Assembly: GCF_024223415.1 (NCBI RefSeq)
Contig: NZ_CP100500.1
Reading direction: 5' to 3' (one strand)
Length of the DNA: 64,000 nt
Source of the DNA: Escherichia coli
GTDB taxonomy: Bacteria > Pseudomonadota > Gammaproteobacteria > Enterobacterales > Enterobacteriaceae
Shown: one piece after another, positions 1 through 64,000 of the stretch
How the letters are laid out: each line of letters starts with the position of its first letter
How positions within the stretch are numbered: the stretch's first letter is position 1
Position numbers and translations under genes: made by a program
Notes under the pieces: generated by a model
Database searches by the model: none
The model's input: the letters and a program-made list of their open reading frames with translations, nothing else
Told to the model about the DNA's origin: nothing

Positions 1-712
1 GTCGTTCAACCATATGATCGAGCGTATTGAGGATGTCTTTACCCGCCAGTCCAATTTCTCAGCGGACATCGCCCACGAAATTCGCACACCAATTACGAAT
101 CTCATAACGCAAACCGAAATCGCCCTCAGCCAGTCGCGCAGCCAGAAGGAGCTGGAAGATGTGCTCTACTCTAATCTCGAAGAGCTGACGCGAATGGCGA
201 AAATGGTCAGCGATATGCTGTTTCTCGCTCAGGCCGATAACAACCAGCTAATCCCCGAAAAGAAAATGCTCAACCTGGCGGATGAAATCGGCAAAGTGTT
301 CGATTTTTTCGAGGCGTTAGCGGAAGATCGCGGCGTGGAGTTGCAGTTTGTTGGCGACGAGTGCCAGGTTGCGGGCGATCCGCTGATGCTGCGTCGGGCA
401 TTAAGCAACCTGCTTTCTAATGCCCTGCGTTATACGCCACCCGGAGAGGCTATTGTAGTGCGCTGCCAGACGGTCGAGCATCAGGTGCAAGTTATCGTCG
501 AAAACCCCGGTACTCCCATTGCGCCCGAGCACTTACCGCGATTGTTTGACCGTTTCTACCGCGTTGACCCTTCCCGCCAGCGAAAAGGCGAAGGTAGCGG
601 CATTGGGCTGGCGATAGTGAAATCGATTGTTGTCGCACATAAAGGCACGGTTGCAGTAACGTCAGATGCGCGGGGGACAAGGTTTGTGATTGTGTTGCCG
701 GAGAGGGGGTGA
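1..712 (+). CDS. cusS: sensor histidine kinase CusS, C-terminal portion (5' end upstream of window)
   Basis: Frame open from window start to stop at 712; H-box (SADIAHEIRTP) and HATPase_c motifs (NLLSNALRYT, GSGIGLAIV); synteny with nfrB/nfrA/ybcH/envY as in E. coli K-12. Confidence 0.8.
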   Translation, partial: SFNHMIERIEDVFTRQSNFSADIAHEIRTPITNLITQTEIALSQSRSQKELEDVLYSNLEELTRMAKMVSDMLFLAQADNNQLIPEKKMLNLADEIGKVFDFFEALAEDRGVELQFVGDECQVAGDPLMLRRALSNLLSNALRYTPPGEAIVVRCQTVEHQVQVIVENPGTPIAPEHLPRLFDRFYRVDPSRQRKGEGSGIGLAIVKSIVVAHKGTVAVTSDARGTRFVIVLPERG

Positions 713-1305
713 TTATTAAGTTCAAATTCAGGGCGAGGGTTTACGGCGTTTTTCGCTAAATTTCCATCATTATAAACAAGCCACCTATCATATAAAGCAA
801 TGAATAATTAAATCGCGATTAATCATCATTAATTTTTATATTATTCACCCAATCCATTTATAAAGTGAATTTGATAAATTCCTAATTTAAAATATCCACT
901 ATTGAGCCAGTATTTAACAACGTTAAGATGTGCAATGTGCAGATCATGTTATCAGGGTGGAGCGGTAGCATATATTTTTTAAGCAATCATTCATTTTAAT
1001 GATGTTAATTGGGTTATTTAGTTGTGAATAAAAACATATTATGAATATTGGTTTAACTTTGCGTTTTTGTTACTCGCTGTGATGTGCGCACCTGTCCTGA
1101 ATAACGTCAGGAAACAATAAGTTGAGCTTGTGATTATTTTTTTGACTGAACAGACACCCGTTTCTGTAAAGTAATATTTAAACAAAATTCTCACATAATC
1201 ATAGCATTTTTTGTTCCTTCCCTAATAACGTCTTAAGTCGTCCCGCTTATCTCATTATCCGCAGTTGTACGGTGCGGATTATTATTCATTTTACCGGAGG
1301 TTGCT

Positions 1306-3207
1306 ATGTCAACCGGATTACGTTTCACACTGGAAGTGGACGGCCTGCCACCGGACGCTTTTGCGGTGGTTTCCTTTCATCTCACCCAGTCACTCTCTTC
1401 GCTCTTTTCCCTCGATCTCTCCCTGGTCAGCCAGCAGTTTCTCTCCCTTGAATTCCAGCAGATCCTCGACAAAATGGCCTACCTGACGATATGGCAGGGC
1501 GATGACGTACAGCGCCGGGTGAAAGGTGTGGTGACCTGGTTTGAACTGGGGGAGAACGACAAAAACCAGATGCTGTACAGCATGAAGGTATGCCCGCCGC
1601 TGTGGCGTGCCGGTCTGCGCCAGAACTTCCGTATCTTCCAGAACGAGGACATCAAAAGCATCCTCGGCACGATATTGCAGGAAAACGGGGTGACCGAGTG
1701 GAGTCCGCTGTTCAGTGAACCGCATCCTTCCCGTGAGTTTTGTGTCCAGTACGGTGAGACTGATTACGATTTCCTGTGCCGGATGGCGGCGGAGGAAGGC
1801 ATCTTCTTTTATGAGGAGCATGCTTACAAAAGTACCGACCAGAGCCTGGTGCTGTGCGACACGGTCCGCCATCTGCCCGAATCTTTTGAAATCCCATGGA
1901 ACCCGAACACCCGTACCGAGGTGAGCACCCTCTGCATCAGCCAGTTTCGCTACAGCGCACAAATCCGCCCTTCTTCCGTGGTGACCAAAGACTACACCTT
2001 TAAACGCCCCGGCTGGGCAGGACGTTTTGATCAGGAAGGCCAGCACCAGGATTACCAGCGCACGCAGTATGAGGTGTATGACTACCCCGGACGTTTCAAG
2101 GGCGCCCACGGGCAGAACTTTGCCCGCTGGCAGATGGAGGGCTGGCGAAACAATGCAGAAACCGCGCGGGGAATGAGTCGCTCGCCGGAGATATGGCCGG
2201 GACGGCGAATTGTGCTGACGGGGCATCCGCAGGCGAACCTGAACCGGGAATGGCAGGTGGTGGCAAGTGAACTGCACGGCGAGCAGCCGCAGGCGGTGCC
2301 GGGAAGGCGGGGAGCAGGGACGGCGCTGGAGAACCATTTTGCGGTGATCCCGGCAGACCGGACATGGCGACCCCAGCCGCGGCTAAAACCGCTGGTGGAC
2401 GGTCCGCAGAGCGCCGTCGTGACGGGGCCGGAGGGTGAGGAAATCTTCTGTGATGAACATGGCCGAGTGCGGGTGAAATTCAACTGGGACCGTTATAACC
2501 CGGCAGACCAGGACAGCTCGTGCTGGATCCGTGTGGCACAGGCGTGGGCAGGCACCGGTTTTGGCAACCTGGCGATACCGCGTGTGGGTCAGGAGGTGAT
2601 AGTGGACTTCCTCAACGGCGATCCGGACCAGCCGATCATTATGGGGCGCACCTACCACCAGGAAAACCGCACCCCCGGCAGCCTGCCGGGGACGAAGACG
2701 CAGATGACCATCCGTTCCAAAACGTATATGGGCAGCGGGTTTAATGAGCTGAAGTTTGACGATGCGACAGGGAAAGAACAGGTCTACATCCACGCGCAGA
2801 AGGACATGGATACCGAGGTACTCAACGATCGTACCACCACCGTAAAACACGATCATCGCGAAACCGTAAAAAATGACCAGACGGTCACGATACAGGAAGG
2901 TAATCGCCTTCTTATGGTGGAAAAAGGCGACAAGATCACAGGAGTACGAAAAGGTTCTTTATCTGAGAATGTCTTTCAGGACAGAGGCACGATTGCCGGT
3001 TCGGTGCATGTTGACGCTGTAGACAATGGTGGCGAAGGCAACGGTATACAGGCTTATACGGCAATTAAGGAAATTATGCTGGCCGTGGAGGAAAGCAAAA
3101 TTGCGCTGACGCCGGATGGCATTCAGCTACAGGTCGGGGAATCAACGGTAATCAGGCTGTCGAAGGATGGCATCACCATCGTGGGCGGCTCTGTTTTTAT
3201 CAACTGA
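1306..3207 (+). CDS. vgrG: T6SS spike protein VgrG
   Basis: 633 aa; gp27/gp5-like architecture with conserved gp5-type segment (IPRVGQEVIVDFLNGDPDQPIIMG); good RBS (ggaggttgctATG); followed by Eag chaperone and PAAR-Rhs genes. Confidence 0.9.
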   Translation: MSTGLRFTLEVDGLPPDAFAVVSFHLTQSLSSLFSLDLSLVSQQFLSLEFQQILDKMAYLTIWQGDDVQRRVKGVVTWFELGENDKNQMLYSMKVCPPLWRAGLRQNFRIFQNEDIKSILGTILQENGVTEWSPLFSEPHPSREFCVQYGETDYDFLCRMAAEEGIFFYEEHAYKSTDQSLVLCDTVRHLPESFEIPWNPNTRTEVSTLCISQFRYSAQIRPSSVVTKDYTFKRPGWAGRFDQEGQHQDYQRTQYEVYDYPGRFKGAHGQNFARWQMEGWRNNAETARGMSRSPEIWPGRRIVLTGHPQANLNREWQVVASELHGEQPQAVPGRRGAGTALENHFAVIPADRTWRPQPRLKPLVDGPQSAVVTGPEGEEIFCDEHGRVRVKFNWDRYNPADQDSSCWIRVAQAWAGTGFGNLAIPRVGQEVIVDFLNGDPDQPIIMGRTYHQENRTPGSLPGTKTQMTIRSKTYMGSGFNELKFDDATGKEQVYIHAQKDMDTEVLNDRTTTVKHDHRETVKNDQTVTIQEGNRLLMVEKGDKITGVRKGSLSENVFQDRGTIAGSVHVDAVDNGGEGNGIQAYTAIKEIMLAVEESKIALTPDGIQLQVGESTVIRLSKDGITIVGGSVFIN

Positions 3208-3234
3208 TTCACTCAGATTATCAGGGAGTATTTT

Positions 3235-3696
3235 ATGCAGTTCACTTTTAATGAAGGCCACATTCAACTGCCGTCTCAATGGCAGGATCAGTCAATGCAG
3301 GTCCTGGTGTCCACAGATAACAGTGGCATCAACCTGGTCATTACCCGCGAAGCCGTTCCACAGGGAACCCTGACACCAGAGCTGTACCAGGAAACGCTGG
3401 CGCTGTACCAGGGCAAACTTGATGGGTACACCGCACATGCCTGCCGGGAAATCACTCTGGCAGAGGCCCCGGCCTGGCTGCTGGATTATTCCTGGAACGG
3501 TCCGGAAGATGAAGGGAATCAGGGGCGGATTAGCCAGATAGCCGTATTCCAGCGGCGTGGAGATACGCTGCTGACCTTCACTTTCAGCACCTCCTTATCC
3601 CTGAAGAACAGTCAAAAGACGATGCTGCTGGAGGTGATAAAGAGCTTCACCCCGTTGCCACCGGAGAATGATATCCAAAAGGACCAGCCGCGCTGA
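3235..3696 (+). CDS. DUF1795/Eag-family effector chaperone (EagR-like)
   Basis: 153 aa; N-terminal FNEG...LPSQWQDQS signature typical of Eag chaperones; sits between vgrG and a prePAAR Rhs effector. Confidence 0.65.
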   Translation: MQFTFNEGHIQLPSQWQDQSMQVLVSTDNSGINLVITREAVPQGTLTPELYQETLALYQGKLDGYTAHACREITLAEAPAWLLDYSWNGPEDEGNQGRISQIAVFQRRGDTLLTFTFSTSLSLKNSQKTMLLEVIKSFTPLPPENDIQKDQPR

Positions 3697-3715
3697 CATA
3701 AACGAGGGATAACAC

Positions 3716-6700
3716 ATGAGTGAAGGACCAGGCGGGCCACAGGGAGCGACCGCAGGCGGTACGCTGGCAATGCGAATGCTTTCACAGCAGGCGATGGTCG
3801 CCAGCCAGATGAAACGGGCAGCCAACAACAAAGCCATTGCACAGATGTTGGCATCAAAAAAGTCTGGCCCCCCCGCCGCCAGGCTGGGCGATGAAATTCA
3901 GCACAAGAGTTTTTTGGGGGCGCTGGCAGGGGCCGTGCTGGGGGCGATAGTGACCATCGCAGAAGGTTGCCTGATTATGGCCGCCTGTGCCACCGGCCCT
4001 TATGCGCTGGTTCTGGTGCCTGCGCTGATGTATGCCAGCTATAAGGCGAGTGATTATGTGGAGGAGAAACAGAACCAGCTTGAATCATGGATAAACAGCT
4101 TTTGTGACACGGACGGCGCCATCAATACCGGTTCTGAAAACGTAAAAATTAACGGAAAGCCCGCTGCCAGGGCCGCCGTCACCCTTCCCTCTCCTCCCCC
4201 GCCTGAAGCAATACCCGAAGCCTCACAGGGGGAGCATTCATGGGGTGACATGGCCCTTGACCTGCTTGAATCGGCAGCGGAAAAAGCAGCGCCACTGGCT
4301 AAATCCTGGGGGAACGCTGTTATCACCCTGACGGACAGCAATGCCAGTTTTATGGATCGCGTCAGTGCAGGCGCATCGCTTCTGTTTCCCGCCGGTCCGG
4401 TATTAATGGAGTTTGCCACCATGGTGGGCGGGCGTGGCGAAATCAAAAAAGATGTGGATTTCCCGGAAGCCGGTGAGGACACGGCGCTCTGCGACAAGGA
4501 GAACAAACCACCGAGGATAGCCCAGGGCAGCAGCAACGTCTTTATCAACAATCAGCCTGCCGCGCGCAAGGGCGACAAACTGGAGTGCAGCGCGGCAATC
4601 GTGGAAGGTTCGCCGGACGTCTTTATTGGGGGTGAGCAGGTCACCTATCTGGATATCCAGCCGGAGTTCCCGCCATGGCAGAGAATGATCCTGGGAGGAA
4701 TAACGATAGCCAGCTATCTTCTGCCGCCAGCAGGACTGCTGGGAAAACTGGGGAATCTGGCGAAACTGGGCAAACTGGGAAACCTGCTGGGGAAAAGCGG
4801 GAAGCTGCTGGGCGCAAAACTCGGCGCGTTGCTGGGGAAAACAGGTAAGTCGTTAAAAAGTATTGCCAATAAAGTCATCAGATGGGTAACAGATCCTGTC
4901 GATCCGGTAACCGGCGCGTACTGCGACGAACGTACCGACTTCACCCTGGGCCAGACCCTCCCCCTCTCCTTCACCCGTTTCCACAGTTCTGTACTGCCAC
5001 TGCATGGCCTGACGGGCGTGGGCTGGAGCGACTCCTGGAGCGAATACGCCTGGGTGCGTGAACAGGGAAACCGGGTGGATATCATCAGCCTGGGAGCCAC
5101 GCTGAACTTCGCCTTCGACGGTGAAAGTGATACGGCGGTTAACCCGTATCACGCCCAGTACATTCTGCGCCGCTGCGACGATTACCTGGAGCTGTTCGAC
5201 AGGAATGCACTGAGCAGCCGCTTCTTTTATGACGCCTTTCCGGGAATGCGTCTGCGCCACCCGGTGACTGACGATACCAGCGATGACCGCCTGGCACACA
5301 GCCCCGCAGACCGGATGTACATGCTGGGCGGGATGAGCGACACCGCCAGCAACCGCATCACGTTTGAGCGCGACAGCCAGTACCGGATCACGGGTGTCAG
5401 TCACACCGACGGGATCCGGCTTAAACTGACGTACCACGCCAGCGGCTACCTGAAAGCCATTCACCGCACGGATAACGGCATACAGACGCTGGCGACCTAC
5501 GAACAGGATGCGCGGGGGCGGCTGACAGAAGCGGATGCGCGGCTGGACTACCACCTGTTTTATGAGTACGACGCTGCGGACCGGATCATCCGCTGGTCCG
5601 ATAACGACCAGACGTGGAGCCGTTTCACCTACGATGAACAGGGCCGGTGCGTGACCGTCACCGGGGCGGAGGGCTATTACAACGCCACGCTGGACTATGG
5701 TGACGGCTGCACCACCGTGACGGACGGCAAGGGCATTCACCGTTATTACTATGATCCTGACGGCAATATTCTGCGGGAAGAAGCGCCGGACGGCAGCACC
5801 ACCACGTATGAATGGGATGAATTCCATCACCTGCTGGCCCGCCACTCCCCTGCCAGGCGGGTGGAGAAATTTGAATACAACGCCGCACAGGGTCAGTTAA
5901 GCCGTTACACGGCGGCAGACGGCGCGGAGTGGCAGTACTGCTATGATGAGCGCGGCCTGCTCAGCAACATCACCGACCCTGCCGGGCAGACGTGGACGCA
6001 GCAGTGTGATGAACGCGGCCTGCCGGTAAGTCTGGTGTCGCCACAGGGCGAAGAGACCCGGCTGGCGTACACGCCGCAGGGGCTGCTGTCGGGGATATTC
6101 CGCCAGGATGAACGGCGTCTGGGCATAGAGTACGACCACCACAACCGGCCGGAAACACTCACCGACGTGATGGGCCGTGAACACCACACCGAATACAGCG
6201 GTCACGACCTGCCGGTGAAGATGCGCGGCCCCGGCGGTCAGTCAGTGCGGTTGCAGTGGCAGCAGCACCATAAACTGAGCGGCCTTGAGCGGGCAGGAAC
6301 CGGCGCAGAAGGATTCCGCTATGACCGCCACGGCAACCTGCTGGCGTACACGGACGGTAACGGCGTTGTCTGGACAATGGAATACGGCCCGTTCGATTTG
6401 CCGGTGGCGCGAACGGACGGTGAAGGCCACCGCTGGCAGTACCGCTACGATAAAGACACGCTGCAGCTCACAGAAGTCATTAACCCGCAGGGTGAGTCTT
6501 ATCTTTATATTCTGGACAACTGTGGCCGGGTGACGGAAGAACGTGACTGGGGCGGCGTGGTCTGGCGTTACCGTTATGACGCTGATGGCCTGTGTACCGC
6601 CAGGGTCAACGGCCTGGAGGAAACCATCCTCTACGGCCGGGACGCCGCAGGCCGCCTGGCAGAAGTCATCACGCCGGAAGGTAAAACGCAGTATGCGTAT

Positions 6701-8536
6701 GACAAATCCGGCAGGCTGACGGGTATCTTCAGCCCGGACGGCACATCACAGCGCACCGGCTACGACGAACGCGGGCGGGTGAATGTCACCACTCAGGGCC
6801 GACGGGCCATTGAATACCACTACCCCGACGAACATACCGTCATCCGCTGTATCCTGCCACCGGAAGATGAACGCGACAGACACCCCGATGAATCCCTGCT
6901 GAAAACCACGTACCGCTACAACGCAGCCGGAGAACTGACGGAGGTTATCCTGCCGGGGAATGAGACGCTGACGTTCAGCCGTGATGAGGCAGGACGTGAA
7001 GTGTTCCGGCACAGTAACCGGGGTTTTGCCTGTGAGCAGGGCTGGAATGCAGCCGGCCAGCTTACCAGCCAGCGCGCCGGACTTTTCCCGGAGGAAGCCA
7101 CGTGGGGCGGGCTGGTTCCGTCACTGGTGCGGGAGTACCGTTACGACAGCGCGGGTAATGTGTCAGGCGTCACCAGCCGGGAAGATTACGGACGGGAAAC
7201 ACGGCGGGAATACCGGCTGGACCGGAACGGCCAAGTCACGGCGGTGACAGCCTCAGGCACCGGGCTGGGCTATGGCGAAGGCGATGAGTCCTATGGCTAT
7301 GACAGCTGTGGCTACCTGAAGGCGCAGTCTGCGGGCAGGCACCGGATAAGTGAAGAGACTGACCAGTATGCCGGAGGCCACCGGCTGAAACAGGCCGGAA
7401 ACACGCAGTATGACTATGACGCCGCAGGCCGGATGGTCAGCCGGACAAAACACCGTGACGGCTACCGCCCGGAAACAGAGCGGTTCCGGTGGGACAGCCG
7501 GGACCAGCTGACCGGGTATTGCAGCGCACAGGGTGAGCTGTGGGAATACCGCCACGACGCCAGCGGCAGACGAACAGAGAAACGCTGCGACCGGAAGAAA
7601 ATCCGCTTCACGTATCTGTGGGACGGCGACAGTATTGCGGAAATCCGGGAATACCGCGATGATGAACTGTACAGCGTACGGCACCTGGTGTTTAACGGCT
7701 TTGAGCTGATAAGCCAGCAGTTCAGCCGGGTACGGCAGCCGCACCCGTCCGTGGCTCCGCAGTGGGTGACGCGGACGAATCATGCGGTGAGCGACCTGAC
7801 GGGCCGGCCGCTGATGCTCTTTAACAGTGAAGGTAAAACCGTCTGGCAGCCGGGACAGACCAGCCTGTGGGGGCTGGCACTCAGCCTGCCCGCAGACACA
7901 GACTACCCGGACCCGCGCGGGGAACTGGACCCGGAAGCCGACCCCGGCCTGCTGTATGCGGGACAGTGGCAGGATGCGGAATCCGGGCTGTGCTATAACC
8001 GGTTCCGGTATTACGATCCGGAAACCGGAATGTACCTGGTGAGTGATCCGCTGGGGTTGCAGGGAGGGGAGCAGACTTACCGGTATGTGCCTAATCCTTG
8101 TGGGTATGTTGATCCCTCTGGGTTGGCAATGACTTCGAAAATAGTCAATAAACTACCTTCTGCAAAAGATCTTGCTACAAAAAGGGCCAGTGAGTTATTA
8201 GCAAAGGCAACATCTAATACCCAGCGAAGTAAATTACCAAGGGCAGTTTCAGCTGTTGTTGATAAGAGAACTGGCAAAATATATTATGGAGAAAGTGGCT
8301 GGCCTCACCCAACAGAAATACATCCTACATTACAAAATAATATGCCATCAGCCAGTAAGGAGCGATGGGCAATCGAGAACTGTGCGGAATTTAAAGCTGT
8401 AAATGAAGCTTTGAAGGCAAATGCGAAAATTAGTGATCTTGAAGTTCATACAGTATTGGTAAAAACAGGCGAAGCTTTTCCAATGTGTAAGAATTGTCAA
8501 ATTTCAATATTTGGCGCTGTTGTTACAAGCGGGTGA
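3716..8536 (+). CDS. prePAAR/PAAR-domain Rhs polymorphic toxin (T6SS effector) with deaminase-like C-terminal domain
   Basis: 1606 aa; prePAAR motif AARLGDEIQH, hydrophobic helices, PAAR-like segments (NGKPAARAAV, NNQPAARKGD), long YD-repeat core, DPLGL demarcation motif, then ~140 aa divergent AT-rich tail containing CAE...PMCKNC. Confidence 0.9.
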   Translation: MSEGPGGPQGATAGGTLAMRMLSQQAMVASQMKRAANNKAIAQMLASKKSGPPAARLGDEIQHKSFLGALAGAVLGAIVTIAEGCLIMAACATGPYALVLVPALMYASYKASDYVEEKQNQLESWINSFCDTDGAINTGSENVKINGKPAARAAVTLPSPPPPEAIPEASQGEHSWGDMALDLLESAAEKAAPLAKSWGNAVITLTDSNASFMDRVSAGASLLFPAGPVLMEFATMVGGRGEIKKDVDFPEAGEDTALCDKENKPPRIAQGSSNVFINNQPAARKGDKLECSAAIVEGSPDVFIGGEQVTYLDIQPEFPPWQRMILGGITIASYLLPPAGLLGKLGNLAKLGKLGNLLGKSGKLLGAKLGALLGKTGKSLKSIANKVIRWVTDPVDPVTGAYCDERTDFTLGQTLPLSFTRFHSSVLPLHGLTGVGWSDSWSEYAWVREQGNRVDIISLGATLNFAFDGESDTAVNPYHAQYILRRCDDYLELFDRNALSSRFFYDAFPGMRLRHPVTDDTSDDRLAHSPADRMYMLGGMSDTASNRITFERDSQYRITGVSHTDGIRLKLTYHASGYLKAIHRTDNGIQTLATYEQDARGRLTEADARLDYHLFYEYDAADRIIRWSDNDQTWSRFTYDEQGRCVTVTGAEGYYNATLDYGDGCTTVTDGKGIHRYYYDPDGNILREEAPDGSTTTYEWDEFHHLLARHSPARRVEKFEYNAAQGQLSRYTAADGAEWQYCYDERGLLSNITDPAGQTWTQQCDERGLPVSLVSPQGEETRLAYTPQGLLSGIFRQDERRLGIEYDHHNRPETLTDVMGREHHTEYSGHDLPVKMRGPGGQSVRLQWQQHHKLSGLERAGTGAEGFRYDRHGNLLAYTDGNGVVWTMEYGPFDLPVARTDGEGHRWQYRYDKDTLQLTEVINPQGESYLYILDNCGRVTEERDWGGVVWRYRYDADGLCTARVNGLEETILYGRDAAGRLAEVITPEGKTQYAYDKSGRLTGIFSPDGTSQRTGYDERGRVNVTTQGRRAIEYHYPDEHTVIRCILPPEDERDRHPDESLLKTTYRYNAAGELTEVILPGNETLTFSRDEAGREVFRHSNRGFACEQGWNAAGQLTSQRAGLFPEEATWGGLVPSLVREYRYDSAGNVSGVTSREDYGRETRREYRLDRNGQVTAVTASGTGLGYGEGDESYGYDSCGYLKAQSAGRHRISEETDQYAGGHRLKQAGNTQYDYDAAGRMVSRTKHRDGYRPETERFRWDSRDQLTGYCSAQGELWEYRHDASGRRTEKRCDRKKIRFTYLWDGDSIAEIREYRDDELYSVRHLVFNGFELISQQFSRVRQPHPSVAPQWVTRTNHAVSDLTGRPLMLFNSEGKTVWQPGQTSLWGLALSLPADTDYPDPRGELDPEADPGLLYAGQWQDAESGLCYNRFRYYDPETGMYLVSDPLGLQGGEQTYRYVPNPCGYVDPSGLAMTSKIVNKLPSAKDLATKRASELLAKATSNTQRSKLPRAVSAVVDKRTGKIYYGESGWPHPTEIHPTLQNNMPSASKERWAIENCAEFKAVNEALKANAKISDLEVHTVLVKTGEAFPMCKNCQISIFGAVVTSG

Positions 8537-8540
8537 TTAT

Positions 8541-8978
8541 ATGTGTGAATTAATTAATGAAGCATCAAAATATGGGAAAGTCAATGTAAGAAAGATGGAC
8601 ATTGATTTGTGTTGTAAAAAAATAGAGGAAGAAGGGTATTCTGTTTTCGTTGCGTTCTATGATTTTATAAAAAAATATGGCGGTTTATATGGCTTTCATT
8701 CAGCTTACAAAGACACCACTATAAGTGAGGCTTTTTTTATAGATCCAGAAAGGGCCTCTAATCGCATTTTTATAGAAAGAGTCAATGATTATATTGAGAG
8801 AGCTGGTTACAATATGATTCCTGTTGGCGAGTGCAGTAATGGTCATATCACATTATTATATGGGGAAAATAATGTGATATATGGCGGCTTGGATGATTAT
8901 CTTTGGAAGTATGGGGATAATTTATCTTCATCAATTGATATATTGATTAATGGTAAGGAGGCAGTTGAAATTCCGTAA
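8541..8978 (+). CDS. putative immunity protein for the Rhs C-terminal toxin
   Basis: 145 aa from internal ATG (track ORF 8511..8978), starting 5 nt after rhs stop; AT-rich like the toxin tail; assigned by position only. Confidence 0.55.
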   Translation: MCELINEASKYGKVNVRKMDIDLCCKKIEEEGYSVFVAFYDFIKKYGGLYGFHSAYKDTTISEAFFIDPERASNRIFIERVNDYIERAGYNMIPVGECSNGHITLLYGENNVIYGGLDDYLWKYGDNLSSSIDILINGKEAVEIP

Positions 8979-8986
8979 GGCCAACT

Positions 8987-10909
8987 GCCAGGGCCAACGG
9001 CCTGGAGGAAACCATCCTCAACAGCCGGGACGCCGCAGGCCGCCTGGCAGAAGTCATCTCGCCGGAAGGCAAAACGCAGTATGCGTATGACAAATCCGGC
9101 AGGCTGACGGGTATCTTCAGCCCGGACGGTACATCACAGCGCACCGGCTATGATGAACGCGGGCGGGTGAATGTCACCACTCAGGGCCGACGGGCCATTG
9201 AATACCACTACCCCGATGAACACACCGTCATCCGCTGTATCCTGCCACCGGAAGATGAACGCGACAGACACCCCGATGAATCCCTGCTGAAAACCACATA
9301 CCGCTACAACACCGCCGGAGAACTGACGGAGGTCATTCTGCCGGGGGATGAGACGCTGACGTTCAGCCGTGATGAGGCGGGACGTGAAGTGTTCCGGCAC
9401 AGTAACCGGGGTTTTGCCTGTGAGCAGGGCTGGAATGCAGCCAGCCAGCTTGTCACCCAGCGCGCCGGATTTTTCCCGGAGGAAACCACATGGGGCGGGC
9501 TGCTCCCCTCACTGGTACGGGAGTACCGTTACGACAGCGCGGGCAATGTGTCGGCTGTCACCAGCCGGGAAGATTACGGACGGGAAACACGGCGGGAATA
9601 CCGGCTGGACCGGAACGGCCATGTCACGGCGGTGACAGCCTCAGGCACCGGGCTGGGCTATGGCGAAGGCGATGAGTCCTATGGCTATGACAGCTGCGGC
9701 TACCTGAAGGCGCAGTCTGCGGGCAGGCACCGGATAAGTGAAGAGACTGACCAGTATGCCGGAGGCCACCGGCTGAAACAGGCCGGAAACACGCAGTATG
9801 ACTATGACGCCGCAGGCCGGATGGTCAGCCGGACAAAACACCGTGACGGCTACCGCCCGGAAACAGAGCGGTTCCGGTGGGACAGCCGGGACCAGCTGAC
9901 CGGGTATTGCAGCGCACAGGGTGAGCAGTGGGAATACCGCCACGACGCCAGCGGCAGACGGACGGAAAAACGCTGTGACCGGAAGAAAATCCGTTTTACG
10001 TACCTGTGGGACGGCGACAGTATTGCGGAAATCCGGGAATACCGCGATGATGAACTGTACAGCGTACGGCACCAGGTGTTTAACGGCTTTGAGCTGATAA
10101 GCCAGCAGTTCAGCCGGGTACGGCAGCCGCACCCGTCCGTGGCCCCGCAGTGGGTGACGCGGACGAATCACGCGGTGAGCGACCCGACGGGCCGCCCGCT
10201 GATGCTCTTTAACAGTGAAGGCAAGACGGTCTGGCGGCCGGGGCAGACCAGCCTGTGGGGGCTGGCACTCAGCCTGCCCGCAGACACCGACGACCCGGAC
10301 CCGCGCGGGGAACTGGACGCGGAAGCCGACCCCGGCCTGCTGTATGCAGGACAGTGGCGGGATGGGGAATCCGGGCTGTGCTATAACCGGTTCAGGTACT
10401 ACGAGCCGGAAACCGGAATGTACCTGGTGAGTGATCCACTGGGGTTGCTGGGGGGTGAGCAGACTTACCGGTATGTGCCTAATCCACTGGGTTGGATTGA
10501 CCAGTATGGACTTGCTGGTTGCCCCAGAGCTCTGGCAAGGGCAATGAAACGGGCTAACAGAAACCTAGCTAAGAGTGCCGGATACATGAATCGAGCTTGG
10601 TATAAATTCAAAGGTTCTGCCGCCCATCATATTGTTGCTTGGGATGACCCCCGTGCTTTAGGCGCAAGAAAAATTCTGGAAAAATATGGTATACACATTG
10701 ATTCCGCAGAAAATGGAATATTTTTGAAACATGTAGATCCAAACTCTCTTCAGCCAGGATCTTATCATCGTGTTATTCATACGAACAAATATTATGCTGA
10801 TGTTGAGGCACGACTCGCAGACGCAGCTAAGGCTAATGGGAAACAAGGTGTTCTTGATGAGTTAGATGCTATCAGGGATGACCTGCTTTTTAATAGACTA
10901 ATTTATTAA
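8987..10909 (+). CDS. orphan Rhs C-terminal cassette (core 3' fragment plus alternative toxin domain with AHH nuclease motif)
   Basis: DNA ~8987-10485 is a near-duplicate of main rhs ~6598-8097; after the DPLGL motif the tail differs and contains SAAHHIVAWDD; lacks N-terminus (first ATG at 9167), so may be silent. Confidence 0.7.
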   Translation, partial: ARANGLEETILNSRDAAGRLAEVISPEGKTQYAYDKSGRLTGIFSPDGTSQRTGYDERGRVNVTTQGRRAIEYHYPDEHTVIRCILPPEDERDRHPDESLLKTTYRYNTAGELTEVILPGDETLTFSRDEAGREVFRHSNRGFACEQGWNAASQLVTQRAGFFPEETTWGGLLPSLVREYRYDSAGNVSAVTSREDYGRETRREYRLDRNGHVTAVTASGTGLGYGEGDESYGYDSCGYLKAQSAGRHRISEETDQYAGGHRLKQAGNTQYDYDAAGRMVSRTKHRDGYRPETERFRWDSRDQLTGYCSAQGEQWEYRHDASGRRTEKRCDRKKIRFTYLWDGDSIAEIREYRDDELYSVRHQVFNGFELISQQFSRVRQPHPSVAPQWVTRTNHAVSDPTGRPLMLFNSEGKTVWRPGQTSLWGLALSLPADTDDPDPRGELDAEADPGLLYAGQWRDGESGLCYNRFRYYEPETGMYLVSDPLGLLGGEQTYRYVPNPLGWIDQYGLAGCPRALARAMKRANRNLAKSAGYMNRAWYKFKGSAAHHIVAWDDPRALGARKILEKYGIHIDSAENGIFLKHVDPNSLQPGSYHRVIHTNKYYADVEARLADAAKANGKQGVLDELDAIRDDLLFNRLIY

Positions 10910-10922
10910 TAAGGGCATAGTA

Positions 10923-11456
10923 ATGAATGTTTATTTAATTCGGCATGATGTGGACAACTTCAAGTTTTACTTGCAAGACGAGAGTGACTTTCTTTCAGTT
11001 GCTGCTTTTGATTTTTGTGGAGAGTCTCTATTTAATGGATGGAAACCATACAAAATAGAGCTATTTAAAGGAAAAACTAAAGCTGAGAAATCATTAAACG
11101 GGGATTTTAATTCATCATGTTTTAGTCCAGGATTATTATACGTCGAACATTCTCTCGCAGATGTATTATCTCGTCAGGCAAATGATATTGAGTTATTAAA
11201 AGTAATCACCAGTGATGATCGTGATTTTTATTATGCAAACGTGGTAGGGAAAATACCAGCCTTACATTATAACAACAGACAAGAGCTACAAATTATGAGT
11301 AGAACACAAGAATATAAATTCAATAACTCCATAAATGAAATGTTAATATTTCGTGATAAAACATTACCTTCAAACTATTTTGTTACAGATCGTTTTGTGG
11401 ATATTTTTCAGAATGATTTTCGTGGGGTAATTTTTAAAAAAGTTGGTGAGATATAA
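10923..11456 (+). CDS. putative immunity protein for the orphan Rhs-CT
   Basis: 177 aa, AT-rich, immediately downstream of orphan toxin stop; assigned by position. Confidence 0.5.
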   Translation: MNVYLIRHDVDNFKFYLQDESDFLSVAAFDFCGESLFNGWKPYKIELFKGKTKAEKSLNGDFNSSCFSPGLLYVEHSLADVLSRQANDIELLKVITSDDRDFYYANVVGKIPALHYNNRQELQIMSRTQEYKFNNSINEMLIFRDKTLPSNYFVTDRFVDIFQNDFRGVIFKKVGEI

Positions 11457-11482
11457 CTTAATGCATTGAACATCTAACCCGT

Positions 11483-12015
11483 ACCGCTATGACCGCCACG
11501 GTAACCTGCTGGCGTACACGGACGGTAACGGCGTTGTCTGGACGATGGAATACGGCCCGTTCGATTTGCCGGTCGCGCGAACGGACGGTGAAGGCCACCG
11601 CTGGTGGTACCGCTACGATAAAGACACGCTGCAACTGACAGAAGTCATCAACCCGCAGGGTGAGTCATATCTTTATGTTCTGGATAACTGTGGCCGGGTG
11701 ACGGAAGAGCGTGACTGGGGCGGCGTGGTCTGGCGTTACCGCTATGACGCCGATGGCCTCTGTACCGCCAGGGTCAACGGACTGGAGGAAACCATCCTCT
11801 ACAGCCGGGACGCTGCAGGGCGCCTGGCAGAAGTCATCACGCCGGAAGGGAAAACGCAGTATGCGTATGACAAATCCGGCAGGCTGACGGGTATCTTCAG
11901 CCCGGACGGCATATCACAGCGCACCGGCTATGACGAACGCGGGCGGGTGAATGTCACCACTCAGGGCCGACGGGCAGGGAAAGATCATCAGAAGTTCACT
12001 TTTTGTACTAAATAA
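11483..12015 (+). pseudogene. truncated rhs core fragment
   Basis: ~11483-11975 duplicates main rhs ~6316-6807, then diverges into a short tail before a stop; no toxin domain; abuts the H-repeat element. Confidence 0.7.
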
Positions 12016-13400
12016 TTCGCATTTTATGTTTAAAAATTGAGATATTCCTCATTATCCGAAGCTGTTTTTTATTGCTTATACATGATCAAATACTCCTTAC
12101 ATAATTAAGGAGAACAAAATGGAACTTAAAAAATTGATGGAACATATTTCTATTATCCCCGATTACAGACAAGCCTGGAAAGTGGAACATAAATTATCAG
12201 ATATTCTACTGTGGACTATTTGTGCCGTTATTTCTGGTGCAGAAGGTTGGGAAGATATAGAGGATTTTGGGGAAACACATCTCGATTTTTTGAAGCAATA
12301 TGGTGATTTTGAAAATGGTATTCCTGTTCACGATACCATTGCCAGAGTTGTATCCTGTATCAGTCCTGCAAAATTTCACGAGTGCTTTATTAACTGGATG
12401 CGTGACTGCCATTCTTCAGATGATAAAGACGTCATTGCAATTGATGGAATAACGCTCCGGCACTCTTATGATAAGAGTCGTCGCAGGGGAGCGATTCATG
12501 TCATTAGTGCGTTCTCAACAATGCACAGTCTGGTCCTCGGACAGATCAGGACGGATGAGAAATCTAATGAGATTACAGCTATTCCTGAACTTCTTAACAT
12601 GATGGATATTAAAGGAAAAATCATCACAACTGATGCGATGGGTTGCCAGAAAGATATTGCAGAAAAGATACAAAAACAGGGAGGGGATTATTTATTCGCT
12701 GTAAAGGGAAATCAGGGGCGACTAAATAAAGCCTTTGAGGAAAAATTCCCGCTGAAAGAATTAAATAATCCAGAGCATGACAGTTACGCAATCAGTGAAA
12801 AGAGTCACGGCAGAGAAGAAATCCGTCTTCATATTGTTTACGATGTCCCTGATGAACTTATTGATTTCACGTTTGAATGGAAAGGGCTGAAGAAATTATG
12901 CGTGGCAGTCTCCTTTCGGTCCATAATAGCAGAACAAAAGAAAGAGCCAAAAATGACGGTCAGATATTATATCAGTTCTGCTGATTTAACCGCAGAGAAG
13001 TTCGCCACAGCAATCCGAAACCACTGGCACGTGGAGAATAAGCTGCACTGGCGTCTGGACGTGGTAATGAATGAAGACGACTGCAAAATAAGAAGAGGAA
13101 ATGCAGCAGAATTATTTTCAGGGATACGGCACATTGCTATTAATATTTTGACGAATGATAAGGTATTCAAGGCAGGGTTAAGACGTAAGATGCGAAAAGC
13201 AGCCATGGACAGAAACTATCTGGCGTCAGTCCTTGCGGGGAGCGGGCTTTCGTAATCTTGCCCTGCCTGCTCACCTCCAGGCACTTCCACTACATCATGA
13301 CCTGATCGGTGCCACCACTCCTCTTCACTATGACGTTAACCTCCCCTCCTTGACACCACGCTTTTGTCTACATTCTACGCAAACGGCAACTTTTATAACC
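11976..13400 (+). mobile_element. H-repeat (ISAs1-family) insertion element; boundaries approximate
   Basis: Homology to rhs ends at ~11975; contains the transposase ORF; right end not resolved by eye. Confidence 0.45.
12119..13255 (+). CDS. ISAs1-family transposase (H-repeat-associated protein)
   Basis: 378 aa; classic H-rpt protein sequence ([31 protein letters not shown]...); known association with Rhs elements. Confidence 0.9.
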
Positions 13401-13520
13401 AGTGTAAAAATAACGTGCCGCAATAGTCATACCTATTAATGGTAAAAAGCTGTCACAATTCATAAAAAACCTTAATATACGCCACCCTAAACATAACCAG
13501 CGTTAATGTAAGGTTTTTGT

Positions 13521-15758
13521 GTGGACTGGCTTCTTGATGTTTTTGCTACCTGGCTCTACGGCTTAAAAGTAATCGCGATAACGTTAGCGGTCATCATGTT
13601 CATCAGCGGGCTGGACGATTTTTTTATTGATGTCGTCTACTGGGTACGCCGCATTAAACGCAAGTTGAGTGTTTATCGCCGCTACCCGCGAATGAGTTAC
13701 CGCGAACTGTATAAACCAGATGAAAAACCGTTAGCGATTATGGTTCCGGCGTGGAATGAAACGGGCGTCATCGGCAATATGGCCGAGCTGGCGGCGACCA
13801 CGCTCGACTACGAAAACTATCATATCTTTGTTGGCACCTACCCCAACGACCCGGACACTCAGCGTGATGTTGACGAAGTGTGCGCTCGCTTCCCGAATGT
13901 GCATAAGGTAGTCTGCGCGCGTCCTGGCCCCACCAGCAAAGCCGACTGTCTGAACAACGTGCTGGACGCCATCACCCAGTTTGAGCGTAGCGCCAATTTC
14001 GCATTTGCTGGTTTTATTCTGCATGACGCCGAAGATGTGATTTCACCGATGGAGTTGCGTCTGTTCAACTATCTGGTCGAGCGTAAAGATCTGATTCAGA
14101 TCCCGGTATACCCATTCGAACGCGAATGGACGCACTTCACCAGCATGACTTACATTGATGAGTTTTCAGAACTGCATGGCAAAGATGTTCCGGTGCGTGA
14201 AGCCCTCGCCGGACAAGTACCCAGCGCAGGCGTCGGCACCTGTTTCAGCCGCCGCGCCGTGACCGCTCTGTTAGCTGATGGTGACGGTATTGCTTTCGAC
14301 GTGCAAAGTCTTACTGAAGATTACGACATTGGCTTCCGCCTGAAAGAAAAAGGTATGACGGAAATTTTTGTCCGTTTTCCGGTGGTGGATGAAGCCAAAG
14401 AACGCGAGCAGCGTAAATTTTTACAGCACGCACGGACGTCAAACATGATCTGCGTGCGCGAATATTTCCCCGATACCTTTTCGACTGCGGTTCGACAAAA
14501 ATCCCGCTGGATCATCGGCATTGTTTTCCAGGGCTTTAAAACCCATAAATGGACCTCCAGCCTGACGCTGAACTACTTTCTCTGGCGCGACCGCAAAGGG
14601 GCAATCAGTAACTTTGTCAGCTTCCTCGCGATGCTGGTGATGATCCAGCTTTTGCTGTTGCTGGCGTATGAAAGTTTGTGGCCCGATGCCTGGCATTTCC
14701 TTTCTATTTTTAGCGGCAGCGCATGGTTAATGACCCTGCTGTGGCTAAACTTTGGCTTGATGGTTAACCGCATCGTGCAGCGGGTGATTTTCGTCACTGG
14801 CTACTACGGCCTCACGCAGGGGCTACTATCTGTCCTGCGTCTTTTCTGGGGCAACCTGATTAACTTCATGGCCAACTGGCGCGCGTTAAAACAGGTACTT
14901 CAACACGGCGATCCACGTCGCGTCGCGTGGGATAAAACAACGCATGACTTCCCCAGCGTCACTGGCGATACCCGCTCGTTGCGCCCGTTAGGTCAAATTC
15001 TGCTGGAAAATCAGGTCATCACTGAAGAACAGCTCGATACAGCACTGCGTAATCGCGTCGAAGGTCTACGCCTGGGCGGTTCAATGCTGATGCAGGGGCT
15101 GATTAGCGCCGAGCAGCTGGCACAGGCGCTGGCAGAGCAAAACGGCGTGGCGTGGGAATCCATCGATGCCTGGCAGATCCCGTCCTCGCTGATTGCCGAA
15201 ATGCCGGCCTCCGTGGCGCTGCATTATGCGGTACTGCCGCTGCGTCTGGAAAATGATGAGTTAATTGTCGGCAGTGAAGATGGTATTGACCCGGTTTCGC
15301 TGGCGGCCCTGACGCGTAAAGTCGGACGCAAAGTGCGTTACGTCATTGTTCTGCGGGGACAAATTGTCACGGGGTTACGTCACTGGTATGCACGCCGACG
15401 CGGTCACGATCCGCGGGCAATGTTGTACAATGCGGTTCAGCATCAGTGGCTCACGGAACAGCAGGCCGGTGAAATCTGGCGGCAATATGTGCCGCATCAG
15501 TTCCTGTTCGCCGAAATACTGACCACGCTCGGTCATATTAATCGTTCAGCAATTAACGTGTTGTTATTGCGCCATGAACGCAGTTCTCTGCCGCTCGGCA
15601 AGTTTTTGGTCACCGAAGGCGTTATCAGCCAGGAAACGTTGGATCGCGTCCTGACAATTCAACGCGAATTACAAGTTTCGATGCAATCACTATTACTCAA
15701 AGCAGGTTTAAACACAGAACAGGTTGCGCAACTGGAGTCCGAAAATGAAGGAGAATAA
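13521..15758 (+). CDS. nfrB: glycosyltransferase NfrB (phage N4 adsorption protein B)
   Basis: 745 aa, GTG start; family-2 glycosyltransferase with N-terminal membrane helices; synteny with nfrA. Confidence 0.9.
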   Translation: MDWLLDVFATWLYGLKVIAITLAVIMFISGLDDFFIDVVYWVRRIKRKLSVYRRYPRMSYRELYKPDEKPLAIMVPAWNETGVIGNMAELAATTLDYENYHIFVGTYPNDPDTQRDVDEVCARFPNVHKVVCARPGPTSKADCLNNVLDAITQFERSANFAFAGFILHDAEDVISPMELRLFNYLVERKDLIQIPVYPFEREWTHFTSMTYIDEFSELHGKDVPVREALAGQVPSAGVGTCFSRRAVTALLADGDGIAFDVQSLTEDYDIGFRLKEKGMTEIFVRFPVVDEAKEREQRKFLQHARTSNMICVREYFPDTFSTAVRQKSRWIIGIVFQGFKTHKWTSSLTLNYFLWRDRKGAISNFVSFLAMLVMIQLLLLLAYESLWPDAWHFLSIFSGSAWLMTLLWLNFGLMVNRIVQRVIFVTGYYGLTQGLLSVLRLFWGNLINFMANWRALKQVLQHGDPRRVAWDKTTHDFPSVTGDTRSLRPLGQILLENQVITEEQLDTALRNRVEGLRLGGSMLMQGLISAEQLAQALAEQNGVAWESIDAWQIPSSLIAEMPASVALHYAVLPLRLENDELIVGSEDGIDPVSLAALTRKVGRKVRYVIVLRGQIVTGLRHWYARRRGHDPRAMLYNAVQHQWLTEQQAGEIWRQYVPHQFLFAEILTTLGHINRSAINVLLLRHERSSLPLGKFLVTEGVISQETLDRVLTIQRELQVSMQSLLLKAGLNTEQVAQLESENEGE

Positions 15759-18717
15759 CCTTAATCGCGTCATCGGATGGTCTGGTTTACTGCTGACGTC
15801 TTTATTGAGTACCAGCGCACTCGCAGACAATATCGGCACCAGCGCAGAAGAGCTGGGGCTGAGCGATTATCGCCATTTTGTTATTTATCCCCGTCTCGAT
15901 AAGGCGCTGAAGGCACAGAAAAATAACGACGAAGCAACCGCCATCCGCGAATTTGAATATATACACCAGCAGGTGCCGGATAATATTCCGCTGACTTTAT
16001 ACCTTGCGGAAGCCTATCGCCATTTTGGTCATGATGACCGGGCGCGGCTGTTGCTTGAGGATCAACTGAAACGTCACCCAGGAGATGCCCGACTTGAGCG
16101 CAGTCTGGCGGCTATTCCAGTTGAAGTGAAAAGCGTTACGACAGTTGAAGAACTGCTTGCCCAGCAAAAAGCGTGCGATGCTGCGCCGACCCTGCGTTGT
16201 CGCAGTGAAGTCGGGCAGAATGCCCTGCGGCTGGCACAGTTACCTGTCGCCAGAGCGCAACTGAACGATGCGACGTTTGCTGCATCGCCGGAAGGAAAAA
16301 CGCTGCGAACCGATCTGCTGCAACGGGCAATCTACCTGAAACAATGGTCCCAGGCAGATACGCTATACAATGAAGCACGCCAGCAGAACACATTAAGCGC
16401 GGCAGAACGCCGTCAGTGGTTTGACGTGCTTCTTGCCGGGCAGCTGGACGATCGGATCCTGGCGCTGCAATCACAGGGGATCTTCACTGATCCTCAGTCA
16501 TATATTACTTACGCGACCGCGCTGGCTTATCGTGGCGAAAAAGCACGCCTCCAGCATTATCTCATTGAAAATAAGCCGCTGTTTACCACGGACGCACAAG
16601 AGAAAAGTTGGCTCTATCTGTTATCTAAATACAGCGCCAACCCCGTTCAGGCATTGGCGAATTATACGGTGCAGTTTGCCGATAACCGCCAGTATGTTGT
16701 TGGCGCGACGCTACCGGTGCTGTTAAAAGAAGGTCAGTACGACGCAGCGCAAAAACTGCTCGCCACCCTCCCCGCCAATGAAATGCTTGAGGAGCGTTAT
16801 GCTGTCAGCGTGGCGACCCGTAACAAGGCTGAAGCTCTGCGTCTGGCACGCTTGCTGTATCAGCAAGAACCGGCAAATCTTACCCGCCTGGATCAACTGA
16901 CCTGGCAACTGATGCAGAACGAGCAGTCACGCGAAGCTGCCGATTTATTGCTGCAACGCTATCCTTTCCAGGGCGATGCGCGTGTCAGCCAGACTTTAAT
17001 GGCGCGACTGGCGTCTCTTCTGGAAAGTCATCCTTACCTGGCAACTCCAGCGAAGGTGGCGATTTTATCGAAACCCTTACCGCTGGCGGAGCAACGTCAG
17101 TGGCAAAGTCAGTTGCCGGGTATTGCAGATAATTGCCCGGCAATAGTTCGCTTGCTGGGCGATATGTCGCCTTCCTACGATGCTGCCGCCTGGAACCGTC
17201 TGGCAAAGTGTTATCGGGATACGCTACCCGGTGTGGCGTTGTATGCATGGCTTCAGGCCGAACAACGACAACCGAACGCCTGGCAACATCGTGCGGTAGC
17301 CTATCAGGCGTATCAGGTTGAGGACTACGCCACCGCACTGGCGGCCTGGCAGAAAATCAGTCTTCACGACATGAGCAATGAGGATCTGCTTGCTGCTGCC
17401 AATACCGCCCAGGCGGCAGGAAATGGTGCGGCTCGCGATCGCTGGTTACAACAGGCAGAACAACGTGGACTGGGAAACAATGCCCTCTACTGGTGGCTGC
17501 ATGCGCAACGTTACATTCCTGGTCAGCCGGAACTCGCACTGAACGATCTCACGCGCTCAATCAATATTGCGCCTTCTGCCAACGCTTACGTTGCGCGGGC
17601 GACAATTTATCGCCAACGTCATAATGTCCCGGCCGCGGTGAGTGATTTGCGCGCCGCGCTGGAACTGGAACCGAATAATAGCAACACCCAGGCAGCGCTT
17701 GGTTACGCCTTGTGGGATAGCGGTGATATCGCACAGTCGCGGGAAATGCTCGAACAGGCGCATAAAGGGCTACCGGACGATCCGGCACTGATCCGACAAC
17801 TGGCCTATGTGAACCAGCGTCTGGATGACATGCCTGCGACGCAGCACTACGCCCGGCTGGTGATTGATGACATTGATAATCAGGCGCTGATAACCCCACT
17901 CACCCCAGAGCAAAATCAGCAACGCTTCAATTTCCGCCGTCTGCATGAGGAGGTCGGTCGCCGCTGGACGTTCAGTTTCGATTCTTCCATCGGCTTGCGT
18001 TCCGGCGCAATGAGTACCGCTAACAATAATGTCGGCGGCGCAGCGCCAGGGAAAAGCTATCGTAGCTACGGACAACTGGAAGCCGAGTACCGCATCGGAC
18101 GCAATATGCTGCTGGAAGGCGACCTGCTCTCAGTCTATAGCCGCGTCTTTGCCGATACCGGAGAAAACGGGGTGATGATGCCGGTGAAAAATCCGATGTC
18201 CGGCACCGGTCTGCGCTGGAAGCCGCTGCGCGATCAGATCTTTTTCCTCGCCGTCGAACAGCAGTTGCCGCTGAACGGGCAAAATGGCGCATCCGATACA
18301 ATGCTGCGCGCCAGCGCCTCATTCTTTAATGGCGGCAAATACAGCGACGAATGGCACCCGAACGGTTCAGGCTGGTTTGCCCAAAACCTGTACCTCGATG
18401 CGGCGCAATATATCCGCCAGGATATTCAGGCGTGGACGGCAGATTATCGCGTCAGCTGGCATCAGAAGGTAGCTAACGGACAGACTATTGAGCCTTACGC
18501 TCACGTTCAGGACAACGGCTATCGTGATAAAGGCACTCAGGGCGCGCAGCTTGGCGGTGTCGGGGTCCGCTGGAATATTTGGACCGGCGAGACGCACTAC
18601 GACGCCTGGCCGCACAAAGTCAGTCTCGGCGTCGAGTATCAACATACCTTTAAGGCGATTAATCAACGTAACGGAGAGCGCAACAACGCGTTTCTCACCA
18701 TTGGAGTGCACTGGTAA
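15745..18717 (+). CDS. nfrA: outer membrane TPR protein NfrA
   Basis: 990 aa from ATG at 15745 (MKENNLNRVIGWSGLLL, signal peptide); track ORF starts 15724; overlaps nfrB end. Confidence 0.9.
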   Translation: MKENNLNRVIGWSGLLLTSLLSTSALADNIGTSAEELGLSDYRHFVIYPRLDKALKAQKNNDEATAIREFEYIHQQVPDNIPLTLYLAEAYRHFGHDDRARLLLEDQLKRHPGDARLERSLAAIPVEVKSVTTVEELLAQQKACDAAPTLRCRSEVGQNALRLAQLPVARAQLNDATFAASPEGKTLRTDLLQRAIYLKQWSQADTLYNEARQQNTLSAAERRQWFDVLLAGQLDDRILALQSQGIFTDPQSYITYATALAYRGEKARLQHYLIENKPLFTTDAQEKSWLYLLSKYSANPVQALANYTVQFADNRQYVVGATLPVLLKEGQYDAAQKLLATLPANEMLEERYAVSVATRNKAEALRLARLLYQQEPANLTRLDQLTWQLMQNEQSREAADLLLQRYPFQGDARVSQTLMARLASLLESHPYLATPAKVAILSKPLPLAEQRQWQSQLPGIADNCPAIVRLLGDMSPSYDAAAWNRLAKCYRDTLPGVALYAWLQAEQRQPNAWQHRAVAYQAYQVEDYATALAAWQKISLHDMSNEDLLAAANTAQAAGNGAARDRWLQQAEQRGLGNNALYWWLHAQRYIPGQPELALNDLTRSINIAPSANAYVARATIYRQRHNVPAAVSDLRAALELEPNNSNTQAALGYALWDSGDIAQSREMLEQAHKGLPDDPALIRQLAYVNQRLDDMPATQHYARLVIDDIDNQALITPLTPEQNQQRFNFRRLHEEVGRRWTFSFDSSIGLRSGAMSTANNNVGGAAPGKSYRSYGQLEAEYRIGRNMLLEGDLLSVYSRVFADTGENGVMMPVKNPMSGTGLRWKPLRDQIFFLAVEQQLPLNGQNGASDTMLRASASFFNGGKYSDEWHPNGSGWFAQNLYLDAAQYIRQDIQAWTADYRVSWHQKVANGQTIEPYAHVQDNGYRDKGTQGAQLGGVGVRWNIWTGETHYDAWPHKVSLGVEYQHTFKAINQRNGERNNAFLTIGVHW

Positions 18718-19608
18718 ATGCGTAAGTTCATTTTCGTATTGCTGACACTGCTTTTGGTCAGCCCTTTTTCCTTTGCGATGAAAGGTATTATCTGGCAACC
18801 ACAAAACCGAGATAGTCAGGTTACCGATACCCAGTGGCAGGGGCTGATGAGTCAGTTACGTTTGCAAGGCTTCGATACCCTGGTTTTGCAATGGACCCGT
18901 TACGGCGATGCATTTACCCAGCCAGAACAGCGCACGTTATTGTTTAAGCGGGCCGCAGCTGCGCAACAGGCTGGTCTGAAGCTGATTGTCGGGCTGAACG
19001 CCGATCCGGAATTTTTTATGCACCAGAAACAGTCGTCCGCAGCGCTGGAAAGCTATCTTAATCGCCTGCTGGCTGCCGATCTCCAGCAAGCCAGATTATG
19101 GAGCGCCGTACCTGGCGTAACGCCGGATGGCTGGTACATCAGCGCGGAAATTGACGACCTGAACTGGCGCAGCGAAGCCGCCCGTCAGCCTTTGCTAACA
19201 TGGTTAAACAACGCGCAGCGGCTGATTAGCGATGTTTCAGCAAAACCGGTTTATATCAGTAGTTTTTTCGCCGGAAACATGTCGCCAGATGGCTATCGCC
19301 AACTGCTGGAACACGTTAAAGCAACCGGCGTTAATGTCTGGGTACAGGATGGCAGCGGCGTGGATAAACTTACCGCTGAACAGCGTGAACGTTATCTACA
19401 GGCCAGCGCCGATTGCCAAAGCTCCGCCCCAGCAAGCGGCATTGTTTATGAACTGTTTGTCGCCGGCAAAGGCAAAACCTTTACAGCGAAACCGAAACCG
19501 GACGCAGAAATTGCCTCGCTGTTAGCGAAACGTTCCTCTTGCGGTAAAGACACTCTCTATTTCTCTCTGCGCTATTTGCCCGTCGCGCACGGCATTCTCG
19601 AGTATTAA
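18718..19608 (+). CDS. ybcH: YbcH-family periplasmic protein
   Basis: 296 aa with signal peptide; start abuts nfrA stop; K-12 synteny. Confidence 0.85.
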   Translation: MRKFIFVLLTLLLVSPFSFAMKGIIWQPQNRDSQVTDTQWQGLMSQLRLQGFDTLVLQWTRYGDAFTQPEQRTLLFKRAAAAQQAGLKLIVGLNADPEFFMHQKQSSAALESYLNRLLAADLQQARLWSAVPGVTPDGWYISAEIDDLNWRSEAARQPLLTWLNNAQRLISDVSAKPVYISSFFAGNMSPDGYRQLLEHVKATGVNVWVQDGSGVDKLTAEQRERYLQASADCQSSAPASGIVYELFVAGKGKTFTAKPKPDAEIASLLAKRSSCGKDTLYFSLRYLPVAHGILEY

Positions 19609-19790
19609 ATCTCCTCCAGGTAAGTCGGGTACGACCTGGCTTACCTCTTTCGCTCTCGTCAGAATTCCATCAAGATTAATTGCTAAAAAGCGTGCTAAAG
19701 AAAGAAGATCGTTATCGGCGAACGGGCCGATCACTCATGCAGGAAGCATAGATCCTTTGAGCGGAGTTTCTGATATCTGAGGAGTGCGAA

Positions 19791-20552
19791 ATGCAATTGA
19801 GCAGCAGTGAACCTTGCGTGGTGATCCTGACCGAAAAAGAGGTAGAGGTAAGCGTCAATAACCATGCTACGTTTACCCTTCCGAAAAACTACCTGGCCGC
19901 CTTCGCGTGCAACAATAACGTCATTGAACTCTCAACGTTAAATCACGTATTAATCACCCACATCAACCGTAACATCATCAACGATTATCTGTTGTTTTTA
20001 AATAAGAACTTAACCTGTGTAAAGCCCTGGTCGCGGCTGGCTACCCCGGTTATCGCTTGTCATAGCCGTACACCGGAAGTGTTCCGGCTAGCCGCCAACC
20101 ACAGCAAGCAGCAACCCAGCAAACCCTGCGAAGCGGAGTTGACGCGCGCATTGCTTTTTACCGTATTGTCTAACTTTCTTGAGCAATCGCGGTTTATTGC
20201 CCTACTGATGTATATCTTACGCAGCAGCGTCCGCGACAGCGTCTGCCGCATTATTCAAAGCGATATTCAGCATTACTGGAATCTGCGAATTGTCGCCAGT
20301 TCGCTATGTTTAAGCCCCAGCCTGCTCAAAAAGAAATTAAAAAACGAAAATACCAGCTATAGCCAGATTGTCACAGAGTGTCGTATGCGTTACGCCGTAC
20401 AGATGTTATTGATGGATAACAAAAATATCACTCAGGTGGCGCAATTATGTGGCTATAGCAGCACGTCGTACTTTATCTCTGTTTTTAAGGCGTTTTACGG
20501 CCTGACACCGTTGAATTATCTCGCCAAACAGCGACAAAAAGTGATGTGGTGA
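19791..20552 (+). CDS. envY: AraC-family porin regulator EnvY
   Basis: 253 aa; C-terminal AraC HTH; position between ybcH and ompT. Confidence 0.85.
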   Translation: MQLSSSEPCVVILTEKEVEVSVNNHATFTLPKNYLAAFACNNNVIELSTLNHVLITHINRNIINDYLLFLNKNLTCVKPWSRLATPVIACHSRTPEVFRLAANHSKQQPSKPCEAELTRALLFTVLSNFLEQSRFIALLMYILRSSVRDSVCRIIQSDIQHYWNLRIVASSLCLSPSLLKKKLKNENTSYSQIVTECRMRYAVQMLLMDNKNITQVAQLCGYSSTSYFISVFKAFYGLTPLNYLAKQRQKVMW

Positions 20553-20597
20553 AGGGCAAAGCGGAAACGGATAAGACGGGCATAAATGAAGAAGAAA

Positions 20598-20645
20598 TGG
20601 CGCGCCCTGCAGGATTCGAACCTGCGGCCCACGACTTAGAAGTTC
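20598..20645 (-). other. partial tRNA-Arg (argU) 3' end copy, prophage attachment-site core
   Basis: Minus strand reads CTTCTAAGTCGTGGGCCGCAGGTTCGAATCCTGCAGGGCGCGCCA, i.e. anticodon loop to CCA end of argU, with no 5' half. Confidence 0.8.
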
Positions 20646-21065
20646 CTAGAACGACATTTTAAGTCAACAACTTACCGCGCCATCTCTGCGCTCACACGTC
20701 CCACTACCTCAAAACATGTAAAGCCTTGCAAGCCATTGTGAGGCCTTATGTGTCTCAGTTTTGTCCCTCTTTTTTGTACCAAAAAACATAGCAATTGAGG
20801 ATAAACCTCATGCTATTTTCGCTTATATGCCTCTAAAGGCATGGCACTTAAATAGATAAAAGCACCACAAAAGCATAAAAAAACCACACAGTAAAACCGC
20901 AATATGAAACAATAACAGATAATTAAACCAAAAACAGATAGCGCATTGTGATAATCATTCAATACTAAACAAAATATAAACAGTGGAGCAATATGTAATT
21001 GACTCATTAAGTTAGATATAAAAAATACATATTCAATCATTAAAACGATTGAATGGAGAACTTTT

Positions 21066-22019
21066 ATGCGGGCGAAACTTCTGGGAATAGTCCTGACAAC
21101 CCCTATTGCGATCAGCTCTTTTGCTTCTACCGAGACTTTATCGTTTACTCCTGACAACATAAATGCGGACATTAGTCTTGGAACTCTGAGCGGAAAAACA
21201 AAAGAGCGTGTTTATCTAGCCGAAGAAGGAGGCCGAAAAGTCAGTCAACTCGACTGGAAATTCAATAACGCTGCAATTATTAAAGGTGCAATTAATTGGG
21301 ATTTGATGCCCCAGATATCTATCGGGGCTGCTGGATGGACAACTCTCGGCAGCCGAGGTGGCAATATGGTCGATCAGGACTGGATGGATTCCAGTAACCC
21401 CGGAACCTGGACGGATGAAAGTAGACACCCTGATACACAACTCAATTATGCCAACGAATTTGATCTGAATATCAAAGGCTGGCTCCTCAACGAACCCAAT
21501 TACCGCCTGGGACTCATGGCTGGATATCAGGAAAGCCGTTATAGCTTTACAGCCAGAGGTGGTTCCTATATCTACAGTTCTGAGGAGGGATTCAGAGATG
21601 ATATCGGCTCCTTCCCGAATGGAGAAAGAGCAATCGGCTACAAACAACGTTTTAAAATGCCCTACATTGGCTTGACTGGAAGTTATCGTTATGAAGATTT
21701 TGAACTCGGTGGCACATTTAAATACAGCGGCTGGGTGGAATCATCTGATAACGATGAACACTATGACCCGGGAAAAAGAATCACTTATCGCAGTAAGGTC
21801 AAAGACCAAAATTACTATTCTGTTGCAGTCAATGCAGGTTATTACGTCACACCTAACGCAAAAGTTTATGTTGAAGGCGCATGGAATCGGGTTACGAATA
21901 AAAAAGGTAATACTTCACTTTATGATCACAATAATAACACTTCAGACTACAGCAAAAATGGAGCAGGTATAGAAAACTATAACTTCATCACTACTGCTGG
22001 TCTTAAGTACACATTTTAA
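21066..22019 (+). CDS. ompT: outer membrane protease OmpT (omptin)
   Basis: 317 aa; signal peptide and sequence recognisable as OmpT throughout. Confidence 0.95.
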   Translation: MRAKLLGIVLTTPIAISSFASTETLSFTPDNINADISLGTLSGKTKERVYLAEEGGRKVSQLDWKFNNAAIIKGAINWDLMPQISIGAAGWTTLGSRGGNMVDQDWMDSSNPGTWTDESRHPDTQLNYANEFDLNIKGWLLNEPNYRLGLMAGYQESRYSFTARGGSYIYSSEEGFRDDIGSFPNGERAIGYKQRFKMPYIGLTGSYRYEDFELGGTFKYSGWVESSDNDEHYDPGKRITYRSKVKDQNYYSVAVNAGYYVTPNAKVYVEGAWNRVTNKKGNTSLYDHNNNTSDYSKNGAGIENYNFITTAGLKYTF

Positions 22020-22268
22020 GAACGCCAACTAAAATTTCCCCGAGGTGAAAATCGCCCCGGGGAATAACTAGCCATTTCAATGTAACAATTAACCCTTAAA
22101 ATAAACCCAGAAGGTTATTAACTAAATCACATAAAAAACCATCAATTATAGTATGTATAAAATAGGCGACAGCAACCCAATTACAAATTAATGGTTCCAG
22201 AATATCACATCAAAAAAAACGCTGTATAATATTATAATTAACATGTAGACAACTTGTAATAAACATTA

Positions 22269-23018
22269 TCAGTCAATTGTTTTGTTTATTCCATCTGTGA
22301 CGCCGATTATTTTCTCAAAATAATGAGATGGCGTGACACCATAATAATCTTTAAATGCACATATGAAATATGAAGTACTGTTATAGCCACATTTCTGGGC
22401 TACGACATTGATAGAATAAGAGTTTGAAGTTATGAGTTTTTTTGCATACCTCATCCTAGTATCTCTCAATATTTCAGTAAATGACGTTCCTTCATCCCTT
22501 AATCTTTTTTTTATTAAACTTTCACTCGTATAAATCAATTCCGCAATATCTTTTAAATGCCATTGCCGCTCAATATTAAAACTGATTATTCCAGTAATTT
22601 TACAGGTAAATGTATTTATATTTGTTAGTATAAATGAATTTACACTTTCGCGTTTTTTGAACATGGCAAGTAAGGATATACATAGTCTTTCTTTTAACCA
22701 AAGGGAGTATGAGTCTGCTATTTTAATCCCTTCAAACAGAGAAAAAACAAGCGATAATGGAGGTTCCTCTTCAGCAATATAGCCATTCTTATCAAGAGTA
22801 AATTTGCCAGGCAGCTCATTATTCACGTCGATAAAAAAGGATAAACATGTTTTCTTATCTATATCAACAATTCTTAGTTTAGAGGGGCATACTGGTAACT
22901 CCCTTCTAATTTTATCGCTTACAATAAACAATGAATTTTTTTTGAACGAGATAACTCTCCTGTTTATAATTAAATCAAATGATTGACAGATGAAAACTAC
23001 GGAGCAAACATAATCCAT
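22269..23018 (-). CDS. appY: AraC-family regulator AppY
   Basis: 249 aa; AT-rich; C-terminal AraC HTH; K-12 synteny next to ompT. Confidence 0.9.
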
Positions 23019-23577
23019 CTTGCACCTATCATAAAATTAAAACAAGTTGATAGCAGTCAAATAACAACCAATTAAATACACAATCATAATCAGGATGATG
23101 TGCATTTATATTTTTATACACAAAATTATAGTTTGCAAATTTTAATAAATTTCATTTAAGATTAAATTATTATATGTATATTGTTTTTTATTCTAACGTA
23201 TTTCAAAGTTACATTTTTCAACGCTTACTATACTTTTTATTAACATAAACTCACTACAACGCACCTGAAACCTCTTGCTATATATATGTCAACCGTTTGA
23301 ATTTAAAATAAAAAGAGTATCATTTTTACTTGCATTTCTTATCAAGTCACATTCAACAACAGTAAAAAAACATTATTAGAACCATTCAATTAACAAAAAA
23401 CCAACATCCAGCTTGCTTAATTTTTCTTTATTAAACGATATTGAAAATCAATTGATAAAATACATCTAAACAACCTTTTGGGGCGCAAAAGCATAACATC
23501 AAACAAACAAATAACACACCGAAAAAACTCACAATTAATAACCTATGATATACATACTGTTTATTATGGTTGAATAA

Positions 23578-23824
23578 GCCACTCGATATCTGGTGCTACG
23601 GAAGTGTCCACACGGTTTAGCAGCACCCGATACTTTTTTCAGGCTTCCAGCAACGATCTTTCTTCCTCCGTTGCGATTTCCAGATCTACAGCATCCTGCA
23701 GTGGCGCAATATACTCACTGAATTCCTGGATGTAGAACTGTGTGGTGACGGTCTTCCAGCCATTCGGCTCCTGCTGTATTGAAGCATACCAGGCTATTTC
23801 AATATCGCTATGCTGCGGCAGCAT
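23578..23824 (-). pseudogene. tail fibre assembly gene remnant (tfaX-like)
   Basis: 61-aa ORF 23639..23824; 23578-23720 is a ~143-bp near-duplicate of the 3' part of tfa (24628-24769) with a 1-nt indel creating a stop. Confidence 0.7.
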
Positions 23825-23880
23825 TTAACCCCTTGTAATTCATTGCCATAATTGATTTAATTCACAAATAAAACTATAAC

Positions 23881-24549
23881 ATGGTGAAATTAATGAAAAA
23901 AAACACAGATGATGGGGCTAAAATTTACACACCACTTACCCTAAAGCTTTATGACTGGTGGGTTTTGGGAGTATCAAATCGGCTTGCATGGGGATCTCCT
24001 ACAAAGGAACACCTTCTTCCACACTTTCTGGAACATTTAGGTAACAACCATCTGGATATTGGTGTTGGAACTGGGTTTTACCTTACTCACGTACCTGAGA
24101 GTAGTCTGATATCTTTAATGGATTTGAACGAAGCTAGCCTGAACGCGGCATCTACAAGGGCTGGGGAATCAAAAATTAAACATAAAATTAACCATGATGT
24201 TTTTGAACCTTGTCCCGCGGCGTTACATGGTCAATTTGATTCCATTTCCATGTTTTACCTTCTTCACTGCCTGCCTGGAAATATATCTACAAAAAGCTGT
24301 GTAATACGCAATGCGGCGCAGGCCTTAACTGACGATGGAACTCTATACGGAGCCACAATTCTTGGCGATGGAGTTGTGCACAATAGCTTCGGTCAAAAAC
24401 TGATGCGCATTTACAATCAGAAAGGCATCTTTTCAAACACAAAAGATTCCGAAGAAGGCTTAACACATATACTCTCAGAGCATTTCGAGAATGTTAAAAC
24501 CAAGGTTCAAGGTACTGTAGTAATGTTTTCCGCTTCAGGGAAAAAATAG
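23881..24549 (+). CDS. SAM-dependent methyltransferase (YbcY-like)
   Basis: 222 aa; motif I DIGVGTGFY; K-12 DLP12 has ybcY at the equivalent position. Confidence 0.7.
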   Translation: MVKLMKKNTDDGAKIYTPLTLKLYDWWVLGVSNRLAWGSPTKEHLLPHFLEHLGNNHLDIGVGTGFYLTHVPESSLISLMDLNEASLNAASTRAGESKIKHKINHDVFEPCPAALHGQFDSISMFYLLHCLPGNISTKSCVIRNAAQALTDDGTLYGATILGDGVVHNSFGQKLMRIYNQKGIFSNTKDSEEGLTHILSEHFENVKTKVQGTVVMFSASGKK

Positions 24550-24603
24550 CATCCAACCGCAGCACGTTCTTGCTTAAGACGTGCTGCGGCATAATCCCAA
24601 TGA

Positions 24604-25188
24604 TTACTCCCTGACAGGGTTCGTAGGCCACTCAATATCAGGTGCAGTTGATGTATCAACACGGTTCAGCAACACCCGATACTTTTTCCAGGCTTCCAGC
24701 AATGAGGTTTCTTCCTCCGTTGCGATTTCCAGATCTACAGCATCCTGAAGTGGCGCAATATGCTCACTGGCTACCTGCATCAGGCTGTTTTTTGTTTCTT
24801 CCGCCTCCCGGATCCGGAACAGTTTTTCTGCTTCTGCATCTTTCACCCAGGCTGTGCCGTTCCACTTCTGAAACTCCCCTTCCGGCGATAACCAGGTAAC
24901 ATTTTCCGGTAACGGACCGAGTTCAGAAATAAATAACTCGTCCCCTGACGCTACGTCATAAACCGTTTTACCCCGATGGTCTTCAACGAGATGCCACGAT
25001 GCCTCATCACTGTTGAAAACAGCCACAAAGCCAGCAGGAATATCTGGTGGTGCAATATCGGTACTGTTTGCTGGCAGACCTGTATGAGGCGGAATATATG
25101 CGTCACCTTCACCAATAAATTTATTAGTTCCGGCCAGCAGATTATAAATTTTTATGGTCCGTGCTTGTTCACTCATTCTGAATGCCAT
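24604..25188 (-). CDS. tail fibre assembly protein (Tfa)
   Basis: 194 aa; immediately downstream of side tail fibre gene; conserved Tfa C-terminus ([16 protein letters not shown]). Confidence 0.85.
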
Positions 25189-27944
25189 TATGCAAGCCTC
25201 ACAATATAGTTAAATGCGATGTTTTTGACGGTGTTTTCCGCGTTACCAGCAGCGTTAACGGTGATGGTGTGTCCATGTGAGCCAATCGCAACGGAGTGCG
25301 TATGAGCACCAATACCGACAGTATGTGCGTGTGCACCTGCAGATGCTGCGGTGCCGGACAGTGAGTGGCTATGATTACCATCTGTACTGGTATTAGCTAA
25401 CGCCCCCGTAGACATACCTACTGAGCCTTGTACACCCCAAGTATTTTGACCTGAGCTTGTATAACCATATTGATAAGTATCTTTAAAAACACTGGGGTTA
25501 AATCGACGGCCATCTCTATGGCTGTGATTACCAGCTGCATTCGTGCTGCCACTTAAACTATGGGTATGCGCACCAGTGTTATTCGTAGATTTAGTGCCGT
25601 AATCAAACGACGATGTGGTTTTCGTCCCCAAATCCGTACTGGATGCGCTGGCGCTGTGGGTGTGCGATTTAATGCCGTCCTGTTCCTGAGACAATACGGC
25701 ACGACCACTGGCGGGCTTGCCCTTAATCGTCCAGCCACGCATATCAGGGATCACGCCTGACGGATAAGCCGCTGCAAGTTTCGGGTATGCAGATTTGTCA
25801 AAAGCCTGCCCCTGCATCAGGGCATAGCCAGACGGAACGGTATCTGATGGCCACGGGATTGGTGCGCCAGGCGGATAAAACTGCTCTGATGGCGTATAGA
25901 GTGAATAAACTGTACCGTCCGTTAACCCTTCCGGCTTATTAGCAGAATATGCTGGTGACGTATGAATCGTCACGCTGGCATTACTGGTATAATCCCATTG
26001 AATATTTACACCAGTCGCATAATTTCCGATTGCAACGTAAATATCGTAAGTATCACCAGATGTATTAACCCAGGCAAAATTTGTAAACCCTGTCAATGTG
26101 CGCTGCCATAAAGCACCAGTAATCCCCTTCGGATTACCATTACCTGCACGTAAAACAAGTTCAGATATACCTGCCTGTTGAGGTGACCCCACGTTAAATC
26201 CAGCGCCACCAATCAACGTAATTGAAACAACAGAACTCGCCTGTGGCATGGTTACCGTTGCTAATTTGAACCAACCAGCACCACCGCTGAATGACATTGT
26301 TGTTGAGTTAAGCGTACCAATATCTTTCGGCGTCAGTGTTATATCCGCTGAAAGCGCCTTACCATTCACCTTACGGGCAGAAGGTACCCGACCATTCGCA
26401 TTGTCATTAGCTGCTTTCACTGCTTTCGGTGTCGCAGCAAGCGTTTCAGATGTGCTGTTGGTTGCACTACTGAGCTGGACAATTCCTTTTTGTGCTGTCG
26501 TAGCGTCCTGTGCGGTGTATTTCCCGTTAGCCAGGTCATACGCGGCCTTAACGGCTTTTGGCGTTGCCGCCTGTGACTCGGAAGTGCTGTTAGTCGCACT
26601 GCTGAGCTGAACTATCCCTTTCTGTCCTGTCGTTGCATCCTGTGCGGTGTATTTCCCGTTAGCCAGGTCATACGCGGCCTTAACGGCTTTTGGCGTTGCC
26701 GCCTGTGACTCGGAAGTGCTGTTGGTCGCACTGCTGAGCTGTACTATCCCCTTTTTCGTCGTGCTCGCATCCTCAAGCGCCACGGCGGATGCAATATCCT
26801 CTGCCCGTTTTGCTGCTGTCTCGGCGCGCGTTGCCGCGGATTCCGCCGTACTTTTGCTCTGTGCTGCCGCTGCCGCACTGCCAGCAGCCTCTGTCGCCTT
26901 CGTGGATGCCGTCGTGGCGCTGCCCCTCGCTGCTGACGCCTGTCTGGTCGCCTCATCTTTTGAAGCAGACGCAGATGATGCCGATGACGCCGCCGAACTG
27001 GCGGACGATGCGGCAGCCGTTTTTGAGGATTCTGCGCTGGTTTCCGACGCTTTCGCGTTCGTTTCGGATGTCTTCGCTGCGGAAGCAGACCTCGCTGCTG
27101 CGCTGGCCTGTTCAGTGGCTTCGCCAGCCTTCGTTGTGGCTGTTGAAGCGGATGATGCGGCGCTTTCTGCCGATTTTCCGGCGGCGGTGGCACTGACTGC
27201 TGCCTCCTCTGCCTTAATGGACGCCTCACGGGCCGATGATGCAGCTGCTGTCTCAGAGTCTGCCGCAGCTGAGGCGCTCTGTTCCGCTGCCGTTTCAGAA
27301 GACTTAGCATTCGTCTCGGACGTTTTCGCCGCAGCGGCACTGGTAGCTGCCGCGCTTTTTGAGGACTCTGCAGCAGCAGCACTTTTCGATGCTTCACTGG
27401 CCTTTGTTGATGCCGTTCCTGCGCTGGAAGATGCTGACTGAGCCGACGACGCGGCCTGTCCGGCTGACGTGCTGGCTGCGCGTGCTGAGCCTGCAGCATC
27501 AGTCGTATGGGTTGCCGCCTCACGGGCTGATGTGCTGGCATCGCTGGCTGACTTCTTCGCGGCTGCCGTGTTCTGTGCCACCGCGGACGCGTTACGCGCC
27601 ACCTCTTCCACCATCAGTTCAAAACGGCGCAGTGCCTCAGGACGGGCATCATCCTCCGTCATGGCACCGAGAAAATCATTCAGCGTACCGGGTCGGGAAT
27701 CTTCATACACGGTGATGGTCCCGGCATGTGACGGCGGGAACCCCTCCACCAACAGAATAACGCTGTACTGCCCGTACTCAACGTCCATGCTGTAACGCCC
27801 GGCTTCATCCGGATTTTCTGAGGCCAGCGTGTTCACCACCACCGTGGTGCTGTTACGTTTTGCTTTCAGCTGGATTGTGCAGTTCTGTACCGGTTTTCCT
27901 GTGCCGTCTTTCAGTACACCTGAAATCTTTACTGCCATATTCAC
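25188..27944 (-). CDS. side tail fibre protein (Stf-like)
   Basis: 918 aa; lambda Stf-like N-terminus, long Ala/Ser/Thr-rich region, three 44-aa tail-fibre repeats ([41 protein letters not shown]), His-rich C-terminal tip. Confidence 0.9.
26377..26772 (-). repeat. three tandem ~132-bp coding repeats inside the tail fibre gene
   Basis: Units beginning ~26377, 26509 and 26641 are near-identical at DNA level. Confidence 0.85.
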
Positions 27945-28002
27945 CCCACAAAAAAGCCCGCCTGAACCGGCGGGCTGTCATAACACTGTGTTACCTGGCT
28001 AA

Positions 28003-28602
28003 TCAGAATTTATAACCGACACCCACGATGAAACCGTCAGTGCGCCAGTCACCACTGCCGGAGCCTTCATAAGCAATATCAATGGCCACGGATTCGGTCG
28101 GGTTAAACTGCACGCCAGCCCCCCACGCCAGAGACGTGTTGCTGTGGCGACCGTCATCACTTCCGGTCAGCACATCGTGCTTTTTCCCCTTGTTGTCAGT
28201 TACGCGAAGATAATCCCCGGAGAAAGTCGACACACGGCTGTAAGCTACACCCGCCATCGCATACGCGCTGAACCATTCATTCACGCGCACAGACGGCCCC
28301 GCCATTACGCTGAACCAGCGGTTACGAACGGAATCTTCATGCCAGCGGGTATCGCTGTAACGGGTCAGCTGGCGATTCTTGTCTCCTGCATAGCTGAATG
28401 ACGTCACCAGCCCCAGTGTGTCCGTAAACTCATAACGGTATTTCACGTTAATCCCGTTCAGATCATCACTGCCGGGGACGTTCGTCGAGGCATGAAGATA
28501 CCCCGCGCTCAGCGTGGACTGATGTTCAGACGCCCATGCAGGCGCACCGGATACGGCCAGACAAATGGCTGCGGACAAAATTGCTGCACAAACTTTACGC
28601 AT
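28003..28602 (-). CDS. lom: Lom/Ail-family outer membrane protein
   Basis: 199 aa; signal peptide, beta-barrel ending in F; directly downstream of J as in lambda. Confidence 0.9.
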   Translation of the reverse strand: MRKVCAAILSAAICLAVSGAPAWASEHQSTLSAGYLHASTNVPGSDDLNGINVKYRYEFTDTLGLVTSFSYAGDKNRQLTRYSDTRWHEDSVRNRWFSVMAGPSVRVNEWFSAYAMAGVAYSRVSTFSGDYLRVTDNKGKKHDVLTGSDDGRHSNTSLAWGAGVQFNPTESVAIDIAYEGSGSGDWRTDGFIVGVGYKF

Positions 28603-28672
28603 AATTACCTCTCGCTTTTCTGCAATAAAAAAGGCGTCATTCCTGACGCCCTTTATTGGGGTTATAAATATT

Positions 28673-31600
28673 TCAACGAATACTGATGCCGGAAGCGGCT
28701 TTTTTGGTCACAATCACCGTACAGTCGGTGATATTGCCTGCCCCCTGATTGCCTTTCTGGAAAATCTTAAACTCCAGAGTGACGCTTCCCCTGCCACTCG
28801 GCATATCAATAACTGCACTGTAACTACCGGGAATGGCCCCTTTAGTTTCTCTGGATGCGATTAATACGCCGTTTTTGCGAACTTCAAAACCATAACCCGT
28901 GTATCGCGTGCCTCCTGGGTTATTTCCGCTCCCCGGATCGTCATACGCTATACCGTTAAAAATAATGGGCGGAATAATAATCTGGCGGTCAAAGTTATGA
29001 TCATCGCTGATGGTGACTGTAACCGTACCGTTTGGTGTTTCCGTGTTACCCCACGTACCGACTTTTTTCGGGAAGGCTTTTGATACAGCTTTAACGAAAT
29101 CTCCTCTGACCTGGGTCGCCTCCAGCATGCCCTTAATCGTACAGTTCTGGTTAATCGTGACATTGTTGAGCGTTCCTGAGTTCGCATTCACACTGCCACT
29201 GATATCCGCATTTTTCGCCGTCAGTCTCCCGTCTGATGTCAGGGAAAATGCCGGAGGATTACCGCCGCTGGTAATGGTGGGGGCCGTCAGGCGTTTCAGG
29301 AACACTTCATTCATGAATATCTGATCGCCCTGACCAACAAACATCGGCTTTGTGTTGCCATTCGCAGGATTAATCATCGCAATCCTGTCTGCTGCCAGCA
29401 GCACCTGACTCTGCATGCCGTCAGGGGTGTTCTCAATACCGGCACCGATACCCGCAATATAAAGGCGTCCGTCCTGCATCTGCTGCAGCTTCACTGCCCA
29501 CATGCTGTTCAGGTTATTATTTGTATCAACCTGAACCTTCTGTATCTGCTGGATCGCTGCACTCTGGTCTTCCAGTTTCTTATTGACGGTCTGTGTTATT
29601 TCATTGCTGACATCCGTTATGGACGTCCTGATTTCAGTCAGGTCAGGCGCAAGCTGACCGTTATCAATCTGCGTCCACAGCTCCTGAGCCAGATGGGTTT
29701 TCCCTATCTCGCCTTTGAAAAAATCCAGGTAACCTTCCGCATCATCGCTCGCCCGACCGACGGCCTCCACGAATGCCGATTTGCCAACGGTGTTCACACT
29801 GCGGATATAAAAGTAATAATCATGGCCCGGTTTGATATTGATACTGGCGGCTATCCAGTACAGCCCCGTGCCAAGGTAGCGGGCTGTGGTTTCAACCTGC
29901 CTGATATCGGTAATCCGCGTTTCCGAGAACCAGAACTCAAACTGTACCGTCGGATCATAAACCGCAAGATGCGGCGTGGCAGTTATCTGAAAATAGCCCG
30001 GCGTCAGCTCAATCCGCGACGGCGCTGCCGGGGCGGCAATCCGGAACGATACCGACGCCGGATCGCCCTGCTGTCCCCGGGCATTTACCGCCCGGACCGT
30101 CAGCGTGTAACGCCCCAGCGCCAGTTGCCTGAAGCGGTAAGTGGTTTCCGTCGTCCGGGCCGTGCTGACCAGCCGCTCACGGCCGTCATCCGCTGCCACG
30201 GTCAGGCGAAGCAGGAAGCTCACGCCCTTCACCACCTTCGGCGTGTCCCAGCGGGCCAGCACCTGATACTCCCCGCTGTCTGCGGTGACTTCTGCGGTCA
30301 GGTGCTGCACCGCTGGCGGCGTGACACCATTTACCGTGCCGCTCTGGTCGCCGTCAAAGTGCGCCCCGTTATCCACGATGGCCTCTTTTTCCGGTACATG
30401 CTGCACGGCGGTGATGGCATACGTGCCGTCGTCGTTCTCACGGATACTCACACAGCGGAACAGGCGCTGGCGCAGCGTCGGCAGCTTCAGCCCCCACACG
30501 CTGTATCCGGCAACGCCGTCAGGAACACGGCTCACTTTCACCTTCACGCCGTCGGTGACGGACTGAACCTCCACGCTGACCGGATTGCCACTTCCGTCAA
30601 CCAGGCTTATCAGCGTGGTACCGGAGGATGGCAGCGTGATTTCACGGTCGAGCGTCAGCGTCCGGGTCTGGCTGTTCACCGCCAGCACACGCCCGCCGGT
30701 GCTGATCCCCGCATAGTCATCATCACAGATTTCAATGACATCGCCCGGTACATGGCGAAGCCCTTCTGCGCCCACGCTGAAGTCCACGGTCTGCGTCTCC
30801 AGCAGCTCCGTTTTAATCAGCCACAGCCCGGCGCGGTGTGCCTGCCCCCGGCTGGTACAGCCAAAGGCATCCATCTTCGTGACGTTACGACCGTAACGGA
30901 CAATGGCCTGCGTATCCTCCACAAGCTCTGTCGCCGTCTCCTGGCCGTTATTCGGGTCAATCCAGTTCACCTCAACGGCATTATGACGGTCCTTCAGGGC
31001 GCTGAAGCTGTAGCGGAACGGCGCGCCATCATCCGGCATCACCACATTACTGCGGTTATAGGTCCACACCTTATCCGATGGCCGGTCCTGCACGAACGTC
31101 AGCGTCTGCCCGTTCCATACCGGCATACAGCGCATCGCCGAGCAGAAATCACTGAGCACATCCCACGCCTTGCGCTGCGTGGTCAGGTACGCATTACAGG
31201 TGATACGCGGTTCCGTGCCACCAAAGCCATCCGGCACCGACTGGTCGCAATTCTGGCCGATGACATACAGCGCCCATTTATCCACATCCGCCGCACCAAG
31301 ACGTTTCCCCATGCCGTAGCGCGGATGGGTCAGCATATCCCACAGACACCAGGCCATGTTGTTGCTGTATGCCGGTTGTAACGTTCCGTCCCAGATACCG
31401 CTGTATTGTCGCGTCTGCGGGTTATAATTCGACGGCACCTGCAGAATACGCCCGCGAAGATGATAATTACGGCTCACCTGCTGGCTGCCGAACTGCTCCG
31501 AATCCACCTGCACACCGACCAGTGCCGTGTTCGGGTAGCACTGTTTCACATCGATGATTTCGGTGTATGACGACCAGAGCGTTTTGTTCTGCAGCTGGTC

Positions 31601-32170
31601 TGTGGTGCTGTCCGGCGTCATCCTGCGCATCCGGATACTGAACGGGCGCGGCGGCAGGTTACCCACCACCACCGGGGCCAGATACTGCGAGGTGGTTTTG
31701 CCCTTAATGGTGATGTCTTTTTCCGTTAACCAGCGACCGTTACGCTGTATCTGAACCAGCAGGCGGACTTCCGACGGATTCCGGTCCCCCTTTGAGGTGG
31801 TTTCCACCAGTGCCTGCACACCGAAGGTCAGGCGCAGACGGTCGATGTTTGCCGACGTGATGGTCCGGGTAATCGGCGTGTCGTACTTCACTTCCGTACC
31901 CAGCACCGTCTCGGAGCCGGAGGATTCAAATCCCTCCGGCGGTGTCTGCTCCTGCTCACCTGCCCGGAAAACCACCGTGACACCGGAGATATTGGTATTC
32001 CCCTCACTGTCCAGCACCGGCGTACTGTTCAGCAGCACACTTTTTAATCCGTCCACCGGACCTTCAACCGGCCCTTCACTGATGGCGTCTATCACGCTCA
32101 GCATCTGGGATGATTTCAGGTTGTCCTTCGCTTCGCGCGGGGTATGCCCCTTACTGCTGCCTTTACCCAT
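28673..32170 (-). CDS. J: tail tip host-specificity protein J
   Basis: 1165 aa; N-terminus [20 protein letters not shown] as in lambda J. Confidence 0.95.
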
Positions 32171-32230
32171 TCCTCACGCTCCAGAAACGACAAAACCGCC
32201 CTGAGGCGGTTTCACATAAAACGTTTTTCA

Positions 32231-32878
32231 TCAACGACCAATCACCACAACCTGACCACCGTCCCCCTCGTCTGCCGTGCTGATCTCCTGAGAAGCCACC
32301 CGCGACCCCACGCGCATTTCACCGTACAGAACCGGCAGAACATTGCCCTGAGCAACCATGTTATCCAGTGAGGAGAAATAGGTGTTCTGTTTGCCGTTAT
32401 CTGTACTGGCTGCCGTGGGCGTCCTGGCTTTCGGTGCCAGCATCTGCGCCACACCGCCCAGGATCATACTGGCCCCTGCCGCATACATGCCCGATACAGC
32501 CGCGGCACCCAGCCAGCCCACAGGGTTCCACCATGCCACCGCAATCAACGCCGCCCCCAGCACCACCTGAAATACACCGCCACTTTTAGCCCCCGCCAGA
32601 CGCGGCACGATATGGATCACGGCACCATTTGCCAGCGGCTCATTAAGACGGGCAGATAATTCGGTTTCACCTGCATCACGCCCGGCAATGCGCACCTGAT
32701 ACCAGCCATCATTCAGTTTCTGACGAAACGCCGGGACCTGTGTGGACAGCGCCCGGATGGCTTCAGCCCCCGTTTTCACACGAAGGTCGATGCGGCGGCC
32801 AAATCGTTGTAAATCCCCGTAAAGGCAGATGCGTGCCATGCCCGGTGACGCCAGAGGGAGTGTGTGCGTCGCTGCCAT
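32231..32878 (-). CDS. I: tail assembly protein I
   Basis: 215 aa; near-identical ends to lambda I (MAATHTLPLASPGMARICLYGDLQRFG...). Confidence 0.9.
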   Translation of the reverse strand: MAATHTLPLASPGMARICLYGDLQRFGRRIDLRVKTGAEAIRALSTQVPAFRQKLNDGWYQVRIAGRDAGETELSARLNEPLANGAVIHIVPRLAGAKSGGVFQVVLGAALIAVAWWNPVGWLGAAAVSGMYAAGASMILGGVAQMLAPKARTPTAASTDNGKQNTYFSSLDNMVAQGNVLPVLYGEMRVGSRVASQEISTADEGDGGQVVVIGR

Positions 32879-33519
32879 TTGTCGGTATACCTCTCTCGTT
32901 TACTCAGTTGTTCAGGAATATGGTGCAGCAGCTCGCCGTCACCACAGTAAATAGCGGCATGATTCGGCACCGATGAACCAAAACAGCACAGCAGCACATC
33001 GCCCGGCTGCGCCGCTGACAACGGCACCTGATATAGCCCCGTTGCCTCCAGATTATCCAGATAGAGATTCTGACCGTGACGCCACCAGTCATCCTCACGA
33101 TGAAAATCCGGCATCTCAATCCCCGCCAGATGGTAAGCATCCCGGAACAGCGTGTAACAGTCCGTCACCCCGTGCTCAAAGCGCCGCCCGGTGAGATGCG
33201 GCACACAGCGGAATTTATGAATCTCACCCCGGCAGACCAGCCACCACGGCAAATCACTCTGCACCTGCAGCCGCCGGTCGGCCTCACTCAGCCAGGGCAG
33301 ACCACCGGGGTGGCTGTGGACCAGCGCCACAATCTCACCCTGCATCTCTGCCCGCAGCCAGTCCTCCGGCGACATCCGGAAATACGCCTCCGGCTCACCG
33401 GAGATATTCACGCAGGGAAAATATCTTTCCCCCTCCGGTGTTCTCACCACGAAGCCGCACGACTCCGCTGGCGCACATCGCCGGGCGTGCGCCAGAATCG
33501 CTGATTCTGTCTGTGTCAT
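32776..33519 (-). CDS. K: tail tip assembly protein K (NlpC/P60-like)
   Basis: Start chosen at internal ATG (MTQTESAILAHARRC); track ORF extends to 33594 into L; overlaps I as in lambda. Confidence 0.85.
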   Translation of the reverse strand: MTQTESAILAHARRCAPAESCGFVVRTPEGERYFPCVNISGEPEAYFRMSPEDWLRAEMQGEIVALVHSHPGGLPWLSEADRRLQVQSDLPWWLVCRGEIHKFRCVPHLTGRRFEHGVTDCYTLFRDAYHLAGIEMPDFHREDDWWRHGQNLYLDNLEATGLYQVPLSAAQPGDVLLCCFGSSVPNHAAIYCGDGELLHHIPEQLSKRERYTDKWQRRTHSLWRHRAWHASAFTGIYNDLAAASTFV

Positions 33520-33523
33520 GGGA

Positions 33524-34222
33524 TTACTGCGAAAGTTTGTTAATGGAAAGGAAGCCGCCAAAGTTGCCGACGTTATTGCGAAACTTACAACCACTCAGGC
33601 ATTTGCTGCATTTATCCTTCGTGATATCGGACGTCGGCTGGTCATATTCATCAGCGACAGCCGGACCGCTATAACCGCACTCATCACCGCGATAGGTCCA
33701 GGTGCAGGTGTTGGCCAGCATGATGCGCCCCGGAAAAACAGCACCATCCGTTTCCGTCGGTGTGGAGAGCACAAAGGAGGCACTGACCGCACTCAGTTCG
33801 CTGCACTGCTCGATGCGCCAGCGGCTGATCACCTCCTGCTCCGGATCGGCGTCACTGTTTCCGTTGACGAAGTTCACCGCATCCAGAAAACGGGCGTAAA
33901 CCTTACGCCGGACCACCGTTCCTCCGACCAGACTCTGCAGGTCTTCCGCCATCCCGGTGACCATGCCGTGCAGGTTAGAAACCGTCAGTGTCGGACGGGC
34001 AGCACTGCCTTTGCCGTTCAGTTCAAATCCCGTCCCCTGAATGGGATACGCCTGATACTGTCGCCTCTGCCAGGTGACCGGCTCACCTTTATCGTTCTGC
34101 TCATTACAGAAAAAATAACGTTCTCCACCGACCACTGTCAGATCGATTTCCCAGAGCACCACCTGGGCTGACTGAGTGAGGCGTGTCGTCTCATGATGTG
34201 TTTCCTGTGGAATATCCTGCAT
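33524..34222 (-). CDS. L: minor tail protein L
   Basis: 232 aa; lambda L-like, C-terminal Cys cluster (CSKCLSGCKFRNN). Confidence 0.9.
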   Translation of the reverse strand: MQDIPQETHHETTRLTQSAQVVLWEIDLTVVGGERYFFCNEQNDKGEPVTWQRRQYQAYPIQGTGFELNGKGSAARPTLTVSNLHGMVTGMAEDLQSLVGGTVVRRKVYARFLDAVNFVNGNSDADPEQEVISRWRIEQCSELSAVSASFVLSTPTETDGAVFPGRIMLANTCTWTYRGDECGYSGPAVADEYDQPTSDITKDKCSKCLSGCKFRNNVGNFGGFLSINKLSQ

Positions 34223-34231
34223 CAGAGACTC

Positions 34232-34561
34232 CTATGCCACGACCTGTTCAAAATCTGCCGTTATGGTTACCCACAACGCCCCCACGCTTGCCGACCATTT
34301 ACGACAAACCACCCTGATCGGCTTCCAGTCATAAGGTGGCGTCCACTGAAATGCGCGGACGCCACCGTGCCGTTCCAGAAAGGCTTTTAAAGATGGGTGT
34401 TCACATTTACGAACACGTATCGTCACGCTGTAAATCGACAACTGGTTATTCAGTCCCGCCGCACGACGCTGTTCATAACCATCGCCCAGCTTCACTGTCA
34501 CCACTTTCGGCTCTGATACCACATTCATATCCGGGCGCACTTTCCAGTGAAACGTCTCCAT
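34232..34561 (-). CDS. M: minor tail protein M
   Basis: 109 aa; lambda M-like (GDGYEQRRAAGLN...FEQVV). Confidence 0.9.
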   Translation of the reverse strand: METFHWKVRPDMNVVSEPKVVTVKLGDGYEQRRAAGLNNQLSIYSVTIRVRKCEHPSLKAFLERHGGVRAFQWTPPYDWKPIRVVCRKWSASVGALWVTITADFEQVVA

Positions 34562-37500
34562 TACCGATATGCTCCACTTAACCGACCACCATCACGGGCC
34601 TGCTGTTGCATAAAGTCCGCTGCCGCTTTTTTCCCAAGGTCATAAACCACCTTCAGGGCAGCCGGACCTATCTGCCCGTTCGTGCCATCGTTATTGATCT
34701 CGATGTTGTACTGCGGGGCAAACATCGCCATACCTGAACCACCAATATCCGCCACAACCCCCAGCTTACCGTCAGCACCACGACGCAGTGGCAGAATGGC
34801 TTCAGGTCCAGCTTCCCCCATCACACCCGCGCCTTTTGCAAAAGCAAAAAACGTCGGACGGTTAACCACCGTGCCACTGTAACGACTCAAATCAGCAGAC
34901 TGATAAATCCCCCCATTGGCATTCAGGGAAAGGCTGCTGAGATCAAATCCCAGTACACTGCCAATCCCTTTTATCGATTTCATCATGGTTGCCTGCGCCA
35001 GGATTTTCGCCATATCTGACAGCACCGAAGAGGTGAAGGATTTGAAGTTGAGTTTGCCGGTAGTGACAAAAGTTGCCAGGCCATTTCCCATGTTGCTGAA
35101 GGCTGATGAGAACACCTGTTCTGCTGTTCCTGCCGTATTGTCTGCATCCACGGTAAAATCCTGAAATGCACGCAGGACTCCGTTTTTCCAGTTACCCTGC
35201 ACAACTTCAAGCTGTTGCCAGTAACGGCGATTCTCATTCAGTTGTCGGTTCAGGCTCTCCGTCAGCGCCTGCTCGGCCTTTCTGTAGTCATCCGTGTTAT
35301 ATGTCCCTTTCTGCTCACTATCCCGCCTCAACTGCTCCAGCTGTTGCTGGTATTTCTGGCGAAGACTCAGTTGTACCTGATATCGCTGCCGCTGCTGATC
35401 ACCCATACCCACCGTGGCGATATCCAGGTCATGTTGCTGACGCTGAGCGCGCTCTTCTTCAGCCAGTTGACTGGTCAGCTGAATTGTTTTTTTCTTCAGA
35501 TCGTTGAGTGCCGTTTGTTTCTGAAGCTCCTGCTGTTTTACATCCAGCAGCGTCAGTGCCTGAATCAGTTCATCTTTACGGGCCAGCACACTCTTTTCAT
35601 CTGCCGTCAGTTTTTTCCCGTCCAGGTCGCTGATGCGCTGCTGCAGAGCCAGAAGCTGTTTATGCGCTTCTGTCATCCTGTCAGTGGCAATGCCTGCTGA
35701 CTGTCTGGCAGCAGCAATCTGCCCTTCCACCTGTGCCTGTTGCTGGCTGTACTGCAGCAATAACCGGGTGGCCTCATCATTACGGGTTTCGCGTGTTTTT
35801 TTCTTACCGGATGCCAGGGCTTTCTCGTAACGTTCATTTTCACGTTGTATCGCCGCATCCCTGACAGCCTGATCGGCGTACTGCATGGCATTAATACGCG
35901 CAATTTCACGCTGATGTCGTGCTGCTTCCGTTTCATTCATCCGGTTCAGTGCAGCATTTTCAGCATTACGGCGTTTCTGTTGCTCCTGATAATTCCGCTC
36001 TGCCTGCTCTTTTGCATCCTGCAAATCCTTCTGGCGTTTTTTCTCCTGAAGCTCGTTAAGACGCTGCTGATCGTATTCAACCTGAGAAGATGATGCCGTC
36101 CAGGGGAGTCTTTTCGCCCGCGATACTTTCTCCTGCAAAGTGGCAATCTGCGCATCCAGCGAATCTTCACGACCAATATTCATGGCCGCATCCCAGAACT
36201 GCTTCCACCAGTCAGACAAGGTTTGCAGCGTACTACCCAGCGCATTGAGGTTATTATCAATATCCGCAGTACGCCGACCGGTTTCCTCTGCCAGTGCAGA
36301 CATGGCTATCCGTGCCGCATCACTGGAGCGCCCCTGCTCTCCAAGGACGCGTATCTGCTCAAGCTGAGTGGCAGTAAGAAAATGCAGCTCATTGTCCAGA
36401 GCCTTCGCGGCATTTACAGGATCATCCTTCAGCCGCTTAAACTGATTTATGGTATCGCTGATCGACTGGCCAACCGATCGCTCCATCTGTGCGGCAGCTC
36501 TCGCCACCATACCGATATCGTTTCCACGAAATGCACCACTCCCCACCACCTGAGCCAGCGCACCGGCTGCAGCATGTTGCGTGATACCATTCCCGGAAAT
36601 AGCACGACTGAGCGTCCACAGCTGCCCGGCAGTGACTCCGGCATAATGCCCCGTCAGCGACAGCTGGCGGTTAAATTCTTCCCCCTCCTTCTGACCGTCA
36701 TACCAGGCTTTACCCAGACCATAGACGGCCGCGGTAATACCGCCAATAACCCCGCCCAGCATCATGCCTTTCGGTGACATCAGTGTGTCTATCCATCCGG
36801 CACGGTTAGCCAGCGTTATCCCGGATCCCCTCAGCGCCCCTAAATTGCCGCGGGCCAGTTCACCTATCAGAACGCCTATCTCCTGGCGGGCCGCTGCACT
36901 TTTCAGACCCAGCGAATGCGTGGCTTTTCCTGCCCGCTCCATTTTGCGGATATACACTTCTGCAGCACTGCTTACCCCCAGCTGGGCAGCCCTGGCACGA
37001 AGCAACTCAGAAGAAGAAAGATTCTGGCGGGTTGCCTGCTCTTTAAGCTGACGGATAAACGCCACTTTCTGTCGGGTAGCCTCTGCCTCAGCCTGCGTAA
37101 GAACACGGGTTTTCGCCGTAACCTCAGAAATCAGCGCCAGATAATCCTGCTGACCAATCCCGCCACTGTTTCTGGCCTGTCGGATCTGCTGCTGAATACG
37201 CTGTAACTCCTGCAACCCCGCACTGGCCTGTTTCACACTGTCAATCTGACGATAAAACGCGGCAGCCGCTTTATCCTGAGCCTCCGCCAGAGCCATGGCC
37301 TGCGCCTGTTCCTCGCGCATTTTCTGGCTCAGCGCCTCCATGCGCTGGCGGGTTTTCTCCACCTCGCGGGCCATGCGTTCATGAGCCTGTGCGTTCTTCT
37401 CCACCGTCTGCGCATGGACGGATGCGGCTGTTGCAGCCGAAGAAGCCGCCTGCGTTGTCTGCCGGGCGGCCTGAGTCTGACGCTCCATAAAACGCTGCAT

Positions 37501-37656
37501 ACGGGCAGAAGACCGTTCTGCATCGCTGGCTGCACCATTCAGAAGGTTTTTGATACGGGGAATTTCATTTTTAAATTCTGCCGCATCAATCCCCAAATCA
37601 ATGACCAGGTTGGCTATCTGGTCCATAACGCACACCTCCGGAAATACCTTCCCCAA
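34561..37656 (-). CDS. tail tape measure protein (H-like)
   Basis: 1031 aa; long coiled-coil Q/A/E/R-rich protein between G/T and M. Confidence 0.9.
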   Translation of the reverse strand: MGKVFPEVCVMDQIANLVIDLGIDAAEFKNEIPRIKNLLNGAASDAERSSARMQRFMERQTQAARQTTQAASSAATAASVHAQTVEKNAQAHERMAREVEKTRQRMEALSQKMREEQAQAMALAEAQDKAAAAFYRQIDSVKQASAGLQELQRIQQQIRQARNSGGIGQQDYLALISEVTAKTRVLTQAEAEATRQKVAFIRQLKEQATRQNLSSSELLRARAAQLGVSSAAEVYIRKMERAGKATHSLGLKSAAARQEIGVLIGELARGNLGALRGSGITLANRAGWIDTLMSPKGMMLGGVIGGITAAVYGLGKAWYDGQKEGEEFNRQLSLTGHYAGVTAGQLWTLSRAISGNGITQHAAAGALAQVVGSGAFRGNDIGMVARAAAQMERSVGQSISDTINQFKRLKDDPVNAAKALDNELHFLTATQLEQIRVLGEQGRSSDAARIAMSALAEETGRRTADIDNNLNALGSTLQTLSDWWKQFWDAAMNIGREDSLDAQIATLQEKVSRAKRLPWTASSSQVEYDQQRLNELQEKKRQKDLQDAKEQAERNYQEQQKRRNAENAALNRMNETEAARHQREIARINAMQYADQAVRDAAIQRENERYEKALASGKKKTRETRNDEATRLLLQYSQQQAQVEGQIAAARQSAGIATDRMTEAHKQLLALQQRISDLDGKKLTADEKSVLARKDELIQALTLLDVKQQELQKQTALNDLKKKTIQLTSQLAEEERAQRQQHDLDIATVGMGDQQRQRYQVQLSLRQKYQQQLEQLRRDSEQKGTYNTDDYRKAEQALTESLNRQLNENRRYWQQLEVVQGNWKNGVLRAFQDFTVDADNTAGTAEQVFSSAFSNMGNGLATFVTTGKLNFKSFTSSVLSDMAKILAQATMMKSIKGIGSVLGFDLSSLSLNANGGIYQSADLSRYSGTVVNRPTFFAFAKGAGVMGEAGPEAILPLRRGADGKLGVVADIGGSGMAMFAPQYNIEINNDGTNGQIGPAALKVVYDLGKKAAADFMQQQARDGGRLSGAYR

Positions 37657-37927
37657 GATGCATCAGTTCTTCGTCCGTTCGCTCCGGTATCCCGTTCTCT
37701 TCCGGTAAAAGGCTGAAATCAGCCACCGCAGCATCACTGCTGCCGGACACCATTCTCACGATCAATGCCTTCAGCGAGGCAAACTGCGCATCCATCCACA
37801 CATCACTGAAGCTCTGCATCCGGAAATAATCGCCCCACTCACCAAGCTCAGTGGCCGACATTTCCGACAGCATCCGCCGCCAGTCTGCCCGCCTGAACTC
37901 CCGGGCAAGCCGCATGACAAACTGCAT
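37598..37927 (-). CDS. T segment of tail assembly chaperone GT (reached by -1 frameshift from G)
   Basis: ORF lies in the -1 frame relative to G and overlaps its 3' end; lambda G/GT arrangement. Confidence 0.6.
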   Translation of the reverse strand: MQFVMRLAREFRRADWRRMLSEMSATELGEWGDYFRMQSFSDVWMDAQFASLKALIVRMVSGSSDAAVADFSLLPEENGIPERTDEELMHLGEGISGGVRYGPDSQPGH

Positions 37928-37935
37928 TTCCCGCG

Positions 37936-38364
37936 TCAGGACTTTTCCGGCGTCAGCACCTCATGCTCCAAATCCCCGACATTCTCAATGGCTCCCATAC
38001 CGCTCAGCGACAGAACCATCTCCGCCCCCGCTCCCAGGGCATCATACGACCATGTTGTAATAACGGATGCGCAAAGCGTCTCAACATCCTGAGACTGTTC
38101 CGCATTCCACAGTGAGCGGGAAACCAGCCAGGCATTGATATCCATCCCCATCCGTAGAAAAGCAATCTGTCGTTCAGCCTCCGGCAGTTCTCCCTCTTCG
38201 GCATCAAACTTTGCCGTTCGCTGCTGAACAAACGCCAGATATTCAATTCTCTGCAGCCCGGACAGCTCACTGAGCACCACGGACTGCTTTTCATAATTAA
38301 ACGTGCCCTGTTTCAGAAACATCATGTTCTCCACCTGCAAAAAAGCCCCGGATAATCGGGGCAA
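37936..38364 (-). CDS. tail assembly chaperone G
   Basis: 142 aa; between major tail V and tape measure. Confidence 0.8.
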   Translation of the reverse strand: MPRLSGAFLQVENMMFLKQGTFNYEKQSVVLSELSGLQRIEYLAFVQQRTAKFDAEEGELPEAERQIAFLRMGMDINAWLVSRSLWNAEQSQDVETLCASVITTWSYDALGAGAEMVLSLSGMGAIENVGDLEHEVLTPEKS

Positions 38365-38382
38365 ATGATGAGTATCGTCCTG

Positions 38383-39201
38383 TTAACCTGCGGCGCTGAC
38401 GGCCACCGTAGCCACTGCCACAAAATCGCCGTCAGAAGTCATGCCCACAATGCTGACACTGCCCTGCTTCACGCCTTTCACCGTGACCACAAGCCCGTTC
38501 AGGGTCACCGTGGCAGTCTGTGGATCTGTCGAATGCACACTGATCGCTTTGTCACTGGCTCCGTCAGGTTTTACTGTAAAGGTCAGCGTGGTGGTTGCTC
38601 CCACTTTTACACTGGCAGATGCCGGTGCCACCGTCAGCCCGGTAACGCCCACGATTTCAGTGCCTTCTTCTGCCAGATACGGACGCCCCACACCGCTGAT
38701 TTTCACTGTGCGGGTCATCACGTCTTTTGAGGCAATGGTTTTACCCAGTGAACTCAGCCAGCCACGGAAAACATCAACAGTACCGTTGGGATATTTGATA
38801 CGAAACGCGCAGACTTCACCGGAGTCGAACAACTGAACCAGTTTTTTCTGCCCGCTGTCACCCGGACGCCAGGCCAGCGTCGCCGAAGTATCACCGACGG
38901 ATTTCTGCCCCTGGGTTGTCGTTTTCCAGTCTGCATCTTCATCATCGAGATAAGTGTCATCTTCTGCATCAGCGGTCATTTCGCCAGGCTGCAGATCCTT
39001 CACCATCGCAAGACGCAGCCAGTCAGTGTCCGATAAAGGGTTCGCAAACGCATCGCCCTTGCCGGTGTACATCCAGAACGTCGTTCCCGCACCTTTCGTT
39101 TTTGCCAGTGGATTTGGTGTGGTCATTGCCACCTCCTTAATTCGTGTACGTGATCTGGTACGTGATTTCCGCCATCGCCCAGGTGGCCATCTCATTATCA
39201 C
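38383..39201 (-). CDS. major tail protein V with C-terminal Ig-like domain
   Basis: 272 aa; C-terminal Big_2-like region (VTVKPDGASDKAISVHSTD...). Confidence 0.85.
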   Translation of the reverse strand: MIMRWPPGRWRKSRTRSRTRIKEVAMTTPNPLAKTKGAGTTFWMYTGKGDAFANPLSDTDWLRLAMVKDLQPGEMTADAEDDTYLDDEDADWKTTTQGQKSVGDTSATLAWRPGDSGQKKLVQLFDSGEVCAFRIKYPNGTVDVFRGWLSSLGKTIASKDVMTRTVKISGVGRPYLAEEGTEIVGVTGLTVAPASASVKVGATTTLTFTVKPDGASDKAISVHSTDPQTATVTLNGLVVTVKGVKQGSVSIVGMTSDGDFVAVATVAVSAAG

Positions 39202-39550
39202 GTTGATAGTTAAAACCGAGTGGGATCAGGGTGTCGATGAGTCCGGAAAGTGCCGGTACATCATTCAGGGCCGGGAAAATGGTGCTCTCCATCCACATAT
39301 CCAGCTCTGAATCCGGTGCCTGTGCCCGGATGAAGACGGCAATATGCAGAACAGCCTGCCAGTCATCTTCATCCGTCATTTTTCCGGTGTACTGAGCATC
39401 ACTCAGCCACACCGCCACGGCAGGCAGTTCCTGCGCATCAATAAATGCCGGAAGCCCGTCAAAAAATGTGGCGCTGTCTCCACACTGTTCCCGAAGGCGT
39501 GCCAGTACGGCCTGGCGGATTTGTGTATGTCGGTTCATCGGGTCAGCCAT
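39137..39550 (-). CDS. tail terminator protein (U-like)
   Basis: 137 aa; position between Z-like and V. Confidence 0.7.
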   Translation of the reverse strand: MADPMNRHTQIRQAVLARLREQCGDSATFFDGLPAFIDAQELPAVAVWLSDAQYTGKMTDEDDWQAVLHIAVFIRAQAPDSELDMWMESTIFPALNDVPALSGLIDTLIPLGFNYQRDNEMATWAMAEITYQITYTN

Positions 39551-40113
39551 AACCTCAGTTGTTGTTTCAGTGCATACCCCAGCTGTTTCGGCATTTCCGC
39601 AGCAATGATGCGCTCGCGGGCATCTTCAAATGCCTGTGTCAGCGGTCCGGACAGCGGGATTTTCACCACATCAATGGGGTAACGATTTTTGCCATCAATA
39701 CGCCGCATCACATGCCAGCGACCATTCGCCAGTTGCTGAATAAACGCATCCCGGAAAAGATATTTACCCACCTTCAGCACGCTGCCACGGTACTGCAGTT
39801 TTCCACCACGCCGGGCCAGTCTGACCCGGGCTGTCCCCAGCTTAATGGCGGGCAGATTGCCCCGGTTAACGCGGATCCTGGCCGTCATTTTTCCTGACGG
39901 ACTGGCTTTAAACACCCGGACACGCTGACGTACCAGTTTCAGGGGGATCCCTTTCACCTGGTTATCTCCCGCAACGGTATTCCCGGCAACCTGCCGGGTG
40001 GCAACCGAGACCGCTTTCTGTGCCACACGGTTTATCGCCCATGCGCTGGCCTGTGGCACCATACGGGTATCAAGGCTGTTCAGATTGCGGATGGCATTCT
40101 CAAGCCCCTTCAT
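39535..40113 (-). CDS. tail completion protein (Z-like)
   Basis: 192 aa; lambda gene order. Confidence 0.7.
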   Translation of the reverse strand: MKGLENAIRNLNSLDTRMVPQASAWAINRVAQKAVSVATRQVAGNTVAGDNQVKGIPLKLVRQRVRVFKASPSGKMTARIRVNRGNLPAIKLGTARVRLARRGGKLQYRGSVLKVGKYLFRDAFIQQLANGRWHVMRRIDGKNRYPIDVVKIPLSGPLTQAFEDARERIIAAEMPKQLGYALKQQLRLWLTR

Positions 40114-40124
40114 CCCACACCTCT

Positions 40125-40400
40125 TTACTCAATAAAGATCATTGGCTTACCGTTAAAGCGTTCATGCCGTGTGACCGTCCATTGTTGTCCGTCATAAACA
40201 ACGCGATCCCCGCGCCGTGGGCGGTATCCCGAAGAAAACACCACCAGAGAGACCGCAGGTCCGGACAGAGCATTCAGCTCTGCCAGTGTTTCTCCCGGGA
40301 TCACGGTCATATCGACATCATTAATCGAGGCTGTCTTTCCCATCTTTCTGACCGTGATAGCATCCATACGCGCTGCCAGCCGGGAAAAGGGATCAGACAT
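40125..40400 (-). CDS. head-tail joining protein (FII-like)
   Basis: 91 aa; position between head and tail modules. Confidence 0.55.
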   Translation of the reverse strand: MSDPFSRLAARMDAITVRKMGKTASINDVDMTVIPGETLAELNALSGPAVSLVVFSSGYRPRRGDRVVYDGQQWTVTRHERFNGKPMIFIE

Positions 40401-40716
40401 TGAGTTTTACCGGCACTTCTTCTGCACTGGTTCCGGCATCTGCCCAGACAACCCCGACCAGCGGATCAGAGCCGCTGTTAGTCAGCTGAACTTTTCCGGA
40501 CTTCAGATAAACCTTCTTACCCGTTTTCATGTCATCCGTTTTCAGCTTAGGCAGCATAAACACACCTTCGGTCATACCGTCGCCTGTTTCACCCTGTGGA
40601 ATATCGGTCAGCGCCACCGCAAAAACATCACCCACCTGCACCAGATCTCCGCTGCTGATGGCTGCACTGGCAACAATCGCCACCGTTTTTCCTTCTTCTA
40701 CAAAATTCTTTGCCAT
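40393..40716 (-). CDS. putative head decoration/cement protein
   Basis: ~107 aa from internal ATG (MAKNFVEEGKT); track ORF 40393..40761; directly downstream of capsid gene. Confidence 0.5.
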   Translation of the reverse strand: MAKNFVEEGKTVAIVASAAISSGDLVQVGDVFAVALTDIPQGETGDGMTEGVFMLPKLKTDDMKTGKKVYLKSGKVQLTNSGSDPLVGVVWADAGTSAEEVPVKLNV

Positions 40717-40802
40717 AACTGTCTCCACACAGCCCCGTTCAGGGGCTGATTTCAGGTACAAAAAAAGCCCTTACGGGCCATCAGAGTTGTTGTCTGCGAT
40801 GT

Positions 40803-42761
40803 TTACGCCGTACATTTCACCAGACCGCGGTGATCAACTGGCGCGACACCGGCGTCAATACGCACTTTCGTTGTCACGCCATCCACACTGAAGCCCTCCA
40901 TCTGATCAATATATGGCGTATCCACACCGTTGAGATAAGCCACTTCAATCGTATCGGAGCCTTTTGACGCAGCCAGGTAGAAGGTGGTCTGGCTGTTATC
41001 ATCAAGACGAGGCTCTGCAATAACGGTCGCAAAATCTTTCACCGGGTTAATAATACCGGCGTTAATGTCAGCCCCCTTGACACTTGAGGAGCGAATGACC
41101 TGGTTAGCAACAGACTCCATCGCCGTCGGTACCAGTACGAACGCAGGACGAATATTCAGATGACGCTCCCCCTCTTTCTGAACACGCATCAACTGGCGGG
41201 CTTTATCCAGCGATGCCACGTCCATTGCAGCGTCCTCCAGTACGTTTGCATGTTTCGCTTTATCGAACAGACTTACATTATCTGTGGAGATTTTCGGGTT
41301 AGACGTCAGAATGGCATAAACCAGATCGGCAATAGTGGATTTCGCCGCACGGCCCAGCTTCATCGGGACATCGGTCAGCATATTCAGATCATCATTGATA
41401 ATGGCCTGACGGGTGATACTGAACAGCTCGCCATAGGTCGCCAGTGCAATAGTGGCCTGTTTATCTCCGGTGGTGACGTATTTATATTCCGCCCCTTCAC
41501 GCACCTGACGCAGAGCACTGAAGCCCCCTATACCCACGCGATGGGCAATTTTAAAATCAGACAACTGACCTTTCCGCGTCCACTGTTCATAGGTTTCAGG
41601 GGCATCTTCCCAGCCCTGCAGAATGGCTTTGTTCGCAACATCCAGCAGAATATTACCGAAGTCAGACGTACTGTGTGTGAACGCCGCACCGACCATCTGC
41701 ATCGGGTTATAACCGGAAACCCCAATACCCCGTTCAGTCAGTGACATACGGGCATATTCACGCAGGGTCATCCCGTTGTAGACATTATCACGTTCGGTTT
41801 TTTCAAATCCGGCACGCGCCATCAGCGCCTGGCGGATCCCGTCCCCCACAAAATTACCGTTACCGGCATAAATATGAGCCGGGGTATTTTTATTGGATGG
41901 CGTGGACTCGCGCCCCATCTCGTTCAACAGCTTTTCGCGGGCCTGCTCCAGCGAACATTCAGGATCGGCAAGACACTGAGCCTGCAGCGTCTGATAACGC
42001 CCGCCAAACATGGCAAACAGATCATTAATACCGTTTACACGCGCTTTTTGCTCTGCCAGTACCTGCGCACGGATACTGTTTTCATCCACCACGGGTGCTG
42101 CTGCCTGCACTGGCGTCCGGGAGGCTGCAGGTTCATTATCCTGTACGCGTGGAGCACTGTTGCGTGGCGGAGTAATCATGTTTCGAATGGATTCCGGCAT
42201 CTTTTTAAATTCCTCTGTACGTTTTGACTGAATACATGCCATTGCCTTAACGGCTGGCGTCACCTGATCAGCAAATCCATGTGCCAGACATTCGGCACCG
42301 GACATCCAGGTCTCATCCGCCAGCATGGCAGCAATTTCATCGGTGGTTTTCCCGGTTTTCTGTGCATAAGCGGGTAACAGAACCGCCTCAACCTTATCGA
42401 GCAGGTCGGCATAGGTGCGCATGTCCTCCGCATCACCGCCCGTAAAGCCAAATGGTTTATGAATCATCATGAAGGTGTTTTCCGGCATAATGACCGGTTT
42501 TCCCACCATCGCAATGACCGACGCCATTGACGCCGCCACACCGTCGACATAAACGGTAATGGACGCACCATGTGTTTTCAGCGCATTAAAAATGGCGATG
42601 CCTTCAAAGACATCGCCACCCGGTGAATTGATATGGAGATTAATGTGGGTGATATCGCCCAGTGCATTCAGATCACTGATAAACTGCTTCGCTGTAACAC
42701 CCCAGAAACCAATCTCGTCATAAATATAAATATCCGCGTCACTCTGGTGACCAGCCTGCAT
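40803..42761 (-). CDS. prohead protease (ClpP-like) fused to major capsid protein
   Basis: ~653 aa from internal ATG (MQAGHQSDADIYIYDEIGFWG); track ORF extends to 43022 into portal; ClpP-like N-terminal half, capsid-like C-terminal half. Confidence 0.8.
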   Translation of the reverse strand: MQAGHQSDADIYIYDEIGFWGVTAKQFISDLNALGDITHINLHINSPGGDVFEGIAIFNALKTHGASITVYVDGVAASMASVIAMVGKPVIMPENTFMMIHKPFGFTGGDAEDMRTYADLLDKVEAVLLPAYAQKTGKTTDEIAAMLADETWMSGAECLAHGFADQVTPAVKAMACIQSKRTEEFKKMPESIRNMITPPRNSAPRVQDNEPAASRTPVQAAAPVVDENSIRAQVLAEQKARVNGINDLFAMFGGRYQTLQAQCLADPECSLEQAREKLLNEMGRESTPSNKNTPAHIYAGNGNFVGDGIRQALMARAGFEKTERDNVYNGMTLREYARMSLTERGIGVSGYNPMQMVGAAFTHSTSDFGNILLDVANKAILQGWEDAPETYEQWTRKGQLSDFKIAHRVGIGGFSALRQVREGAEYKYVTTGDKQATIALATYGELFSITRQAIINDDLNMLTDVPMKLGRAAKSTIADLVYAILTSNPKISTDNVSLFDKAKHANVLEDAAMDVASLDKARQLMRVQKEGERHLNIRPAFVLVPTAMESVANQVIRSSSVKGADINAGIINPVKDFATVIAEPRLDDNSQTTFYLAASKGSDTIEVAYLNGVDTPYIDQMEGFSVDGVTTKVRIDAGVAPVDHRGLVKCTA

Positions 42762-42774
42762 CCTGAACCAGGAA

Positions 42775-44283
42775 TTATTCTTCGGACTGGTCGTCGGTGT
42801 GCTGCGGCTCCTGTCGTTTCGTTGCGGCACTGCTGCCTCCTTTATCACTGGCCGGATCGGTATCAAATACCAGATCCAGCTTGCGGTTTTCATCAATTTC
42901 GGCCTTGCGCCGACGTTTGACATCATCCGGATTACGACCACCTGCACGTACCCAGTCTGATTCTGTCGCCGCTCCACCACGAATCTGGATTTTCCAGGCC
43001 TCAGCCTCCTTAACAGGGTCAATCCACGGCATCACCGGTCCGGAATACACCGCGGTATACAGTGAAGAACGGTCAAGATCGCGGGGTAGCCTGATAACAC
43101 CGGATGCCACAGCCTGTTTCAGCCAGGCACGGTACATCGGGCGGGTGACGGCACCAATAAACCAGTCCTGCAGGATCAGGTAGCCATCAGTGGATTCAAC
43201 CAGCTCCTGACGCTGGGCGCTGTAAGTGCCGTTATAGTTGCGCGCTGTACTGGAAAAACTCAGACGACTGCCAGCCGCCACTGCACGCAACTGACCATTA
43301 CGAAAAGTTTCAAGATTAGGATTGGGGCGATCCGACTTCACCATTCCGATTTCTTCGCCGGGTTTCAGATCGTCGTAAATAATGCCTGGCTGAATGGTAA
43401 GCTCGCGTTCCTTATCCTTGCTGCCATTACCATCCGGTTCATAGCTCTGCCCGTCGCCTTTGCGGATGTACATCCCCAGAGCAGCGGCGATCCTTGCTGC
43501 AGTCAGCTCATAATCTTCATAATCTTTCAGGGCACTGAGGCGGATCAGCACACCGGACAACAAAGACGTCCCGCGCATCTGGTGCAGACGGCGAACAAAT
43601 TTAAGATGCAGCATTCGCTCTGCATCCACTTCTTTGGTTTCCATCTGCCGTCCGGATACGGGACGGCTTTTATACACCAGATATTTTTCGGGACGCCCCC
43701 AGTCATCAACAAACACGCCCTGATTCAGCCTGTTGCTCTCATCACTGGTCATGGGAATAAAGTCCGGCTCGAGCGCCTCCAGCCAGAAATGAACACCGGC
43801 AGAAGGCGTCAGGCTGTTTATGCGCCCGGAAACCATCTGGGCAAACACCTCACCATCGCGCAGCCAGGTACGCAGCATCAGACGTTCCAGTATCGGACGG
43901 GTAAACTGCCCGGTGACTTCCGGGCTGACAGACCATTCACTCCATCGGGTGCGAATCTCCGCTGCCAGATCACGGGCAATGGCCCCATTGCGTAATACCG
44001 GATGTGGCTCGACAATAATCCCGTTTTTCCCCACCACCCGTTCTTCCCGCTTGTCAAATACACCAATAACCAGATCGTGGTTGTTATCAAGGTAACGGGC
44101 CTGCTCACGTAACGACACGGCCCCGTACTGGCTTAGCTGGTCGGCAGTTCGGTTCTCCCGTCGGGCTTTGTGTGTCCGCGTCGTTTTTACGGCTTCATAA
44201 GCCTGGATCACCGCACGGGAACGCAGCCTTGCCGCTTTCCATCCAGGTGAAAAAACGCCAATCACATCATCAAGAATTGCCAT
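42775..44283 (-). CDS. portal protein
   Basis: Start at internal ATG overlapping W stop (ATGA); track ORF 42775..44355; lambda B-like position. Confidence 0.85.
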   Translation of the reverse strand: MAILDDVIGVFSPGWKAARLRSRAVIQAYEAVKTTRTHKARRENRTADQLSQYGAVSLREQARYLDNNHDLVIGVFDKREERVVGKNGIIVEPHPVLRNGAIARDLAAEIRTRWSEWSVSPEVTGQFTRPILERLMLRTWLRDGEVFAQMVSGRINSLTPSAGVHFWLEALEPDFIPMTSDESNRLNQGVFVDDWGRPEKYLVYKSRPVSGRQMETKEVDAERMLHLKFVRRLHQMRGTSLLSGVLIRLSALKDYEDYELTAARIAAALGMYIRKGDGQSYEPDGNGSKDKERELTIQPGIIYDDLKPGEEIGMVKSDRPNPNLETFRNGQLRAVAAGSRLSFSSTARNYNGTYSAQRQELVESTDGYLILQDWFIGAVTRPMYRAWLKQAVASGVIRLPRDLDRSSLYTAVYSGPVMPWIDPVKEAEAWKIQIRGGAATESDWVRAGGRNPDDVKRRRKAEIDENRKLDLVFDTDPASDKGGSSAATKRQEPQHTDDQSEE

Positions 44284-44501
44284 CAGAACCTCGCCAGCCG
44301 GTACCCGGGATGCCCCCGTCGTCGTGTAATCAGAGCCGCAAGGCGGCGCTCCCACTCCTGCCGTCCCTGCCGGATCTCAGATAAGTTTTCCATGGTCATC
44401 TGCTGACCATTAAAGGTGACGGATTTTCCGTCCAGCACCGCCATTTCAGCTTCCATATAACGCTGAATCATGGCTTCGATATCATTCTGGTTCATAACCA
44501 T
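44283..44501 (-). CDS. head-tail joining protein W (gpW-like)
   Basis: 72 aa; between large terminase and portal. Confidence 0.8.
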   Translation of the reverse strand: MVMNQNDIEAMIQRYMEAEMAVLDGKSVTFNGQQMTMENLSEIRQGRQEWERRLAALITRRRGHPGYRLARF

Positions 44502-46594
44502 CCTCCGGAAGTCAGCCAGGGGTTAACATCGTCAGTTACTGTTTTCTTCCGTTTTTGTTTTTTAACAGGCGTGGATACCGGTTCCGGTGAGGATGACGGT
44601 TCGGTACTGTCCTGGACACACTCCAGCCAGGTTTCCCGGCTCGCCCACTCCGGTGCATCCGGCCAGCGGATCTTTTCGTATCCATGCAGAATGACCAGAG
44701 CCTCGGCATACACCATCAGGTCAAAAGCTTCGTTGGCACCGCGACCCGGCTTACTCCATTTCCCGTCACTGCTCCGCTCTTCATACGTCAGTTCGTCGTA
44801 AAACCAGCTCCCCAGCCAGTCAGGGAAATGCACATAGCCGGGACCTGGCGAGTCACGCCATAACGCGTTATTCACCCGGTCTTTCAGTGCATCCGTCTGA
44901 AGAAGCCAGAGCGGCACATCACCTGCGGCCTGCGCCCGTCGGCCCGTTCGTCCGGTGTTATCAGGGAATGTACGGGTGATCAGTTTTGCGCGCCGGATGC
45001 TGTCGCCCTTAAACAGGTAAATACGTTTACCAAGGCCATCACGACGGCAACGACGCCAGAATTTATAGGCATTATCAGTGACCCCGTCTTCACCGCCGGA
45101 GTCCACCGCCATTGCCATCAGTCGCATTTGTTGAGAAGGATCGGAGGCCAGCGGCCAGCTTTTATGAAAAACATCCGTCAGCAGGACATCCCAGTCTTCC
45201 GGATAGCTGGCCGGATCAATTCGCTGGCTCTCCCCGTCGCTGTCACCGCGCAATGACTGCGTGATGTTGTAACGATCAATAATCCAGCGTTCGCCACGGC
45301 TGCCATAGCCCGTTACCTGAACCACAAAACGGCGATGACGTCCCGCCTGCACATCCACTGTCGCCACAAGGAAATTAACGCCATCCGGCACACTGCGGGA
45401 AGGAACTGGCTCTGCCCGCTGCTCAAGCAGTTCACTTTTTCGTTGCTCCATGCTGGCGCGGGGAAGATAAGGTAATCCCCAGTCGGTATTGATAACCGTC
45501 TTGAGTGTTTCTTCACTTCCGGTTGTCTCGTATTCCTGTTCTGCAGTAAGCAGTTTGTAAACGAGTTGCGAGAGTGTCTGGTAAGCAGCTGCCGGACCCT
45601 CCATCCAGAATGACGCAATACGTGAGCGTCGGGGATCACCATAACGACTGCCATCCGCATTGATGGATTCACCATCCCGCAACCAGACCCCACGTCCGTT
45701 CAGCTCACGTTTGTGTTCAGGCATAATCCGTCCTGAACAGGAAGGACACTGAATATAAGCCGCCTCACTTGCCAGCACGGGATCGGCAATATCACGGAAA
45801 CCAGCAACCACATCGCCGCAGGGCTGAAAATACTCACCACAGTGTGGACAGGGCCAGTACCAGCGACGGCGATCACCACGGTTATAGAGCGACAGGATCC
45901 CCGTGGTTGGTGGAGCCTCATGCGGTGAAGTCCGTCGCCATTTCACATCCTTCACATCCCTGCCGGGGGAACTCTCCACCAACGTCATACCGCTGGACAT
46001 AAATGTGGTGGTACGTTTTGAGGCAAGAGAGAAGGCATCCCCCTCGCCATCAATATCTTCCGGAAAACGGTCATAATCCGTCAGCGCGACGCATTTATAA
46101 TCTGATGAGGACATGATATTGACTGACGGCCAGCCGATTTTCAGGTAGTTGCCAGCAAGGAATGTTCTGTCATAAACGTTGTTGTCATTTTTGTTCGGAC
46201 TCAGGCGACTGACCACTTCCGGGCTGACGCGAAACGTTCTGGCGAGTCGTTTTTTGGAGTGTTCGCGGGCTTTTTCCTCCGTCATCTGAATGATCAGCAT
46301 ATCAGCAGGATCGCAAATCACGTTGTAAATCACCCAGCCGTCAATCAGGCCGATAGTCTTGCCGGTTCGTGCCGGGCCAACAAATATCACTGCGTCGTAT
46401 TCACGCGAGGCCAGGCAGTTCATCGGCTCAATAACATACGGTGCCACCAGCGGATCCCACGGGACTGAGTTCCCGGCCCCCATGGGCACCCGCATATACT
46501 GAGCAACGGCATCAGCAACCCGCATTCGTCTCGGTGCGCGAAGGATATAACCTGAATCGGTTCGTGCTGCCTTTGCGGTTTCCTGATTCAGCAT
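44492..46594 (-). CDS. terminase large subunit
   Basis: 700 aa; Walker A-like VIFVGPARTGKT; lambda A-like. Confidence 0.9.
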   Translation of the reverse strand: MLNQETAKAARTDSGYILRAPRRMRVADAVAQYMRVPMGAGNSVPWDPLVAPYVIEPMNCLASREYDAVIFVGPARTGKTIGLIDGWVIYNVICDPADMLIIQMTEEKAREHSKKRLARTFRVSPEVVSRLSPNKNDNNVYDRTFLAGNYLKIGWPSVNIMSSSDYKCVALTDYDRFPEDIDGEGDAFSLASKRTTTFMSSGMTLVESSPGRDVKDVKWRRTSPHEAPPTTGILSLYNRGDRRRWYWPCPHCGEYFQPCGDVVAGFRDIADPVLASEAAYIQCPSCSGRIMPEHKRELNGRGVWLRDGESINADGSRYGDPRRSRIASFWMEGPAAAYQTLSQLVYKLLTAEQEYETTGSEETLKTVINTDWGLPYLPRASMEQRKSELLEQRAEPVPSRSVPDGVNFLVATVDVQAGRHRRFVVQVTGYGSRGERWIIDRYNITQSLRGDSDGESQRIDPASYPEDWDVLLTDVFHKSWPLASDPSQQMRLMAMAVDSGGEDGVTDNAYKFWRRCRRDGLGKRIYLFKGDSIRRAKLITRTFPDNTGRTGRRAQAAGDVPLWLLQTDALKDRVNNALWRDSPGPGYVHFPDWLGSWFYDELTYEERSSDGKWSKPGRGANEAFDLMVYAEALVILHGYEKIRWPDAPEWASRETWLECVQDSTEPSSSPEPVSTPVKKQKRKKTVTDDVNPWLTSGGWL

Positions 46595-47088
46595 TACTCC
46601 TCCTGCTGTAATTCCTCCTCATCATCCGCACCTGCTTCAGTCACCCGCAGGGCTATCTGATCGCGCAGATCATCAATAATGGACTGAACACGGCTCACAG
46701 CGGCAGGCTGCAGACCGCAGTCACGTTCAAGAATATCCGGTAATGTCTCCAGCACCTGCACGACCGCTTTTGCCCAGATGGCAAACTCCCGTCTGACATC
46801 ACTGGCCGGAATGAGTTGTGCCGTTTCCTGTTCGAACTTAAGACGCTCACGTTCAGACTGATACCAGGCTTTGCGCTCATGCGCGTCCATTTCGCCTTCT
46901 GCAACCGGCGGTGGTAATGCCAGAAATGCCGACACAATATCAACCACCCGATAAAGCTTGAGGTTGCTTTCATGCCCCCCTGCAACGGGTAGATTTTGCA
47001 GCCTTGCCGCAGCAGTCTGGCGATGTACACCTGACAGTGCCGCCAGTTGACTGATATTAAGCGTCAGATTTTTTAACTCTCGATCCAT
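46594..47088 (-). CDS. terminase small subunit (Nu1-like)
   Basis: 164 aa; N-terminal HTH (LNISQLAALSGVHRQTAAARL); stop overlaps terminase large start. Confidence 0.85.
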   Translation of the reverse strand: MDRELKNLTLNISQLAALSGVHRQTAAARLQNLPVAGGHESNLKLYRVVDIVSAFLALPPPVAEGEMDAHERKAWYQSERERLKFEQETAQLIPASDVRREFAIWAKAVVQVLETLPDILERDCGLQPAAVSRVQSIIDDLRDQIALRVTEAGADDEEELQQEE

Positions 47089-47409
47089 ACCCGCTCCAGA
47101 ATGTTTTAAACATGCATCTTGCGAACAACTTTAGGCAAACGGTGTTAGTGATGAACAAAAAACAATCAAAATCGACACTACAAAAATAAAACCACTGTAA
47201 TATCAATCTATTACAGTAGTGGTGATGACGAATGAAATTTCAAAAACTAGCCTTTTTCCGCGATGCTCCCGCCCCGTGCCAGCCTCCCCCATTAGGAGGA
47301 CCCACATTTCTTATCAGGTATTCAAAACGCCCACCTCAATGAGGTCGGATCAGATTGATGTGAGAGAACAAATCATGCAAACTATCTAAGCTCATGGTAA
47401 GAAGTAGCA

Positions 47410-47835
47410 GTGACAAGAGGATATTTCCTGATGGAGCAGGCAAATATTTTTCAAGAGATATTCGAACACGTTAGAAGTAATTTATACTTCCCATGGTTTT
47501 ACTCCGAATTAAAACGCCATAATATTGCGCATTATATTTATTATCTGGCTACTGATAATATAAGACTAATTACTCATGATGATAATGTTTTATTAGTTCG
47601 AGGCAGTAGAGGACTTGTGAAAGTTAGCACATCAAAAAAACCAGAGTTAATTAAAGAAGCAGCCAGGAATCTTATATCAGGTAAATCTACATTTCACCAA
47701 TATCGTCTCACTTTAGCAAAAGCAGGTGTTTATCGCTGGATTACAGATATAGATAAAAACATACGGTTTTACTATTCGTTTGATCACGATCTTTTGTACA
47801 TGGAAGATGTTGAAAATAACAGACCATTAATATAG
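47410..47835 (+). CDS. hypothetical protein (moron; possibly YbcV/DUF1398-like, unverified)
   Basis: 141 aa on the strand opposite to late genes, in an AT-rich island between terminase and lysis genes. Confidence 0.5.
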   Translation: MTRGYFLMEQANIFQEIFEHVRSNLYFPWFYSELKRHNIAHYIYYLATDNIRLITHDDNVLLVRGSRGLVKVSTSKKPELIKEAARNLISGKSTFHQYRLTLAKAGVYRWITDIDKNIRFYYSFDHDLLYMEDVENNRPLI

Positions 47836-48152
47836 GAATTAATTAAATCAGCAGTCCGGTTTCATACACCTCTGTACCGGACTAGCTGCATGAAGAGCAA
47901 ACCCGCGAAGCATAAAAGCGGTAAACCCAGGTGTGTATCGTTTTTTATTATTCCCACACACTCGTGCTCCCCGTCGGACTACACTCATGGTTAACGAAGG
48001 AATACAGCGACGATACGGCGCACAGAAATAAATCAGGCATCTATTGACCTCATAAAAACGATGCATTGCCTTGCTATGAGTAATGGTGTCAATTAAAGCT
48101 TTGGCTCTCTCTAGCCCCGGCGAATCTTCAGCGGATTATCCTTGGCCGGTTT

Positions 48153-48617
48153 TTATCTGAGGCATTGCTCTCGAATGTATAGCTGTGCCCCTTCAAGTTG
48201 TTTTTGCATTATTATCAGTCGCTCTCTGAGGGTGAAATAATCCCGTTCAGCGGTGTCTGCCAGTCGGGGGGCGGCTGCATTACCCACGCCGGAGGCGGCG
48301 GTGGCTTCACGCACGGTCTGACAGACTGCTCTGATGCGCAACCGACGACGACCAGCGGCAATATCATCACGAAGAGCATCATTTTCAGCTTTCGCATCAG
48401 CTAATTCCTTCAGGTATTTTGCATCGAGTGCAGTAATATCACGCTGGCGCTGCTGCATGTCAGTAATGGCTGCATTCGCCTGGCTGAGTTTTGTCTTCGC
48501 ATCATCTCTCTGCTCTTTGTAGATGATGGCATTATCGCGGTAATGGGCTATTGCCAGCAACAGCGCACCACTGACCACCAGTAGAATAACAATCACCGCA
48601 TACAGAACCCGTTTCAT
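48153..48617 (-). CDS. i-spanin Rz
   Basis: Start at internal ATG (MKRVLYAVIVILLVV, N-terminal TM); coiled-coil periplasmic domain; track ORF to 48668. Confidence 0.85.
   Translation of the reverse strand: MKRVLYAVIVILLVVSGALLLAIAHYRDNAIIYKEQRDDAKTKLSQANAAITDMQQRQRDITALDAKYLKELADAKAENDALRDDIAAGRRRLRIRAVCQTVREATAASGVGNAAAPRLADTAERDYFTLRERLIIMQKQLEGAQLYIREQCLR
48215..48397 (-). CDS. o-spanin Rz1 (lipoprotein embedded in Rz, +1 frame)
   Basis: 60 aa; lipobox LVVVGC; proline-rich; wholly inside Rz. Confidence 0.85.
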   Translation of the reverse strand: MRKLKMMLFVMILPLVVVGCASEQSVRPCVKPPPPPAWVMQPPPDWQTPLNGIISPSESD

Positions 48618-48618
48618 T

Positions 48619-48837
48619 TCACCACCAGCGTATCTGAGCAATGAAATAACCGGAGGCCATAATCGCAAACACCAGCCAGAAAAGAATGAATTTCCAGGTG
48701 GATAATTTTTCAGCCATAGTTCGAATCTCCCGAATCAGTTTGCTAAAATCAAACACACTTTCTCCTTTGGCTTTTCCGGAGTCAGGAAACACAAAAAACC
48801 CGACTGTTCGCGCAATCGGGGGTCTGCTCTTATTCAC
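48619..48837 (-). CDS. small hypothetical membrane protein between endolysin and Rz
   Basis: ORF up to 72 aa, possibly 32 aa from internal Met; hydrophobic C-terminal helix; stop overlaps Rz start region. Confidence 0.3.
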   Translation of the reverse strand: MNKSRPPIARTVGFFVFPDSGKAKGESVFDFSKLIREIRTMAEKLSTWKFILFWLVFAIMASGYFIAQIRWW

Positions 48838-48914
48838 TACTTCAATTCATTTATGACTAATATCGTGTTATCCACCCGCGTTGGCCAACGTCATTTTTCA
48901 GAGAAATATTCTGC

Positions 48915-49448
48915 TTATCTGTCGATCCCCCAGCACACTAACGCGCTCTCCTGATCACGACGAATAACCTGACCGTAACAGTTATTTGAACGAATGCGGC
49001 AATCACGCCCCCTGTCCTTAATCCACCAGCGAATCGCCTCGCATGCACCTTTACGATCACCAGCATTCAGCCGTTTATAAAACGTCGACGGAAAACACTT
49101 ACCGGGGCCAATGTTATAGGGACAAAATGACGCGATACCCGCTTTTTGTGGTTCGGTCAGTGGTACTTTAATATTGCGCTCCACCCATGCCAGAGCCTTA
49201 TCACGCTCAATAGCGTTAACCTGGTCGCATTTTTCCTTCGACAGTTTCATATTGGGAAAAACGGGTTTTCCATCCACCACTGTGGCACCCCGACAGATGG
49301 TCCATATGCCGGAACCATCACGGTATGCCATTGTGTGGTTACCTTCTTTTTCGTCCAGAAACTGGTCAAGTATCTGAGGAGCAGATGCACCAGCACCAAT
49401 CAGCGCCAGAACGGCAGCCGACAGGCCGTATTTGACTTTTACGTTCAT
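48915..49448 (-). CDS. SAR endolysin (T4-lysozyme-type, R21-like)
   Basis: 177 aa; N-terminal signal-anchor-release segment; catalytic E-x8-D-x5-T (EGNHTMAYRDGSGIWT). Confidence 0.9.
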   Translation of the reverse strand: MNVKVKYGLSAAVLALIGAGASAPQILDQFLDEKEGNHTMAYRDGSGIWTICRGATVVDGKPVFPNMKLSKEKCDQVNAIERDKALAWVERNIKVPLTEPQKAGIASFCPYNIGPGKCFPSTFYKRLNAGDRKGACEAIRWWIKDRGRDCRIRSNNCYGQVIRRDQESALVCWGIDR

Positions 49449-49553
49449 GGATATTTATCAGGATTTATCGATTTCTGAACCCAGGATATGTTTATCTGTC
49501 CCAACCTGTTGAATCAGGCGGAGAACAGGTAAATACAATCAAGAGGATTATTT

Positions 49554-49826
49554 ATGGACAATAACACCATTTCTCTTCAGGAGTTGCTCGACTGCATTTC
49601 CAGGCTTCGGGATGATGTTAATGCCCTTACTGTCGCATTTTCATATCTGGCATTGTCAATTCCCAGGGAACAAATGCAACCAACACTGGCATCGCTCCAG
49701 CTTGAATCACACAGCCCAAAATGGTCCCAGGAACAACAAAATTCCTTCAAGTGGCTGGTGGCATTACTGGAAGATAAATATGCTGTTAAAATTAAAATTC
49801 CGGCGGAGTCTTCAGAGAACCAGTAA
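49554..49826 (+). CDS. hypothetical protein, opposite strand within lysis cassette
   Basis: 90 aa; RBS aagagga upstream; protein-like composition while the antisense frame is low-complexity. Confidence 0.45.
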   Translation: MDNNTISLQELLDCISRLRDDVNALTVAFSYLALSIPREQMQPTLASLQLESHSPKWSQEQQNSFKWLVALLEDKYAVKIKIPAESSENQ

Positions 49827-50136
49827 TTTTTCCCGGTAGCTTTACTTTGTAAGTTATCCACACATTCTGCGCCTCTAAAATTATGGGGTGCTTTTCTGGC
49901 GACAGCTCATTCCCTTCACATAACCCGGCAGCAACATCCAGGAAGACCTGTCTGATTCTCCTTCTGGCTGCTGCCTCATAAAACTCCAGTGCAGCACCTT
50001 CAACACGATCCATAGTGATATCAAGGTCAAAAATCTCACCGTCAAAGCGTTCTTTGTCTTGTAAGGCTAAAGTTACCGCAACTTTATTCTCAAAATTACG
50101 GACTCCTTTCACAACCAGTTCGTAGACTTGAGTCAT
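49792..50136 (-). CDS. hypothetical protein between holin and endolysin (possibly DUF1327/YdfR-like, unverified)
   Basis: 114 aa; starts 5 nt after holin stop on the late-gene strand. Confidence 0.55.
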   Translation of the reverse strand: MTQVYELVVKGVRNFENKVAVTLALQDKERFDGEIFDLDITMDRVEGAALEFYEAAARRRIRQVFLDVAAGLCEGNELSPEKHPIILEAQNVWITYKVKLPGKITGSLKTPPEF

Positions 50137-50140
50137 TGGA

Positions 50141-50356
50141 TTACTCTCCTCTCTCAGCCTTACGCCTGTCTTCTTTAATCTTGAAATAAAGGTTAGTCAG
50201 ATACGTCAGCATGCCAAATACCAGACTACCCAATACACCTATTGCCGCCCACTGTGAGGGCGTGACTTTATCGAGCAACTGTAAAAACCAGTAGCCAGCA
50301 CTGCCTGCAGAGGTGCCGTAGGCGATGCCCGTTGTTAACTTATCCATGGATTTCAT
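50141..50356 (-). CDS. pinholin (phage 21 S-like), dual-start motif
   Basis: Internal start [26 protein letters not shown]... closely matches S21; two Met codons 3 codons apart; track ORF to 50440. Confidence 0.85.
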
Positions 50357-50539
50357 AGCCTCACCTCCGCAGATAACGGATGGTGTACACGGTTTGGTTC
50401 GAAGAAGGAAAAAAGTTACATTAACGTAAGGCCCGAACATCTATTCAAAAAGAAAAACGCCAGCAATTATTCTGGCGTAGCTGAAAGCATCATACAATTA
50501 TCAAATACGAAAATTACAAAATCATTAAAACGCATCACG

Positions 50540-51280
50540 TTACATCATGTCTTTTTCTAAAAAAAATCTTGATGAATATTGATGGGGAGGAACACCAAAA
50601 TATCTTCTGAAAACACTTACAAAATATGACGTGTTTTCATAACCGCATATCTCAGCAACTTTTCCAACAGAATATAAATTGTAGCTTAATAACCTTTCCG
50701 CCATCACCATTCGCTCTTCAAGAATTAACTTACTAAATGATAAGCCTTCGTGCTTTAATTTTCTTTTTAACAGGCTTTCACTCAGATACAGTCTTGAAGA
50801 TATATCACAAAGTCTCCATGCTGCAGATATATCCGTGTGAATAATAGCCTTAACTTTACTTCCTAAACTATTAAGACATCCAAATAAAAAACTTTGCACT
50901 GTTTTCTCTGAAGATAAGATAGCAAGACATGCAAGTGATATTTGATTTCTAACAAAATCCACAGTTCTGCCATCAAAATTCAAGCATGCAATCAAATTCT
51001 TTAACAATGAAAAATCTTCACATTCCACCATCAAGTATGCCGGATAAAACCTTCTTACAGAAAAAGGTGAGAGTGTGTTGTTTTTAAAGAAATCATTAAC
51101 TGTTTTCTCTTCAACATCTACGATCATTACATGATCTATATTTGATGAAAAAAAATCTTTTAAATTGTAATCAATGAGAACAGCACTTCCTTTTTTAAAC
51201 AAAATATCTTCTTTACCAATTCGGACATCAAACGAGTTCAACACCAAAATGATAGAACATATGTATGGCATATTATCCAC
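50540..51280 (-). CDS. AraC-family transcriptional regulator (prophage cargo)
   Basis: 246 aa; AT-rich; C-terminal AraC HTH (GYENTSYFVSVFRRYFGVPPHQY). Confidence 0.8.
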   Translation of the reverse strand: MDNMPYICSIILVLNSFDVRIGKEDILFKKGSAVLIDYNLKDFFSSNIDHVMIVDVEEKTVNDFFKNNTLSPFSVRRFYPAYLMVECEDFSLLKNLIACLNFDGRTVDFVRNQISLACLAILSSEKTVQSFLFGCLNSLGSKVKAIIHTDISAAWRLCDISSRLYLSESLLKRKLKHEGLSFSKLILEERMVMAERLLSYNLYSVGKVAEICGYENTSYFVSVFRRYFGVPPHQYSSRFFLEKDMM

Positions 51281-51622
51281 CTGATATCATTGGGGTTACA
51301 CCAGGTAAGTATAGGTGGAAAATCAATATTCGCCAGTTCAACAATAAGGAAAATCTCATTGCATCACAAGTATAAAATTATGTATTTAACTCACAAAGAC
51401 AAATTATTAAACCAATCTGTTATATTATATATAGCTGCGTGGAATCATAATATTATATATTTTGACTGGCATGTTTACCAACTTTAAGTTGCATCTCAAT
51501 GGTTTCTTCAGCGTAAACAGAGTTTTTATACAAACTGACACTCTGGGTATCATAGTGTAGTTTTTACGATTGTAAATATCCTGCATGCAGGAACTCATCC
51601 TTTTGGATGATATCGCATACAA

Positions 51623-52582
51623 TTAATTTACCATCAGTCTTAGAGCCAGTTCGTCCGGATAGGGATCGAAGTAATTCTGTGTAAGCAAGTAGTCATTAGG
51701 ATACTCACCCAGATAATGCTTCAGCAGAGTCAACGGCGCAAGAAGAGGTAATGTGCCAGAACGATAGTTAAGTATAACCTCGCTCAACTCTTTACGCTGG
51801 CGTGTACTTAAGTAGTTACTAAAATACCCCTGTATATGCATCAGCACATTCGTGTGATTTTTACGTGATGCAGGTTTTCTGAGAATCGCCATCAGCTTAT
51901 CACGATACACCTCAAAGTATGATTCAAGGTCCGCCCACTCGTGTATTGCAGCCACAAATGGTCCCATATCTTTATAGCCTGCCTGACTATGCGCCAACAA
52001 CTGAAGCTTATAACGACTATGAAAAGCTAATAACTCTCTTCTTGATAATTTCTCCTTGTAAAGGTGATTGAGCTCATGCAAAGCAAAAACTCTTTCAACA
52101 AAATTCTCACGAAGCACTGGATCATGTAATCGCCCATCCTCTTCAACCGGTAGCCAGGAAAACTTTTCCATCAAAGTGCTCGTAAATAGTCCCACTCCAT
52201 CTTTACGACCTCGATTACCATTTTCATCATAGACACGCACGCGCTCCATGCCACAGCTGGGAGATTTAGCACAAACCACAAACCCCGATACATCCTTTAA
52301 TTTGTCCATATAAGAACGACTAAACTCTGTCATTCTCTCTGTCACATCCTCATTCTGGTCGTGGCTGAAACACATCCGTATATTTCCTTGCGTCGAGCGC
52401 ACAAGACGTAGAGCAGGACGCGGAACTGGCAGCCCTATAGCCATTTCCGGACATACTGGTCTGAATGTTACCCATTCCACTAATTTGTCCATTAAAAAGT
52501 CAGCTCTTTTGTGACCACCATCAAAACGAACAGCAGAACCGGCCAAACAACCGCTGATTCCAATCACAGGTTTTTTTATCAT
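51623..52582 (-). CDS. DUF523 (TudS-like) / DUF1722 fusion protein
   Basis: 319 aa; N-terminal Cys-containing DUF523-like region (GISGCLAG...CPEM...SPSCG), C-terminal YbgA-like region. Confidence 0.6.
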   Translation of the reverse strand: MIKKPVIGISGCLAGSAVRFDGGHKRADFLMDKLVEWVTFRPVCPEMAIGLPVPRPALRLVRSTQGNIRMCFSHDQNEDVTERMTEFSRSYMDKLKDVSGFVVCAKSPSCGMERVRVYDENGNRGRKDGVGLFTSTLMEKFSWLPVEEDGRLHDPVLRENFVERVFALHELNHLYKEKLSRRELLAFHSRYKLQLLAHSQAGYKDMGPFVAAIHEWADLESYFEVYRDKLMAILRKPASRKNHTNVLMHIQGYFSNYLSTRQRKELSEVILNYRSGTLPLLAPLTLLKHYLGEYPNDYLLTQNYFDPYPDELALRLMVN

Positions 52583-52774
52583 ATCCTCCCCCTTGACTAA
52601 TTCATTAACACATAAACTGTGTAGTGCACGGAATAAATTGCCTTTCTGGCGTCATCACTGACAATTTTTCTGTTATGGACTATTCCTAATATAGTATGAA
52701 AGTTCTTTAAGTGATCGGTCGTAATCATCTATCTTTCATACTTACTCTCAACTATCAAAAGTACAGGATTTATT

Positions 52775-53299
52775 ATGAAGTTATGGCCTGTGTTGACTGG
52801 CATTGCACTCTCTTTCACTCTTATAGCATGTAAGGCCCCGACACCACCTAAAGGTGTGCAGCCGATTACAAATTTTGACGCCAACCGCTACCTCGGAAAA
52901 TGGTATGAAATAGCTCGCCTCGAGAACCGGTTCGAACGTGGTCTGGAACAGGTCAGCGCTACTTATGGAAAACGGAACGACGGAGGGATTCGTGTACTTA
53001 ACCGTGGATACGATCCAACGAAAAATAAATGGAGCGAGAGCGAAGGTAAAGCATACTTTACTGGAGATACTAAAACTGCAGCGTTGAAGGTTTCGTTTTT
53101 TGGCCCCTTCTATGGTGGCTATAATGTAATCAAACTGGATGATGAGTATAAGTATGCTCTTGTCAGTGGTCCGAACAGAGAATACCTATGGATTCTGGCA
53201 AGGACCCCAACTATTCCAGATAAAGTAAAAGCAGACTATGTGCGAACCGCTCAAAAGTTGGGATTCAATGTCAATGAATTATTATGGGTTAAACAATAA
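52775..53299 (+). CDS. bacterial lipocalin (Blc-like outer membrane lipoprotein)
   Basis: 174 aa; lipobox LIAC; strong resemblance to E. coli Blc (NFDANRYLGKWYEIARLENRFERGLE, GKAYFTG, KVSFFGPFYGGYNVI, YLWILARTP); opposite strand to late genes. Confidence 0.85.
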   Translation: MKLWPVLTGIALSFTLIACKAPTPPKGVQPITNFDANRYLGKWYEIARLENRFERGLEQVSATYGKRNDGGIRVLNRGYDPTKNKWSESEGKAYFTGDTKTAALKVSFFGPFYGGYNVIKLDDEYKYALVSGPNREYLWILARTPTIPDKVKADYVRTAQKLGFNVNELLWVKQ

Positions 53300-53327
53300 A
53301 ATCCCTACCCGAAATGATACTTATTAG

Positions 53328-53354
53328 AAAAAAACCAGCCTTTGGGGAGGCTGG
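53328..53354 (-). terminator. putative intrinsic terminator downstream of Q (tR'-like candidate)
   Basis: 6-bp GC stem (ccagcc/ggctgg) with 8-nt loop, followed on the minus strand by a 7-nt U run. Confidence 0.4.
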
Positions 53355-53454
53355 CTAAATCAGAAAACAAGCTGTTATATGATAATAACTACGTTGCGAT
53401 TCCAACATTTAAAATGTTAGACTAATGACAATCAGACAGCAACTTTTCCTTTAA

Positions 53455-53847
53455 TTATTTCGGACAATCAGCATCCATCTCCAATCGGAGATCCAACACC
53501 ATCAGCATGCCCTCCACTACGCCCTCAGCTTTCTGGAGCATCCTGCCAACCCAACAATCAGATCGCCCATGCTTACGTGCAAGCGCCATAAAAGTCATGC
53601 CGCCGACATAATAGTCCACCAATAAATCATGCAAATCGCTGTTGTTTTTTTTCAGGCGAGCCATACATCCACAAATGATCATCGCGTCATCGTCACAACA
53701 TTGCGGGCGAGATTTTACTTTTGAAGGAATTAATCCCTTAAAACCGGCGGCAATGGACGACCAGGTCACATCTTCATGATTATTAGCCGCCCACGCTCCC
53801 CAACGCTCAAGAACCATCTGAATATCACGCATCAACTTTCTCCACAA
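53455..53847 (-). CDS. late-gene antiterminator Q
   Basis: 130 aa; Cys-rich zinc-binding region; position upstream of lysis genes. Confidence 0.75.
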
Positions 53848-53849
53848 AA

Positions 53850-54845
53850 TCAGGCCAGCACACCAATCGCCAGCGCACGATCGATAAAACGAAATATCAG
53901 CTCCAGCTGGGAGCCATACTTCTCTTCGAATGCCACATTATCCGCATGCAGCTCGTCGTGATGCTTTCTGCACAAAGGCAACACAAAGAGGTCATGCGCT
54001 TTTGTCCCCATTCCACCCTGACCGTGGCCTATCAGGTGGTGGGGATCATCAGCAGGTTTTCCACAACATGCGCACGGCTGCGTCTTAACCCATCGCGTGT
54101 ACTTTTCATTAACCCAGCGGCGACGTTTTGGGCGTAACATAAAAGAGTCCGGCGACTCCGGATCCACTTTCAGCGCCAACACCTTTTTCGCTTTATCCTG
54201 GATGATGCTGGTGGCAGGAACCGAAGGCACCAGGTCACTTTCCCGGGTGACAGACGGCACAACAGGCTTCGGTAATCTCAGTGCCTTACGGGCTGCACTT
54301 TCCGGTAAGGCATCCGCCAGATCATTACGAATCAGCCACCAGCACAGTTCCGGCATTGTCACAACGTGACTGTCATCAAAACCGAGATCCCGACGCACAA
54401 CAGACAACACCCAGCGGGCACAGTTATCCGTTGCCATTGATTCCAGCCGTTCCGTGAACTGATCGCGCAGTTGGTTATCGCAGTGCCAGCACAGACGGAT
54501 TGCGCCCGGCGCGTGTCGCATTGTGGTCATGTTCTCGCTGTGCCAGTCGGAATGAGGCCACTGGCAGCCTTTTTCACGAAGTAACCAGCTTTCAAGACAT
54601 TCCACGCCACCAGCACGACGGATCACTGCCTCATTGCGGAACACGGCCCGAACGGCAGGATCATCCGCCAGCGGTTGTGATGCAGCCGGAACGGCACCAC
54701 TGGCAAAAGATGAATAACGTTCCGGCTCAGGCTCCAGCAGGACACGCCCCTGCATAAACAGGGGCATCAGCTCTGAACCTGGCCTGAACAATACGATCCC
54801 CATACGCGGGGCAATTTCAGGGGTCAGTAGTGCTCTCACGGTCAC
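53850..54845 (-). CDS. DUF968-like nin-region protein with C-terminal zinc/HNH-like motifs
   Basis: 331 aa; C-terminal [14 protein letters not shown]...CRKHHDELH. Confidence 0.6.
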
Positions 54846-54846
54846 C

Positions 54847-55656
54847 TCAATGAACGGTATCGAGCAGCTTTAACAGCTCAGGGAATCGGGATTCGAAGAA
54901 ATGCGGCTGCGTCTCGCGCGGATTTGCGGGACTGGTGATGTTCTTGCCGAACATGCAGCCTTTCGCTGTCAGCGACCAGAATTTTTTGATGTTGTTAATC
55001 GCGGTACGGCTGTATCGTTCGCGTTGTTCAACGATCCCCAGCTTCGCCATCTGGTGATATGCCTGATTAGCCGTCAGGCGGATACCATACTGCTTCAGCA
55101 GTGCACTCAGCGACAGCGTCGGGCGGCTTGAGCCATCAGGCGCGTCAGCAGGTGCATCAATGGCATAGCGCGGTGCCAGATTCGGTAAGCCAACAGCCTC
55201 CTGGAGTTTCTGACAGGCCCCAAGCACAGATGAGTTAGACAGATTTAACTCCCGGCGCATAAAGTCCAGCAGAATCACGCCAGCCTGCATCTTGTCAGCA
55301 GCCTGTCCGGATAACTTTTCCGGCGCGCTGGTTACCATATCGAAAGTACGGATCACCTTCAGATGGAATGACGGGCTGATCCACATTGCATAGGCATACA
55401 CCAGTTCCTTACAGACATACGTTCCCCGTTCATTTCCCCCATGAATCACGCTCACCGGGTCAACACCCAAATTCTGGGTGTTGGTTAATTCATGAACAAG
55501 CTCAACAGTTTGTTGGCTGGAAAGAAACTTTCCTGGCTCCTTGGTTCTGGCATTTGCACCAGATGCTACTGCTGCGCGATGCAGATCGTTCAGGCTGTAA
55601 CGCCCATAAGCATCACGACGAACTTCAATACCATCAATGACCATCAGATTATTCAT
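54847..55656 (-). CDS. KilA-N domain protein
   Basis: 269 aa; N-terminal KilA-N-like region (IDGIEVRRDAYGRYSLNDLHRA). Confidence 0.6.
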   Translation of the reverse strand: MNNLMVIDGIEVRRDAYGRYSLNDLHRAAVASGANARTKEPGKFLSSQQTVELVHELTNTQNLGVDPVSVIHGGNERGTYVCKELVYAYAMWISPSFHLKVIRTFDMVTSAPEKLSGQAADKMQAGVILLDFMRRELNLSNSSVLGACQKLQEAVGLPNLAPRYAIDAPADAPDGSSRPTLSLSALLKQYGIRLTANQAYHQMAKLGIVEQRERYSRTAINNIKKFWSLTAKGCMFGKNITSPANPRETQPHFFESRFPELLKLLDTVH

Positions 55657-55675
55657 ACTTCGTTTCTCCTCTTAA

Positions 55676-56065
55676 TCAGGCAGCTGCACCCGCCGTTTTC
55701 TCGTACTTACTGATAGTGATCTCGACCTTCCCTTCCGGGATAACCGGTCCCCACTCCACCAGCATTCTTTTCACCTGACTGTCGTCTTCCCACACCCCCG
55801 CGTGGGTCAGGGCGTCAAACAGCGCCTTGTTATAGTTGTCCAGATCGCGGATCCTGTTATCCGGAGGAAACAACACGATCTCCACTGAAGCAGGTGCCGA
55901 CGTTGGTTTCGGCAGACGACGTAACTGCTCAACTATTGCTGCGCACGCCGCGCTCTGGAATTTTCGCCCCGCCGCGCTTATCAGGCTCTTACCTGCAAAC
56001 GCCCCTTTGTTAGGGTGTCGCCAGTAAGTGTTCACGCTGGGCGGGAAAGGCAGGATAAGCTTCAT
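55676..56065 (-). CDS. rusA: Holliday junction resolvase RusA
   Basis: 129 aa; RusA signature (PPSVNTYWRH...RDLDNYNKALFDALTHAGVWEDDSQV). Confidence 0.9.
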   Translation of the reverse strand: MKLILPFPPSVNTYWRHPNKGAFAGKSLISAAGRKFQSAACAAIVEQLRRLPKPTSAPASVEIVLFPPDNRIRDLDNYNKALFDALTHAGVWEDDSQVKRMLVEWGPVIPEGKVEITISKYEKTAGAAA

Positions 56066-56388
56066 ACTTTCAGGCCCCTCTCATGTAACCAGTGAGTTGC
56101 ACGCAGCCTGGCGTTTTCCTCACCGGCAAGCAGTGCGCGGATAATCCCGGCTGCCTCGCTGTCGTCGTCCTTCACTGTGGTATGAAGCGTGATACCCCGG
56201 GCCACGCCACGCTTTATCGTGATGACGCCTTTTTTCTCCAGTGCGCGAAGATGCTCCACCGCTGCATTCACCGAACGGTATCCCAGCATGGCTGCCACCT
56301 CCTGATTGGTTGGCGGGAAACCACGTTCTTTCTGATAAGAAATCAGCATATCCAGCACCTGCTGCTGGCATTGAGTTAACGTCGTCAT
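56062..56388 (-). CDS. LexA-type winged-helix DNA-binding protein
   Basis: 108 aa; LexA N-terminal-like HTH (LTQCQQQVLDMLISYQKERGFPPTNQEVAAMLGYRSVNAA); ATGA overlaps with neighbours. Confidence 0.6.
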   Translation of the reverse strand: MTTLTQCQQQVLDMLISYQKERGFPPTNQEVAAMLGYRSVNAAVEHLRALEKKGVITIKRGVARGITLHTTVKDDDSEAAGIIRALLAGEENARLRATHWLHERGLKV

Positions 56389-57038
56389 GCCGCCATCTCC
56401 CTGACCAGTTTTTCTGCCTGCTGGCGAACCTGCGCCAGAAAGGCCTCACCACATGCCTCAAGTTCATCGCGCCCGATGTAGCTGATTGCCGGTCCCTTCC
56501 AGGTCTTGTCGAAAACAGCAATAGCACCAGCGAAGAAAGCGCCTGTCGGCACCTGCTTCTCATCCTTCGGGATAAACCAGGCAGGCAGTTCAAAACCAAT
56601 ACGCCCGCGAATAAAAGCAATATGATCTACATCTTCCGGCCACCACACTTCGCTGGTGGCAGCTTTGATCAGGAAAACATAGCGCCCGCCTTTATCACGC
56701 ATGGCACTGGCATGCTTCATGATGTAACGCATGCCGGTGATGTATTGCCCCTCATGCTGACTGGCGCGGCTGTATGGGGGATTACCAAAGGCAGCACCTT
56801 TAAGCTCCGCAAGGCGTTCTGACCAGTCATGCGCCAGCGCGTTGTCTTCCGCCGTGTAATACGCAGCACATTTGGCGTTATCACCGTCAGTGAACAGATC
56901 CAGAACAAACGGGCCAAACAGGGTGTTAATTCCCCAGAAAATGTTGTCCGGCGTGCGCCACTGATCGCCCACTTCCTTCAGTTCATGGGCTGGTTTGTTC
57001 CGCAGTTCCACCAGCGCCTGGCAATATTTATTACTCAT
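56385..57038 (-). CDS. phage DNA N6-adenine methyltransferase (Dam-like, orphan)
   Basis: Start at internal ATG overlapping upstream stop; NPPY catalytic motif (AAFGNPPYS); no adjacent endonuclease. Confidence 0.75.
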   Translation of the reverse strand: MSNKYCQALVELRNKPAHELKEVGDQWRTPDNIFWGINTLFGPFVLDLFTDGDNAKCAAYYTAEDNALAHDWSERLAELKGAAFGNPPYSRASQHEGQYITGMRYIMKHASAMRDKGGRYVFLIKAATSEVWWPEDVDHIAFIRGRIGFELPAWFIPKDEKQVPTGAFFAGAIAVFDKTWKGPAISYIGRDELEACGEAFLAQVRQQAEKLVREMAA

Positions 57039-57532
57039 TAAGCCCCCACGTAATTCCCTGAGAGATACCACTCTTCACCTGATGCAGCCCGCTTACTGCT
57101 TTTCCGTAAACACCGTTCACGACGCGCCAGAAAATTGTTTCGTTCTGGCAGGGAGTGGCTTTCACGGAATGCCGCCATCCACACCGTTGCAGCACGACGG
57201 TATAAGCCCCTGGACTCCAGTTCTTCCGCCTGGCGGGTCAGGCACAAAATCACCCGCGGGTCGTTAGTGCCGACATAGAAATTGCGCACAGGTCTGGTTT
57301 CACGAACTGGTTGTGGTTCCGGATCCTGCGCTCTCTCAGTCAGGCGCGGGAAATGTCTGTGTGTATCTCCTTCACAACGGTGAGCCACACGCCCACTCTG
57401 ACGTAACTTGCTTGCTGACTGCAGAACGCGCTGCCGTGAGTAACCTGCAAAAGCATCCGCAATGTCTCCGGAAGTACAGCCCGGATGGGCTTCAATGAAT
57501 TTCTGAACGTCATTCAAAAGACTCATGCTCAC
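57038..57532 (-). CDS. hypothetical protein
   Basis: 164 aa; translationally coupled between replication gene and methyltransferase. Confidence 0.5.
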   Translation of the reverse strand: MSMSLLNDVQKFIEAHPGCTSGDIADAFAGYSRQRVLQSASKLRQSGRVAHRCEGDTHRHFPRLTERAQDPEPQPVRETRPVRNFYVGTNDPRVILCLTRQAEELESRGLYRRAATVWMAAFRESHSLPERNNFLARRERCLRKSSKRAASGEEWYLSGNYVGA

Positions 57533-58470
57533 CCCCTGAATCCTGCCGGGATCTGGCTGTAGTCCACATTGTCGTAACTGGCTTTGAAGTACGGGTCTTC
57601 GCGTTTTTCTGTGTACGTGCTGACGGACGGCGATAAGCGCAGGGAAAGCTCATCCCATTTTTCCCGCAGCTTCGACGGGCTGAGCACGTTACGGCACCAG
57701 AACGGATCGCGGCTGACGCGGCTGTAAATCTCGCAGATTTGTTTGTGAGTACGACCATCCTGCACACACATCAGGCGAATTTCGTTTGCCCAGGCTGTCC
57801 AGTTCGGTTCTTTGGGACGAACCACCTCGCCGTCACATTCGGCAGCCTGCTCGTACAGGGCGATGATTTTTTTCCAGAGCCACTGTGCGCAGGTCAAATC
57901 ATCCTGCGTCCCCCACTGGCGTTTTTTAGGGCTGAATACAACCGCATCAGGATGGCGAGTTAAAAAATCCTGTTCAGCCGTCTGCGTGTCCGGTTGCGAA
58001 GAGTCCGGACGAGAAGGTTTTTTATCTGACGGATCATGTTTTGATTTTACTGACGGATCCCCGCCAGATTCTGACGGGTGAAAACCCGCTTTTTTGCCAG
58101 ATTTCGACGCATCAAATTTTGACGGGTCAGATTTTGATGCGTCAGATTTTGACGGGTCAGAATCTGACAGTTGAGAAAATGCCGCTGCCTGAAGCTTCGC
58201 AACGTTAAGCTGATAAACATTCGACGCATTGCGGTTACCCTGGCGACGCGCCTTACGCGTTAACCAGCCTTCTGCTTCCAGCCGTGCGATAGCCGTTCTG
58301 ACGGTACTCATCCCCGCGCCAATCTGGCGGGCAATGGTTTCAATCGATGGCCAGCACACACCTTCGTCATTACTGAAATCAGCCAGGCGGGCCATAATTG
58401 CCACGCTGGATAATTTCATGCCTGACGCTGCGCAACCATCCCATACATAGCCGGTTAATTTAGTGCTCAT
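57529..58470 (-). CDS. phage replication initiator (HTH N-terminal domain, O-like)
   Basis: 313 aa; N-terminal replication-protein HTH; central low-complexity SKSD repeat coinciding with DNA iterons. Confidence 0.75.
   Translation of the reverse strand: MSTKLTGYVWDGCAASGMKLSSVAIMARLADFSNDEGVCWPSIETIARQIGAGMSTVRTAIARLEAEGWLTRKARRQGNRNASNVYQLNVAKLQAAAFSQLSDSDPSKSDASKSDPSKFDASKSGKKAGFHPSESGGDPSVKSKHDPSDKKPSRPDSSQPDTQTAEQDFLTRHPDAVVFSPKKRQWGTQDDLTCAQWLWKKIIALYEQAAECDGEVVRPKEPNWTAWANEIRLMCVQDGRTHKQICEIYSRVSRDPFWCRNVLSPSKLREKWDELSLRLSPSVSTYTEKREDPYFKASYDNVDYSQIPAGFRG
58020..58170 (-). repeat. iteron-like direct repeats (candidate replication origin) inside the replication gene
   Basis: Recurring (C/T)TGACGG(A/G)TC with ~15-bp period, e.g. 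tcagattttgacgggtcagattttgatgcgtcagattttgacgggtcag. Confidence 0.5.
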
Positions 58471-58479
58471 GACCGACCT

Positions 58480-58818
58480 CTATTTCCCTGAATTTACGAC
58501 GAAACTGTTCGAGCGGACTGAAGCACTCATGCTCATAGCCTTCGCGGAGGTAGATAACCCGTTGTGTTTCCGGTTCCCAACGAATGACTCTGACGGGCAC
58601 TCCGTAGTGATCTTTGAACCAGCGGTTAACTTGTCGCAAAGGACTGTCTCCTTCTGCCGGTTGAAATCCCCCACAGCCCACTCTGCAAAGCTGTGGGTTA
58701 CAATTTCCCTGTCACCTGGTACATTCACTGCATAGCAATATTCCACCTTCGCTTTTCCACCCGGTACAGGAAGCGCAATCAGTTGCGAGCGACGGTAGTG
58801 TGTTGTTAAACTGTTCAT
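58480..58818 (-). CDS. hypothetical protein (frame uncertain)
   Basis: 112-aa ORF with ATGA start/stop overlap to upstream gene, ending 10 nt before replication gene start; an alternative 73-aa ORF (58460..58681) overlaps in another frame. Confidence 0.35.
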
Positions 58819-59486
58819 GCGTTAGTTTCTCCACAACCAGAAGCAATCGACGCCACGACGCCCGGAGCTGCACACTCGCGGGCGTCATTACTTTCTGAAA
58901 TGCAAAAGATTTTGTAGACCAGTGCTGCATGCTCCTGCAGCTTCGAAATTGAGAGATACAGCTCGTCGTTAATTGCTGTCTTCTCATGCGGTTCCACTAC
59001 ACCGTCTTCGATTGCTGAACGAATCTGTTTTGAATAACTGCCGATCTGTTCAATGACTTCCAGCAGACGCTGGTTAATATCGGCGTTGTCCACATCCTCG
59101 ACGTCAGGAAGAGACACAAAGACGCCATTTGCAGACTGCGCCACAGCGTCAGCAATGAAGTGAGTTCCACCAGCACGTTGCAAAATCATTGCCCATCCCA
59201 GCGGGAAAATCTGATCGCCATCGGCACGAAGGCGGTTAAATAATGCGTTCTCTGTTACATCCAGCCAGTCAGCTGCTTCAGCGTAACCACCCGGCAACTT
59301 TGCGATAGTTTTTCTGACAGCTTTCACGTACCACTCAGGCTGTTTTTCTACTTTCCAGTGATGCTTACCCACGGTTAGCCTCATCGTTCTGTGGTTTCTG
59401 TTAATCGATTTATCCATTAGATTTTTCATAAAGCTCAGGTTTAAATGGCAACCGTCCGCAAGTTCTATATGCAGCTTCTGCTGCAC
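58815..59486 (-). CDS. putative CII-like early regulatory protein
   Basis: ORF directly downstream of cro-like gene; true start probably an internal Met at ~59384-59429 because the longest ORF overlaps cro. Confidence 0.45.
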
Positions 59487-59610
59487 GTCCTTTTGGAATT
59501 AACTGGCCCGGACGGTTTCGCCACTGATAAACGGCTTCAGTTGTTATGCCGAAAAAAGCAGCAACTTTCTCAATACTGCCGAAGTAGCTTTCGATATCGT
59601 CAGTTGTCAT
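59410..59610 (-). CDS. Cro-like HTH regulator
   Basis: 66 aa; divergent from repressor gene; HTH-like segment (VAAFFGITTEAVYQWRNR). Confidence 0.75.
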   Translation of the reverse strand: MTTDDIESYFGSIEKVAAFFGITTEAVYQWRNRPGQLIPKGRAAEAAYRTCGRLPFKPELYEKSNG

Positions 59611-59707
59611 ACGCCCTCCAAACTAAGTTTTGTTAGATGCTAATTACAAATCTATCTTTGGTCAATAAAAACTAAGATTACTTAGCAATTAAAGAAATGG
59701 TGCTCCT
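59611..59707. promoter_or_regulatory. divergent cro/cI control region with two operator-like 14-bp palindromes
   Basis: CTAAGttttGTTAG at 59623-59636 and perfect CTAAGattaCTTAG at 59672-59685 between divergent starts. Confidence 0.55.
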
Positions 59708-60334
59708 ATGGAAACGGTTGGTCAGCGTATAAAAGCTCTGAGAAGAGTTACCAGAACGTCCCAGAAAGAATTGGGTAAATTTTGTGGAGTAAGCGACGTT
59801 GCTGTGGGGTACTGGGAGAAAGACATCAATACCCCTGGTGGGGAGGCACTTTCGAAATTAGCGAAGTTCTTCAATACGTCAATAGATTACATTCTTTATG
59901 GTGCTGAGTTTGAAGGCAAACTCGTCACAAACATGCGCAGAGTTCCTGTAATATCGTGGGTTCAGGCTGGGCAGTTTACTGAGTGCAGGGCAGCAGAAGT
60001 GTTTAGTGAAGTGGACAAGTGGGTAGATACATCATTAAAGGTTGGTGATAACTCATTTGCATTAGAGGTTAAAGGTGACTCCATGACTAACCCTAATGGC
60101 CTCCCAACAATACCAGAAGGCGCAACAGTGATTGTAGATCCAGATGCAGAACCTCGTCATGGAAAAATAGTCATCGCTCGACTTGATGGAACAAACGAAG
60201 CTACAGTAAAAAAATTAGTCATCGATGGCCCTCAAAAGTTTTTAGTGCCATTAAATCCTCGGTATCCCAACATCCCTATCAATGGTAATTGCCTTATCAT
60301 TGGTGTAGTCAAAGGAGTTCAATACGAACTCTAA
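59708..60334 (+). CDS. CI-type repressor (HTH + S24 LexA-like peptidase domain)
   Basis: 208 aa; N-terminal HTH (SQKELGKFCGVSDVAVGYWE); C-terminal catalytic Ser/Lys context (VKGDSMTNP ... KKLV). Confidence 0.9.
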   Translation: METVGQRIKALRRVTRTSQKELGKFCGVSDVAVGYWEKDINTPGGEALSKLAKFFNTSIDYILYGAEFEGKLVTNMRRVPVISWVQAGQFTECRAAEVFSEVDKWVDTSLKVGDNSFALEVKGDSMTNPNGLPTIPEGATVIVDPDAEPRHGKIVIARLDGTNEATVKKLVIDGPQKFLVPLNPRYPNIPINGNCLIIGVVKGVQYEL

Positions 60335-60413
60335 GGCCTCTCTTCTCTAACTAAGGCACCGAACTAAGAAAAGTTTGGTGTTTTCTCTTGCCATAATAAC
60401 TAAGTTAAGTTAG
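60331..60413. promoter_or_regulatory. cluster of CTAAG operator-like motifs just downstream of cI
   Basis: CTAAG at 60331, 60351, 60364 and palindrome CTAAGttaaGTTAG at 60400-60413, same half-site as the cro/cI region. Confidence 0.4.
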
Positions 60414-60564
60414 ATTTTATATCAAAGATAACGAACAGGCAGGACGCCCACGAAGTAGCCGCCTGGGGCATATAAAGTCCAGGATGATTCGTTAGCAACA
60501 AAAAAGCGCCCTACAGGACGCTTAGCTCTTTAACAATCTGGGTATCATCCAACCAATGCAAGAT

Positions 60565-61086
60565 TTAAGGAATCCAAGGCGAATTCAGATCTCGCCCCAA
60601 CTCACGTAATGATCTTGGTCGTTCGTACATCGGATTTTTTTCCATAAGAAATTTATTTTCACAGTGAAGGCAACGGCTTGTAAGAAAATGAGAAGTTTTA
60701 CCTACTGGAAGCGGATGAAGTATCGATTTTATATTTTTGGAATAACAAAGTGGGCACAGATGCACAGTTATTTCTTTTCCACTCACAATTTCATTTTTAG
60801 AGTAAACAAAAGCACCAGAGTCAAGCTGATCAAGGACATATCCTTCTACCTTGGCACAAAAATCTTCAAACTCTGCAATTTTTGCTTTGAGATGCATCAC
60901 CTCTTCATCACGAAGGCGGATCGCATCGCCAAGAGAGAAGCATTCTGCCTGAAGCGTGATTAGTTTGTTCTGGAGTTCAATGGTTGCAGCTTTAACTTCT
61001 GCATCCGTTTTCGCGTCATTAATAACCTTAGCAAGACCGGCAGTCTCCTTTATAGCGGCCATAGCCGCAGACAGTTCAGCTATCAC
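60565..61086 (-). CDS. hypothetical coiled-coil / zinc-ribbon protein beside the immunity region
   Basis: 173 aa; N-terminal coiled-coil-like region; C-terminal CPLC-x24-CLHC; convergent with cI; antisense frame is low-complexity. Confidence 0.6.
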   Translation of the reverse strand: MIAELSAAMAAIKETAGLAKVINDAKTDAEVKAATIELQNKLITLQAECFSLGDAIRLRDEEVMHLKAKIAEFEDFCAKVEGYVLDQLDSGAFVYSKNEIVSGKEITVHLCPLCYSKNIKSILHPLPVGKTSHFLTSRCLHCENKFLMEKNPMYERPRSLRELGRDLNSPWIP

Positions 61087-61373
61087 GTTGAATACTCAGC
61101 TAGTTGTTGGGGATATCCAGATTAACCAAATCCTTGTTGTTGGGGAATAACTAGGTCCACCTCGCCTGATGTGGCTAAAAGCAGGCACATAACAGCTAAG
61201 TATTTTCAACCAGAGAGAATCCTTAGCGTTGTGGTGAATGCGGCTCAGCGCACGCGGGTTAAGGTTGAGGCTGACAGTCGACCTTCTGTGGATACCCACC
61301 CGCCTGGTGTGCAACCTTCGCCAGGCACCGGGAGGCACCCGGCACCACAACTTTATGCTGTGTGTAGTCCTGG

Positions 61374-61418
61374 CGGTACCAGCTTGTACCCTTGCTTCCG
61401 GCTGGTACCGTCCTTTTT
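61374..61418 (+). terminator. strong stem-loop plus U run in the leftward-operon leader
   Basis: Perfect 10-bp stem cggtaccagc / gctggtaccg with 17-nt loop, then tccTTTTT. Confidence 0.5.
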
Positions 61419-61555
61419 ACAAAACAGAGAAGAGCATCACCGGACGACGGGCTCATAACCCAATCCATCCGGGCGGCAGTCACCGCAGGTGTTCTTCTCT
61501 GTTTTGTGGAGAAACTAACCGACCTTGCAGGGTCGATATGATGAGGAGCAGCAAA

Positions 61556-61918
61556 ATGGCTAGCGAACGCAGTACTGATGTGCAGGCATTTATCGGGGAG
61601 CTGGACGGCGGCGTATTTGAAACCAAAATCGGCGCAGTTCTCAGTGAAGTCGCTTCCGGTGTGATGAACACGAAAACCAAAGGTAAGGTCTCGCTCAACC
61701 TAGAAATCGAACCGTTTGATGAGAACCGAGTGAAAATCAAACACAAACTCTCATATGTTCGCCCGACTAACCGCGGGAAAATTTCCGAAGAAGACACCAC
61801 CGAAACGCCGATGTATGTCAATCGCGGTGGTCGCCTGACTATTCTGCAGGAAGACCAGGGACAATTACTGACTCTTGCCGGTGAGCCTGACGGAAAACTC
61901 CGCGCAGCAGGTCGTTAA
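61556..61918 (+). CDS. hypothetical early protein (YfdP-like, unverified)
   Basis: 121 aa from ATG with RBS gaggag; the upstream in-frame extension to 61238 is Arg-rich and judged non-coding. Confidence 0.55.
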   Translation: MASERSTDVQAFIGELDGGVFETKIGAVLSEVASGVMNTKTKGKVSLNLEIEPFDENRVKIKHKLSYVRPTNRGKISEEDTTETPMYVNRGGRLTILQEDQGQLLTLAGEPDGKLRAAGR

Positions 61919-61983
61919 TATCGTTCTTAATAAACTGATTATTTATCTCATCACTGAATATCTTTATATAGTGAGGACTTATT

Positions 61984-62808
61984 ATGTCTCAGAACTTAGA
62001 CGCAACCGCAATTAATCAAATCCATGCCCTTATTTCTGCTCAGGGTGTTAATGAAATTATCAGTAAGATTGGTGCCGATGCTGTGGCATTGCCTGAGAAT
62101 TTCCGCATTCATGATCTGGAAAAACTTAATTTAAATCGCTTCCGTTTCCGTGGTGCGCTTTCCACTGCCAGCATCGATGACTTTACCCGTTATTCTAAAG
62201 ATCTTGCAGATGAAGGCACCCGCTGCTTTATCGATGCCGATAATATGCGAGCCGTCAGTGTGCTTAACCTGGGTACTATTGATGAACCAGGTCACGCAGA
62301 TAACACCGCCACTCTCAAACTGAAAAAGACAGCACCGTTCTCTGCCCTGTTGTCTGTTAACGGCGAGCGTAACTCCCAGAAGTCACTGGCAGAATGGATT
62401 GAAGACTGGGCCGACTACCTTGTGGGCTTTGATGCTAATGGTGACGCCATTCAGGCAACCAAAGCGGCTGCGGCGATCCGTAAAATCACAATTGAAGCGA
62501 ACCAGACCGCTGATTTTGAAGATAATGACTTCAGCGGCAAACGCTCCCTGATGGAGTCTGTCGAAGCGAAGACCAAAGACATTATGCCAGTGGCATTTGA
62601 ATTTAAATGCGTTCCGTTTGAAGGTCTGAAAGAACGTCCGTTTAAATTACGCCTCAGCATTATCACTGGCGATCGTCCTGTACTGGTACTACGCATTATT
62701 CAGCTGGAAGCAGTGCAGGAGGAAATGGCTAACGAATTTCGTGATCTGCTTGTTGAGAAGTTCAAAGACAGCAAAGTAGAAACCTTTATTGGTACTTTCA
62801 CCGCCTGA
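61984..62808 (+). CDS. DUF2303-family protein (YfdQ-like)
   Basis: 274 aa; resembles CPS-53 prophage YfdQ by length and composition; followed by yfdR-like gene. Confidence 0.6.
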
Positions 62809-62936
62809 TTTCATTACTGCAAATGCCCCTGCGGGGGCATTTATGGAAACGTAATTGACTCAATATTCGCCTGATGGCGAGGTTTTTCTTTAACCAAATT
62901 TCAGCGCGGTGCAGCGCATATAACGTGGAGAACAAA

Positions 62937-63473
62937 ATGTCATTTATTAAAACTTTTTCCGGGAAGCATTTTTATTATGACAGGATAAATAAAGACAACA
63001 TCGATATTAACGATATCGCGGTTTCCCTTTCAAATATCTGTCGCTTTGCAGGACATCTTTCACACTTCTACAGCGTCGCCCAACATGCGGTGCTTTGCAG
63101 CCAGCTGGTACCGCAGGAATTTGCTTTTGAAGCGTTAATGCATGATGCAACAGAAGCTTATTGTCAGGACATCCCCGCGCCACTGAAACGCCTTCTTCCT
63201 GACTATAAACGGATGGAAGAAAAAATAGACGCCGTAATCCGTGAGAAATACGGGTTACCCCCGGTTATGAGCACGCCTGTGAAATATGCCGATCTCATCA
63301 TGCTGGCAACCGAACGCCGCGATCTCGGGCTTGATGATGGCTCTTTCTGGCCTGTACTGGAAGGCATCCCGGCAACAGAGATGTTCAACGTGATTCCACT
63401 GGCACCGGGCCATGCCTACGGGATGTTTATGGAACGTTTTAACGAGTTATCGGAGTTACGCAAATGCGCATGA
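62937..63473 (+). CDS. HD-domain phosphohydrolase (YfdR-like 5'-deoxynucleotidase)
   Basis: Start at internal ATG (MSFIKTFSGKHFYYDR); HD-motif residues (HD at MHDATEAY, downstream His/Asp); track ORF 62874..63473. Confidence 0.65.
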   Translation: MSFIKTFSGKHFYYDRINKDNIDINDIAVSLSNICRFAGHLSHFYSVAQHAVLCSQLVPQEFAFEALMHDATEAYCQDIPAPLKRLLPDYKRMEEKIDAVIREKYGLPPVMSTPVKYADLIMLATERRDLGLDDGSFWPVLEGIPATEMFNVIPLAPGHAYGMFMERFNELSELRKCA

Positions 63474-63742
63474 ATGTTTTCGAAATGGAAGGGTTTCTTC
63501 GTGGGAGATGTGTACCGCGAGATCTGAAAGTGAATGAAACAGATGCTGAATACCTAGTGCGCAAATTCGATGCGCTTGAAGCTAAATGTGCAGCACAGGA
63601 AAACAAAGCAATACCAGTGTCAACTGAACTGCCACCAGCAAATGAAAGTGTTTTGTTATTCGATGCTAACGGAGAAGGCTGGCTAATTGGCTGGTGTTCT
63701 CTCTGGTACACCTGGGGACAAAAAGAAACCGGAGAATGGTAG
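63464..63742 (+). CDS. hypothetical early protein
   Basis: 92 aa; start overlaps yfdR-like stop. Confidence 0.45.
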   Translation: MRMNVFEMEGFLRGRCVPRDLKVNETDAEYLVRKFDALEAKCAAQENKAIPVSTELPPANESVLLFDANGEGWLIGWCSLWYTWGQKETGEW

Positions 63743-63825
63743 TGGACATTTCAGGTCGGGGACCTTGAAAACGTCAATATCACTCACTGGGCAGTAATGC
63801 CAAAAGCACCGGAGGCTGGAGCATA

Positions 63826-64000
63826 ATGACCACATTTACCAATAAAGGACTGATTAAAGAAATCAAAGAACGAATCAGCAGCCTAGATGTTCGAGACGAT
63901 ATTGAGCGCCGTGCTTATGAAATCGCACTCGTATCTCTGGAAGTAGAGCCAGATGAACGCGAAGCCTATGAATTATTCATGGAAAAGCGTTTCGGTGACT
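63826..64000 (+). CDS. hypothetical early protein, 5' part (continues beyond window)
   Basis: ATG at 63826 after RBS ggaggctggagcATAATG; frame open to window end (MTTFTNKGLIKEIKERISS...). Confidence 0.4.
   Translation, partial: MTTFTNKGLIKEIKERISSLDVRDDIERRAYEIALVSLEVEPDEREAYELFMEKRFGD

Follow-up and report, generated by a model that had tools for sequence, protein, structure and literature searches.

The short tRNA fragment between envY and ompT in the window (the whole 64,000-nucleotide stretch of Escherichia coli DNA analysed here) is almost certainly the attR junction of a lambdoid, mEp460/Kati-like prophage in argU, the tRNA-Arg(UCU) gene that serves as the DLP12 site, as judged from sequence comparisons. 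This 45-base fragment is real, had been correctly read in the preliminary description, and is ordinary, being already annotated in E. coli K-12.

Using as reference the complete argU of strain Z1323HEC0475 (77 nt, anticodon TCT at position 35), we found an exact copy of its nucleotides 33–77, from the anticodon loop to CCA, on the minus strand of the window at 20598–20642, consistently with the earlier reading of a partial tRNA-Arg of about 45 nt. The plus strand over this interval reads TGGCGCGCCCTGCAGGATTCGAACCTGCGGCCCACGACTTAGAAG, the reverse complement of which is identical to argU over its 3′ 45 nt. When the 45-nt match (argU query CTTCTAAG...GCGCGCCA) was searched for as a pattern with up to three mismatches, the 64-kb window had one occurrence and 100 shuffles of it had none, while blastn-short with the full 77-nt argU aligned positions 33–77 at E = 4e-21 and returned no second argU fragment longer than 13 nt; above that length, the window holds neither an internal att site nor a degenerate second argU copy, which would be a sign of tandem elements. 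Identity with the full argU begins at the first base of the anticodon loop and goes past CCA by 2 nt, and the resulting 47-bp core is identical at 47/47 positions to the copy within the full argU. The span first given for the fragment, 20598–20645, was right at its start but ran 3 nt too far at its end, into phage-arm bases of which two out of three match. Its position between envY and ompT was also confirmed (see the table), and the exact left boundary of the prophage in the window is thereby set at 20596/20643.

Features of the window, with coordinates, strand and basis of assignment
Feature	Coordinates	Strand	Basis or remark
cusS-like histidine kinase, 3′ end	14–712
vgrG	1306–3207
PAAR-Rhs protein, 1606 aa	3716–8536
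Orphan Rhs C-terminal fragment with AHH nuclease domain	9167–10909
ISAs1-type transposase	12119–13255
nfrB	13521–15758
nfrA	15724–18717
ybcH	18718–19608
envY, AraC-family regulator	19791–20552	+	Pfam HTH_AraC; chromosomal flank outside the prophage
att core	20596–20642	-	47 bp = argU nt 33–77 + 2 nt downstream; distal direct repeat, attR in K-12 orientation
attR phage arm (P arm) and ompT upstream region	20643–21065	.	~99% or better to Kati attP and K-12 ompT-envY intergenic region
ompT, omptin outer-membrane protease	21066–22019	+	Pfam Omptin 5e-130; phage cargo, b-region position
appY, AraC-family regulator	22269–23018	-	Pfam HTH_18/AraC; annotated appY in relatives; present in Kati
ybcY-like SAM-dependent methyltransferase	23881–24549	+	Pfam Methyltransf_12; intact; pseudogene in K-12
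Tail fibre assembly (tfa)	24604–25188	-	PHROGs (module range 1e-100 down to 0)
Side tail fibre	25188–27944	-	PHROGs (module range 1e-100 down to 0)
Lom	28003–28602	-	PHROGs (module range 1e-100 down to 0)
J central tail fibre	28673–32170	-	PHROGs (module range 1e-100 down to 0)
Tail and head module, including tail tip genes	32231–47088	-	PHROGs
Tape measure	34561–37656	-	PHROGs
Major tail	38383–39201	-	PHROGs
ClpP-like protease/capsid fusion	40803–43022	-	PHROGs
Portal	42775–44355	-	PHROGs
Large terminase	44492–46594	-	PHROGs
Small terminase	46594–47088	-	PHROGs
Lysis, cargo and early region	47100–64000	.	Pfam, relatives' annotations
Lysis genes	about 48153–50440
AraC-type regulator, cargo	50540–51280
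YbgA/DUF1722 protein, cargo	51623–52582
Lipocalin, cargo	52775–53299		strand opposite to neighbouring cargo
Q antiterminator	53455–53847
cI-like S24 repressor	59708–60334

To place the fragment among the att sites, we aligned four sequences: attB of ATCC 8739, attP of phage Kati, attL at the Z1323HEC0475 argU-intD junction, and the junction of the window. All four share the 47-bp core, and the comparison of att cores proposed in the preliminary description therefore gave the same 47 bp in attB, attP, attL and attR. In the window, the ompT-side arm is the arm of Kati attP and the envY-side arm is that of ATCC 8739 attB, while attL of Z1323HEC0475 consists of the bacterial 5′ half of argU followed by the integrase-side arm of Kati. 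The proposed footprint of integration at argU was thus found in its full form, i.e. the Kati P arm, the 47-bp core and the ATCC 8739 B′ arm in succession.

Unoccupied sites were searched for with a composite query (200 nt upstream of argU, argU, and the reverse-complemented sequence left of 20597). This empty site was present in one continuous piece, with envY and tRNA-Arg annotated under the match, in 2522 of 5426 complete E. coli genomes; in ATCC 8739, for example, the gene order is fimZ-argU-envY-ybcH-nfrA, with argU adjoining envY. Since argU lies beside envY in these one-piece sites, the argU-envY interval in the lineage of the window is an insertion. The junction of the window type was found in 1591 of the same 5426 genomes, none of which carries an identical prophage (best matches 97–98%, mosaic). 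The fragment therefore combines an exact tRNA 3′ copy, an exchange of attB and attP arms, and unoccupied sites in other strains. The probability is negligible that phage integration has nothing to do with it and that it is a tRNA pseudogene arisen by chance or by decay: only its being a partial tRNA speaks for this, whereas the identity is 45/45 and ends exactly where identity with the phage arm starts, and the arm exchange seen against attB and attP refutes it.

The fragment does not behave as a tRNA gene. ARAGORN found no tRNA gene in the window, and the Rfam tRNA model scored 24.8 bits over 20609–20692 (E = 0.007), below its gathering score of 29, in an alignment that lacks the acceptor stem and contains a 29-nt insertion; a cloverleaf at or above curated threshold, as expected of a functional tRNA, was thus found by neither method. 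The fold of the fragment with the phage arm was no better than that of shuffled sequence (z = -1.15, with 25 of 200 shuffles at least as stable). These results bear on the idea that the fragment and about 39 nt of adjacent phage arm form an expressed tRNA-like gene, which would draw on the sub-threshold Rfam match, on the ability of GGCGCG in the arm to pair with CGCGCC at the 3′ end, and on the record of phage Kati (PP925833.1), in which the attP core and arm equivalent to window 20598–20681 are annotated as an 84-nt 'tRNA-Pro' (5936–6019). Because the window equivalent fails in ARAGORN, stays below threshold in Rfam and folds like shuffles, this Kati 'tRNA-Pro' is probably an annotation artefact; a tRNA-like gene at this place is highly improbable and was rejected on the same three results.

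Integration at argU follows the mechanism of tRNA-3′-targeting tyrosine-integrase elements (P22, P4-type), in which a phage copy of the tRNA 3′ segment restores the gene and a partial copy stays at the other end; we see no difference in principle from this standard mechanism. The phage attP carries the 3′ part of argU as a copy of 47 bp, and a tyrosine integrase recombines it with the identical stretch of the chromosomal argU. At the integrase end this restores the tRNA gene, with its 5′ 32 nt from the bacterium and its 3′ 45 nt from the phage, and leaves a promoterless, non-functional 3′ fragment at the far end, beside envY; all DNA rightwards from 20643, including ompT, appY and the methyltransferase gene, is of phage origin. 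In tRNA-targeting tyrosine integrases in general, strand exchange takes place close to that end of the core which lies in the anticodon loop; this would explain why identity runs from the anticodon-loop end to the 3′ end of the gene; here too, the crossover probably falls within the anticodon-loop end. The fragment would do nothing as a tRNA, its only likely role being that of substrate for Int/Xis-mediated excision, for which the element is presumably competent.

On the chromosomal side, the window also holds a type VI secretion cargo island (vgrG/PAAR-Rhs) between the 3′ end of the histidine-kinase gene and nfrB (14–13255).

On the phage side, several lines of evidence agree with the earlier placement of ompT and appY inside the prophage. 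Both genes are missing from the 2522 genomes in which argU abuts envY, sequenced phages carry both of them beside int-attP, and the K-12 annotation also has both within DLP12. Moreover, the segment that holds them is of low GC content (36.6% over 20643–24600, against 52.7% in the chromosomal flank), and its position is that of the b region of lambda, between the tail fibre genes and attP. The neighbouring methyltransferase gene is flanked by a direct repeat of ~143 bp (~88% identity; 23578–23720 and 24627–24769), one copy of which corresponds to a tfaX-like remnant, the other to tfa in its 3′ part; as these flanking repeats are tfa-derived, they suggest that the methyltransferase gene was captured by recombination within tfa.

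Among phages, Kati (46,065 bp) and PhiR68_2 (PV340576.1) have the order int-attP (47-bp core)-ompT-appY-methyltransferase-tfa-stf. In Kati, the integrase (4757–5920) and the 47-bp core (5934–5980) are followed by ompT, appY, the methyltransferase, tfa, stf and Lom. Its identity with the window is 99.5% over 20596–24589, with the match starting exactly at the core, and 94–99.5% over the early region and the J/tail-fibre genes. Kati differs, however, in having another head and tail-shaft module and a DNA invertase beside tfa; of the 43.5 kb compared (window 20501–64000), no more than 23 kb align. In phages ev243 and 2G7b, and in several PhiR phages, ompT is present too, but its neighbour there is not the same. 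We found no literature on the ompT-carrying phages ev243 and 2G7b, and a literature search on ompT, temperate phage and argU gave nothing relevant. Strain Z1323HEC0475 (NZ_CP148326.1, 1–8000) shows a tandem, partly decayed DLP12-type locus in the order ybcH, ompT, methyltransferase, tfa fragment, integrase fragment, core (3659–3705), second ompT and alpha/beta hydrolase; envY is not annotated there, and folD and argU lack the sfm/fimZ genes between them.

The closest annotated counterpart of the junction is that of K-12. In the MG1655 RefSeq record (NC_000913.3), the 'cryptic prophage DLP12' feature (564755..586056) is bounded by two 47-bp copies, one at argU, where position 564755 corresponds to argU nt 33, and the other at 586057–586103, between ompT and envY. 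A 47-bp attR of DLP12 is described in a passage of Ramisetty & Sudhakari 2019 (PMC6379469), which cites Lindsey, Mullin & Walker 1989. Given the K-12 DLP12 annotation and the presence of the junction in so many E. coli genomes, the attR of the window is a re-discovery of an annotated feature; the site, the 47-bp core, the cargo and the intact phage relatives are all in public annotation or literature already, and represent no new biology.

The window and K-12 DLP12 share the 47-bp core, its position between ompT and envY, and the phage arm. Their 531-nt ompT-envY intergenic regions differ at 5 positions, and window 18699–25042 is collinear with K-12 581659–588000 at 99.2% identity (6.3 kb including attR). 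Beyond this segment, the prophage matches K-12 DLP12 only in short patches of 86–90%. In contrast to the K-12 element, which is reduced to 21 kb, interrupted by IS3 and IS5 and devoid of head and tail genes, the element of the window has a complete late region as well as other early and lysis modules. In K-12, the terminase fragment aaaD directly abuts tfaD, the breakpoint corresponding to window 25042, and there is no equivalent of the window from 25043 to ~47000. ORF and family scans of 20643–64000 revealed no IS element. The element thus has the site and the right-end sequence of cryptic DLP12, without its loss of head and tail genes or its disruption by IS elements.

The late region, from terminase through tail fibre, is made up entirely of uninterrupted ORFs with strong PHROG matches. 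The full structural module that had been described is present, unlike in K-12, from terminase to tail fibre, at 97% identity to the viable phage mEp460. Calling it 'lambda-like' holds in a broad sense but not for the head, whose ClpP-like protease/capsid fusion marks it as being of the mEp460 type and not lambda's own. Over window 24600–47100, phage mEp460_ev081 covers 96% at 97.4% identity, while the viable lambdoids mEp460 (NC_019716.1) and Ayreon cover 87–89% at 97% identity. In contrast to the window, none of the records of these three phages was identified as a carrier of the argU core or of the ompT-appY cargo; of the three, Ayreon alone matched in the cargo search, over 107 nt at the tfa end of the query. 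A single Rfam match in the window exceeded its gathering score, namely that to IS009 (minus strand, 24647–24845; 229.5 bits against 117). The match is wholly contained in the tail fibre assembly gene, and what this 'sRNA' family describes thus appears to be a stretch of prophage coding sequence.

An alternative is a two-layer locus, in which attR, ompT, appY and ybcY would be an old, fixed DLP12 remnant to which the complete structural and early modules were added later from another lambdoid phage, by homologous recombination or tandem insertion; within this alternative, the fragment would mark the end of the remnant and not that of one currently mobile phage genome. The near-identity to K-12 confined to 18699–25042 would fit, as would the mosaic nature of lambdoid modules, illustrated by Kati, which has its cargo, tail-fibre and early regions in common with the window but a different head and tail shaft, and the existence of real tandem DLP12-type remnants in Z1323HEC0475, with int′-core-ompT inside the locus. 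However, the window has a single argU fragment and no internal att copy, and the 46-kb genome of Kati has the same cargo beside its integrase and attP, and the cargo segment therefore travels within a packaged phage. The prophage length of about 45 kb expected from relatives also suits lambdoid packaging, and even with a mosaic origin the fragment would still be the attR of the present composite element. We consider this alternative unlikely. A layered origin for the mosaic itself, with an old DLP12 right end and the remainder replaced by recombination, is plausible.

For the preferred reading of a single argU-integrated prophage, the other end of the element can be approached through relatives. 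The region from 47100 to 64000 also has replication and early genes, and yfdQ/R/S/T-like early-left genes run off the window end. The lysis genes on one side and the Q antiterminator on the other enclose the AraC-type, YbgA and lipocalin cargo, in a position where K-12 DLP12 has the porin gene nmpC. Window 61103–64000 matches Kati 1503–4399 at 97.1% identity, and the Kati integrase and core follow 358 nt and 1535 nt further on, respectively; in Z1323HEC0475 the order is yfdQ-yfdR-yfdS-yfdT-intD-tRNA-Arg. An exact match to the last 60 nt of the window was present in 44 IMG/VR contigs, none of them (0/44) identical to the window over 15 kb. Among the 42 informative ones, 28 have the same intD-type integrase sequence next, while 14 diverge to other sequence. 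Three contigs that were long enough have a full argU 1537 nt downstream, and a fourth long contig, the metagenome-derived viral contig IMGVR_UViG_3300028969_000096, has an int-core-ompT attP arrangement. In this fourth contig, the core differs at one position (TGGTGCGCC) and stands between the integrase and the ompT arm, which is an attP or tandem configuration and is consistent with a circular or replicating ompT-carrying phage in nature. This attP-configured contig, together with the phage genomes, shows that the excision reaction occurs in relatives.

These relatives strongly imply, short of proof, that int and an intact argU lie beyond the right edge, as the preliminary description had it, ~0.36–1.6 kb past position 64000. 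As 14 contigs go to other sequence, the early-left module (yfdQ-T) is mosaic, which leaves the placement of int and argU strong rather than proven, and the left end of the element may be rearranged or integrase-less. Provided that this end is as in the relatives, we infer an element of ~45 kb, a normal size for a lambdoid genome.

The comparisons also confirm ompT and appY as phage cargo and not core genes, which helps their annotation and the reading of ompT as a mobile trait. It is possible, at a tentative level only, that the element in this strain is a fully inducible phage that moves ompT and appY between strains by lysogenic conversion at argU. If so, a protease used as a virulence marker of ExPEC (ompT) and a global anaerobic/acid-phosphatase regulator (appY) would both move between strains at this tRNA gene, and the 'chromosomal' ompT of K-12 would be a stranded copy.

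Follow-up and report, generated by a model that had tools for sequence, protein, structure and literature searches.

The DNA analyzed here, a stretch of 64,000 nucleotides that we call the window, includes, at the DLP12 (argU) site, a lambdoid prophage whose right end has the tfaD-ybcY-tfaX arrangement. The side tail-fibre gene stf abuts tfa directly upstream on the same strand, and both tfa and an oppositely oriented methyltransferase gene lie between stf and the short ORF tfaX (Table 1). In E. coli K-12, DLP12 carries tfaD (b0561), ybcY (b0562) and tfaX (b0563) in the same order and orientation beside appY-ompT-envY. The K-12 TfaX has the same 61 amino acids as the window product, including the TGA stop (99% DNA identity), and its neighbours ybcY and appY are matched in the window. 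The window prophage is far more complete than that of K-12, with a 918-aa stf, lom, J and the remaining virion genes present; its tfa is full length, whereas K-12 TfaD is N-terminally replaced, and its methyltransferase ORF is intact, whereas K-12 ybcY is a pseudogene.

Table 1. Features between tfaX and stf (window coordinates)
Feature	Position	Strand	Description
Chimeric ORF tfaX	23566..23824	-	86 aa when read through TGA; 61-aa product spans 23639-23824
Repeat copy A	23575..23731	-	3' portion of tfaX, derived from tfa
IS009 (RF02111), second match, copy A	23598..23801	-	110 bits, just below gathering score 117
TGA stop codon of tfaX	23639..23641	-	TGG>TGA substitution at 23639
5' part of chimera	23722..23824	-	first ~37 codons of a phrog_3893-family small phage gene
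Divergent spacer tfaX/methyltransferase	23825..23880		56 nt; sigma-70-like match 23825-23852 (+)
ybcY-like class I SAM-dependent methyltransferase	23881..24549	+	222 aa, intact; between the repeat copies
Stable hairpin	24557..24589		between convergent methyltransferase and tfa genes; -23.9 kcal/mol, z -5.7; without U tract
tfa	24604..25188	-	194 aa, intact; 93% DNA identity to lambda tfa
Repeat copy B	24624..24780	-	3' end of intact tfa, ~residues 137-188, conserved C-terminal domain
IS009 (RF02111) match, copy B	24647..24845	-	229.5 bits versus gathering score 117; sense, inside tfa CDS
stf, side tail-fibre gene	25188..27944	-	918 aa; phage_tail_N, Phage_fiber_2 and Collar domains

Tfa proteins consist of a variable N-terminal fibre-binding domain followed by a conserved C-terminal helical domain, as described in a passage of PMC9608196 that refers to North et al. 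2019. Both are present in the Tfa of the window, which matches Caudo_TAP (PF02413) over profile positions 1-130 of 131 (E 2.7e-45). Homology to lambda starts at 24555 (match 24555-25286), and the methyltransferase gene is absent from lambda and from a dusA-site prophage with a near-identical tfa.

The methyltransferase matches phrog_2132 (E 1e-153). Translation may in fact start at the ATG at 23893, since the alignments to its homologues and to the PHROG profile both begin at residue 5. We rejected a DNA methyltransferase of a restriction-modification or anti-restriction system, or a role in defence, given that the domain matches are to generic class I families only and that the sole PADLOC match is marginal (E 0.007). 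The nearest solved folds are those of lipid and small-molecule methyltransferases (TM-scores 0.6-0.67), and the sequence and fold comparisons point to an enzyme of small-molecule or lipid type, naming no substrate. In genomic SELEX, both RpoD holoenzyme and H-NS bound to the K-12 counterpart of the spacer upstream of the gene (PMC3946193); this promoter table was the one find of our literature search on tfaX and ybcY. No canonical intrinsic terminator was found between the methyltransferase gene and tfa, where the hairpin is devoid of a U tract. A promoter and terminator of its own, as in a moron, are suggested for the methyltransferase gene by the consensus promoter match, the K-12 SELEX data and this hairpin.

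Repeat copies and the tfaX reading frame

The original prediction placed direct repeats of about 143 bp on either side of the ybcY-like methyltransferase gene and regarded them as a duplication of the 3' portion of tfa. Repeats are indeed present at nearly those coordinates: a repeat search returned two direct copies of 157 nt with 86% identity and a spacing of 1049 nt, copy B being the 3' end of tfa and copy A matching it without gaps. The copies agree at 135 of the 157 positions, the longest stretch free of mismatches being 40 nt (23659-23698), and a chance origin is excluded (P(≥135/157 at p = 0.25) ~4e-58); over 23578-23720 identity is 88%, above the limit of about 80% named in the prediction. 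The remaining "repeats" of the region are just 20-28 nt long with 71-81% identity. At the appY locus copy A is cut off at 23575, where a secondary joint leads into the AT-rich appY spacer; at other loci the repeat measures 216-218 nt and takes in the hairpin downstream of tfa. The duplication and its arrangement are real but ordinary, being known biology that is annotated already in E. coli K-12 DLP12.

The stop codon in copy A had been attributed to a 1-nt indel. This origin is ruled out by the ungapped alignment, in which both copies keep a common frame throughout, and by the tfa-like reading that continues in frame beyond the TGA for 20 residues, against 21 in tfa. The base at 23639 is T where the equivalent position in copy B (24688) has C, so that a Trp codon, TGG, has become TGA by substitution. 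The TGA allele is a minority, with 613 carriers among the 5426 complete E. coli genomes, and it is derived within the remnant, because the appY-linked remnant of another genome (L003) has the copy-A markers together with TGG at this position. The stop is a later point mutation within one lineage of the chimera.

Sequence upstream of copy A had been called unrelated to tfa. This is correct for 23722-23824, and is explained by the start of a phrog_3893 gene, to the 5' end of which a 3' tfa fragment is fused in frame; the inactivated second tfa of the original prediction is accordingly not what copy A represents. Read through its TGA, tfaX matches phrog_2341, an 88-aa profile of unknown function, from end to end (residues 1-85 against positions 1-85, E 4.9e-58). 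Residues 3-37 match positions 2-36 of the 79 in phrog_3893 (E 3.2e-7) and residues 29-86 match Tfa families, covering positions 75-130 alone of Caudo_TAP with no full-length match; the first 37 residues belong to phrog_3893 and to no Tfa family, and the two-domain layout of Tfa is missing. All 14 chimeric homologues that we aligned have the joint ...TVTTQF[YF]IQEFSE[YH]IAPLQDAV in common. Judged by its sequence, tfaX consists of fragments from two genes fused together and is not a decayed tfa.

It is very unlikely, then, that the locus holds a second, once complete tfa that was left by a cassette swap and inactivated by a 1-nt indel while its upstream part diverged. Such a history would need a full-length tfa allele with residues 100-136 resembling MLPQHSDIEIAW...QEFSEY, and although two tfa-type 3' ends do bracket the methyltransferase gene and cassette exchange at the repeat segment is real, there is no indel, the frame is kept over the entire repeat, and the 37 codons upstream correspond to phrog_3893, beginning at the start codon of that gene, rather than to a degraded tfa. 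Moreover, the joint is identical in every aligned copy and the stop is a minority substitution.

Intact phrog_3893 genes encode 79-80 aa and lie upstream of a umuD-like gene in phages of Klebsiella (Kp4882-3), Erwinia (Eho59) and Escherichia (Eeyore), and the 5' part of the chimera is 44% identical over 41 aa to the Eho59 protein. At the tfaX locus neither a full-length phrog_3893 match nor a umuD-like neighbour is present. A search for a full-length E. coli parent gene, containing the 5' part of the chimera and extending beyond 37 codons, found none. Two candidates for this parent were discarded: one hit (H70) instead represents another deletion, with 23778 joined to stf, and the Ayreon copy is incomplete as well, being truncated at codon 33.

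In some genomes NCBI calls a DinI fragment on the strand opposite 23726-23806. We rejected DinI as the origin of the 5' part: tblastn with genuine DinI as query gave no match here, and neither strand of 23726-23806 had a match in Pfam or NCBIfam, including the DinI domain PF06183. In Eeyore the "DinI" similarity falls in the N-terminal extension of an over-long ORF. This extension is not part of the DinI domain, and an intact phrog_3893-type gene lies antisense to it. An over-extended DinI model is the apparent source of the "DinI family" fragments annotated opposite tfaX.

When chimera alleles are compared, their synonymous divergence is 0.55-0.63 (pS) in the tfa-derived part, where dN/dS is 0.15-0.24, against 0.15 in the 5' part. 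The 5' part has 3 synonymous versus 5-7 non-synonymous changes, too few substitutions to be distinguished from neutrality. The tfa-derived part is observed, at the level of these alleles, to have a history that differs from that of the 5' part. Most alleles of the chimeric ORF are open, and dN/dS is low in the tfa-derived part, a pattern that a functional small protein would also yield.

That the open ORF (phrog_2341, 82-101 aa) is a functional small protein, made of the C-terminal domain of Tfa and lacking the N-terminal one that binds the fibre, and that the window carries a null allele of it, seems improbable to us. Open forms are common, in clusters of hundreds and with one 82-aa form on ~1000 contigs, but truncated forms of 48-68 aa are also common, in addition to the TGA allele in its 613 genomes, and the 3' ends are cut at several points, running into unrelated sequence. 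A good Shine-Dalgarno sequence, AAGGGG, lies 6 nt ahead of the ATG and the adjoining spacer bound RNA polymerase in K-12; the Ayreon copy nevertheless stops at codon 33, and the NCBI annotation pipeline assigns a pseudogene. The usefulness of such a protein, for instance in interfering with or modulating Tfa trimers, would then keep the repeat in place, and the low dN/dS of the tfa-derived part agrees with this. It may, however, come from functional tfa alleles by recombination, because synonymous divergence is four-fold higher in this part, and the counts in the 5' part are indistinguishable from neutral change.

Both repeat copies are also matched in cmscan by the Rfam family IS009 (229.5 and 110 bits), which has been reported regularly beside prophage sequences, and the copies might accordingly be two loci of a small RNA gene overlapping tfa. 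We give this very little credence. The match is sense to tfa and lies within its reading frame, for which reason IS009 was left out of the non-coding RNA analysis of one study (PMC5331693). None of the 19 model pairs is changed on both sides and 143 of 500 shuffles reach the covariation score, in an alignment of 9 distinct sequences that has low power, and synonymous sites diverge freely in the segment. The matched sequence is sense, protein-coding tfa in which no covariation was found among the nine sequences, and what Rfam IS009 detects in E. coli prophages is for the most part the coding 3' end of tfa.

Recombination products among E. coli genomes and phages

We surveyed the 5426 complete genomes with a 159-nt junction segment that comprises the 5' part of the chimera and the upstream spacer of the methyltransferase gene. 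It occurs in 3867 of them (~70%), with 4907 occurrences in total, almost all of which are at least 95% identical. The arrangement is found in prophages at the trp/ompW, potB and smpB sites and in the sequenced phages PhiR26_1, ev243 and 2G7b; a literature search on the PhiR phages carrying it found no paper. Two records (L020, L021) place it in a P2-like tail-gene context, and the block of stf 3' end, tfa, methyltransferase gene and chimera is 93.6% identical between lambdoid and P2-like prophages. One could imagine that the open chimera (82-101 aa) is expressed and enters or blocks the Tfa trimers of its own or of a competing phage, forming with the methyltransferase gene a mobile cassette that passes, between tfa-end repeats, from lambdoid to P2-like phages and back; we hold this to be quite improbable.

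The original prediction had also proposed that the repeat serves for exchange of tail-fibre cassettes and that the methyltransferase gene could be deleted by recombination between its copies, and had suggested a survey for presence or absence of this gene. Both processes have visible products among the 832-834 genomes with the appY spacer. The full arrangement is kept in ~455-460 of these genomes. In 236, which represent cassette exchange, the copy-A remnant is joined at 23674 to another tail-fibre module, and in strain MRY15-131 the joint to the other module lies at the copy-B equivalent position 24723, so that this joint occurs in both repeat contexts. A precise deletion was seen in at least three genomes, counted among the best 25 of 460 matches of the junction search. 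These three (EM18-18-42, WGI31CT and CFIAFB20190172) have a single hybrid A/B tfa at the appY locus and no methyltransferase gene. The cassette-exchange model therefore stands as regards the exchange site and the gene loss, and falls as regards a second tfa inactivated by an indel.

The crossovers in the hybrids lie within 23659-23698 in two genomes (L011 and L012), which are A-type to 23658 and B-type from 23699, and within 23610-23617 in the third (L013), which switches between 23609 and 23618. The lom/J genes of the L011 prophage are 99.8% identical to those of the window. In L011 and L012 the TGA is found in the full-length hybrid tfa, which favours deletion over an ancestral state. Loss as opposed to gain of the methyltransferase gene in the three hybrid genomes is not proven, as a crossover with an incoming phage gives the same sequence. 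Taken alone, L013 can be read as either loss or gain.

Two tfa-type sequences close together at a tail-fibre locus are also a property of the invertible Mu G, P1 C and e14 P segments, which hold two tfa-type genes, and the related phage Eeyore has a DNA invertase adjoining its tail-fibre genes. That the repeats are site-specific crossover sites remaining from such a segment is nevertheless extremely unlikely: unlike in those segments, the copies are direct and not inverted, the second copy is just a 3' fragment, and there is no invertase or other recombinase ORF between appY and stf (22269-27944). Furthermore, the crossovers fall at varied points within the homology, as homologous recombination predicts.

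Origin and significance of the arrangement

We consider it likely that the locus is a recombination scar, produced by one out-of-register illegitimate join and followed by spread, exchange and occasional deletion through tfa-end homology. Reconstructed from its product, the founding event would have been a single non-homologous join, out of register, of two temperate phage genomes or tandem prophages. One parent would have had a small accessory gene of the phrog_3893 type beyond its stf-tfa-methyltransferase genes, on their downstream side, and the join would have linked codon ~37 of this gene to codon ~137 of the other parent's tfa, yielding a full tfa, an oppositely oriented methyltransferase gene and a chimeric ORF with a second tfa 3' end. 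The repeat of 216-218 nt that includes the hairpin fits a second parent giving tfa from codon ~137 plus the sequence that naturally follows it. We found no genome in which the two parents stand intact next to each other. A single origin is indicated because the joint is the same in all aligned chimeras and nearly all junction segments are at least 95% identical. Later, homologous recombination in the conserved tfa end, by RecA or a phage Rad52-type enzyme, could have brought about spread, module swaps and occasional loss of the methyltransferase gene. The repeated segment would serve as a patch of recombination homology because it encodes the conserved C-terminal domain common to many Tfa proteins.

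Several known systems resemble this locus. Hendrix and colleagues are said to have described mosaic "novel joints" and morons in lambdoid phages, and the window likewise has sharp joints and an opposite-strand gene between the tail-fibre genes and the attachment-site end. In contrast to those novel joints, one joint here lies within two coding sequences and created an in-frame chimeric ORF and a repeat of 157-218 nt. Tail-fibre genes were reportedly shown by Haggard-Ljungquist et al. in 1992 to be horizontally exchanged among lambda, P2, Mu, P1 and T4. In Salmonella, the sopE cassette reportedly moved between P2-like and lambda-like phages beside tail-fibre genes (the work of Mirold et al., in 2001), and Tobe et al. 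are said to have found, in 2006, exchangeable effector loci downstream of the tail-fibre genes of EHEC lambdoid prophages. As at those loci, the cargo here lies beside tail-fibre genes in unrelated phage types and has tail-fibre-related flanks; unlike sopE and the EHEC effectors, it is probably a small-molecule-type methyltransferase and not a secreted effector. The diverged homology of 86% with its 40-nt perfect core also resembles the exchange between phage and prophage in 2014 work, as described in a passage of PMC6379469 that cites it.

The practical gain from this analysis lies mostly in annotation: tfaX is a fusion, the DinI fragments are doubtful, and IS009 matches are largely the coding end of tfa. 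In addition, the locus gives a clean example from nature of how a short stretch of conserved coding sequence acts as a recombination handle in temperate phages; the 5426 genomes show the parental arrangement along with a module swap and two independent products of deletion. If the chimeric ORF or the methyltransferase functioned in phage competition or host physiology, the presence of the arrangement in ~70% of E. coli genomes would make this worth testing.

The DLP12 locus and its direct repeat

Four features, the tfaX ORF, a methyltransferase ORF, a stable hairpin and tfa, lie between appY and stf in a locus that is the E. coli DLP12 (argU) prophage site. Upstream, on the minus strand, a lambdoid prophage contributes its virion genes, lom and J among them, and the far flank holds ompT, envY, ybcH and nfrA. 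K-12 MG1655 carries the same set of genes, there annotated as tfaD (b0561), ybcY (b0562, a pseudogene) and tfaX (b0563), and its DLP12 shares both the arrangement and an identical TfaX protein. The feature is already known as the annotated tfaD-ybcY-tfaX arrangement, a textbook type of phage mosaic scar.

Coordinates of the features of the locus and of a type VI secretion effector island in the window
Feature	Position	Strand	Remark
appY	22269-23018	-	one flank of the four-feature interval
tfaX ORF	23639-23824	-	61 aa; protein identical to K-12 TfaX
methyltransferase ORF	23881-24549	+	222 aa; class I SAM-dependent
stable hairpin	24557-24589		between methyltransferase ORF and tfa
tfa	24604-25188	-	194 aa; Pfam Caudo_TAP, profile positions 1-130 of 131, E 2.7e-45
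stf, side tail-fibre gene	25188-27944	-	other flank of the interval
VgrG	1306-3207		effector island
DcrB-like ORF	3235-3696		effector island
PAAR-Rhs protein	3716-8536		effector island; 1606 aa
SUKH-3 immunity ORF	8511-8978		effector island
orphan Rhs fragment with AHH nuclease tip	9167-10909		effector island
second Rhs fragment	11545-12015		effector island
DDE transposase	12119-13255		after effector island

With its nearly full-length Pfam match, tfa encodes the tail-fibre assembly protein in complete form. A 45-aa RefSeq ORF, WP_001309429.1 (hypothetical protein; 24494-24631, minus strand), overlaps the 3' ends of the methyltransferase gene and tfa and the hairpin, and looks like an annotation artefact. 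The appY-tfaX spacer is strongly AT-rich (24-27% G+C at 22900-23500), and H-NS and RNA polymerase binding has been reported there in K-12. Within stf, three tandem 132-nt units (26392-26787; 100%, 76% and 63% identity to the first) encode Phage_fiber_2 repeats, and stf length varies at these units, with 918 aa here versus about 1025-1130 aa in related prophages. Elsewhere in the window, the effector island (1306-12015) is flanked by the end of cusS on one side and by nfrB on the other.

The methyltransferase ORF is intact and matches phrog_2132 over its full length, with relatives in about 760 clusters (50% identity) at E<1e-10. Its predicted structure is confident (pLDDT 95.2), and the nearest solved folds, at TM-scores of 0.6-0.67, are phosphatidylethanolamine N-methyltransferase, juvenile-hormone acid methyltransferase, and natural-product C- and N-methyltransferases. 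We found no DNA methyltransferase or defence-system signal for this ORF.

The direct repeats originally predicted around this gene are real: pairwise alignment gave 88% identity over the segments first named, and the repeat extends to 157 nt (copy A, 23575-23731; copy B, 24624-24780), with 135 matches (86%), no gaps, a spacing of 1049 nt, a 40-nt perfect core at 23659-23698 and a chance probability of ~4e-58. In the window, copy A is truncated at 23575, where a second joint leads into the AT-rich appY spacer; at the trp/ompW and P2-like smpB loci the repeat reaches 216-218 nt and includes the hairpin downstream of tfa. Tfa has a variable N-terminal fibre-binding domain and a conserved C-terminal helical trimerisation domain, as summarised in PMC9608196 from North et al. 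(2019). The repeat spans the conserved domain. Phages that otherwise differ are more likely to have this stretch of tfa in common than any other, so it offers homology for exchange.

Two other readings of the repeat were considered. An invertible-segment remnant is ruled out, because the copies are in direct orientation and the interval from appY to stf contains no recombinase ORF. Alternatively, though improbably, both copies could belong to IS009 (RF02111), a family that Rfam lists as an RNA gene and that matches copy B (24647-24845, minus strand) with 229.5 bits against a threshold of 117 and copy A (23598-23801, minus strand) with a subthreshold 110 bits. However, the match is on the sense strand inside the tfa coding sequence, a location for which one study states that it left IS009 out (PMC5331693), and a search of low power for compensatory changes found none. 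The family may largely model the conserved tfa 3' end rather than a small RNA.

tfaX as a gene chimera

The part upstream of copy A had been called unrelated to tfa, and this was borne out: tfaX codons 1 to ~37 (23722-23824) are not diverged tfa and match the N-terminus of phrog_3893, a phage protein family of 79-80 aa. This 5' part shares 44% identity over 41 residues with a protein of Erwinia phage Eho59 and 51% with an ORF of Klebsiella phage Kp4882-3, and Escherichia phage Eeyore has an intact 79-aa copy. In all three phages the gene directly precedes a umuD-like gene, in the region that separates the tail genes from the integrase. With its stop read through, the tfaX ORF aligns with phrog_2341 from end to end (E 4.9e-58), and the fusion is visible within that family, with residues 3-37 matching phrog_3893 and residues 29-86 the Tfa families. 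The two sets of matches identify tfaX as an in-frame chimera of two gene fragments. The joint is identical in all 14 chimeric homologues aligned, which argues for a single founding event. Synonymous divergence between chimera alleles is 0.15 in the 5' part versus 0.55-0.63 in the tfa-derived part, which thus has a separate history, as expected from recombination with other tfa alleles.

In some genomes the NCBI pipeline calls a "DinI family" fragment opposite tfaX. We rejected a DinI origin of the 5' part, since no DinI signal was found on either strand. In Eeyore, an annotated 160-aa 'DinI' (locus L014, 2144-2626) has its DinI domain confined to residues 89-149; the stretch that resembles the tfaX 5' part falls in its N-terminal extension, which is antisense to the intact phrog_3893-type gene. 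This ORF is probably over-extended and may be the source of the pseudogene calls.

The stop in copy A had been ascribed to a 1-nt indel. This was wrong: the copies are in register and in frame throughout, and the stop is one base change, TGG to TGA, at 23639, beyond which the frame stays open for at least 20 residues. To count alleles in 5426 complete E. coli genomes, the variant base was placed in the middle of a 55-nt query, which forced any 28-nt megablast seed to include it. TGA was found in 613 genomes, and the same context with TGG matched exactly in only 9; most open chimera alleles also differ at nearby bases. One appY-linked remnant (L003) has copy-A markers yet TGG, which together with the counts identifies TGA as an allele of the DLP12-linked lineage that is both derived and in the minority.

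It is possible but unlikely that the chimera encodes a functional small protein. In favour are the abundance of open forms, a good ribosome-binding site and a dN/dS of 0.15-0.24 in the tfa-derived part. The 3' ends of the chimera vary, however, truncations are frequent, and recombination offers an alternative account of the dN/dS signal.

Recombination and spread of the block

A 159-nt segment, made up of the chimera 5' part plus the spacer that precedes the methyltransferase gene, is present at 4907 places in 3867 of the 5426 genomes, with nearly all records at least 95% identical. The block is present in lambdoid prophages at other chromosomal sites (trp/ompW and potB) and in sequenced phages (e.g., PhiR26_1, ev243 and 2G7b). 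P2-like prophages at smpB have it too; there it is 93.6% identical to the window and comes after gene D or after fibre and tfa genes of the P2 type. In two smpB-site prophages (L020 and L021) the block of methyltransferase gene and chimera is set among P2-like tail genes, and in L020 a ~190-nt tfa 3' fragment comes directly after gene D. The L020 element probably carries three tfa ends, and L021 could derive from an L020-like form through recombination between two of them.

In phage lambda and in a dusA-site prophage, nearly the same tfa precedes different cargo, and homology to lambda begins at 24555, immediately past the methyltransferase stop. In the dusA prophage of strain GN4751 (L002, 2012-3911), a near-identical tfa is followed, on the opposite strand, by genes for a SLATT-domain protein and a reverse transcriptase instead of the methyltransferase gene. 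The post-tfa position thus holds different cargo across prophages, likely including defence genes. The sequenced genome of PhiR26_1, a phage grown on MG1655, extends past its tfaX-type remnant to ompT and an alpha/beta-hydrolase gene, so a phage can carry genes usually regarded as the chromosomal border of DLP12.

The appY spacer occurs in 832-834 genomes, about 455-460 of which have the full arrangement. We searched for deletions with the sequence predicted from a crossover between copies A and B. As the original prediction had proposed, the methyltransferase gene can probably be lost by recombination: at least three genomes (EM18-18-42, WGI31CT and CFIAFB20190172) lack it and carry a hybrid repeat at the same appY locus, in one uninterrupted 977-nt match. 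Diagnostic bases place the crossover within the 40-nt core in EM18-18-42 and WGI31CT, which have a full-length tfa with the TGA stop, and between 23609 and 23618 in CFIAFB20190172, where the hybrid tfa is intact. In lom/J, the EM18-18-42 prophage and the window share 99.8% identity. Because TGA is derived in the remnant yet stands in a full-length tfa, this sequence comparison favours deletion over an ancestral state. In 236 genomes the copy-A remnant is joined at 23674 to a different tail-fibre module, and in MRY15-131 the same joint is found at the equivalent copy-B base, 24723. The predicted cassette exchange is supported as to module swaps and methyltransferase loss, but not in treating copy A as an indel-inactivated tfa.

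These products of homologous recombination were observed; the enzyme we infer. Elsewhere, Rad52-type recombinases of phages have been documented to mediate relaxed recombination between phage genomes and defective prophages (De Paepe et al., 2014, cited in PMC6379469). The founding step would have been one out-of-register, non-homologous join of two temperate phage genomes or tandem prophages, fusing codon ~37 of the small gene to codon ~137 of tfa and leaving a partial duplication that encloses the methyltransferase gene. Homologous recombination in the conserved tfa end would then account for the later spread, the module swaps and the occasional loss of the methyltransferase gene.

What the first reader, a model, noticed from the sequence alone, without database searches (positions are those of the whole stretch)
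37939..37950. Programmed -1 frameshift site for the G/GT tail chaperone
The T ORF is in the -1 frame relative to G and overlaps its last codons. The mRNA reads ccGGAAAAGtcctga at the overlap, an A-rich slippery-like stretch at the position where lambda uses GGGAAAG.
Basis: partly seen in the sequence, partly recalled or inferred. Interest (0 to 1): 0.25.

Follow-up and report, generated by a model that had tools for sequence, protein, structure and literature searches.

The report
Lambda-type G/GT tail chaperone frameshift site
This is the ordinary, already-known programmed -1 ribosomal frameshift that lets a lambda-like prophage of E. coli make a small amount of a G-T fusion tail-assembly chaperone, here using the heptamer G_GAA_AAG that is already annotated as the slip site in phage N15.

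Summary
On the minus strand, gene G (37936-38325, Pfam Phage_TAC_2) ends ...CCG GAA AAG TCC TGA. The T reading frame (Pfam Phage_tail_T) is the -1 frame. It is open for only 25 nt before the G stop, and the only shift-prone motif there is G_GAA_AAG (37948-37942).

- The heptamer sits at the position homologous to lambda's G_GGA_AAG.
- The conceptual G-T fusion aligns without a gap across the junction with lambda gpGT.
- CCG GAA AAG is codon-invariant in 38 distinct G genes, although the surrounding C-terminal tail is hypervariable.
- The ATG that annotators use as the T start has the weakest ribosome-binding site of the starts compared. It is absent in most relatives, while the 11 residues from the slip site onward are conserved.

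N15 and phage LLS records already annotate GGAAAAG as the -1 slip site, and Gifsy-1/-2 records note the frameshift.

The site is not a canonical X_XXY_YYZ heptamer, because tRNA-Glu must re-pair GAA to GGA. No conserved downstream structure was found, and an upstream SD-like GAGGTG is lineage-specific.

Verdict: real, functional by strong comparative inference, and already known. Low interest. The only gap is in annotation: databases list G and T separately, and the fusion protein is not on record.

The parts
37936..38325 (-). Gene G, tail assembly chaperone. It is 129 aa from ATG 38325; PGAP starts it at the second ATG, 38322, giving 128 aa. Stop TGA at 37938-37936.
   Evidence: Pfam PF06894 Phage_TAC_2, E 2.2e-39. 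ORF table and sequence. PGAP annotation of a 99.8% identical E. coli locus.
37942..37948 (-). Slip site G_GAA_AAG. The 0-frame codons are GAA AAG, preceded by the G of CCG. After a -1 shift the next codon read is GTC (37942-37940).
   Evidence: Sequence. It is the only in-phase motif with an A-site re-pairing triplet in the overlap. It is invariant in 38 unique G genes. The identical heptamer is annotated as the slip site in N15 and LLS.
37961..37963 (-). TGA in the -1 frame. It sets the 5' limit of the region in which a productive -1 shift can occur.
   Evidence: the -1 frame is open only from 37960.
37598..37942 (-). T-domain coding segment read in the -1 frame after the shift (114 aa, VLTREMQFVMRLAREF...GGVRYGPDSQPGH). 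Stop at 37600-37598. Predicted G-T fusion: 128 + 114 = 242 aa.
   Evidence: Pfam PF06223 Phage_tail_T, E 5.1e-15. Translation. Collinear alignment with lambda gpGT and N15 GT.
37925..37927 (-). ATG used by PGAP and GenBank records as the start of a stand-alone 109-aa T. Probably just an internal Met codon of GT.
   Evidence: Weakest anti-SD pairing of the eight starts compared: -4.3 kcal/mol with 0-nt spacing, against -13.4 for H and -14.6 for V. The ATG is absent in Gifsy-1/-2, Fels-1, lambda, VT1-Sakai and many N15-like loci.
37957..37962 (-). SD-like GAGGTG, 8 nt 5' of the heptamer. A possible but unproven frameshift stimulator.
   Evidence: -9.3 kcal/mol against the 16S 3' end, within the top 2% of 9-mers in G. 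AAGGAGGTG occupies the same place in one sister clade, but the element is weak in other lineages and absent in lambda.
38345..38362 (-). Terminator-like hairpin (followed by TTTTTTG) between major tail gene V and G.
   Evidence: The same position is annotated as a terminator or stem-loop in Ayreon, mEp460, N15 and HK225.
37624..37626 (-). ATG of tape measure gene H. It overlaps the last 9 codons of T, and its SD (GGAGGTG) lies inside T's conserved GGVRYG codons.
   Evidence: H carries Pfam TMP_2 and Tape_meas_lam_C.

Best explanation
This is the programmed -1 ribosomal frameshift site of a lambda-type tail assembly chaperone pair in an mEp460/cdtI/Ayreon-like prophage of E. coli.

Most ribosomes translate G to its stop and make the 128/129-aa chaperone gpG. 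A small fraction slip back one base when GAA (P site, tRNA-Glu) and AAG (A site, tRNA-Lys) occupy the ribosome. tRNA-Lys re-pairs perfectly with AAA. tRNA-Glu re-pairs with GGA through G:C, a central G-U, and A:U. Translation then continues in the T frame and gives a ~242-aa G-T fusion with the junction ...LTPEK|VLTREMQFVMRLAREF....

By analogy with lambda, the G part binds the tape measure protein H and the T part recruits the major tail protein V. A low GT:G ratio is what tail assembly needs.

Shown here: anatomy, homology, phase, conservation, and the absence of a credible independent start. Inferred: that slippage actually happens, its rate, and tandem versus A-site-only slippage.
For: (1) Context. 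The order Z-U-V-G-T-H-...-J on the minus strand is supported by Pfam hits for each gene.

(2) Frame. T is in the -1 frame. The overlap is only 25 nt and holds a single shift-prone motif.

(3) Homologous position. Lambda has G_GGA_AAG, VT1-Sakai has A_AAA_AAG, Vibrio phage K243 has C_CCA_AAA, and N15, phi80, HK225, mEp213 and LLS have G_GAA_AAG. All lie immediately before the conserved [VA][LF]..E[LM].F peptide.

(4) Fusion alignment. The conceptual GT aligns end to end with lambda GT (E 4e-42) and N15 GT (E 3e-37), with no gap at the junction.

(5) Nucleotide-level constraint.
- In 38 unique G genes only 8 of 29 invariant-residue columns keep one codon. Three of those are the consecutive CCG GAA AAG, which sit in an otherwise hypervariable tail.
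- Across 250 loci, all 100 unique G genes carrying G_GAA_AAG keep G as heptamer base 1, although the codon supplying it encodes P, L, A or V. One further unique gene carries the variant A_GAA_AAG.

(6) No independent start. ATG 37927 has the poorest SD, and it is missing in most relatives, while the residues upstream of it are conserved.

(7) Prior annotation. N15 carries 'slippery sequence for -1 translational frameshift' = GGAAAAG. LLS carries 'minus-one programmed translational frameshift site GGAAAAG' with a joined CDS. Gifsy-1/-2 T genes are annotated as made by frameshifting, and both have the identical CCGGAAAAGTCCTGA.

(8) Literature. A_AAG is the classic E. coli -1 shift tetramer, NNA_AAG hexamers shift, and X_XX = G_GA intermediates are known elsewhere (PMC5009743).
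Against: - No protein evidence was obtained here.
- G_GAA_AAG is not a canonical X_XXY_YYZ. In a reconstituted E. coli system AUG GAA AAG was the 'less slippery' control and gave mainly 0-frame product, because of the second-position mismatch of tRNA-Glu on GGA (PMC6924986).
- No conserved downstream stimulatory structure: z-scores -1.6 and -0.8, and an alifold covariation term of +0.39.
- No Rfam match.
- The upstream SD-like element is not conserved across lineages.
- Public annotation of this exact module lists G and T as separate genes.
Confidence: 0.9

Rival explanations
1. T is made as a free 109-aa protein from its own ATG (37927), for example by termination-reinitiation 8 nt after the G stop. 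This is how PGAP and most GenBank records annotate it. No frameshift would be needed.
For: ATG 37927 lies close to the G stop. It is annotated this way in E. coli RefSeq genomes and in mEp460 and cdtI. The 109-aa T is recorded on at least 1000 contigs, while the exact fusion is not on record.
Against: - It has the weakest SD of the eight starts compared, with 0-nt spacing.
- The ATG is replaced by CTG or CTT in Gifsy-1, Fels-1 and Gifsy-2.
- No ATG, GTG or TTG exists between the slip site and LAREF in 67 A_AAA_AAG loci, in Gifsy-2-type loci and in many N15-like loci. The peptide upstream of it (VLTRE/VLNRE/ALASE) is nevertheless conserved.
- The heptamer is conserved at synonymous positions. 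This model does not explain that.
Confidence: 0.05
2. The frameshift is real but works by A-site-only slippage of tRNA-Lys on A_AAG (the hexanucleotide NNA_AAG type, as in CGA_AAG of IS1222 and B. subtilis cdd). The P-site tRNA-Glu would make no contribution by re-pairing.
For: - NNA_AAG motifs shift at low level in E. coli (PMC5009743).
- tRNA-Glu on GGA has a second-position mismatch and is treated as unable to slip in PMC6924986.
- Natural singleton variants A_GAA_AAG and G_GCA_AAG exist.
Against: - Heptamer base 1 is G in all 100 unique G_GAA_AAG genes, although it is the wobble base of four different codons (CCG, CTG, GCG, GTG). This is expected if first-position G:C pairing of tRNA-Glu in the -1 frame matters. 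The one A_GAA_AAG gene is the only related variant lacking it.
- In relatives with other heptamers, base 1 always equals base 2 (A_AA, G_GG, C_CC).
Confidence: 0.25
3. The fusion arises by transcriptional slippage of RNA polymerase on the A run, not by ribosomal slippage.
For: An A-rich tract is present. Transcriptional realignment is known for long A runs, with efficiency rising over 7 to 11 As (PMC3711429).
Against: The run is only four As. Relatives at the homologous site use G_GGA_AAG, with three As. Established knowledge is that slippage-prone homopolymers are much longer.
Confidence: 0.01
4. The arrangement is a decaying prophage remnant and the T frame is not expressed at all.
For: Some IMG/VR relatives have T broken by indels (L029; L033 group). 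The module sits in a chromosome and is present in 1846 of 5426 complete E. coli genomes.
Against: In the window the G, T, H and neighbouring tail and head genes are all intact. The region is 99-99.6% identical to isolated phages phi458, Ayreon and vB_EcoS-569R4.
Confidence: 0.03

Closest known systems
Bacteriophage lambda G / G-T (-1 frameshift at G_GGA_AAG; Levin, Hendrix & Casjens 1993; Xu, Hendrix & Duda 2004, 2013, 2014, as cited in PMC5009743)
   Same: Same Pfam families for G and T. Same place between V and H. Same -1 direction. The slip site is at the homologous codon pair, and the fusion aligns collinearly (34% identity, E 4e-42). No downstream structure is evident.
   Different: The heptamer differs by one base (G_GAA_AAG against G_GGA_AAG), so the P-site tRNA is tRNA-Glu with an imperfect -1 pairing. 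The G stop is 1 codon after the heptamer rather than 5. T is shorter (114 aa against 144 aa after the junction).
Phage N15 genes 14/15 and the phi80, LLS, HK225 and mEp213 group
   Same: Identical heptamer GGAAAAG in the same phase. It is explicitly annotated as the -1 slip site in N15 and LLS, and LLS carries a joined CDS.
   Different: About 35% (GT) to 43% (T) protein identity. The preceding codon is GCG, GTG or CTG rather than CCG. The G stop is 5 codons downstream.
Salmonella prophages Gifsy-1, Gifsy-2 and Fels-1, G/T
   Same: 55-57% G identity. Identical CCGGAAAAGTCCTGA in Gifsy-1/-2 (CCGGAAAAGCCCTGA in Fels-1). The Gifsy records state that T is part of G by translational frameshifting.
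   Different: They lack the ATG that annotators use as the T start in the window's clade.
E. coli dnaX (A_AAA_AAG with an upstream SD-like element and a downstream hairpin)
   Same: A-site AAG-to-AAA slippage of the single E. coli tRNA-Lys. The window has GAGGTG 8-10 nt upstream, similar to the dnaX SD spacing.
   Different: No conserved downstream hairpin. The SD-like element is not conserved in relatives. The P-site pairing is imperfect. The product is an extension, not a truncation.
Hexanucleotide NNA_AAG shift sites (CGA_AAG in IS1222 and B. subtilis cdd)
   Same: Low-level -1 shifting driven mainly by tRNA-Lys on A_AAG (PMC5009743).
   Different: Here base 1 is conserved as G, so the P-site tRNA keeps first- and third-position pairing after the shift. 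This makes it an intermediate between a hexamer and a canonical heptamer.

Membership tests
Lambda-type tail assembly chaperone pair with conserved -1 frameshift (G/GT) | Two ORFs lying between the major tail protein gene and the tape measure gene | tested here: met
   V (PF16461) at 38383-39126, then G, then T, then H (PF06791, PF09718) at 34561-37626, all on the minus strand.
Lambda-type tail assembly chaperone pair with conserved -1 frameshift (G/GT) | Upstream ORF homologous to gpG and downstream frame homologous to gpT | tested here: met
   PF06894 E 2.2e-39 and PF06223 E 5.1e-15. BLASTP of the fusion against lambda GT gives E 4e-42.
Lambda-type tail assembly chaperone pair with conserved -1 frameshift (G/GT) | Downstream frame is -1 relative to G and overlaps its 3' end | tested here: met
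   25-nt overlap. The -1 frame is open from 37960 and the G stop is at 37938-37936.
Lambda-type tail assembly chaperone pair with conserved -1 frameshift (G/GT) | Shift-prone sequence in the overlap, in the correct phase and conserved in relatives | tested here: met
   G_GAA_AAG is in phase, codon-invariant in 38 unique G genes, and found in 168 of 250 collected loci.
Lambda-type tail assembly chaperone pair with conserved -1 frameshift (G/GT) | T domain has no independent translation start | tested here: met
   ATG 37927 has the weakest SD (-4.3 kcal/mol, 0 spacing) and is not conserved. The junction peptide upstream of it is conserved. Independent initiation is not excluded experimentally.
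Lambda-type tail assembly chaperone pair with conserved -1 frameshift (G/GT) | A G-T fusion protein is made at a low ratio to G and is needed for tail assembly | not testable with these tools
   Needs a western blot, mass spectrometry or a reporter assay. The lambda ratio of ~30:1 is taken from PMC5009743.
Canonical X_XXY_YYZ tandem-slippage heptamer | XXX are three identical bases, so the P-site tRNA re-pairs at its first two positions | tested here: not met
   XXX = GGA. tRNA-Glu would face GGA, a second-position G-U (PMC6924986).
Canonical X_XXY_YYZ tandem-slippage heptamer | YYY identical, with a Z favourable in the host (A_AAG in E. coli) | tested here: met
   YYYZ = AAAG. A_AAG shiftiness in E. 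coli is described in PMC5009743.
dnaX-type stimulated -1 frameshift | Conserved downstream hairpin or pseudoknot 5-9 nt after the heptamer | tested here: not met
   Fold z-scores -1.58 and -0.77. Consensus fold -9.85 kcal/mol with covariation +0.39, and only 2 of 20 pairs show compensatory change.
dnaX-type stimulated -1 frameshift | Upstream SD-like element 6-17 nt 5' of the heptamer | tested here: inconclusive
   GAGGTG is present in the window (-9.3 kcal/mol, top 2% in G) and AAGGAGGTG in one sister clade. Elsewhere pairing is only -4 to -6 kcal/mol, and lambda has none. A best-of-window score at this level is expected by chance about one time in four.

The most novel reading that the evidence does not exclude
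G_GAA_AAG is used in reconstituted E. coli translation as the poorly slippery control because tRNA-Glu mismatches GGA at the middle position. In this (query-biased) sample it is nevertheless the commonest conserved chaperone shift site of enterobacterial lambda-like phages: 100 of 142 unique G genes with a classifiable shift motif. Its first base is held as G across P, L, A and V codons. This could mean one of two things. Either a central G-U P-site pairing contributes measurably to -1 frameshifting in vivo, or these phages carry an unrecognised stimulator (for example nascent peptide, upstream SD-like pairing or the nearby stop) that compensates for a weak heptamer. Either case would give a natural calibration point for thermodynamic models of frameshifting.
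Probability: 0.15. Interest if true: 0.35.

Novelty: already known. Interest (0 to 1): 0.13.

Why it matters
Biologically it matters little beyond confirming textbook phage biology: the G:GT ratio set by a low-rate frameshift controls tail assembly.

In practice it exposes a systematic annotation gap. This tail module is in 1846 of 5426 complete E. coli genomes. It is annotated everywhere as two separate genes, with T starting at an internal Met, and the fusion protein that is probably the only form of T made is not on record.

The comparative data also show that the near-canonical heptamer G_GAA_AAG is a widespread natural slip site. That is mildly interesting for people who model frameshift efficiency.

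Tried and rejected
- Downstream stimulatory RNA structure. Single-sequence folds of 92 nt and 201 nt were not more stable than shuffles. A 10-lineage consensus fold showed no covariation support. Rejected.
- Known RNA families. An Rfam E-value scan of 37300-38500 gave only a chance-level isrG hit on the other strand.
- Upstream SD-like stimulator. It is strong in the window and in one clade but not conserved, and it is not significant after allowing for the search window. Left as inconclusive.
- Synonymous-site argument. I checked that it is not simply dual coding. The -1-frame codons GGA AAA are upstream of the shift and are not translated in the fusion, so the invariance of the three wobble bases is a nucleotide-level constraint.
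- Literature. Xu, Hendrix & Duda 2004 is not held. Text searches for GGAAAAG with phage, tail or frameshift found no paper describing this site in phages. They did find the in-vitro work that uses G GAA AAG as a control. The GeneTack-tested Phage_TAC cassettes are HK97-type sites with A_AAA_AAG and G_GGA_AAG (6-7%), not this family.
- Exact look-up of the conceptual 241- and 242-aa fusions. Not in the 15-billion-protein collection.
- Transcriptional slippage. Rejected because the A run is only 4 nt.

Full report
**What is in the sequence**

The genes in this part of the window are on the minus strand. Read 5'->3' on that strand, 37980->37921 is gtcggggatttggagcatgaggtgctgacgCCGGAAAAGTCCTGAcgcgggaaATGcagt.

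- An ORF ends at TGA 37938-37936. It starts at ATG 38325, with a second ATG at 38322 that PGAP uses. Its last codons are ACG CCG GAA AAG TCC TGA.
- The reading frame that encodes the downstream protein has codons starting at 37927 + 3k. That is one base 5' of the upstream gene's codons, so it is the -1 frame.
- The -1 frame is closed by a TGA at 37963-37961 and is open from 37960 to the stop at 37600-37598.
- A productive -1 shift can therefore only happen within a 25-nt stretch. The only motif there with an A-site triplet that can re-pair is G_GAA_AAG at 37948-37942.
- One correction: the ATG-delimited 'T ORF' (ATG 37927) starts 8 nt after the G stop. It is the open -1 frame, not that ORF, that overlaps G.

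**What the genes are**

- The upstream protein matches Pfam Phage_TAC_2, 'bacteriophage lambda tail assembly chaperone G' (E 2.2e-39).
- The -1 frame matches Phage_tail_T (E 5.1e-15).
- The gene 5' of G is a lambda-type tail tube protein with an Ig-like domain.
- The gene 3' of T is a lambda-type tape measure protein.
- Further out are Z, U, J, Lom, a side tail fibre and its assembly protein, a lambda-family portal, terminase gpA and a ClpP-capsid ORF.
- The 841-nt G-T region is 99.6% identical to phage phi458, 99.0% to Ayreon and vB_EcoS-569R4, and 97-98% to mEp460 and cdtI.
- It is present in 1846 of 5426 complete E. coli genomes.

This is a common lambdoid prophage tail module.

**Is the heptamer more than chance?**

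GGAAAAG by itself is not rare: there are 19 copies in the window against about 9 expected. What is informative is its place, its phase and its conservation.

- With about six in-phase positions available in the overlap, a chance GGAAAAG there has a probability of about 1e-3 (my arithmetic).
- I collected 80 IMG/VR loci encoding relatives of this G (53-99% identity), plus Gifsy-1, Gifsy-2 and Fels-1. Every one has CCGGAAAAG in the same phase, one codon before the G stop.
- In a codon alignment of 38 distinct G genes, only 8 of the 29 columns with an invariant, degenerate amino acid also keep a single codon. Three of these are the consecutive CCG GAA AAG. They sit at the end of a C-terminal tail in which almost every other column carries 3-8 different residues.
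- The -1-frame codons GGA AAA lie upstream of the shift and would not be translated in the fusion. The invariance of these wobble bases is therefore a nucleotide-level constraint, as expected for a slip site.

**Homology of the site**

I extended the sample with two more IMG/VR scans (N15-like and lambda/VT1-Sakai-like G proteins) and nine annotated phage records.

- In every case a shift-prone heptamer lies in phase immediately before a conserved junction peptide [VA][LF]..E[LM].F[VA][LM]. That peptide leads into the LARE[FM] motif of T.
- Lambda and PhiR12_2 have G_GGA_AAG, VT1-Sakai has A_AAA_AAG, and Vibrio phage K243 has C_CCA_AAA.
- N15, phi80, LLS, HK225, mEp213 and the window's clade have G_GAA_AAG.
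- The counts are biased by my choice of queries. G_GAA_AAG is in 168 loci (100 unique G genes), A_AAA_AAG in 67 (28), and G_GGA_AAG in 13 (12). There are single cases of G_GCA_AAG and A_GAA_AAG.
- The conceptual fusion (G through Lys, then the -1 frame) aligns collinearly, with no gap at the junction, with lambda gpGT (...EPVSAGK|VFDGELSFALKLAREM; E 4e-42) and with N15 GT (E 3e-37).

**Does T have its own start?**

PGAP and most GenBank records annotate a 109-aa T from ATG 37927.

- That ATG has the weakest anti-SD pairing of the eight starts I compared: -4.3 kcal/mol with no spacer. For comparison, G is -7.2, H is -13.4 and V is -14.6.
- It is confined to the window's immediate sub-clade. It is CTG in Gifsy-1 and Fels-1 and CTT in Gifsy-2.
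- In the A_AAA_AAG loci, the Gifsy-2 type and many N15-like loci there is no ATG, GTG or TTG at all between the slip site and LAREF. Lambda has only the GTG that is the first post-shift codon. The residues upstream of the ATG position are nevertheless conserved.

This argues that translation enters the T frame at the heptamer and not at an initiation codon.

**Mechanism**

- The A-site half, A_AAG, is the classic E. coli -1 shift tetramer: the single tRNA-Lys re-pairs AAG to AAA (review PMC5009743).
- The P-site half is imperfect. tRNA-Glu leaves GAA and must sit on GGA, which keeps the first and third positions but puts G opposite U in the middle.
- The same review lists such 'intermediate' X_XX forms, including G_GA, between hexanucleotide NNA_AAG sites and canonical heptamers.
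- In a reconstituted E. coli system, AUG GAA AAG was deliberately used as the 'less slippery' sequence and gave mainly 0-frame product (PMC6924986). I therefore expect the rate here to be low, which is what a G:GT ratio like lambda's ~30:1 requires.
- The comparative data favour some P-site contribution. Heptamer base 1 is G in all 100 unique G_GAA_AAG genes, although it is the wobble base of four different codons (CCG, CTG, GCG, GTG, encoding P, L, A, V). In relatives with other heptamers, base 1 always equals base 2.
- I put tandem slippage with near-cognate P-site pairing ahead of A-site-only slippage. This is inference.

**Stimulators**

- I found no conserved downstream structure. Fold z-scores are -1.58 and -0.77. 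The consensus fold of ten lineages is weak, with a positive covariation term. Rfam has no match.
- Upstream, the window has GAGGTG (37962-37957) 8 nt before the heptamer. It pairs at -9.3 kcal/mol with the 16S 3' end, within the top 2% of 9-mers in G. One sister clade has AAGGAGGTG at the same place.
- Gifsy, Fels and lambda have only weak or no pairing there. After allowing for the size of the search window the result is not significant, so I leave it as a possible lineage-specific enhancer.
- The G stop lies one codon after the heptamer in this clade and five codons after it in N15 and lambda. Those bases are also constrained by the T frame, so I draw nothing from this.

**What is already known**

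- The N15 record marks 10027-10033, which I read as GGAAAAG, as 'slippery sequence for -1 translational frameshift'.
- Phage LLS marks 'minus-one programmed translational frameshift site GGAAAAG' and carries a joined CDS.
- The Gifsy-1 and Gifsy-2 records describe T as part of G 'by translational frameshifting', and both have the identical CCGGAAAAGTCCTGA.
- HK97-type chaperone cassettes with A_AAA_AAG and G_GGA_AAG gave 6-7% frameshifting in E. coli (PMC3711429).

The phenomenon, the family and this very heptamer are therefore known. What is missing is annotation. For this module G and T are listed separately everywhere I looked, and the exact 241- or 242-aa fusion is absent from a 15-billion-protein collection, while the 109-aa T is on at least 1000 contigs.

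**Verdict**

This is an ordinary member of the lambda G/GT system using the N15-type slip site. Confidence that this is the functional -1 shift site is about 0.9. No product was observed, so a reporter assay or a junction peptide would settle it. Novelty: already known. Interest: low.

Noticed in passing
window 38345-38362 (-): A G+C-rich hairpin, GCCCCGATTATCCGGGGC followed by TTTTTTG, lies between the major tail gene V and G. The same spot is annotated as a terminator or stem-loop in Ayreon, mEp460, N15 and HK225. It may be a partial terminator that lowers expression of G, T and H relative to V.
   Followed up: partly
window 37957-37962 (-): SD-like GAGGTG lies 8 nt 5' of the slip site, and AAGGAGGTG occupies the same place in IMG/VR clade L052-L063. 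The spacing resembles the dnaX stimulator, but the element is weak or absent in Gifsy-1/-2, Fels-1 and lambda.
   Followed up: partly
window 37598-37640 (-): The tape measure gene H starts at ATG 37626, inside the last codons of T (29-nt overlap). Its strong SD (GGAGGTG) is encoded by T's conserved C-terminal GGVRYG motif, so that peptide motif and the H translation signals share the same bases.
   Followed up: no
window 40803-43022 (-): A single 739-aa ORF combines a ClpP-type protease domain (PF00574) with a phage capsid domain (PF25209). This is a head maturation protease and major capsid fusion. Its most upstream start overlaps the portal gene ORF.
   Followed up: no
L029 and L033-L035 (IMG/VR relatives): The T frame is cut to 37 or 62 aa by small indels, while G and the heptamer are intact. 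These are probably decaying prophages or assembly errors.
   Followed up: no
Loci L007-L256 (census): Two natural singleton variants occur at the homologous slip site, A_GAA_AAG and G_GCA_AAG. If they are not sequencing errors, they are natural tests of how much P-site pairing the shift needs.
   Followed up: no
window 36924-36930 (-): A second GGAAAAG lies inside tape measure gene H. It is in the phase GGA AAA G (Gly-Lys), which is not the shift-prone phase, and it is conserved as ...ERAGKA... in relatives.
   Followed up: partly
window 22269-28602: The tail end of the prophage carries a Lom/Ail outer-membrane protein gene (28003-28602), a side tail fibre gene (25188-27944) and a fibre assembly gene (24604-25188). 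An AraC-family regulator gene follows at 22269-23018, near the likely prophage boundary. No tRNA gene occurs anywhere in the window.
   Followed up: no
Public annotation of this module: The conceptual G-T fusion is not in the protein collection. The 109-aa 'T' starting at an internal Met is recorded on at least 1000 contigs, and G and T are separate CDSs in RefSeq E. coli genomes. This looks like a systematic annotation gap.
   Followed up: yes

Follow-up and report, generated by a model that had tools for sequence, protein, structure and literature searches.

The lysis-to-packaging junction of a lambdoid Escherichia coli prophage and its probable DUF1398 accessory cassette

Layout of the junction

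The 1,064-bp gap described here (positions 47089-48152) lies between the gene for the small terminase subunit and Rz in a stretch of 64,000 nucleotides of Escherichia coli DNA, which we call the window. The small terminase gene belongs to the DUF1441 type (Pfam PF07278, E = 2.7e-41; phrog_141 'terminase small subunit', E = 7e-74) and is followed by genes for a gpA-like large terminase, a W-like protein and the portal. On the other side, Rz is recognized by Pfam Phage_lysis (PF03245, E = 2.6e-48), PGAP labels the product of an identical sequence as 'lysis protein', and the Rz1 ORF embedded in it bears a lipobox-like MRKLKMMLFVMILPLVVVGC. The gap joins the lysis and packaging genes of a lambdoid E. 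coli prophage that is apparently complete. The late (minus) strand would run from Rz/Rz1 through a short spacer, a conserved 176-nt element, cosQ, cosN and a cosB-like region into the DUF1441-type terS gene, with one gene on the plus strand facing it (Table 1).

An earlier note, made from the sequence alone, had described an AT-rich gap of about 1 kb between terminase and Rz. Indeed, the gap has a GC content of 39.4%, whereas the terminase genes reach 53-55% and Rz 51%. Only positions 47304-47849 are low in GC (33.7%), and the element that adjoins them has 50.6%. Within this interval the coding sequence of the DUF1398 gene has 32.3% GC, a value equally low in only 3.3% of 405-nt segments across the 64 kb. 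With 69% identity, the spacer next to Rz matches the Rz-proximal spacer of PhiR5_1, a phage likewise devoid of bor. Its plus strand could form a weak hairpin of the terminator type (48117-48149, then TTTTTAT), which folds no better than shuffled sequences. A 56-aa ORF at 47219..47389 was rejected as a gene, as it covers the cosN and cosQ sequences and matches no family.

Table 1. Features of the junction and its flanking genes (window coordinates)
Feature	Position	Strand	Basis or remark
Small terminase subunit gene, DUF1441 type	46594..47088	-	Left boundary of the gap
cosB-equivalent region, cosN to terS start codon	47089..47262	-	Position and length as lambda cosB
cosN-like 12-mer	47263..47274	-	Alignment with lambda
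cosQ-like heptamer GGGTCCT	47297..47303	-	Identical to the lambda heptamer
AT-rich moron cassette, 546 bp	47304..47849	+	Between cosQ and the conserved element
Conserved promoter-like block	47339..47383	+	Alignment of window, K-12 ybcV and lambda lambdap78
DUF1398/YbcV-family gene, 134 aa	47431..47835	+	Pfam DUF1398
Conserved 176-nt element of lambdoid phages	47850..48025	-	Backbone composition
Spacer, element to Rz stop codon	48026..48152		Matches PhiR5_1 spacer
Rz (i-spanin) with embedded Rz1 (48215..48397)	48153..48668	-	Right boundary of the gap

A predicted lambda-type cos site beside the terminase gene

The cos site had been expected in this gap, and we located lambda-type cosQ, cosN-like and cosB-like parts there. 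On the late strand, positions 47263-47274 with their flanks read ACG-GGGCGGGAGCAT-CGCGG and align with ACG-GGGCGGCGACCT-CGCGG of lambda, such that the flanks and the first six bases of the 12-mer are the same whereas 5 of the 12 bases differ. The cosQ heptamer matches that of lambda at every position and, in the late-strand direction, precedes cosN by 22 nt (23 nt in lambda), and the distance from cosN to the ATG of terS is about 175 bp, compared to 190 bp in lambda. A possible further resemblance is an IHF consensus between repeat arms at the position of cosB. In the prophage this is a 12-bp inverted repeat, ACCACTGTAATA/TATTACAGTAGT, at 47191..47220 that flanks an IHF core consensus (47201-47213) and is followed by a T-run on the late strand; the hairpin has an energy of -14.4 kcal/mol (z = -3.2), and the IHF consensus WATCAANNNNTTR has just two matches in the 64 kb, one of them inside this repeat. 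We propose the repeat as a candidate binding module for TerS and IHF.

The resemblance to lambda does not extend to the rest of the cosB-like sequence, which is unrelated to the lambda R sites, or to the small terminase itself, which is of the DUF1441 type here and of the Nu1 type in lambda. In E. coli 2D (L139), homology to the window ends near position 47234 and a different DUF1441 terS allele is present, with cosN and cosQ unchanged. A change of terS allele goes with a change of the cosB part, much as between lambda and phage 21. Judged by its similarity to lambda, the gap would contain a cleavable lambda-type cohesive-end site at which, after induction, terminase would bind cosB, nick cosN and end packaging via cosQ. 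The starts of the mEp460 and Ayreon records were considered as physical cos ends and discarded, as both begin at the annotated terS ATG, and a literature search on this cosN variant returned nothing relevant. The comparison with lambda maps the putative cos site of a lambdoid prophage with a DUF1441-type terminase.

A DUF1398 gene inserted between cosQ and the conserved element

The single 141-aa ORF that the earlier note placed opposite to the late genes is present on the plus strand at 47410..47835, where its mechanical start is a GTG at 47410. The true start is likely the ATG that yields 134 aa: it is preceded by AAGAGGA, it aligns with the start of YbcV, and NCBI annotates an identical sequence in this way (WP_024223431.1). 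The profile search suggested in that note, with DUF1398/YbcV as the candidate family, matched Pfam DUF1398 (PF07166) with E = 5.8e-41 and 139.7 bits, against a gathering cut-off of 22, over the full profile (positions 1-119 of 119). Known relatives are lambdap78 of lambda and YbcV of the K-12 prophage DLP12 (PF07166), with YdfO of prophage Qin (PDB 2HH8) as a paralogue. The 16-kDa protein is 51% identical to both YbcV and lambdap78, and the nearest other cluster of DUF1398 proteins is only 66% identical, indicating a divergent and rarer allele. Its high-confidence, YdfO-like fold contains an internally duplicated helix-helix-strand-strand-strand unit. The protein is soluble, with no transmembrane segment or signal peptide and no enzymatic or sensor domain found. 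Three genomes share the identical, intact ORF; an allele with 98.6% identity differs by five synonymous and two non-synonymous substitutions. For this uncharacterised family, published work is confined to phenotypes of overexpression or expression, described for YdfO and YbcV. Distant homologues occur as stand-alone chromosomal genes, also outside prophages, with no conserved neighbour or partner, and a biochemical mechanism can therefore not be derived from genomic context.

A moron, as defined by Juhala et al. (2000), is an extra gene with its own signals that is inserted between genes adjacent in related phages. The AT-rich moron region of the earlier note, with its ORF encoded opposite to the late genes, corresponds to the plus-strand cassette between cosQ and the conserved element. 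Homology with mEp460, phi458, 569R4 and EJN001 stops exactly at 47303, the end of cosQ, and homology with cassette-less phages resumes at 47854. The cassette is absent from mEp460, 569R4, PhiR5_1 and EJN001, in which the flanking sequences are joined differently. The same 1.4 kb also occurs in an unrelated DLP12-type remnant, which shows that it has spread by recombination.

We examined how this slot is filled in 120 IMG/VR viral contigs with the same junction. The DUF1398 gene was present in 19 and missing in 101, and all 19 copies were opposite-strand genes placed between the element and cos. The lipoprotein gene bor likewise occurred in 19 of the 120, again always on the opposite strand, with its place between Rz and the element. 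DUF1398 alone was found in 16 contigs, bor alone in 16, both in 3 and neither in about 80. The two genes are independent morons, of which this prophage has only DUF1398, and the lack of bor at this junction is not unusual. They resemble each other in junction, opposite-strand orientation and variable presence, and differ in product and place: Bor/Iss, known from lambda, DLP12 and many E. coli prophages, is an exported serum-resistance lipoprotein encoded on the Rz side of the element, whereas the DUF1398 protein is soluble and encoded on its cos side.

The earlier note had seen no Bor-like lipoprotein here, in agreement with our tblastn searches of the whole 64-kb window with lambda Bor, K-12 BorD and Iss, which found no bor/iss homologue (best E = 0.1). 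It had also pointed out that lambda and DLP12 carry bor at the equivalent place. The junction is indeed the same, but the ORF is not a substitute for bor, because lambda and DLP12 carry lambdap78 or ybcV beside bor in the same orientation: the order is Rz, then bor and lambdap78 on the opposite strand, then cos in lambda, and rzpD, then borD and ybcV on the opposite strand in DLP12. In both, bor lies immediately downstream of the DUF1398 gene and ybcW/lambdap79 upstream, and both of these neighbours are missing from the window. The bor/iss cassette of lambda, DLP12, Perceval and EJN001 occupies the position of the 48026..48152 spacer. A bor remnant in 47836-48152 was considered and rejected, as this region gives no tblastn signal, its spacer matches that of the bor-less PhiR5_1, and the lambda/K-12 bor promoter region with its PhoP-box-like TGTTTAGGGTTTGTTTAA is absent.

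Upstream of the gene, a single block (Table 1) is conserved among the window gene, K-12 ybcV and lambda lambdap78. It comprises a homologue of the PdhR box (47339-47355) with a mismatch in one core arm, a -35 hexamer TTGATG (47355-47360), a 17-nt spacer and a -10 hexamer CAAACT (47378-47383). Both hexamers are weak and a consensus promoter scan did not call the block, so that its assignment as a promoter is inferred. In K-12, the counterpart of the block is a PdhR SELEX site and ybcV mRNA is 10-fold lower in a pdhR mutant (PMC7660256), and perturbation of H-NS by T4 MotB derepresses ybcV more than 1,000-fold (PMC7827196). Together, the conserved block and these K-12 data suggest that the gene may be expressed in the lysogen. 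As the only gene of the cassette it converges with the late operon and is preceded by the cassette's weak promoter-like block and a Shine-Dalgarno sequence; no candidate terminator behind it was convincing. Because it faces against the late operon and would have its own promoter, its transcription in the prophage should be independent of Q, and by analogy with the published behaviour of K-12 ybcV it is probably silenced by H-NS and dependent on an activator. As for function, one paper cites work in which overexpression of YdfO reportedly increases resistance to oxidative stress (PMC4077768).

We consider it likely, on balance, that the junction consists of a conserved backbone and one inserted accessory DUF1398 cassette, which most likely acts for the lysogen, in host physiology or in tolerance of stress, and not in the production of virions. 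An unlikely alternative is that the cassette is a silent hitch-hiker in a recombination-prone junction, held down by H-NS and functionless in this prophage. The cassette is very AT-rich, as H-NS targets typically are, strong derepression of K-12 ybcV is seen only upon H-NS perturbation, most related phages lack the cassette, and the same DNA turns up in the DLP12-type remnant. However, the intact ORF, with its full-length Pfam match and high-confidence fold, shows no decay, the upstream regulatory block is kept between alleles whose proteins are only 51% identical, and ybcV mRNA is measurable and regulated in wild-type K-12 (PMC7660256). The substitutions relative to the 98.6%-identical allele lean towards constraint, in numbers that are tiny.

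An accessory role could also take the form of superinfection exclusion or another defence that protects the lysogen from phages. Many prophage cargo genes of this kind have turned out to be defence genes, and such a role would fit a gene that is AT-rich, variably present and encoded on the opposite strand, that lies in a known moron hotspot beside cos and that is plausibly expressed independently of the late operon. We nevertheless regard it as improbable: there was no match among 5,027 PADLOC models, the product is a single small protein without an enzymatic or sensor domain, its distant homologues sit in ordinary chromosomal contexts, and no phenotype has been reported. Weak evidence against it also comes from a phage-resistant APEC mutant that had lost, rather than gained, ydfO (PMC8711792). 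A lytic-cycle role as a head or packaging component beside cos and terminase is very unlikely, as the one match to a structural or packaging family, of the kind that the earlier note had held would speak against an accessory gene, is phrog_413 ('head and packaging / head protein', E = 2.8e-47), whose label is the same as the RefSeq 'head protein' label of lambdap78 and probably derives from it, whereas that RefSeq label is noted as 'Predicted by GeneMark' and replaced 'putative envelope protein', lambdap78 is dispensable for plaque formation, scoring as non-essential in a CRISPRi screen of lambda (EOP 1.9/1.3; PMC10695390), and the gene, although it lies beside cos, is AT-rich, opposite to the late operon, absent from most contigs with the same junction and represented by stand-alone chromosomal homologues outside prophages.

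A conserved 176-nt element after the lysis cassette

The accessory DUF1398 cassette adjoins an element that we found in at least 154 deposited genomes of lambdoid phages and at least 120 IMG/VR contigs, always directly after the lysis cassette and usually unannotated. Lambda has it between bor and lambdap78, and copies also occur in DLP12, mEp460 and VT1-Sakai. The proposed structure consists of a long hairpin at the 5' end, a variable one in the middle and one at the 3' end of the form GUCCGGU-N15-ACCGGAC; its stems in lambda include GUAUCGU/ACGAUAC and GUCCGGU/ACCGGAC. In the alignment, 96.4% of cells pair in this structure, compared to 31-58% when the partners are slid, and seven pairs change on both sides. 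Folding of the single sequence gives no significant result for either strand (z = -0.2 and -1.2), and the support for the structure is comparative only. Stop codons are scattered through all frames of the element and codon periodicity is absent. In the late transcript the element probably forms a structured segment.

Coding readings of the element were examined and rejected. A 72-aa ORF at 47848..48066 matches phrog_6954 ('Rz-like spanin', E = 6e-12), but its frame is open in only 27 of 76 relatives, shows no codon periodicity and is interrupted by a stop in lambda and K-12. The annotation of 569R4 includes a small plus-strand ORF that crosses the element; frameshifts disrupt it in the window, in lambda and in others. 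The 'Rz-like spanin' and 'head protein' labels carried by junction sequences in PHROG and RefSeq appear to be annotation artefacts. Nor is the element the promoter of bor: bor-less phages have it too, and the bor promoter region is situated between it and bor.

The window copy gave no match at E <= 1 to the Rfam 15 covariance models. Among copies from five other phages, the sole overlapping match, at the mEp460 locus, was to ST7-OT4_3, a human lncRNA family (E = 0.38), and is spurious. No promoter of its own was evident for the element, and a literature search for transcripts between borD and ybcV returned nothing relevant. Like AgvB, AsxR, the Pas sRNAs, STnc100 and StxS, the element would be a conserved structured RNA in a moron-rich region of lambdoid prophages. 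Those sRNAs of lambdoid prophages lie downstream of pR'/Q and upstream of the lysis genes (PMC4104026; bioRxiv 10.64898/2026.05.13.724894) and are represented in Rfam, whereas the element lies after Rz, is longer, and has neither an Rfam match nor an evident promoter of its own. It is thus not one of the known sRNAs (AgvB, AsxR, Pas, STnc100), given its different locus and the lack of an Rfam match. We tentatively suggest that it may be a functional structured RNA of the late transcript, which might govern processing or stability of the lysis mRNA or serve as a regulatory RNA of the 3'-derived kind. On this proposal, bor and DUF1398 would be inserted to either side of it because it must stay intact.

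The DUF1398 gene itself, a divergent YbcV-family allele in a slot already filled in lambda and DLP12, changes little. The junction as a whole follows a fixed grammar of Rz, optional bor, the conserved element, optional DUF1398 and cosQ-cosN-cosB, which can be used for annotating prophages of E. coli. The element is a candidate for a cis-acting RNA that has gone unrecognised in a virus among the most thoroughly studied; if real, it is directly testable in lambda.

A DUF1398 gene between cos and a conserved segment

The gap between the DUF1441-type small terminase gene (terS) and Rz is AT-rich, as the earlier note had described, with 39.4% GC compared with 53–55% in the terminase genes. Low GC is limited to 47304–47849 (33.7%), and the adjoining conserved element has a phage-backbone-like 50.6%. 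The 141-aa ORF that the same note had placed on the opposite strand exists (47410..47835, plus), and its start is probably ATG 47431, giving 134 aa: AAGAGGA precedes this codon, which is also the start in the NCBI call on identical sequence (WP_024223431.1) and in YbcV. The proposed DUF1398/YbcV assignment held. The ORF matched DUF1398 in Pfam across the whole profile (E 5.8e-41) and the NMR structure of E. coli YdfO (2HH8, E 3e-40), and is 51% identical both to K-12 YbcV and to lambda lambdap78. Its 90% cluster has 49 members, with the next clusters 66% identical, and all close relatives are from Escherichia or Citrobacter. An exhaustive HMMER scan for the family returned no more than 112 representatives with E ≤ 1e-3; those distant full-length members that were examined stand alone in the chromosome, and no neighbouring gene is conserved. 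The window gene is a divergent new allele of a known type, a YbcV-type moron adjoining a lambda-type cos.

The low-GC cassette is bounded by cosQ (47303) on one side and the conserved element (47850) on the other; phages with both limits but without the cassette exist, and its composition is foreign. It is a moron. The lambda order is Rz, bor, lambdap78, lambdap79, cos, nu1, with bor and lambdap78 pointing against the other genes, and the DLP12 order is rzpD, borD, ybcV, ybcW and, further on, nohD, with borD and ybcV reversed. The DUF1398 gene of the window matches these in position and orientation, but ybcW and bor are missing. The absence of bor had been noted earlier, and tblastn found no Bor/BorD/Iss homologue in the whole 64 kb (best E 0.1). 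In its place, iss fills the slot in many E. coli prophages that share the terS–cos module.

Across 120 IMG/VR contigs, Rz lay upstream of the element on the same strand in 108. DUF1398 was present in 19, always on the opposite strand, on the cos side of the element and starting about 10 nt past it; bor was also present in 19, lying in every case between Rz and the element and again on the opposite strand. Both morons occurred together in 3 contigs, DUF1398 alone in 16 (as in the window), bor alone in 16 and neither in about 80, so a junction without bor is nothing unusual. Each moron has inserted independently, one on either side of an element that stays intact. In K-12 (locus L004, ~3420–3440) and lambda, a PhoP-box-like direct repeat, TGTTTAGGGTTTGTTTAA, lies between the element and the bor start codon, which places the bor promoter outside the element; this repeat is absent from the window.

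The cos site and exchange of the junction

A cos site had been expected in the gap, and candidate cosQ and cosN sequences lie there, aligned with those of lambda. On the late strand the region reads TGTGGGTCCTCCTAATGGGGGAGGCTGGCACG/GGGCGGGAGCAT/CGCGGAAAAAGG in the window and TTACGGGTCCTTTCCGGTGATCCGACAGGTTACG/GGGCGGCGACCT/CGCGGGTTTTCG in lambda. The cosQ sequence GGGTCCT is the same in both, 22 nt from cosN in the window and 23 nt in lambda; the cosN flanks and first six bases are also the same, and cosN is 175 bp from the terS ATG compared with 190 bp in lambda. In the loop of an inverted repeat at the cosB position is TATCAATCTATTA; the IHF core consensus is matched here and at just one other place in the window. 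Homology between the window and mEp460, phi458, 569R4 and EJN001 stops exactly at 47303, the last base of cosQ. The assembly LR595868.1 (mEp460_4F5) breaks 5–6 nt before cosN, with a junction that runs from GGGCGGGAG to CGCGG without three cosN bases; this break, possibly an assembler product at cohesive ends, gives weak and indirect support to the cos position. The start of the mEp460 record was considered as a physical end and rejected, as it is the terS ATG.

E. coli 2D shares the DUF1398 cassette, cosQ and cosN (GGGCGGGAGCGT, one base different) with the window, but next to them is another DUF1441 allele of terS. Its homology to the window is lost from ~47234 leftwards, between cosN and the inverted repeat, and cosB and terS therefore co-vary. 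In lambda and phage 21, cosB specificity moves together with the small subunit, a pattern that the swap between the window and E. coli 2D repeats.

The window is from E. coli, and the 16 kb around the gap shares 98.9% identity with strain GDSC2BY4G (NZ_CP136025), in which the annotation describes an apparently complete lambdoid prophage. Its order is integrase, LexA-like repressor (ymfK), Q antiterminator, cargo genes (lipocalin, YbgA-family, AraC-like regulator), holin, YdfR/DUF1327, lysozyme, Rz, the gap, DUF1441 small terminase, gpA-like large terminase, portal and, last, head and tail genes of lambda type. In the window the late genes all lie on the minus strand. Window 46900–48300 (1.4 kb) is 100% identical to NZ_OZ121069.1 3379543–3380943. 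That locus belongs to a DLP12-type remnant prophage in another E. coli, and the lysis genes rzpD/rrrD/essD and a truncated DUF1441 gene are next to it. The identity is evidence that the junction has been exchanged between unrelated prophages.

Some neighbouring features were also recorded. The cargo between the Q antiterminator and holin genes occupies 50540–52582 and reaches ~53800. A 90-aa ORF (49554–49826) matches phrog_2411, of unknown function (E 6e-53), and is annotated by PGAP in relatives as a hypothetical protein. NZ_CP136025.1, the closest complete genome, carries an IS2 between Rz and the lysozyme gene (23629–24857 of locus L138; window ~48670–48900) that the window lacks.

Features of the gap and its surroundings (window coordinates)
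Feature	Coordinates	Strand	Remarks
Gap, terS to Rz	47089–48152		1064 bp
Inverted repeat	47191–47220		12 bp; cosB position; hairpin z −3.2
Conserved element	47850–48025	minus	176 nt, non-coding; immediately follows the lysis cassette of lambdoid phages
90-aa ORF	49554–49826	plus	opposite to lysis genes; overlaps 3' end of DUF1327/YdfR gene
AraC/YdeO-like regulator gene	50540..51280	minus	31.6% GC; best NCBIfam YdeO, 127 bits, far under cut-off
YbgA-family gene	51623..52582	minus	cargo between Q and holin
Lipocalin gene			cargo between Q and holin; annotated in NZ_CP136025

Expression and role of the DUF1398 protein

Alignment upstream of the DUF1398 gene revealed a single block common to the window, K-12 and lambda. 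In K-12 it is AAGAGGTCAGACCAGAT-TGAAG-N17-CAAACT, of which the first part is a PdhR site from genomic SELEX; in the window it is ATGAGGTCGGATCAGAT, followed by TTGATG (47355–47360), a 17-nt spacer and CAAACT (47378–47383). Judged by its sequence, the window block may be a weak, activator-dependent sigma-70 promoter; a consensus promoter scan gave no call at it, and we found no convincing terminator 3' of the gene. Transcription of K-12 ybcV is regulated, its mRNA falling 10-fold in a pdhR mutant (PMC7660256). When T4 MotB perturbs H-NS, ybcV is among the genes derepressed >1000-fold (PMC7827196), which is compatible with an AT-rich H-NS target.

The protein (16 kDa, pI 8.8) contains no hydrophobic segment (maximum Kyte–Doolittle 19-residue mean 0.34) and is therefore soluble and cytoplasmic rather than an 'envelope' protein. 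Overexpression of YdfO is reported, in work cited in PMC4077768, to raise oxidative-stress resistance, and YbcV overexpression changed glycogen content in a screen (PMC2853380). In lambda, lambdap78 is dispensable for plaque formation, with an EOP of 1.9/1.3 and a non-essential score in a genome-wide CRISPRi screen (PMC10695390). PADLOC returned no match for the DUF1398 protein. Given this dispensability, the regulated ybcV transcription, the overexpression reports and the lack of a PADLOC match, we favour a putative lysogen-expressed accessory protein of host physiology, in support of the earlier interpretation. A role in defence, against which the PADLOC result counts, is less probable, as is the cassette being a silent hitch-hiker.

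A virion role is very improbable. The gene (47431–47835) matches phrog_413, labelled 'head protein', a label that probably derives from RefSeq lambdap78, which carries it with the note 'Predicted by GeneMark' and was earlier labelled 'putative envelope protein'. Because the label probably goes back to a GeneMark prediction and lambdap78 is non-essential, the gene does not count as matching any structural or packaging protein that has been characterised.

A putatively structured non-coding element after the lysis genes

The conserved element is 70–79% identical to segments in lambda (between bor and lambdap78, ~46.85–47.04 kb), DLP12, mEp460, VT1-Sakai and many Stx phages, and is also present at our homologous loci L002, L004–L008 and L011–L137. 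Copies were found in 154 deposited phage records and at least 120 IMG/VR contigs, mostly unannotated. It is non-coding: scattered stops break all frames, even the best one being open in just 27 of the 76 distinct copies, and variation by codon phase is 281/147/257. The phrog_6954 family ('Rz-like spanin') consists of chance ORFs crossing it (47848–48066), and this label, like that of phrog_413, appears to have been propagated without experimental basis.

RNAalifold gave −30.1 kcal/mol for the late strand compared with −16.6 for the other. The late-strand structure, derived from a 26-sequence MAFFT alignment, comprises a long hairpin (GUAUCGU...ACGAUAC, UAUUCCC...GGGAAUA), a middle hairpin, whose place some lineages fill with unrelated hairpins, and a 3' hairpin, GUCCGGU-N15-ACCGGAC. 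When tested on the same 26 sequences it came from, 96.4% of cells pair, compared with 31–58% with the partners slid, and seven pairs have changed on both sides, a count reached by none of 500 shuffles. Single-sequence folding energies were no better than those of shuffles. G·U cells outnumbered A·C cells by 106 to 16, but counted by position the figures were only 20 to 11 (p 0.15), so assignment to the late strand is favoured, short of proof. The window copy had no Rfam match at E ≤ 1; across the copies in five other phages the sole overlapping match, to the human lncRNA family ST7-OT4_3 (E 0.38, mEp460 locus), was spurious.

This RNA-like conserved element, absent from the earlier note, is the only item here that is potentially new. 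Possibly it serves the processing or stability of the lysis mRNA at its 3' end, or else it is a regulatory RNA derived from the late transcript.
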